Positions 1 to 28,162 of a stretch of 28,162 nucleotides of DNA are shown piece by piece. Below the pieces are notes generated by a model. It had not been told where the DNA came from, did no database searches, and worked only from the letters and a program-made list of their open reading frames with translations. Origin of the DNA: Macrostomum lignano (taxonomy: Eukaryota); NCBI GenBank assembly GCA_002269645.1, contig NIVC01005033.1, forward strand, positions 1 through 28,162, given 5' to 3'. A program made the translations under genes and the position numbers. Positions within the stretch are counted from its first letter, which is position 1, and each line of letters starts with the position of its first letter.

Positions 1-872
1 GCTTAGCCTGTAGGTCGAAGACGACCGCAGGCCCGCGAAAATCCGTTGCACTGCTGCACTCATGATCTGTGCGTCTCCTGGACTGAGAAACTTGCAGTAA
101 GCGAGCGCTGCACTCCGTTTGAGCAAGCGCTTTGAAAACTCGAGATTAAATTCGAATGGGTCAACTAGATACGGCCAAACTGTATGAGTTCAGAAGGGTG
201 CGCTAGGGGCTGAGGGCCAAGGGCCAAAGGTCAAATTTTGCTAGGCTAGGAGGTGGGCCTATACTTGCATTCTTCTGAGGCGTTGGCGGGGCCAGTGCAC
301 GCAGTGGGTGTAACAATGAGTTGCGTTTGCCAGGTATAAACGCAGTCCCTGTACGTTCGGGCTAATTTTGTGGAAAGGAAGAAGTGCGCCCAGAATGCTA
401 ACTTGGCCCGGACCAACCAACCACCTTCCACACTATCAATGGAATAGAAACATGCCCCTGCCATAAGTGTACACTAATATGCCAGGGGTGTTGCTGGCTT
501 CAATTAGGGCAGTGAGCCTAATAGCTTGTGCGACATCACGTGGCACATTTATAATCACCGGCCTGCACTCTTATTAGCCTGCCCTGCAGGCAGGGTACTT
601 TAAATTTCTTACAGCGAGAAATATGCACTTTTGAAAGCTGAGAGGCTGAATGAAATTTTGCTCAACGCAATTAATCGAAAAATGTAGTTCCCATAAGCTG
701 GAATTGATACAGTATAACACTGCACTCAGTTCGAGAATCTTGATTTGTCTATGGCCTGCCCTCTCGAGCTGATTCCAACTCTTTGTCAAAGAATTTATTC
801 TAGATCTTGTAAATAAATTACTATAAAGTACTCTAGATTAATACTTATCAGCTAATGATCAGCATTTTGTCT

Positions 873-914
873 CAAGGACCACTAGGAACACTTCGTATAG
901 TCTAGTAGTCCTTG
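873..914. repeat. 13-bp-stem inverted repeat, copy 1 (CAAGGACCACTAG-N16-CTAGTAGTCCTTG)
   Basis: The arms are reverse complements with one mismatch. The same arms recur at 5439-5481. Confidence 0.75.
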
Positions 915-1096
915 GTTTGTCTATGGCCCGCAAGGCGAGTTTAGAATGTCTATGGCCTGACGGCCAGTACAGTCAGTCGTAGGAGGGTCAGCTAAAAACA
1001 GATCTTAACAAGTGCGACAGAAGCCAGCTGCTCAAATCCCAAAGTGTCTCTGAATTGAAACTGATTTTTCCGAGTCTTACTTGAACAAACAAAACA

Positions 1097-1317
1097 ATGG
1101 CTCAGCTCCAGCTCCTTATGCTGCTCATCGCCATCATCGCGTTGCTAAGTGAGTAATCATTTCTTTGAATTTCATAATTTCTCATTCAATCATCAGCCTC
1201 ATTGTCTAACGCGCGATTTGTCCGTCTGCAGTTCCAGGTCTCGCCGAAGGCTGCTTTGAGCGCAGCATCAACAGACTGGATCAAGACGAGGATTTCAGAA
1301 AGAAGCGATCAGTATGA
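1097..1317 (+). CDS. Small secreted prepropeptide, 45 aa (exons 1097-1148, 1232-1317): MAQLQLLMLLIAIIALLIPGLAEG-CFERSINRLDQDEDF-RKKR-SV
   Basis: Hand translation. GTGAGT donor at 1149, CTAAC branch point at ~1206, CTGCAG acceptor ending 1231, phase-1 junction in frame. Hydrophobic signal peptide ending A-E-G, an RKKR polybasic site, TGA at 1315-1317 and AATAAA at 1434-1439. Confidence 0.7.
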
Positions 1318-2155
1318 GCGAGCCGTGTCTGCGGTCCATTGACTATGAAGACGATTGATGAATTTCAATTGTTTTTTCGAGTTCTTTATTTGTTTCTTTA
1401 AGCTTCCTGTTTAGCCAGTCTATTATTCATCCAAATAAAATATTGAATATTAGAAAGTTGAGTCAAAAATGGTTGGCCATAAGCGCATATGTTTCTTTGA
1501 CGCCTTTGAGCTACGAAAATTGTTGATGGGGAAGCGAGAGCTCGGCTTTTGCTGGAAAGTTGTTTTTGCCAGTTTTTCGTGTCCGCAAGCCCAACGAATC
1601 CTGCATCGATTTTTCATCAATCCACCCAAACACGAAGGTCGCTCTTGCTACTTAAAGTAGCAAACACTGCAAGGCCAATCGAAAAGTAAAAGAACAAATG
1701 CAGCACAAGGCAAGAGAGGCCAGTTTTCGGTCTCTGATGAACTGCAGGGAAATGAAAAAGAAACTTTCTGTGAAAAAGCAACAGTTACAAAAAAATATCG
1801 GCATCTTAAGAGTTGCAGCAAATGAAGGCTGACTTTTTACCTCTGCCAGCTCAGTCTCAGCTGTACTGCTCTGATGGATCTGCTCGGATAATCAAAAATC
1901 TATTCCCTACTTCCTTTCCTGGAATCTGGGTGTCATGGATACGAATCAATAAAAAACTGTAGACAAACAACCACTGCTCTGCTATCTAAACGGTTAGGGT
2001 TACATTAAAATTCATACTCTGCCAAAACTTTTTTCTAATAAAAAATGGAATGTCTTGCATTTCATTTGAAAGATTTCATCATAGGCAGTGCCCGCCACGG
2101 GAAGGCTCTCAAGTTTCCCCTGGAGCGGCAACGGGAATGAGTTTCTATTTATTTT

Positions 2156-3510
2156 GAGAACTGCACAATCTCACTAGAAATCTCTTTGAAAACTACAAAA
2201 ACCCACTAGAAATCTCTATGAGAACTGCACAATCTCACTAGAAATCTTAATGAGAACTGCACAATCTCACTAGAAATCTCTTTGAAAACTACACAATCTC
2301 ACTAGAAATCTCTATGAGAACTACACAATCTCATTGGAAAATCTCTATGAGAACTACACAATCTCACTAGAAATCTCTATGAGAACTACTGCACAATCTC
2401 ACTAGAAATCTCTTTGAAAACTACACAATCTCACTAGAGATCTCTATGAGAACTACACAATCTCACTAGAAATCTCTTTGAAAACTACACAATCTCACTA
2501 GAAATCTCTATGAGAACTACACAATCTCATTGGAAAATCTCTATGAGAACTACACAATCTCACTAGAAATCTCTATGAGAACTACTGCACAATCTCACTA
2601 GAAATCTTAATGAGAACTGCACAATCTCACTAGAAATCTCTATGAGAACTGCACAATCTCACTAGAAATCTCTTTGAAAACTACACAATCTCACTAGAAA
2701 TCTCTATGATAACTACTGCACAATCTCACTAGAAATCTTAATGAGAACTGCACAATCTCACTAGAAATCTTAATGAGAACTGCACAATCTCACTAGAAAT
2801 CTTAATGAGAACTGCACAATCTCACTAGAAATCTCTTTGAAAACTACACAATCTCACTAGAAATCTCTATGAGAACTGCACAATCTCAGTAGAAATCTCT
2901 TTGAAAACTACACAATCTCACTAGAGATCTCTATGAGAACTACACAATCTCACTAGAAATCTCTTTGAAAACTACACAATCTCACTAGAGATCTCTATGA
3001 GAACTACACAATCTCACTAGAAATCTCTATGAGAACTGCACAATCTCACTAGAAATCTTAATGAGAACTGCACAATCTCACTAGAAATCTTAATGAGAAC
3101 TGCACAATCTCACTAGAAATCTCTATGAGAGCTACACAATCTCACTAGAAATCTCTATGAGAACTGCACAATCTCACTAGAAATCTCTATGAGAACTGCA
3201 CAATCTCAGTAGAAATCTCTATGAGAGCTACACAATCTCACTAGAAATCTCTATGAGAACTACACAATCTCACTAGAAAATCTCTATGAGAGCTACACAA
3301 TCTCACTAGAAATCTCTATGAGAACTGCACAATCTCACTAGAAATCTCTATGAGAATCACACAATCTCACTAGAAATCTCTATGAGAACTACACAATCTC
3401 ACTAGAAATCTCTATGAGAACTACACAATCTCACTAGAAAATCTCTATGAGAACTACACAATCTCACTAGAAATCTCTATGAGAACCACACAATCTCACT
3501 AGAAATCTCT
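2156..3510 (+). repeat. Minisatellite, 32-bp unit GAGAACTRCACAATCTCACTAGAAATCTCTAT, about 42 copies
   Basis: Directly visible tandem array with a few recurring variants of 32-35 bp and no spacers. Confidence 0.97.
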
Positions 3511-3648
3511 GGTCGCAAATCCGAGTGCGCGAGAGATTCCAGCTTACAACCCAGCGCTGCGCCTGATTGGATCTTAGGCTATTCAGCCATTTCAGCCACC
3601 CCTCCAGCAAGTCGCAGTCAGAGTGGCCCAGAGATATGCGTCGCTCTT

Positions 3649-3654
3649 TATAAA
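3649..3654 (+). promoter_or_regulatory. Candidate TATA box of the lectin gene
   Basis: TATAAA about 100 nt upstream of ATG 3756. Positional inference only. Confidence 0.35.
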
Positions 3655-3755
3655 CACAGGAGCTTGCAAGAGGACTGTCGTGAATGCCCTGGTGGAGCCC
3701 CGTTGCAATAAGTCAGACATTTAAATTTCAACAAGTCAGATCGAGGAACTCCAGA

Positions 3756-4514
3756 ATGCTGCTGCACGCCCTGCTGCTGCTGTGGGCGGCGCCTCCGCAG
3801 CTGCTGTCCGAGTCCTGCAGCTCCCCCAGAGCCGCCTTCCACCCAACCACTGGCCTGGACTGCGTGAGCTCCGACTTCACTCGGACACTGTCCGGTCTGT
3901 GCTCACCGCTCGAGTGCAGCCACGCCTGCGCCAACAAGCGAAGCTGCCAGGCCTTCACGGTGAGGAGCAGCGGTGCCTGCCAGTGCAGGCTGTTCGAGTT
4001 CGACAAGTGCAGCCACCGCGTGCAGTCGGTGCCGAACTGCACCAACCAGGTGACTGTGTATGTGAGGTCTCTGCCTGGCGTGCCTCCGGGCCACCTGTGC
4101 CCGCCCAAATACCGGCATGCCAGGTACGGCACCTCCTACAAGCTGGTCACCGCGGGTGCTGCCACCTGGAGCGCTGCCAGCCAGAGCTGCAGCTCGGATC
4201 CCGGACTGTCCAAGTTCGCTGACGCAATCGACCTGGACGAAGCCGAGTACCTGCAGCTGCTGCAGCACCGAATCGCCAGCTCCAGCAGCTTCTTCATCGG
4301 CGGGCGCGCTGAGCAGCCCAGAAACAAATCGAACTGGTTCTGGACGGCCTGCCAGCTGCCCGTTGACCCGACCGTCTGGCACTCCGGGGAGCCGAATACT
4401 GACGCACCGTCTGCCTGCGCCAGCCTCTACAGCGGTTTTTCGTCCGGTGGCCAGGACGATACACACTGCGATGCGGTCCATGGATTCGTCTGCGAGTGCC
4501 AGTCCGTGTTCTGA
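3756..4514 (+). CDS. Intronless secreted PAN/Apple-like + C-type lectin domain protein (~252 aa; an upstream in-frame ATG lies at 3684)
   Basis: Signal-like MLLHALLLLWAA. Cys-rich PAN-like block (CSPLECSHACANKRSCQAFTV...CQCRLF). CTLD motifs TWSAASQSC, FFIGG, WFW, WHSGEPN and DTHCDAVHGFVCE. Confidence 0.9.
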   Translation: MLLHALLLLWAAPPQLLSESCSSPRAAFHPTTGLDCVSSDFTRTLSGLCSPLECSHACANKRSCQAFTVRSSGACQCRLFEFDKCSHRVQSVPNCTNQVTVYVRSLPGVPPGHLCPPKYRHARYGTSYKLVTAGAATWSAASQSCSSDPGLSKFADAIDLDEAEYLQLLQHRIASSSSFFIGGRAEQPRNKSNWFWTACQLPVDPTVWHSGEPNTDAPSACASLYSGFSSGGQDDTHCDAVHGFVCECQSVF

Positions 4515-4824
4515 AGTGATAGCTAATAATGTCTTGTCGTTTTGTTCTGTGCACTTGTGGTATTCTGCTGCATCGTCATTGTTATCGTGACAGAGTTGTT
4601 ATAGGATGCAGAAGATGCAATATCGTTATGTCGACTCACTTCGCTTTTGTCCTTCTACAAGCCTGTGGAGGCACAGGGTTAAGGCTGAGAATGAGAATAG
4701 CCGCTCGAATTGCTTTTTCAACGCAAAAGCTTTCAGATTTCACTGGTAGAACTGCCTGTCTCTTTACTGAATTGAGATTCAACTGCAGACGAATTTCTAC
4801 TTCAAAGCACGCATCAGTGAGCTC

Positions 4825-4933
4825 GTTGCAATCAAGCTGTGTTGAAAAACCTTTGTTGCAACCAAGCTGTGTTGAGAAAACATTGTTGCTTTGTTCAAAA
4901 ACCATTGTTGCAACCAAGCCCTGTTGAAAACCA
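4825..4933 (+). repeat. Short degenerate tandem repeat, ~30-bp unit GTTGCAACCAAGCTGTGTTGAAAAACCTTT, about 3.5 copies
   Basis: Directly visible repeated unit. Confidence 0.75.
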
Positions 4934-5438
4934 TAATAAAAGCATGAGCAGTCAGCTGTCACTGGCAAAAAAGCATGTGTTCCAGATGTTTTCATCGTTT
5001 TTCAATTTGATGAAAATAGAATTTGTGAGGCGTATGGTGAGAGTACCTCCAAAAGTAACCTGTTCGCGTGGGTCTGCAGTACCGTATCTGTGTAGCGGAT
5101 CGAGACTCAAAAGTTAGCTAGCTGGATGTGGCATTGTCACTTCTTTGTTTTTCCATAACCCTCAAGTAATAACGTTTTATGGCGCATTGGAGAAGTTAGA
5201 AACGGACATGGTACCACTTTCGATCATGCAGGTGACTGAACATTATACTCGTCCGAGTATCAAGTTGTTATGTCTACTGTTATCGGTACGCTCGTAGTTG
5301 AAGCGCCCTACGCTGGACATTCCTGGACTTTATCAAACAGACTTGGGTGACAAATCCGGGCAATAAAAGGATTTATGATCATACGCTCGTATAACAAATC
5401 AGTGTAGTGAAAAATTCATTGAAGACACGACTAGAAAC

Positions 5439-5481
5439 CAAGGACCACTAGGAACTCTTCTTTCAAGTCTAGTAGTCCTTG
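5439..5481. repeat. 13-bp-stem inverted repeat, copy 2 (CAAGGACCACTAG-N17-CTAGTAGTCCTTG)
   Basis: Arms identical to 873-914, with a divergent loop. Confidence 0.75.
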
Positions 5482-6034
5482 CTAGAAACACAGGCGCAGG
5501 TCCGGGTCCCTTCCGGAGCGTTTTTAAGCTCCATTCTAGAGCCCTAGTGAGAAACGGATCGGATGTGTCGTTGTTTCTATCTATAAACAGTATATACATG
5601 TACAGACTGCATGTGTATTGAAATCCTATTTACTTTTTTACTCGCTTTTTGAACTTCTGAAAGGCAAATGAAGGCATGAACAGGTTGATATGACAAAAAA
5701 CAGGAATGCAACAGAATGGCTAAAAATCTGAATTCAAGTAAACTTGCCGACCAACCATCCAGTCGCAGACAAGCGTCACTACATACATGTATGCTCTCAG
5801 AAGTATTAAAAAACGGAAATACTTCTTCCGTTTAGAAAAAAAACAAATTCAATGAAACTTCAAAGAGAGGTGTCTATATTTCGGATGCTAAAGTCCTGCA
5901 GTAAGAGCGCGGAGGTAAGGTAAAAGCAGAATACACCGTTTCTTAGTGAGGCACCACTAAGATAATCTCACTGCATCACCGTCGCATCCATGGATTCCAG
6001 TCGTTATTTTTTTGCTTGTCTTGGCAGTCCGCTT

Positions 6035-6519
6035 GACTTACTTGACTTAGCTGCAGGGGGCTTCGCGCGTCCGGAAACAGCGAGGAGGCGTTGCCGCCCA
6101 TTTCGCTAGCCCCTGGCGACCACGGGCAGCTAGTGCTGCGGTGTCGCGCAGGGAGTTCCGGTGGTGCCGGCGTCCGCAGCGCGGTCCCCCTCCGGAGTGT
6201 CCAGGAGGTGGATGTTCGCTCGCCCAGTAGCCCTTAGGTAGCGGACGAACTGGCAGAGATTCTCGGGCCTGAAAACGTCGGAGAGGTCCGGGTTTGGGCC
6301 GAGGTAGGTGAGCCTGTCCTGAGTAAAGGCGGGGCATTCACAGATGAAGTGCTCCGCATTCTCGACACCGGAGAGGCAGAAAGGGCATTCCTCACTGCGG
6401 ATTTTCTCCTGGAGGTAACGATGCCTGGCAAAGCAGCCATGACCCGAGAGGGCCATGGTCACCGCCCTGATGTCCCTGCGGTTAAGTCCAAGCAGGGCCC
6501 TGCGTAGGGCGGAGGAGGG
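6035..6519 (-). mobile_element. 5'-truncated non-LTR retrotransposon (LINE, I/R1/Loa-like ORF2 C-terminus)
   Basis: Encodes ...LNRRDIRAVTMALSGHGCFARH...ECPFC...ENAEHFICECPAF..R, the C-terminal CCHC knuckle region of ORF2. Short tandem tail (TAAGTCAAG)x2 on the minus strand at 6032-6049. Flanked by a 13-bp direct repeat TGGCAGTCCGCTT at 6022-6034 and 6520-6532. Confidence 0.88.
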
Positions 6520-7269
6520 TGGCAGTCCGCTTAGTTCTTCAGAAGCTTCTAGAGTTCGTTTTTTAGCTCGGAAGACCAATGATCGCGTCGGTTCGGTTTG
6601 TGACTGCTGCCTCTCATGGAATGGACTATTCAAAACATTTAGCAAGTTTTACAAGACCGCTATATTACGGACAGACGTAAAATCCGCGTAAGTTTTCCGC
6701 GTTCACAGATCTTCTGGATAGAGACTACCGACAAACGGAACTACTAAGGTAACACTTCAAGGAATTGACTGAATTGGGTCTACTTGGGCCTTAAAAAAAC
6801 AACTGAGCACGTGTTGCATGTAACGAGCGAACCTCTATCGCTCCATCGATGAAAACCTGTGTGTACTTGTGTGATAGTATATGTTAAATATCGAATATAG
6901 GATAGTGGAGATTGAGTGTGAATGGAGTTTAATCATCGGTGAAAGTGCACAGCAGAAGATGCTTCCATGCAGCGAATGACCCGTGTATTATGACCGTAAA
7001 TGAGTTTTTAATTGCGCTCATTTATAGATTGAACTGCTTGGCGTTACTGTATTTTAGGCGACGCTGGATATTTATTTAGGTGTCATTGTAAAATTTTTAG
7101 CTTTTCTCAGCTCGTTTCCAGTCTAGATGAGTTCACGGAGCTCCTACGAGTACTTTAGCCTTATCAGTCATCAAGGGATTCTAATTCTAATGGGAATTGT
7201 CAGCAGTCAGTTTGCAGCTCCTGGTTAACATAGGTAATGCTCCTGTCAGAGAAATCTATTGAGCAGCCG

Positions 7270-8743
7270 TCAATGACCAATGCAATCGGCGAATAGGGTG
7301 AGCAGTCTCAGTCGAACCCAGCCGTGCTCACTGCCTACACTGGCAGCAGCTACTGTGGAGCAGTTGCTTCCGCCACAGAAGGAGCCACCGCCGCCTCCGG
7401 CATGCTGCGGACTCACTCCAGCTCCACCTCCGCAGTAGCCGCCGCCGCCGCCGCCCGCCCCAGTCGAAGAAGCTCCTCCGCCCCCACCGAATCCGCCATG
7501 GCCAGCGCTGCCGGCTCCGGCGCTGCCGCCGATCCAGCCTGCAGTGCGGCCGCTTCCTCCCTCGCCTTGTTTCTCATCGGTTCTCCCTCAAGAAGCGCTG
7601 TCCATCCAGCCAGCTCCGCAGCCACCTGCGTCCTGAGAGCTATTAGCCGGACCATTGCTTCCTGGGTTGCCGCCAGCTCCTCCAGATCCCCTTTTGTCGT
7701 TGTCATTGCCAATCGAATCGCCTCCTTGGATGTTAATCTCCGTTCCACCTAAAACAAATTCGATCTTATTGGATTTCAGCTGTAAACTTAGCAGCGTCTT
7801 GTCGAAATAAAATTTACCTTGGTTGAAGCGCGAGGCGCCTCCGCCTCCGCCCGCCGCGATCAGAAGCTCGCTGTTGTCACTCCGGTACGCGAAGCTGCCT
7901 CCACCTCCGCCAGCTCCTGAGTTTTTATCGTTGACCGAGCCTCCAGACTGGCCAACCACAATGACCAGCTGGGTGCCGGCGCTCAGGTTGAAGCTGCCAG
8001 CAGTGAAGGCGCCGACGCCTCCGAGCTTGGACTCGAAGGAATTCGCTCCACCATTCGCTCCCGCGGCTTCGATGCGATAGCAGCCTGTCAGGATGATTTC
8101 CATCGTCTGGATTGAACCGTTTCTTCCCGTGCTGCTGTCTGCAACCATCGGGTTCGAGCTTATGTTTAATTACTATTTAAAGCTTATCAAGATCGATGGC
8201 ACACTTGCATCCGCTCATTACTCACTCGAGAAAGTCCTGGTGAATGCAGACGCGTTCAGAGCTCTAGACTGGATCAGCTCACGCAGATCCTTCGCAGTCC
8301 ACGTCCGAGCTCCGGGCTCCGACCCGAGCAGTCTCTTCACGTGGCTCTCCGGAGATCCAGGGACCTGAGACGCGTCATTCACGATGGCGAGTTGGCAGAC
8401 GCTGTCCGTCTCGATGACAACGGCCACCGCGCAGTGGCGCATTCGGCACAACATCAGGCAGCTGGGCACAGAAGCGACACCCGTGATGTTATGAGCTTGC
8501 TGCTGGTGGTTGCGTTAAGGAGAAGGGCGCCGTCATGGGGTAGGTAGTTCACGCTGCAGGCTGCAAGGTGCAGTTAAATCAATAAGCCTCGACGTTAATC
8601 ATGAAATTAATGTCATTAAAAAGCTTGACTGCATGCATATTGCAATCCAAAAAATAACCTTGTCCGACTCCAATCAGCAAAGGTTGAATCGCAAGCACCA
8701 GCCATAACACTGCGACCATTTTTCCGTCTGTCAGATATGCCAT
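7270..8743 (-). pseudogene. Secreted PAN-like + ALK/LTK-type glycine-rich-domain gene, apparently disrupted (exons ~8743-8659, 8560-8222, 8158-7818, 7748-7270)
   Basis: Signal peptide MVAVLWLVLAIQPLLIGVGQ. PAN-like SCLMLCRMRHC...VCQL. GRD hallmarks TGCYRIEAAGANGG, LVIVVGQSGG, GGGGGSF, LLIAAGGGGG, GGFGGGGG, GGGGGYCGG and GWVRL. In-frame TGA at 7588-7590 and a frame change between ~8460 and 8514. Two donor sites are weak. Confidence 0.7.
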
Positions 8744-9319
8744 GGACTCGTGATGCAGCAATCGTGTGTTTTGCAGAGGTTTTCGGAGCGGGGCTGTCTC
8801 TCGCTTCGAGGCCTACTCTTAATATACTTGTATTAAAGAAGGTCTGTGATTGATGTCACTAATGATTCTGTAGCCAGTTGAATGAGGGCAGAAGTTCAAT
8901 CTGCTAAAATGCTCATATACGAGTGTGACTGGTGACATGTGACTTGAGGTGACTTGATGTGGCATGTAAACTCAAAAATGCTTATATTCAAAGACGACAT
9001 ATGAATTCACAAAAATGAATTCATTCTAGTCGGCGCGAACTATTTGCAAATAAGAACCTCATCCTTACAATTGAGAAGACCCTTCAACTGAGATGACAGA
9101 TCACATCAGGTCACCTAGCCTGAGTTCAAGCTGAATTCGAAGTACGAAAATCGCATATATACACTACATCGTTGAAACTTAAATTGTGTACCAGCGACTA
9201 TGTTTGACATGTTGTATTTTATATTAAGTACTATAAAAGTTGAAAGGTTTAACATGCTGTCAGTATCGCTCCTGTCTCCTATCGCGCTATCTATCTATCT
9301 GCTTCGTGGCTTGCTGAGC

Positions 9320-9825
9320 CAGGGAGTCAGGGACTATACTTAAACTAGGGACGGGAAACTGGCCAAAAACTGGCTTGAAAAAAGTTGGCTGGCTAGAGTT
9401 TGTTTCGTCTTCAGCTACGCTCGTCATTCATTATATCAGGCTCTATCAGTCATCAGACAGACTAAAGCCAAGCCTTCGTTGCATGCTCATGCAATTGATA
9501 CACAAGTGTTATAGTGATGCGTTTTATACCATATAGACAACAAGCCGTCTGACTGCAGATTTTTTTAGGCATTCTCTATACAAAACACTGTGAAAAAATG
9601 GGGTTCTGTGTACAAAAAAGCTCACACTGCTCCTCTCAGAATGAAGATTGACAAACATCGAGTAGTGCAGTGCAGCTTGTAGAGGGATAAATTTTGTACA
9701 GGAAGGCGAAGTAAACAGCTTTCTACGCTCAATAATAAATTCTAGGGAGTAATAGAAAAAACCAGCCTCCAACTATTTTCTGCATGATTTGGCCAGTTTC
9801 TCGTCCCTAGTTTAAGTAGTCCCTG
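9320..9825. mobile_element. Non-autonomous TIR element (MITE), ~500 bp
   Basis: TIRs of ~38-40 bp at 9328-9367 and 9788-9825 (CAGGGACTA[TA]CTTAAACTAGGGACGRGAAACTGGCCAAA). CTGAGC direct repeat at 9314-9319 and 9826-9831. No coding capacity. Confidence 0.8.
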
Positions 9826-10706
9826 CTGAGCTTCATCTTGCTCTGGTAGAAAGCATGCATGTATGTTTGTGCGATTCTCACAGTTTTTTAGCGTCGTACA
9901 GCCTGACAGCCTAAACCATCGGTACATGTAAATTGCAGCCCTTTCACTTTAACTGGTGCTTTTGACCTAGATGTACACATACTATGTATAAATTTAGGAC
10001 ATGTGCATGTGCGAGACTGCATGCATTGCAATGCCTTTGCCTTTTAACAATTTGTTTTTTCTCAATTACATTCATAAATTTGTTAACCTTAAGTCTTGTA
10101 CGCCTTTTCTTTTTAGGACCTTCTGTAATATTCTGTCACGGGGCCCCTGCATGCGCATCGCGCTACATATGTAACAGTAGTGTATTTTATAAAGAATACA
10201 TTGTGAGGGTCTCCGGCCAAAATATGCATGAAAGAGACATAAGTGTAATGATTTAGATTTAAAATTGATGAAAATCAATCGCTGATCTCTGTCAATAGTG
10301 GGAAACCACACTCATTCAGTTTTGTTGCAATGTCCGGATTGGGTCCTGCTACATAGCTTTACGGTCAACTTTAAAATAAGCTAAACTTTAAGCAGGAAGA
10401 GAATACTTGAGAATAGGATAAATATTTTTCAACAAAAAAATTTACGAAGATTTTTAGGTACAATACGCTCTTGGAAACTAAATTTATCATGTCTAATTTA
10501 GTTTAAACACTAACTTTTTTTGAACTCTAAACTTTGCTAGAAATAATCTAGATCTAGATCCAAATCATGGATGGTTGTCTGCCAATCTACAAACATTCAA
10601 ACATTATGTAATACAAATTTAATTGGACGCTAATATAGAAAACTGCCAAATACAACTTTCTATCGCAGATGCCTTGATTTTTCAAGAAAAGTCTGAATAT
10701 ATTGTC

Positions 10707-13316
10707 ATGTCGGCATCGTCATCATCGAACTTAGTTGACAAAGTTGTCCGAATAAAAATTTCACGTGGACTCAACGACGAAGTTACAGTTGATCCCGAGA
10801 ATTTCGAAGATTATAACTTGTTTGATAAGTCAAATCTACCAATCCGATTTCATGATATATACAAAGAAAAAAAGACCATCATTGTGTTTTTGAGGGTAAG
10901 TTTTTAGTATATTTTATATTATACATGTATTTTTAGGCAGTTGTTATTGTTATGGTGACCATATAAACAAAAAATGTTTTTTTGTAGGCCTATAGTCAAC
11001 ACATTAAACAGTTACTATCTAAACTAGGTAACGAAATTGTGAGTGTGTATATAATATGAGGCTATAAATACAGTAATTAAAAAATAAAGAAATGAGTTTT
11101 TAATTATTGATAGGGGGCCTACAATGTGACTAGGTGACTGGTGGTTCATATAATTGACTTTAACTAGCTTAAATTTTGAACCTAACTTTAAATGTTTATG
11201 AAAATTCTTCCAACATAAAAATAGCCATTTTGCTTCTAATTAAAAATAGATATTTTTTTAAACCAAGTGTAAAGTTGCCAACTTTTTGGCCAACTTAAGT
11301 TGCCAACTTAAAAAAAACTATTAGAATTTTTATTTTGGCATACACTTATTATAATCTAGACTATAGGGTCATATACTTTGTAGTAAATGATAAAAGCTGC
11401 CTTTTTATTGAACCAACCTCTACTTTGTTCTTTTTCAAAGCTTTCAACTATCTGCTATACCCCTAGATATTCTATAATAAGCTTATTAGTATTATGTATA
11501 ATTATGATAGCCTAGTAATATTCTTATACTATTGGCAATATTGATAATACTTTTTGGGTATTAAATATCAGAAGCCTTATAAGTCTATACTTTTAAAAGT
11601 ATTAGACTTTATTAACTTCTAATACAATTTTTCAATTTTCCAATAGTTTAACAGTCCTATACCATTCCCATTGAACCCAGTTGGAATAAGTGGACAAATA
11701 GTCAAAGAACTAAGCAATTTAATTTGTTTAGTGATAGCTGCCTATACATTTTTTGAAAATGTTATATGCATCTTAATATATACTTGGTTTAAACAACTTA
11801 ACCTATGTAGCTATGGTCAATGCTTAGAAAAATGATAGAAGATTGCATCTAAATAATAAAATTACCTTCTCTGATATTTTTGTACTAAAGAAAATGATTT
11901 ACCTTTTTTATATTTAGAAAACTAAAGAAAGCTAATCCTCATCAAACACTTTAGCACCCACAGTGCTTTGCTGCCAAAGAGTACATGGAGGACTTGGCAA
12001 CAATACCTGATGGTGTCCTGCAGCAAGCCAACGTTCAACTTGTTGCGGTTGTGCCCAGCATGCCTGAGCTGCTGTCGGTATGTCTGATTTGTGTTGCTTT
12101 TCATGAGTTTCACCATTGCTGTTCTTGTCTTTATTTATCAAATTGCTTAAATATTTTTCCTAGCTGAGAGCAATTCAACACTTTGCAGGTGTTCAAAGAG
12201 GAGACTGGCTTTAGGCATGCACTTTACTGCGACCCCAGTGCTAACATCTACAGAAAAATTGGCTTTAAATGCGGAGTTGTGCCGCATGACCAATGTGAGT
12301 TATTGAGAACTGCATGATAACACTTGAAAAAGGACCGCATATTTGAAATAGCTCTCTAATCCTCTCCCAGACCCTCAGTTGCTGGGCCACTCACCCTCCC
12401 AGATGCTTAGTTGCTGGCCAGCCACTCTCTCACTCTCTCAGATCCTCAGTTGCTGGCCAGCCACTCTCTCACTCTCTCAGATCCTCAGTTGCTGGCCAGC
12501 CACTTTCTCACTCTCTCAATCCTCAGTTGCTGGCTAGCCACTCTCTCACTCTCTCAGATCCTCAAGTTTCTGGCCAGCCACTCTCTCACCCTCAGATCCT
12601 CAGTTGCTGGCTAGCCACTCTCTCAGATCCTCAGTCTGGCAGCCACTCTCTCATCCTCCTCAGTTGCTGGCCAGCCACTCTCTTACCTCTTGCTCCAGCC
12701 ACTCTCTCAGATCCTTTGCTGGCCAGCCACTCTCTCACTCTCTCAGATCCTCAGTTGCTGGCCAGCCACTCTCTCAAGATCTCAGTTGCCAGCCACTCTC
12801 TCAGATCCTCAGTCTGCCAGCCACTCTCTCAGATCCTGTTGCTGGCCAGCCACTCCTCAGATCCTCAGTTGCTGGCCAGCCACTCTCTCACTCTCTCAGA
12901 TCCTCAGTTGCTGGCCAGCCACTCTCTCACTCTCTCAGATCCTCAGTTGCTGGCCAGCCACTCTCTCACTCTCTCAGATCCTCAAGTTGCTGGGCCGGCC
13001 ATCCCAGATCCTCACTCTCAGCAACAGACCCGCCGCCCCTGAACGCCCAGCAGACCCGGTCAACAACAAGCACGTGAAGTCCAGCTGGATGTTAGGCGTC
13101 CTGCGCAGCACCTACCGCACGGCCGTGCTTTACCGGGACTTCAACGCCGACATGCTGGTGAACGGCGGCTGCCTGGTGCTGGGGCCGGGCCGGCAGCTGC
13201 ACTGCAGCCACCTGGACAACGGCATGTTCGACCAGATGCCCATCAACAGCCTGCTGGAGCGAGTCTGCGGAGTCACCATGAGCTTCCCCAAGGACCGGCG
13301 CGTGCTGCACCTCTGA
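10707..13316 (+). CDS. PRXL2C: Peroxiredoxin-like 2C / AhpC-TSA antioxidant enzyme domain protein (exons 10707-10895, 11955-12077, 12189-12294, 13051 or 13054-13316)
   Basis: Canonical GT-AG junctions in compatible phases. The spliced protein reads TIIVFLRHPQCFAAKEYMEDLATIP...ANVQLVAV...LYCDPSANIYRKIG...KHVKSS...NGGCLVLGPG..LH..H.D......PINSLL, matching the AAED1/PRXL2C family pattern. Confidence 0.88.
12368..13020 (+). repeat. Intronic minisatellite, 39-bp unit TTGCTGGCCAGCCACTCTCTCACTCTCTCAGATCCTCAG, with truncated variants
   Basis: Visible tandem array in PRXL2C intron 3. It explains the LLASHSLTLSDPQ repeat ORFs. Confidence 0.95.
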
Positions 13317-14079
13317 TTCACCGAGGCTGTCATCAATTTTTTCAGGTCTGCTGCGTTTATTGACAAATTTGTATTGCGGTAAGCAAAAAGTCAAGTCCTA
13401 GTTAGTCAGCAAGATTTCCAGTATTCTCATCATTTGTGTTTCTCTGATAGATTTTAAATACAAGTGCAATGAAGTATTGTTTTGTTCGGCAGTAAATAAA
13501 ATATCTTTAATTGCATTAAGCTCTTTGATTCATTTCTCTCATCTCTCATCTCTTCTCTCCCGTCTCTCCTCTCATCTTCTCTTACCGTATTTTGTGTCTG
13601 CTCTCTTCTCCTTTATTCCTCGCCTCGCCTGTTCCCTCCCTCTCCTCCCGTTCTGGAGAGCACTTTTGCCAGACGCGGTCTCTCACTAATGGGCAGCTGC
13701 AGCTAAATGCACTTCATGCAGCGATAGGACAAATGTGCCATACTGGGCTCTGGTTCATTTCTAAGATATCGAATGCAATGTCCTGCTTCATTATTGTCAC
13801 TAGAATAGTGGTGCACTTGAATTCCACTCACTCTAGTACGTGCAAATACTTGCTACTGTAAGTTTAGGTCTGTTTCATGTTTATACAGTAATGGTTTTAA
13901 TAAAGATGCATGATGTAAAGAATTTCAAACTGAAAACGAAGACTATAGAGCTTTTCAGTTTTATTAACTTCCTGTAGGAAAAGATCTGGCCATGCAGCCA
14001 AGCTACACGCGCGTCAGAATGTGAAATTAAATGAAATCATACTATGCATGCTTTCATTGCATTTTGAGCTGGCTAAAGG

Positions 14080-14683
14080 TCACGGGTGGCTCTTCGCAGC
14101 CAGAGGCGGTGGGAAGCCTATAAATGTTCTTTTCAGGCCGTGGAATAAAGGCGCTTGAGTTTCCTGCTGGCGTAACTCCACCTTCAGATCGGATTTCTCC
14201 CGGACTATTGAACACCTTCCGGGTTCAGTCGGGGCCTGACGCTGTCGCTGGTCGGTGCATTCGCTTTCAGCCGGCTGCAGTGGCTGCTGCTGACTGTCCA
14301 GTCTGAGGACTGCCATTCTTTTCGTCAGCTCGTCAACCTGAGCCGCTTCGAACTGCAGTCGAAATCGATCAAACTGTACCGATCTGCTCGTTTAAATTTC
14401 AATAAACTAAATAGCCTCGATCAGCTCCTTACCTGACGCCGACGGACTTCGGTAGAATCCTCCACGAGATGTCCACCGTGCCGCAGCTGATTCGCCCACA
14501 GTCTAGCAGTGAGCTGCGGTGCGTACGATATTCAAAGGATTTATCACTATTCAAAAGAGGCTTTAAGGTCATCCAGCTACACGTTTTGCTGGGGATACAG
14601 GCTGGAAGTGTGGCGAGACTTACACAGAGCTGGTAACAGTGCGAATTTCGCGGTGGCAACGGCGGCTGCATGGTGTCTGACAT
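14080..14683 (-). CDS. Possible orphan gene, ~184 aa (exons 14683-14433, 14383-14080), no recognisable domain
   Basis: A 49-nt GTAAGG...GCAG intron (14432-14384) joins two ORF-track ORFs in compatible phase 2 and removes the stop of the first. No homology recognised. Confidence 0.35.
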
Positions 14684-16884
14684 TCTGACACGGCGAGAAC
14701 TGTTGAACTCGGGGGCCTTAATTGCATAATAAATTATGCACCAGCTGTAGATAATGGCTCACTTCCACGTGCCGATGCCAACTGCGTTTCGTGATAGACT
14801 TTGCAGCACTACATGTATGTACTGCTTCAAACGCAATTGATAATTACGAGTATATGATTAACTAATTCAAGCCATAGACAGCTGGACCAAATGAATGTAT
14901 AGAGTAGTGCATTTTATCGGATCCCGTTCATGTACATTTTTGAGCTCCATGGTGGGTCATATTTAGATAGAAATGGGTCTGGGTCTTTATCGAGTGACTG
15001 TTCTTGGTCATGACCACGAGCTACATGTATAACTTATAGTTTCATTGTACAGTAGTCAAGCCGACAGTCGATCCACAGCCGTTGTCACACACGTTTCGCG
15101 CTGAGCAGCTCACCCGCTAGCTCAACTTGAGCAGAAAACGGAACACTTTAGAGGTAGTGAAAGGACGAAGGAATTAGATTATGAGCACCTGGTGCGACGC
15201 CTTCGGCGAAATCATCTCTTAGTGCGATATGGATCCAGGATTTTTCCGGGAGTCATTCACCCTCTAATTTTTTCGAACCCCTAGACTTCCCTGAATCTGG
15301 ATTCAAGCCCTGCTAATGTATATGGCCGGCCACAAGGTAGAAGTTGATTGCATCTCTCTATTGCAATTTTTGCGCCAGGCACGATTTTCTAAACAAAGCT
15401 TCCTAAGCCCTGCGTGTCTACTCGTAGAGTCTTCGCGTGACAGCCCATGTCTCGTAAATACTTTAAAGCCAGGTTCGGACACTTACACTTACTCGAAAGC
15501 GTGGATCACAATTAAGCCGCAGACCACTCTTTTATCAGAAAAGGCCACGACAAAAAAACTTTAGAAATTAAAAATTAATAAATCAGTCAACTACAGCCTT
15601 GATCAAAGTGACTGCCCCCGCTTTCACTGGTGGTGCCTCTTGTCACTCTCTCCTTGATGTACTCTATTGAAGTCTTCTAATCTTGTTCCTTTGAGGACTT
15701 GTTTCACTTTGGGGAAGAGGTCCAACTCTACAAGCTGTCTTTGGCTTTGGCTCACTGGAAACGCCTTGTGCGATGTGGCAGTGTAGTGATGTAGCAACCA
15801 GCCATTGTTCTCCCATTGTTCGCAATATGTAAAATAGATGCTTTGACTTTAACTTTGAATTTGACGATCTTTGACATTGTCCCGCTTCCAATTTGAAATA
15901 AGCATACACAGCAAGCAGGTCAATGACACTGTTTGATCTATATGATACTATGATAGATAGTTGATTGATTTATTTAATTTCTGTTCTAATGTACAAAAAT
16001 TAAATCGGTTTTTAGTAGTTCTCGCCTTGAGTCCAGCAAAAGTAAAAAAATAATTAAGCAAACAATATGCCAGCTACAGATAATTATGAATTAATAACTT
16101 TAGTCACGTGACAGCAGACATGGCACACAGCTGCTGGATAGCGGTATATATAAGTCCAGAAGCAAGTTAAGTTAGTATGCAGTCAGTTGCGGATTCGATC
16201 TGCTCAATTAAAAGCCACCTCTTCGACCAGTGTCTCCAGTGAATATTCGAGCAGTTCAAATTCCGACACTGATACTCTCAACAGATTAAGCAGAAAAAAC
16301 AGGCCAGATAGCTGTGTATAACAGATTTTCTATTTTTAATGTACAAACAAAAGTGTTTTCGAAATAAACTCATTTGTAAATAAATAAATATACGCATAGC
16401 CCGATGAAAACGGTAACCCAGGACAAGAAGCCTCTCAGAGTAGTTGCAGGTAACACAGGTAAAATAGGAAAGAACTGACTCTAGCCAGACGACGAGATGT
16501 CACGGAAGAAAGTCGCCAGAAAGTCATCGAAGAGAAGAATGACTCTGTTTAGTCTACTTGAGTAAGTAGAATGTTAAGCGCTAACAATGACTCTTTCGTG
16601 ACTCAACAGTACAATCGTTTTGAGTCCTTAAAACAGTCGCCCCAGAGTGCGTTGTTTGCAATGAATTCTTGAACGATTCTTGTCCCAGTAACGTTTTCAA
16701 CGCATAGGAGAAAAATTACAAATATACTATTAATAGATGTTCTATATAGAAAGGTAACGCGCATTTCTGCTCTCTCCTATCTGCCTGTCTGTCTGAAAAC
16801 AATAATTATGTCCATGGGAGATTTGCTGTTTATTTGGTGCATGCTTAGACACAGGTGGGGGCCATCCAGCTGGTGATTGACAGC

Positions 16885-19564
16885 TCAGGTGGCCCAGGCC
16901 TCCAGCTCGCGCATCTCGTCCTCCTCGGACTTCGCTCCGGCCGGCTTTTTAGCGGCTGCGGCTTCCGGCTGGCCGCGCGGGGCGCTCGGCAGCTCCGGGA
17001 CGCTGGTGCCGCCAACGTCAAGAAGCTGCTTGTCCAGGTCCTCCTGCTCCAGCTCCTCCAGCTCCGCCAGCAGGTCGTCCTCGTCGACATCGTGACCGAA
17101 GCCGGCGGGACTGCTAATGGCGTCGCTGATCTCCTGGGCGATCTCCTGCTGCTCGTGGATCTCGTCCATCACGTCGTGCACCTGCGGGAGCGGCAAAGAG
17201 CCGGGCTGCGATCTGGATCTGCCAACTGAGGGTCTGGATCTGCGAGCTGAGGGTCTGGATCTGCCAGCTGAGGGTCGGGATCTGCCAGCTGAGGGTCTGG
17301 ATCTGCCAGCTGGGGGTTGGATCTGCTAGCTGAGGATTTGGAACTGCTAGCTGAGGGTCTGGATCTGCCAGCTGGGGGTCTGTCTGGATCTGCAAGCTGA
17401 GGGTCTGTCTGGATCTGCAAGCTGATAGTCTGGATCTGCCAGCTGAGGGTCTGTCTGGATCTGCAAGCTGAGGGTCTGGATCTGCTAGCTGAGGGTCTGT
17501 CTGGATCTGCAAGCTGAGAGTCTGGATCTGCCAGCTGAGGGTCTGTCTGGATCTGCAAGCTGAGGGTCTGGATCTGCTAGCTGAGGGTCTGGATCTGCCA
17601 GCTGGGGGTTTGGATCTGCTAGCTGAGGGTCTGGATCTGCCAACTGAGAGTCTGGATCTGCAAGCTGAGGATTTGGATCTGCTAGCTGAGGGTCTGGATC
17701 TGCCAGCTGAGGGTCTGGATCTGCCAGCTGAGGGTCTGGATCTGCCAACTGAGAGTCTGGATCTGCAAGCTGAGGATTTGGATCTGCTAGCTGAGGGTCT
17801 GGATCTGCCAGCTGAGGGTCTGGATCTGCTCCCGAATGCTGACAGCATTGAATCCTGGCACCAGTATGCAAGTTTATCCTCTAACTTGAACAGAAAACAC
17901 ACCTGATCGATATTGAGATCCTGGTGAGCAGATTTAAGTGACTTGGCGGCCACTTGCATGGCCTTGAGCACTTCGGTGTTGGTGCTGGCGTTCTCTAGGG
18001 CCTCACGCTGGAATTCGATGGTGGTCAGGGTGCCGTCGATCTGGGTGAGCTGCTTCTCATACCGCTTCTTCCTGGCCAGAGCTTGCAGGGCCGCTGTGGT
18101 GTTGAGACAAGTTTTTGGCGGATGGTCAGTTTAGTGTGAGAGAGAGGTTGTGAAAAGCATGTCTAGGTCAAGTTTTCTGCATAAGCCCCAAATTAATGCA
18201 GCCATGCATAGAATCAAACCAAGAGATATTGCTCAAGGTCAATCATTATTTAAGAGACTAGGATATAAAATGCAATCATTATTAGTATTAGCTAAAAACA
18301 GCCTAAATTTATTTATATGTTACTTTATATTTTTTGCTTTGATTTCATTCTCTTTCCACAAGGTCATTTTTTGTACTATAAGAATTTTTATAATATATTA
18401 AAAATTAAAGTGTTTGTTTTTATATATATAGTAAGCCTATGAAAGCATTTCTATAGTCAAAAATACAATAGCATGGGACCTTTAAAATAAAATGCATTTG
18501 AGGCCAATATTAAAGTCAAGCTTAACCAAGTTAAGTTAATCTCTGCTTATTTTTTATTTTGATTCTATATATAATACTAGTCTTTAGATAACTAGATACC
18601 CTAGGCTTAATGTTAAATTATGCAAGCTAAGAAAGTATGTATATCTGATTCTAAGTTAGTTAATTTTTTAAATATTAATTTGTAATAAAAAATTAGCTAC
18701 CAATGGCAATGCATATTAAATGATTAATTTACTCAGTTATCTAATATTTTTAAACTTAATAAATAAAGAGAACTATTTAGTTGGAGTTAAATTGAATAGA
18801 TAATAAGTAGAACAGAAGGCCTAAATGAATAAAATATGTAAGACAACTAGGAAGGGCTTGAATATAGATAATTAAAAAGGACAAAGGCAAAGCATGCAAC
18901 TAAGGAAACAGATAAAATTGAATAGCCTATTATTGATTGGTTTATGAGTATAAACAATAATATTATAAAACCTAATATAATATAATAAATACTCCAAACT
19001 AAATATTAGATTTCAAGAGTCAATCAAAAAGCAGCAAAAGAATGATAAGAAAAACAATTTTGAACTGACAGGGGGAGAGAAAACAGAAAGTCAAAACAAA
19101 AAATGCATATAAAAAATCAATAGATTATGATGGTCATTTTTGGTATAAAAAAGATAGGCCTAACTAACCATCTAAATTAAATTCTAACTAATATATATTT
19201 TTATTTTCTTGAAATAACAAGACAAAACATTCATATGAAAAATAAAAATAAAAAATAAATTTACAATAGATTGATCATGTATTTCGCCTAGCCTATACCA
19301 TGATTGCAGAGCAGTCTGAAATGGAGGTCTTATTAGGCCTATTACTAAGGCAAAGCATAAGCTCAAGGAAAATAAACAATAGCAAATCCACATACCTCGT
19401 TTGTTCTTTGTTCCATGTTTCTTTGCTTGCGTAATTTCTTCGTGAATTTTCTTTTCCAAAAACTGCGACTTTTTATTTAACATTTCTTCTGTGTTTCGCA
19501 ACCTCTGGATCGCCTCTTGTGGAGACTCAGACTTCTCCTTCTTCTTTCCGAATAGAAAAGACAT
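16885..19564 (-). CDS. CHMP4: ESCRT-III subunit CHMP4/Snf7, 218 aa (exons 19564-19396, 18093-17903, 17181-16885; probable 5'UTR intron 19670-19580)
   Basis: MSFLFGKKK...PQEAIQRLRNTEEMLNKKSQFLEKKI...KHGTKNKR-AALQALARKKRYEKQLTQIDGTLTTIEFQREALENA...VHDVMDEI...DEDDLLAELEELEQE...ELEAWAT. All junctions are GT-AG and in phase. Confidence 0.97.
17211..17830 (-). repeat. Intronic minisatellite, 21-bp unit (sense AGCTGGCAGATCCAGACCCTC) with 25-bp variants
   Basis: Visible tandem array in CHMP4 coding intron 2. It explains the DPQLADP and SRPSAGR repeat ORFs. Confidence 0.95.
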
Positions 19565-20705
19565 TGTTCTCAACAATAGCTAAATTAACAAAAAGGACAA
19601 CAATTCTGGATGACACAAAACAGCTTAACGAGGCTGGACAACGCCTTGTTTTGCTTTTTGCTTTACTTACAATAAACTCTACAATATAGCAATGCAATCT
19701 AAAATAGCAGTTAACATAGCAATTTCGAATTAGTGCGTTATATTCATCAGCTAGCTTAACAAAGTTTTTTCCTTTCCTGTCAATATAAGAATAAATAATT
19801 TTTGAAAAGTGGCAAAAACTATACTTATTTGACAGTTTTTTAGTTTTTTCTTTCTGAGTACCTGTTTTTTCATCCCTGAATATGTTGTTCAGGCTCTAAA
19901 AGTCTTTTAGCCGGATACATTAACTTTTAACTATTTCGTGACTGAACTGAGCAATTTTAGACAAACTATAGAGTAGGACGCTATTATCTGGGAATCCTAC
20001 AGATTTTGCAGATTTTCCTGCAGATTTTCCCAACGAATTCCACAACGGACTTGCTATTCCACAATATTCTAATTCTATAATAATTACATCGCTAAATTGA
20101 CTGCTGTGGCGGCCCAATCAGCACGCAGCCAGCGATTGCGAGTACATCTGCACTGAAACCCCCTGCCCGCCAAGCTGGGGGTGGGTGTACTCGGACAGAC
20201 AGTCAATATGCTTAGTCGGGGGGGGGGGGGGTTCGTGCCACCTTTTTGGCGCGCCTCCCCATGTGATCGCGTGCTTATTTATACCTGACGCGTCAAGCTA
20301 ATAAACTTTTACTTTTCCTGCTTGCAACTTACTTTATTTTTCCGCAAACTGCACATGTACTTGTTGATTTTGTGCGTGTAGCTCGTAGATGTACGAGTTC
20401 GAATTTTGAGTACTGATCTTGGAGATCAGAAAATCAGTAATTGCAAGTTGCTCTAAAATATATCCATCCCAGTTGTCTATTTGCGTGTTTGATTTCTTAT
20501 ATAAAACGCATTTATCCCTATGCAGACCCTGAGTGCAAAAAAATATTTTTCCGCGTTTAGAAATAACAATGTCGCGCCAAAATTCGATGAAAATTTACTC
20601 GGATTCGATCAATTTTATATAGCAAACAGCGTCATTGATTTATATCAGACCTTGGGTTTGTCTAGAAAAAATTATCAACAGGTTTTCTTGTAAGTTTGGT
20701 ACGAA

Positions 20706-22350
20706 TCAAAATAACGAGCGCATTATCCCCTCAATTCTTCTGCGACAAACCAAGGCATTCGGCTCTGGAACGACCGAACGAGACAGCTCAATGATGGCAA
20801 GAGCAACAACTATGCCCATTGAGGTTGCAGCGAATGCGCCGAAGTACACTTTGTCAGTGCCGGTGACGACGGCGGCCCAGTCGTTGGTCGTTTTCGGTTG
20901 GACAGTCATCCGGCTGGGTGATTCCGCTGGGTGCTGCTGCGACTTCGGACTCAGCGTAACAGCTACTGAGCCCTTTGCACGCGGGCTGCCTTTCTGCACA
21001 AGCCGGTTGAGAAAGAGAGCGCGGATTAGCTGGTTGCTGACGCGAGCGCTGCTGTGCTGCTTAAAGTGGCAGCTGATGACGAATGCGTTGCAGAGGACGT
21101 TCAGAATCGTCATGAGCACGGCCAAACTGAAGTATAGGGCTGCAATTACATGTTAATGATTACCGTTAGTTCCTGATGGGAAAAATTTAATAACGCACAC
21201 GTGACTCACCGATGAGCGGCACGGACTCGCTCTGCGTAGGCGTGTAGTTGCCAGCCAGCTGCAGGAACACGCACATGGACAGCACGATGGTGATGCTGAA
21301 GGAGACTCGCTCGCCGCACTCGAGTGGCATGCGGAATGCGAGCGCAGAGATGACGAGGAGAAGGATGCTGGGCAGCATCAGGTTCACCACGTAGAATGTC
21401 GGCATCCTCTGAAAAAAATTGTTTCCCTGCGCTCAATCGGTGAATTTGAGTCCCCACTTACACCCGATGAGGAAATCTTACAGTGGACGATATTTTCAGT
21501 GCCGCAGCTTCAAATGTGATTTCTCCTCGCCAGACCAGCTTCGCATCCGTGATGCAGAACTCGTTGCTCTTGGAAATCTCGTCAGTTAGCGTCAGGTTTA
21601 GAAAGAAGTCCTTTGTGCGCAAACTTGATCGCACTGCTGGGCTATAATGAGCTGCCAGTTTGGACCTCGCAGGTCGGAACATCGTACGGAAGCCGAACAT
21701 GTGCATGCGGCGCTTCGATGTCACGACTAGCTGGGTGCCGCGAACCACCCAGCTTGAACTTTGCAGCACCACGATGACTCGCTCGTCGGAGACTCGCTTG
21801 TAGCTTAATCTGTAGTGGGAAAAAGTCTTTTATAGTATCCTATGCTTTAGTATATATATTAACAGAGAGTATGATTTCTCGAAAGTTTCAAACACATCAT
21901 AAAATGAGACATCGGGCTGCCAAAGCAGGTCTGCTGGGAGGAAAATCATGTCAGTGCCATCCAGACTGGAGTTGAATCGACCCAGCCAGGAAAGGCGGCT
22001 GTTCTTCCAATACTTAAATGGTACGTGAATTATTCAAAGGGGTAATTGATTGACAAAAATCAGTATACTCGTAAAAGAACACGATCTCCTGAGCTGCAGA
22101 GTCCTAAAATGATTGCGATGCAGTTTTAATTCAGAGACCAACAGACACAGGCTCCGCGAGGACCTGGTATTGACCTTCAACCGAAAGTCCTAATCAGTCT
22201 TACCACTTTAATACGGCTGCTCAGGTGCACGAAACCTGACCGTATTGGCTGTCCCATTGTCCGGCGGAGGCCGGATGGCGCTGTTGTACTCTGAGGCGAG
22301 CTTCAGCGTTGCCACCACCTCGGCGTCGGGCGATGCGGGCGAAGCAGAGG
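20706..22350 (-). pseudogene. Cys-loop ligand-gated cation channel subunit (nAChR/5-HT3-like) with a disrupted extracellular domain (exons ~22350-22204, from 22103, 22012-21894, 21809-21482, 21408-21210, 21139-20706)
   Basis: YNSAIRP, YWKNSRLSW, LWQPDV, split Cys-loop remnant MHMFGF/PYDVPTC, M1 RMPTFYVVNLMLPSILL, M2 CGERVSFSITIVLSMCVFL, SESVPLI, M3 and M4 (DKVYF). Several frame changes in the extracellular exons. The TM exons are clean. The 5' end is not resolved. Confidence 0.8.
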
Positions 22351-23482
22351 CGGCCGCATGGCTCCATGGCTCCTTCGATTGGTTGGACTCAGAAAGGGAA
22401 TAGATTGCCGCAGGCTTTTAAACGGCAATGCGGAAATATTTGCAGTTGAGGTGAGCATCCCCAATGAGACTTTTCTGGCAGCAACTGTGGCATCGAATTT
22501 CTCGACAAGAATCCTTGTTCTGCTCTCAGTGTTGTTTGCATAGCGCGAACGGGTCTGTTTGCTGCTCTCTCATGCTTGTCGAGCTATGCAAAGTCTCGCG
22601 GACGGGTCGCTTTCTTAGCGTGTATCGCCCTTGTCCTCTTGACAGGAGAAGCCATTCTAATCCAAAAAGTGCGACTGATATTCAGAGGGAGACAGCACTG
22701 TAAAAATATCCTAATGACACTACTGGAAGAAGTAAGGCTTGAATGAAACTGTGCAGATTGAGAGTATGGCAGACGTTTAAATGCATACAAACCGCATTTA
22801 CTTTTCCGTGGTAGCTCAACTCCGTGAATACGAGTAAGATTGTGCAGGACAGAAAGAAACTCAAGCTGAGAAGTTTTGGCATACAAAGCAACCCAGCCCT
22901 AAAAATAAGTGCTGTGCAAGAGTTGAAAACAAGTTCTAAAGATGCGCGCCGGCCTGACGCTCCCAACTCTGCCTCTCGTGTTTATTTTCAGGCAGGATCT
23001 TTTTTAAACTAAAAGAAGAATAGCCCAGCCCTCTGTCCCACTAAAGCTTGGCCGACGATAAAGCATCGCCTTTTTTAACGAGTTTTTTCGAGCTCTTCAG
23101 AGCTCTAGGGGCTCTGTTTGCTGTGACTACCTACGCAGGCACACTGTAGATAGCCTGCACTGCTCGGGCAATGGTGCTGCGCCAGGAGAGAGGCGAGCAG
23201 ATTTGTCAGTAGGCATTGTGTAGCGAGCGCTGGGCCCGGCCCCACAAATGAGAGGGAAGGGTGTTGTGCTGCTTCGATGCATTCGGAGCCCAAGTGCGCA
23301 TGGCAGCTGCAAAAACGCGTAAACACAAACAGACAAAAACTGCTTTTGACAACTGGTACAGTATATAATAAGGCTCATTTGAGCACTCGGCCCTGACAAT
23401 CGGCTGCTTGGACAGGACAAACTCAACTCTACTGACATCTCAATTTTCTAATAGAAGAAGACTAACCAACTATAAACTTGAA

Positions 23483-23978
23483 ATGTCTTCTCAGAAAACA
23501 AAGAAGTCTGTCAAAGATCTCGACATGAACCGGCGAGATCCGCAGGACGTGAACATCCACCTGCAGGTGAGTGAATCGAGTCAAGCACGAGAATGATTAG
23601 AAATCCGAGGAGTGCAATAAATCACTGCCGATTTGCTCACACAAGGTGGAGTTCGATGACATCCTGGCCGAGCCCGAGGGCGCCTACTCAATCAACTGCG
23701 TCTGGCGCTGCTCATACCGCTGCTACGAGTGCTGGAAGAACTGCTGGTACCGGACCCTCACTCTGCTCTGCGGCTGCTGCATCGCCGCCATGTGGGGCTG
23801 CCACTTCGCCGAGTTGGCCTTCTGCCACGTCTGGTGCTGCACGCCGTACCTGAAGAGCTACATCATGGACATCAAGATCATTCGCGAGATGAACGCGGCC
23901 TGTTACGACGCCTGCCTTGGCACCTGTTGCTCAGCCTGCGGCAACTGTTTCAGTAGAATCCGAGTGCAGCAGAACTGA
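23483..23978 (+). CDS. Caveolin family protein A, 138 aa, Cys-rich (exons 23483-23566, 23646-23978)
   Basis: RDPQDVNIHLQ-VEFDDILAEPEGAYS matches the caveolin signature (DP..IN.H.KV.FEDVIAEP). 79-nt GTGAGT...AAG intron in phase 0. Confidence 0.93.
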
Positions 23979-24483
23979 TATTGGCGATCTCGTGAACAGT
24001 TTAACCAGTTCCAGCTGTCCCTCTTCTGTTATGGTGGGCAGTGAAAGCTCGAGACTGAAGGCTAACCTGTGTATAGCTGGCATCCTAAAATACCTACTAA
24101 CACTTTTCTATTACTTACCAGGGGTACTGTACAACAAGAAACTACGAACGTATCATTTCTACGAATTTAACCCTGTCTAGCGAGAAATTGTGTACAAAAC
24201 AATTTCAATTTGTTTTTTATAAATATAGCTGGAACTATAGGCGATACTAACCGAATTATTATTTATATTATATTACTTAAACTTATCCGAGGCAAGGTGA
24301 AATACATTGACTTTTTTGGGTGTATTAACCCGTGATCGCATCTTGCTGAAAACTTTCTGCAACTGCAACAGTATCGCTTCAAGAGCTCTCGTTTAGAAGG
24401 ATGAATAAAACTTATTGATAGATTGAATTAAAATACTAAGATTTTATTAAGCGACTTGTAAATAACTCGTGGATCAAGGTATA

Positions 24484-25193
24484 AATGCACATTGCCTCGA
24501 CCCGGATCATCTGCAATGCACACTGCCTCAACCCGGATCATCTGCAATGCACACTGCCCCAACTCGAGTCATCTGCAATGCACACTGCTCCAACCCGGAT
24601 CATCTGCAATGCACACTGCCTCAACCCGGATCATCTGCAATGCACACTGCCTCAACCCGGATCATCTACAATGCACACTGCTCCAACCCGGATCATCTGC
24701 AATGCACACTGCCCCAACCCGGATCATCTGCAATGCACACTACCCCAACCCGGATCATCTGCAATGCACACTGCCTCAACCCGGATCATCTGCAATGCAC
24801 ACTGCTCCAACCCGGATCATCTGCAATGCACACTGCCCCAACCCGGATCATCTGCAATGCACACTGCCTCAACCCGGATCATCTGCAATGCACACTGCTC
24901 CAACCCGGATCATCTGCAATGCACACTGCTCCAACCCGGATCATCTGCAATGCACACTGCCTCAACCCGGATCATCTGCAATGCACACTGCCCCAACCCG
25001 GATCATCTGCAATGCACACTGCCTCAACCCGGATCATCTGCAATGCACACTGCTCCAACCCGGATCATCTGCAATGCACACTGCCCCAACCCGAATCATC
25101 TGCGATGCACACTGCCCCAACCCGGATCATCTGCAATGCACACTGTCCCAACCCCAATCATCTGCAATGCACACTGCCCCCCCGAATCATCTA
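24484..25193 (+). repeat. Minisatellite, 31-bp unit AACCCGGATCATCTGCAATGCACACTGCCYC, about 23 copies
   Basis: Visible tandem array. The 31-aa periodicity of the overlapping ORFs equals three units. Confidence 0.97.
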
Positions 25194-25530
25194 GATCGAG
25201 TGTTCGAATTTCAAAGCAAGCACCCTCTCTGAGCTTGCATGAAATTTAATGATACGTGAAGTACAAATTGCCGTACTTAGCTATAGGTTGGGTACTCGAT
25301 CTTGAAAGTATAAAAAATTTATTTTCTGCACAGAAATCCGCTGGCTCAGAGTGCCACTAAAGCACGGGCGCGATTGTCAGGTGCAGATTAAGATGGCAGT
25401 AAAAAAACAATTATTAAGAATAGATTTGAGAGATTTGGCCATTCGCGGTGCAGGCTATGCAGCTTATTTTAACAACAGCGGGTCAGCTGGAATGTTCAAT
25501 GGTGAATTTTGCACAAAACGTCAGAGACCA

Positions 25531-26010
25531 TCAGTTCTGCTGCACTCGGACTCTGCTCAAAAAGTTGCCGCAGGCTGAGCAACAGGTGCCAAGGCAGGCG
25601 TCGTAGCAGGCCGTGTTGATCTCGCGGACGATCTTGATGTCCATGATGTAGCTCTTCAGGTGCGGCGTGCAGCACCAGACGTGGCAGAAGGCCATCTCGG
25701 CGAAGTGGCAGCCCCACATGGCGGCGATGCAGCAGCCGCAGAGCAGAGTGAGGGTCCGGTACCAGCAGTTCTTCCAGCACTCGTAGCAGCGGTATGAGCA
25801 GCGCCAGATGCAGTCGATGGAATGCGCGCCCTCCGGCTCGGCGAGGACGTCATCGAATTCCACCTGCAATTGAAGCGTTTGTTAAACTGTTTGAGTCCAA
25901 TAAATCTTTTGATACTCCCCCCGATTTTCGCCACTCGCCTGCAGGTGGATGTTCACGTCCTGCGGATCCCGCCGGTCCATGTCGAGATTCTTCTTCTCCT
26001 TCGAAGACAT
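25531..26010 (-). CDS. Caveolin family protein B, 134 aa, Cys-rich (exons 26010-25939, 25863-25531; GC-AG intron)
   Basis: MSSKEKKNLDMDRRDPQDVNIHLQ-VEFDDVLAEPEGAHS. Paralog of 23483-23978 with the intron at the same position. Donor is CAG|GCGAGT. Confidence 0.92.
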
Positions 26011-26575
26011 GCTGGAGTTTTGGGTAGCAGTTGTAAACTAACGAGCTTCTTCGGCGCTTTGAGCACTCGGTTTGAGAAGAGACTCGGTGCTCTGGCTGCT
26101 GAGTTTGTGCCCCCTAATATCATAGAAGAGCACACTCTGTCTTGCGAAGGAGTGGGGCAGGGCCAGAACTGTTGTTTACCCCCAGCCTCCTGCTGTATCC
26201 ATAGCAAAATAGTGCGGCTCAGCCGATGGGTAGGAGGCTCACAGCAGCCCTCACACTTCTCTTCTTTGCAACGCTCGCTCTCAAGCCAGTCTCAAGTCCC
26301 ACGACCTCCTGCTATCACTTTTAGACGCTTTAGTAGAGAAAAAAAACATTTCATTACTCGACAGCTGACAGGGTCGCCATTTTTTAATGCTCGGTGGCAA
26401 GAGCAGCGCGCAGTCTGCTCTCAGGCCAGCGGGTGGTCAGGAAAACTAGTCGCAAGATGAAGATGCTCGGTGCGCCCGAACTATACTGTAGATACTGTAC
26501 GGAGCACTCAAGTGCTCTTTCACATTCTAAACCAATTGTAAACAAGTTGTTATGCTTACCTGTAAGCTCCATTTT

Positions 26576-27105
26576 TCTGCTTCTTCATCAGTCTGCTTTT
26601 TCACCAATCTGCTTCTTCATTAATCTGCTTCTTCATCAATCTGCTTCTTCATTAATCTGCTTCTTCATTAATCTGCTTCTTCATTAATCTGCTTCTTCAT
26701 CAATCTGCTTCTTAATTATTCTGCTTCTTCATTAATCTGCTTCTTCATCAATCTGATTCTTCATTAATCTGCTTCTTCATTAATCTGCTTCTTCATCAAT
26801 CTGCTTCTTCATCAATCTGCTTCTTTATCAATCTGCTTCTTCATTAATATGCTTCTTCATCAATCTGCTTATTCATCAATCTGCTTCTTTATCAATCTGC
26901 TTTTTCACCAGTCTGTTTCTTTACCAATCTGCTTCTTCACCAGTCTGCTTCCTTATCAGTCTGCTTCTCATCAATCTGCCTCTTCATCAATCTGCTTCTT
27001 CACCAATCTGCTTCTTCACCAGTCTGCTTCTTCACCAATCTGCTTCTTCACCAGTCTGCTTCTTCACTAATCTGCTTCTTCACCAGTCTGCTGCTTCTTC
27101 ATCAG
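26576..27105 (+). repeat. Minisatellite, 16-bp unit AATCTGCTTCTTCAYY, about 33 copies
   Basis: Visible tandem array. Confidence 0.95.
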
Positions 27106-27512
27106 TCTTGTACGGGCAGAGTCTATGCCATGCTTTCTTTACCTCGCATATGTATCAAATCTCGTTTTGTTTGACTAAAGACTCATTAAACTGTCAAAAG
27201 CGACACTGGTTTTATTGATCAAGGAGGGACTCTTCAAAGGTGCAAAGGCGCTCTGGTTTCCAATTAAGACATTTATAAAGCACTGCATTCCAAAATCACC
27301 AATTAAGCCAAGCAAGAACGCAATTGCAACAGATTGCAAATCTGGTGCTATCGGCTGCGCACTAAGAATGAATTAAGTCCAAGTGTAATTGCTTTGATAA
27401 GGAAAGTAGTCAACTAAAGGCTATAAAGCATTAGAGGTTGTTCGACTGGTTAATTTTATTTCTGAATAATGTATAGCTATAAAGACAGCCTGTTGTCAGG
27501 AGTGTCCGGCAT

Positions 27513-27936
27513 CTACCAGCCGTCAATGCAGCCCACATTGCCAGCCTGCACGTCGTTCCTGGCGTTCTTCTGCAGCACTTTGCCCTCCTCGTCAACCACC
27601 ACCAGGCAGGGATGCCGCTGACGCCGTACTGCTCGGAGAGGCCCTTGCGCTCCTCGGCGTCAAAGGGCACCACATAGTAGTCTCCGTGCGACTCGTTCAT
27701 GTAGCTCCACATGGAGGCCTCGTCGCGGTCGCACGACACGAACACGCACTCCACGGCCTTGTTGGCAGCCTTGGCCTCGGCGTAGAACTTGGCCAGCACC
27801 GGGGTGAAGCTGCGGCAAGGCGGGCACCAGTGCGCGGAGAAGTACAGCATGATCTTCTTGCCCGGTAGCAGATCTTTGCCGGAGATTCCTTCTTCTCCTT
27901 GTTCAGCAGCGTCAGGTCGATGGGCTTGATCGGCAT
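27513..27936 (-). CDS. Single-domain nucleoredoxin/tryparedoxin-like thioredoxin (~141 aa after restoring two missing bases)
   Basis: GKKIMLYFSAHWCPPCRSFTPVL...CVFVSCDRDE...YGVSGIP. Adding one base at 27886-27887 and one at 27609-27611 gives MPIKPIDLTLLNKEKKEISGKDLL... and ...GIPCLVVVDEEGKVLQKNARNDV...GW*. Confidence 0.88.
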
Positions 27937-28162
27937 CCTGTTTGAGCGGATTTCCAGGCTTTTCAGGGAGGCAGGTGAGGAGCAGGAGAGATTCCAAGGC
28001 GGCTGTGTCCAGTCCCGACAGTTCAACAATATATTATGCCAGACAAGCGAGGGAAGAGTTGCCATTGGTAACAAACTGCCGAGAGGGGTATGCAGGCTGT
28101 ACGCCCAATGTACATTTGGACTGATGGGGGAGAGGGAGGGACAGAGAATGCAGAGTACGTAC

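What the first reader, a model, noticed from the sequence alone, without database searches (positions are those of the whole stretch)
1097..1317. Hidden 45-aa prohormone-like gene below the ORF-track cutoff
Splicing an 83-nt intron with textbook donor, branch point and acceptor gives signal peptide + CFERSINRLDQDEDF + RKKR + SV-stop, followed by AATAAA. Signal peptide plus a polybasic convertase site is the established architecture of neuropeptide and secreted-peptide precursors. I do not recognise the predicted 15-mer, which has a single N-terminal Cys that could dimerise or be lipidated. GTATGA at 1312 could alternatively be a donor extending the protein.
Basis: partly seen in the sequence, partly recalled or inferred. 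Interest (0 to 1): 0.72.

Follow-up and report, generated by a model that had tools for sequence, protein, structure and literature searches.

The report
Unannotated tiny secreted-peptide gene candidate
A short stretch of the flatworm Macrostomum lignano genome has the signals of a real but unannotated two-exon gene for a 45-residue secreted peptide precursor, but no expression or conservation data could be reached, so it is a plausible orphan micro-gene and not a demonstrated hormone.

Summary
ATG 1097, an 83-nt GTGAGT…CTAAC…CAG intron (1149-1231), a 45-codon spliced ORF ending at TGA 1315-1317, and AATAAA at 1434 are all present. The window is the whole contig NIVC01005033.1 of Macrostomum lignano, where neighbouring genes have 75-79-nt introns and the species consensus is GT[G/A]AG/CAG. 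ATG 1097 is the only ATG on either strand followed by a strongly hydrophobic core. None of 300 simulated windows gave a spliced model of that strength. Exon GC is 0.50-0.54, against 0.39 in the intron and 0.33 in the 3' UTR. Three exact TGTCTATGGCC copies lie 140-350 nt upstream.

This is very unlikely to be chance. It most likely is a small secretory gene: a cleaved signal peptide, a 21-residue propeptide and a furin-type RKKR site.

Codon usage is only intermediate. No homologue exists in any searched collection. That absence says little, because the GenBank annotation drops "non-coding" and repeat-overlapping transcripts and also lacks the obvious lectin gene next door. The homeologous contigs could be reached only to window position 7298, so conservation is untested.

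The peptide is acidic, not amidated and single-copy, so "prohormone" is unsupported. Verdict: probable new member of a known kind, modest interest.

The parts
746..957 (+). Cluster of three exact, same-orientation copies of TGTCTATGGCC (746, 918, 947), 140-350 nt upstream of the ATG. Possibly a regulatory site cluster (inferred).
   Evidence: 3 exact copies here, 0.4 matches (<=1 mismatch) expected per window; none in about 60 kb of related loci.
955..1096 (+). 142-nt stretch free of ATG before the start codon, with an in-frame TGA at 1082-1084. Candidate 5' UTR; the transcription start is unknown.
   Evidence: Read directly.
1097..1148 (+). Exon 1 coding part: MAQLQLLMLLIAIIALL plus the first base of codon 18. 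This is the n- and h-regions of a signal peptide.
   Evidence: Core LLMLLIAIIALL has mean KD 3.48; it is the only such ATG in the window.
1149..1231 (+). 83-nt phase-1 intron: GTGAGT donor, CTAAC branch-point-like motif at 1206-1210, pyrimidine-rich tract and CAG acceptor. Alternative in-frame acceptor at 1237.
   Evidence: Neighbouring caveolin introns are 79 and 75 nt. Species consensus is GT[G/A]AG / CAG (PMC8629364). Intron GC is 0.39 against 0.50-0.54 in the exons.
1232..1251 (+). End of the signal peptide: c-region (I)PGLAEG, with small residues at -3/-1 (A22, G24). Predicted cleavage before Cys25; after A22 is the alternative.
   Evidence: Sequence and the -3/-1 rule (established knowledge). 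No SignalP was available.
1252..1296 (+). Predicted mature 15-mer CFERSINRLDQDEDF (net charge -3, one Cys, no C-terminal Gly).
   Evidence: No match in any search.
1297..1308 (+). RKKR, a furin/proprotein-convertase consensus (R-X-K/R-R).
   Evidence: A furin motif in spliced models occurred 0.007 times per simulated window at the loosest threshold.
1309..1317 (+). Ser-Val followed by the TGA stop. GTATGA at 1312 is a weak alternative donor.
1318..1439 (+). AT-rich 3' UTR (GC 0.33) ending in AATAAA at 1434-1439.

Best explanation
A genuine, unannotated two-exon gene of Macrostomum lignano that encodes a 45-residue secretory pre-pro-peptide.

Proposed mechanism (inferred):
1. The mRNA is spliced at 1148/1232.
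2. The N-terminal 24 residues act as a cleavable signal peptide. A precursor this short would have to enter the ER post-translationally.
3. The 21-residue product CFERSINRLDQDEDFRKKRSV travels through the secretory pathway.
4. A furin-like convertase cuts after RKKR, and a carboxypeptidase trims the basic residues.
5. This releases an acidic, non-amidated 15-mer with one free Cys, which may dimerise through a disulphide.

Most likely it is a lineage-restricted, fast-evolving secreted peptide of unknown target, not a conserved neuropeptide.

Shown: the sequence signals and their improbability by chance. Inferred: transcription, splicing, translation, cleavage and secretion.
For: - The coordinates and the translation are exact.
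- ATG 1097 is the only ATG on either strand with a strong hydrophobic core. The joint pattern was absent from 300 simulated windows.
- The donor sits directly after the h-region, in phase 1. Only the 83- or 89-nt intron restores a c-region with an A-x-G cleavage site and a hydrophilic tail. All other acceptors give featureless products.
- Intron length and motifs match the neighbouring genes (79 nt GTGAGT…AAG, 75 nt GCGAGT…CAG) and the species consensus (PMC8629364).
- GC is 0.54 / 0.39 / 0.50 / 0.33 for exon 1, intron, exon 2 and 3' UTR. GC3 is 0.64. The codon score lies in the top 2.5% of all non-coding 135-nt windows.
- AATAAA lies 117 nt after the stop.
- The preceding 142 nt are free of ATG and carry an in-frame upstream stop.
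- A cluster of three exact 11-mers lies upstream.
- Its absence from the annotation is expected. The GenBank annotation of Mlig_3_7 excluded transcripts that TransDecoder judged non-coding and transcripts overlapping repeats (PMC5730564).
- Even the adjacent single-exon lectin gene is missing from the protein collection.
Against: - No transcript, junction or peptide evidence could be accessed.
- No homologue or paralogue was found anywhere.
- The codon-usage score is only intermediate: top 11% of stop-free non-coding windows and bottom 2% of windows from confirmed genes.
- Two of the three frames are open across exon 2, so its open frame alone means little.
- The n-region has no basic residue.
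- 45 residues is at the extreme low end for animal secretory precursors.
- The simulation thresholds were chosen post hoc.
Confidence: 0.5

Rival explanations
1. Not a functional coding gene. The signals belong to a non-translated transcript, to a decayed remnant of the 5' end of a former secreted-protein gene, or (least likely) to chance. No peptide is made.
For: - There are no homologues, paralogues or annotation.
- The codon score is intermediate.
- The ORF is very short, and another frame is also open across exon 2.
- The M. lignano genome is more than half repetitive and heavily duplicated (PMC5730564), so gene fragments are common.
Against: - The joint pattern was not seen in 300 simulated windows.
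- There is no trace of a longer decayed ORF: all frames close by about 1345 and a UTR-like AT-rich stretch with AATAAA follows.
- No protein in 5.8 billion clusters shares even three 5-mers with it, so it is not a copy of an annotated gene's 5' end.
- It is not repeated in about 90 kb of available M. lignano sequence.
Confidence: 0.3
2. One reading: a neuropeptide or peptide-hormone precursor. The 15-mer would be released by prohormone convertase in neurosecretory cells and act on a receptor.
For: It has the generic architecture of a signal peptide plus a polybasic site. Flatworms have many small, lineage-specific prohormones (own knowledge: Collins et al. 2010, planarian npp/spp genes).
Against: - There is no Gly before RKKR, so no amidation.
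- There is a single copy of a strongly acidic peptide, which resembles a spacer more than an active peptide.
- R-X-K-R is the furin (constitutive pathway) consensus, not a specific PC2 signature.
- No relative was found in any flatworm or other protein set.
- No literature hit for the sequence.
Confidence: 0.1
3. A single-pass membrane micro-protein. The hydrophobic segment (residues 4-21) is not cleaved but anchors the peptide, leaving a 24-residue charged tail ending in RKKRSV.
For: The hydrophobic stretch is long for a signal peptide (13 uninterrupted apolar residues, about 18 including flanks). The n-region lacks a positive charge. Many 30-60-residue micro-proteins are membrane anchored (own knowledge).
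Against: Pro19-Gly20 followed by A-E-G is a typical c-region with a -3/-1 cleavage site. There is no match to any Pfam family or solved structure.
Confidence: 0.07
4. The two exons are 5' exons of a longer gene. The weak donor GTATGA at 1312 would splice over the 32-nt minisatellite to the acceptor at 3800, joining …FRKKRS in frame to the mature part (LLSESC…) of the downstream PAN + C-type lectin.
For:: the junction 1311/3801 is in frame with the lectin ORF (237 further residues).
Against: - GTATGA departs from GT[G/A]AG.
- The lectin has its own TATAAA (3649), ATG and signal peptide.
- AATAAA at 1434 and the UTR-like composition argue that the transcript ends there.
- CAG is frequent in this GC-rich ORF, so one in-frame acceptor is expected by chance.
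- No acceptor from donor 1149 reaches the lectin frame.
Confidence: 0.04

Closest known systems
Very short animal secretory precursors, e.g. honeybee preproapamin (about 46 aa) and Drosophila short-form Bomanins (own knowledge, not tested here)
   Same: Total length of about 45 residues. A signal peptide takes up half of the precursor. The mature product is a 15-18-residue peptide. They are often lineage-restricted with no detectable homologues.
   Different: Those peptides are Cys-paired or basic and have demonstrated expression and activity. Here there is a single Cys, an acidic peptide, a C-terminal RKKR-SV extension and no expression data. There is no sequence similarity.
Flatworm prohormone genes (planarian npp/spp sets; FLP/NPF precursors)
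   Same: A signal peptide followed by peptide(s) bounded by basic residues. They are small genes, often missed by ORF-length cut-offs.
   Different: Most encode amidated peptides (Gly before the basic site), often in several copies, and are conserved among flatworms. None of these features is seen here.
Rapidly evolving reproduction-related secreted proteins of Macrostomum (tail- or prostate-region transcripts; PMC10468722)
   Same: Secreted, genus- or species-restricted, and prone to homology detection failure. This would explain the lack of any hit.
   Different: Nothing ties this locus to any tissue. The known examples are longer proteins.
Furin/proprotein-convertase substrates (R-X-K/R-R)
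   Same: An exact RKKR motif in the predicted luminal part.
   Different: Cleavage would remove only a Ser-Val dipeptide, so its functional meaning is unclear. The motif could instead be just a basic tail.

Membership tests
Spliceosomal protein-coding gene of Macrostomum lignano | Donor GT[G/A]AG and acceptor CAG at the junctions | tested here: met
   GTGAGT at 1149 and CAG at 1229-1231. Consensus taken from PMC8629364.
Spliceosomal protein-coding gene of Macrostomum lignano | Intron length within the range used locally | tested here: met
   83 nt, against 79 and 75 nt in the two caveolin genes of the same contig.
Spliceosomal protein-coding gene of Macrostomum lignano | Codon usage like that of confirmed genes | tested here: inconclusive
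   LLR is -4.7. The non-coding mean is -45 (-31 if stop-free) and the training-gene mean is +37.
Spliceosomal protein-coding gene of Macrostomum lignano | A spliced, polyadenylated transcript exists | not testable with these tools
   No RNA-seq or transcript collection is reachable. The GenBank annotation omits non-coding and repeat-overlapping transcripts.
Secretory (signal-peptide) protein | N-terminal n/h/c regions with small residues at -3/-1 | tested here: met
   By heuristic only: core KD 3.48, Pro-Gly break, A22-E-G24 before Cys25. SignalP was not available. The n-region lacks K/R.
Neuropeptide / peptide-hormone precursor | Basic cleavage site(s) flanking the peptide | tested here: met
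   RKKR at residues 40-43.
Neuropeptide / peptide-hormone precursor | Amidation signal (Gly before the basic site). Usual but not obligatory. | tested here: not met
   The sequence is …DEDF-RKKR, with no Gly.
Neuropeptide / peptide-hormone precursor | Mature peptide conserved in related species or paralogues | tested here: inconclusive
   No hit in 5.8 billion clusters, in 1.84 billion representatives or in the window and loci. Unannotated Macrostomum DNA is not in these collections, and the homeologous contig was reached only to window position 7298.
Neuropeptide / peptide-hormone precursor | Expression in neurosecretory cells and detection of the processed peptide | not testable with these tools
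   This needs in situ hybridisation and peptidomics.

The most novel reading that the evidence does not exclude
One of the shortest animal pre-pro-peptides (45 aa) is a real, Macrostomum-specific signalling or reproductive peptide. The product would be an acidic, non-amidated, possibly disulphide-dimerised 15-mer released by furin-type cleavage. It would be encoded by a gene invisible to standard annotation, suggesting a hidden class of such micro-genes in the M. lignano genome.
Probability: 0.12. Interest if true: 0.5.

Novelty: new member of a known kind. Interest (0 to 1): 0.3.

Why it matters
If real, it shows that the M. lignano annotation, which relies on a TransDecoder-style ORF call and a repeat filter, misses small secreted-peptide genes. 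Peptide signals matter for regeneration, stem-cell and reproductive biology in this model flatworm. By itself this is one orphan micro-gene of unknown function. Its value is mainly as a test case for a systematic small-ORF and peptidomic re-annotation.

Tried and rejected
1. Exact look-up of the 45-mer and of 21 window ORFs in the 15-billion protein collection found none on record.
2. The word-index homology search with the 45-mer found no candidate.
It gave two weak hits. The listed stretch of the better one covers query residues 2-16, mostly intron-derived, in a 1220-aa protein with four matched stretches. I judged them spurious.
4. Pfam and PDB sequence searches gave nothing significant. 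Rfam gave nothing in the window.
5. A literature search for the peptide strings gave no hits.
7. I tried to reach the candidate's counterpart on the homeologous contigs.
   - The caveolin P0001 gave four contigs, but only 10 kb of flank.
   - Stepping left with the 94-aa Snf7 product reached window-equivalent 7298 on NIVC01000301.1.
   - NIVC01000272.1 starts at window-equivalent about 10.7 kb and cannot contain it.
8. The idea that exon 1 serves as an alternative signal-peptide exon for the lectin is rejected. No acceptor from donor 1149 enters the lectin frame.
9. The idea that the locus is a repeat or transposon fragment is rejected for the material available.

Full report
**Identity of the window.** A caveolin exon in the window matches a Macrostomum lignano protein. 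That protein, P0001, is encoded on four contigs of assembly GCA_002269645.1. One of them, NIVC01005033.1, is exactly 28,162 bp long, and its fetched stretch (L004) is 100% identical to window 13483-28162. The window is therefore a whole contig of the free-living flatworm M. lignano (DV1 line, Mlig_3_7 assembly).

Three other contigs carry the same gene order. They are 99.9% (NIVC01000272.1), about 97% (NIVC01000301.1) and about 95-96% (NIVC01001427.1) identical to the window, non-coding DNA included. This fits the known chromosome duplication and assembly redundancy of this line (PMC5730564).

**The observation.**
- ATG is at 1097 in the context AAAACAATGG, and an in-frame TGA lies at 1082-1084.
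- Exon 1 ends at 1148.
- The intron (1149-1231, 83 nt) begins GTGAGT, carries CTAAC 21 nt before the acceptor, and ends in a pyrimidine-rich tract and CAG.
- Unspliced, the frame stops two codons after the donor.
- Spliced, it reads MAQLQLLMLLIAIIALLIPGLAEGCFERSINRLDQDEDFRKKRSV*.
- AATAAA lies 117 nt after the stop.
- A second in-frame acceptor at 1237 would give a 43-residue variant.

**Chance.** I scanned both strands for ATGs followed by a 12-residue hydrophobic core. I then looked for GT[AG]AGT donors, 45-150-nt introns ending in YAG, and a resulting ORF of 35-150 residues.

| Measure | Real window | 300 order-3 Markov windows (per window) |
|---|---|---|
| ATG with core KD >= 3.0 | 1 (ATG 1097; its core is 3.48) | 0.267 |
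| ATG with core KD >= 3.4 | 1 | 0.037 |
| Spliced signal-peptide model, KD >= 3.0 | 1 | 0 |
| Spliced signal-peptide model, KD >= 2.5 | 1 | 0.027 |
| As above plus R-x-[KR]-R, KD >= 2.5 | 1 | 0.007 |

The thresholds were chosen after seeing the candidate, so they are indicative only. Even so, the joint pattern is clearly not what this sequence composition produces by accident.

**Fit to the organism.**
- The two caveolin genes on the same contig have single introns of 79 nt (GTGAGT…AAG) and 75 nt (GCGAGT…CAG).
- A genome-wide study gives GT[G/A]AG and CAG as the dominant cis-splice motifs (PMC8629364).
- The intron is in phase 1 and sits just before the predicted signal-peptide cleavage site. 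This is a well-known preference of secretory genes (established knowledge).
- GC content is 0.54 in exon 1, 0.39 in the intron, 0.50 in exon 2 and 0.33 in the 3' UTR. GC3 is 0.64.
- Of all acceptors that keep a frame open from donor 1149, only those at 1231 and 1237 restore a c-region (PGLAEG, A at -3 and G at -1) and a hydrophilic tail. The others give featureless products, and none enters the frame of the downstream lectin.
- The 142 nt before the ATG contain no other ATG.
- Three exact, co-oriented copies of TGTCTATGGCC lie 140-350 nt upstream. About 0.4 matches are expected per window (that search also allowed one mismatch), and there are none in about 60 kb of related loci.

**What weakens it.**
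- A codon-usage log-likelihood score was trained on 706 codons of confirmed genes in the window. It places the candidate (-4.7) between non-coding windows (mean -45, or -31 if stop-free) and coding windows (+37). That is the top 2.5% of all non-coding windows, the top 11% of stop-free ones, and the bottom 2% of coding ones.
- A second frame is also open across exon 2.
- The n-region has no basic residue.
- 45 residues is very short for a secretory precursor.

**Homology.**
- The exact 45-mer is not among 15 billion proteins.
- No protein in 5.8 billion clusters shares three 5-mers with it.
- An exhaustive HMMER pass over 1.84 billion representatives used the contiguous reading 1210-1314. It gave two weak hits. 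The listed stretch of the better one lies mostly in the intron-derived residues, in a protein with four matched stretches. I judged them spurious.
- Pfam, PDB sequences, the paper library and a metagenome pattern scan were all negative.
- There is no paralogue in the window or in the fetched loci.

These negatives carry little weight. The deposited annotation excluded transcripts that TransDecoder called non-coding and transcripts overlapping repeats (PMC5730564). The collection also lacks the obvious single-exon PAN + C-type lectin gene 2.4 kb downstream. In addition, Macrostomum is known for fast-evolving genes with homology detection failure (PMC10468722).

**The conservation test could not be run.** The homeologous contigs are reachable only through exact products of called genes, with 10 kb of flank. 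Stepping from the caveolin to the 94-residue Snf7 product reached window-equivalent 7298 on NIVC01000301.1, at 97.4% identity. At about 3% divergence those copies would in any case give only a handful of substitutions over 138 nt. Other Macrostomum species are the informative comparison.

**Interpretation.** The most likely reading (about 0.5) is a real, unannotated micro-gene for a secreted peptide, working as follows:
1. A signal peptide of 24 residues is removed.
2. A 21-residue propeptide enters the secretory pathway.
3. Furin-type cleavage occurs after RKKR and the basic residues are trimmed.
4. An acidic 15-mer with one Cys is released.

Only the sequence signals are shown; every step of the mechanism is inferred.

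The specific 'prohormone' reading (about 0.1) lacks the usual hallmarks. There is no amidation Gly, the peptide is a single acidic copy, and no conservation has been shown. R-x-K-R is the constitutive-pathway furin consensus, not a neuroendocrine signature.

The remaining alternatives are:
- a non-functional transcript or decayed remnant (about 0.3);
- an uncleaved membrane-anchored micro-protein (about 0.07);
- 5' exons of a longer gene through the weak donor at 1312, which happens to be in frame with the lectin ORF at 3801 (about 0.04).

**Verdict.** The gene model is plausible and well beyond chance. Its function is unknown, and the hormone label is not supported. If real, it is a new member of a known kind, the small orphan secreted peptides. 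Interest is modest until RNA-seq junctions or cross-species conservation are checked.

Noticed in passing
window 3649-4530: A single-exon gene for a secreted PAN/apple-like + C-type lectin protein. TATAAA is at 3649, the ORF is 3684-4514, and a signal-peptide-like MLLHALLLLW starts at 3756. Pfam Lectin_C gives E=1.9e-6. It is absent from the protein collection, and the word-index search found no homologue at E<=1e-5. It appears unannotated in GenBank.
   Followed up: partly
window 2155-3510; 12390-13001; 17212-17829; 24484-25192; 26576-27101: Five large minisatellite arrays in 28 kb: 32 nt x42, 39 nt x16, 21 nt x28, 31 nt x23 and 16 nt x33. At least one lies in an intron: the 21-mer array sits between exons of the Snf7/CHMP4 gene. 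The 31-mer array lies between the two caveolin genes. Copy number differs between homeologous contigs.
   Followed up: no
window 23483-23978 (+) and 25531-26010 (-): Two caveolin paralogues, about 88% identical in protein, in convergent orientation. The second one's 75-nt intron uses a GC donor (GCGAGT).
   Followed up: partly
window 7588-8148 (-), continuing 7413-7748 (-): An ORF with an ALK/LTK glycine-rich domain (Pfam PF12810, E=1.5e-8), followed by a coiled-coil-like ORF. No gene is called there on the homeologous contig either.
   Followed up: no
window 6130-6645 (-): An ORF whose end (CPFC…H…CEC) resembles, by eye and from my own knowledge, the zinc-knuckle C-terminus of a non-LTR retrotransposon protein. 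Pfam found no family for it.
   Followed up: no
window 13487-28162 versus L002 (NIVC01000272.1): The right half of this contig is 99.9% identical to the first about 17 kb of a 440-kb contig. That contig starts at window-equivalent about 10.7 kb. The window contig is probably a redundant haplotig or an unmerged overlap that extends the larger contig leftwards.
   Followed up: partly
L001 3435-3719 versus L002/L004 3400-6080; L003 2141-5509: The Snf7/CHMP4 gene is annotated as 218 aa on three contigs but only as its 94-aa last exon on NIVC01000301.1. NIVC01001427.1 carries about 3.4 kb of extra sequence inside that gene relative to the window.
   Followed up: no
window 10295-13316 (+): A multi-exon peroxiredoxin-like gene (AhpC-TSA_2, PF13911). 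It is called as 226 aa on the homeologous contig, has AT-rich introns (GC 0.28-0.33) and contains the 39-nt minisatellite.
   Followed up: no
window 746-957: Three exact co-oriented copies of TGTCTATGGCC, within longer 21-nt similar units, lie upstream of the candidate gene. None occurs in about 60 kb of related loci. This may be a transcription-factor site cluster.
   Followed up: partly
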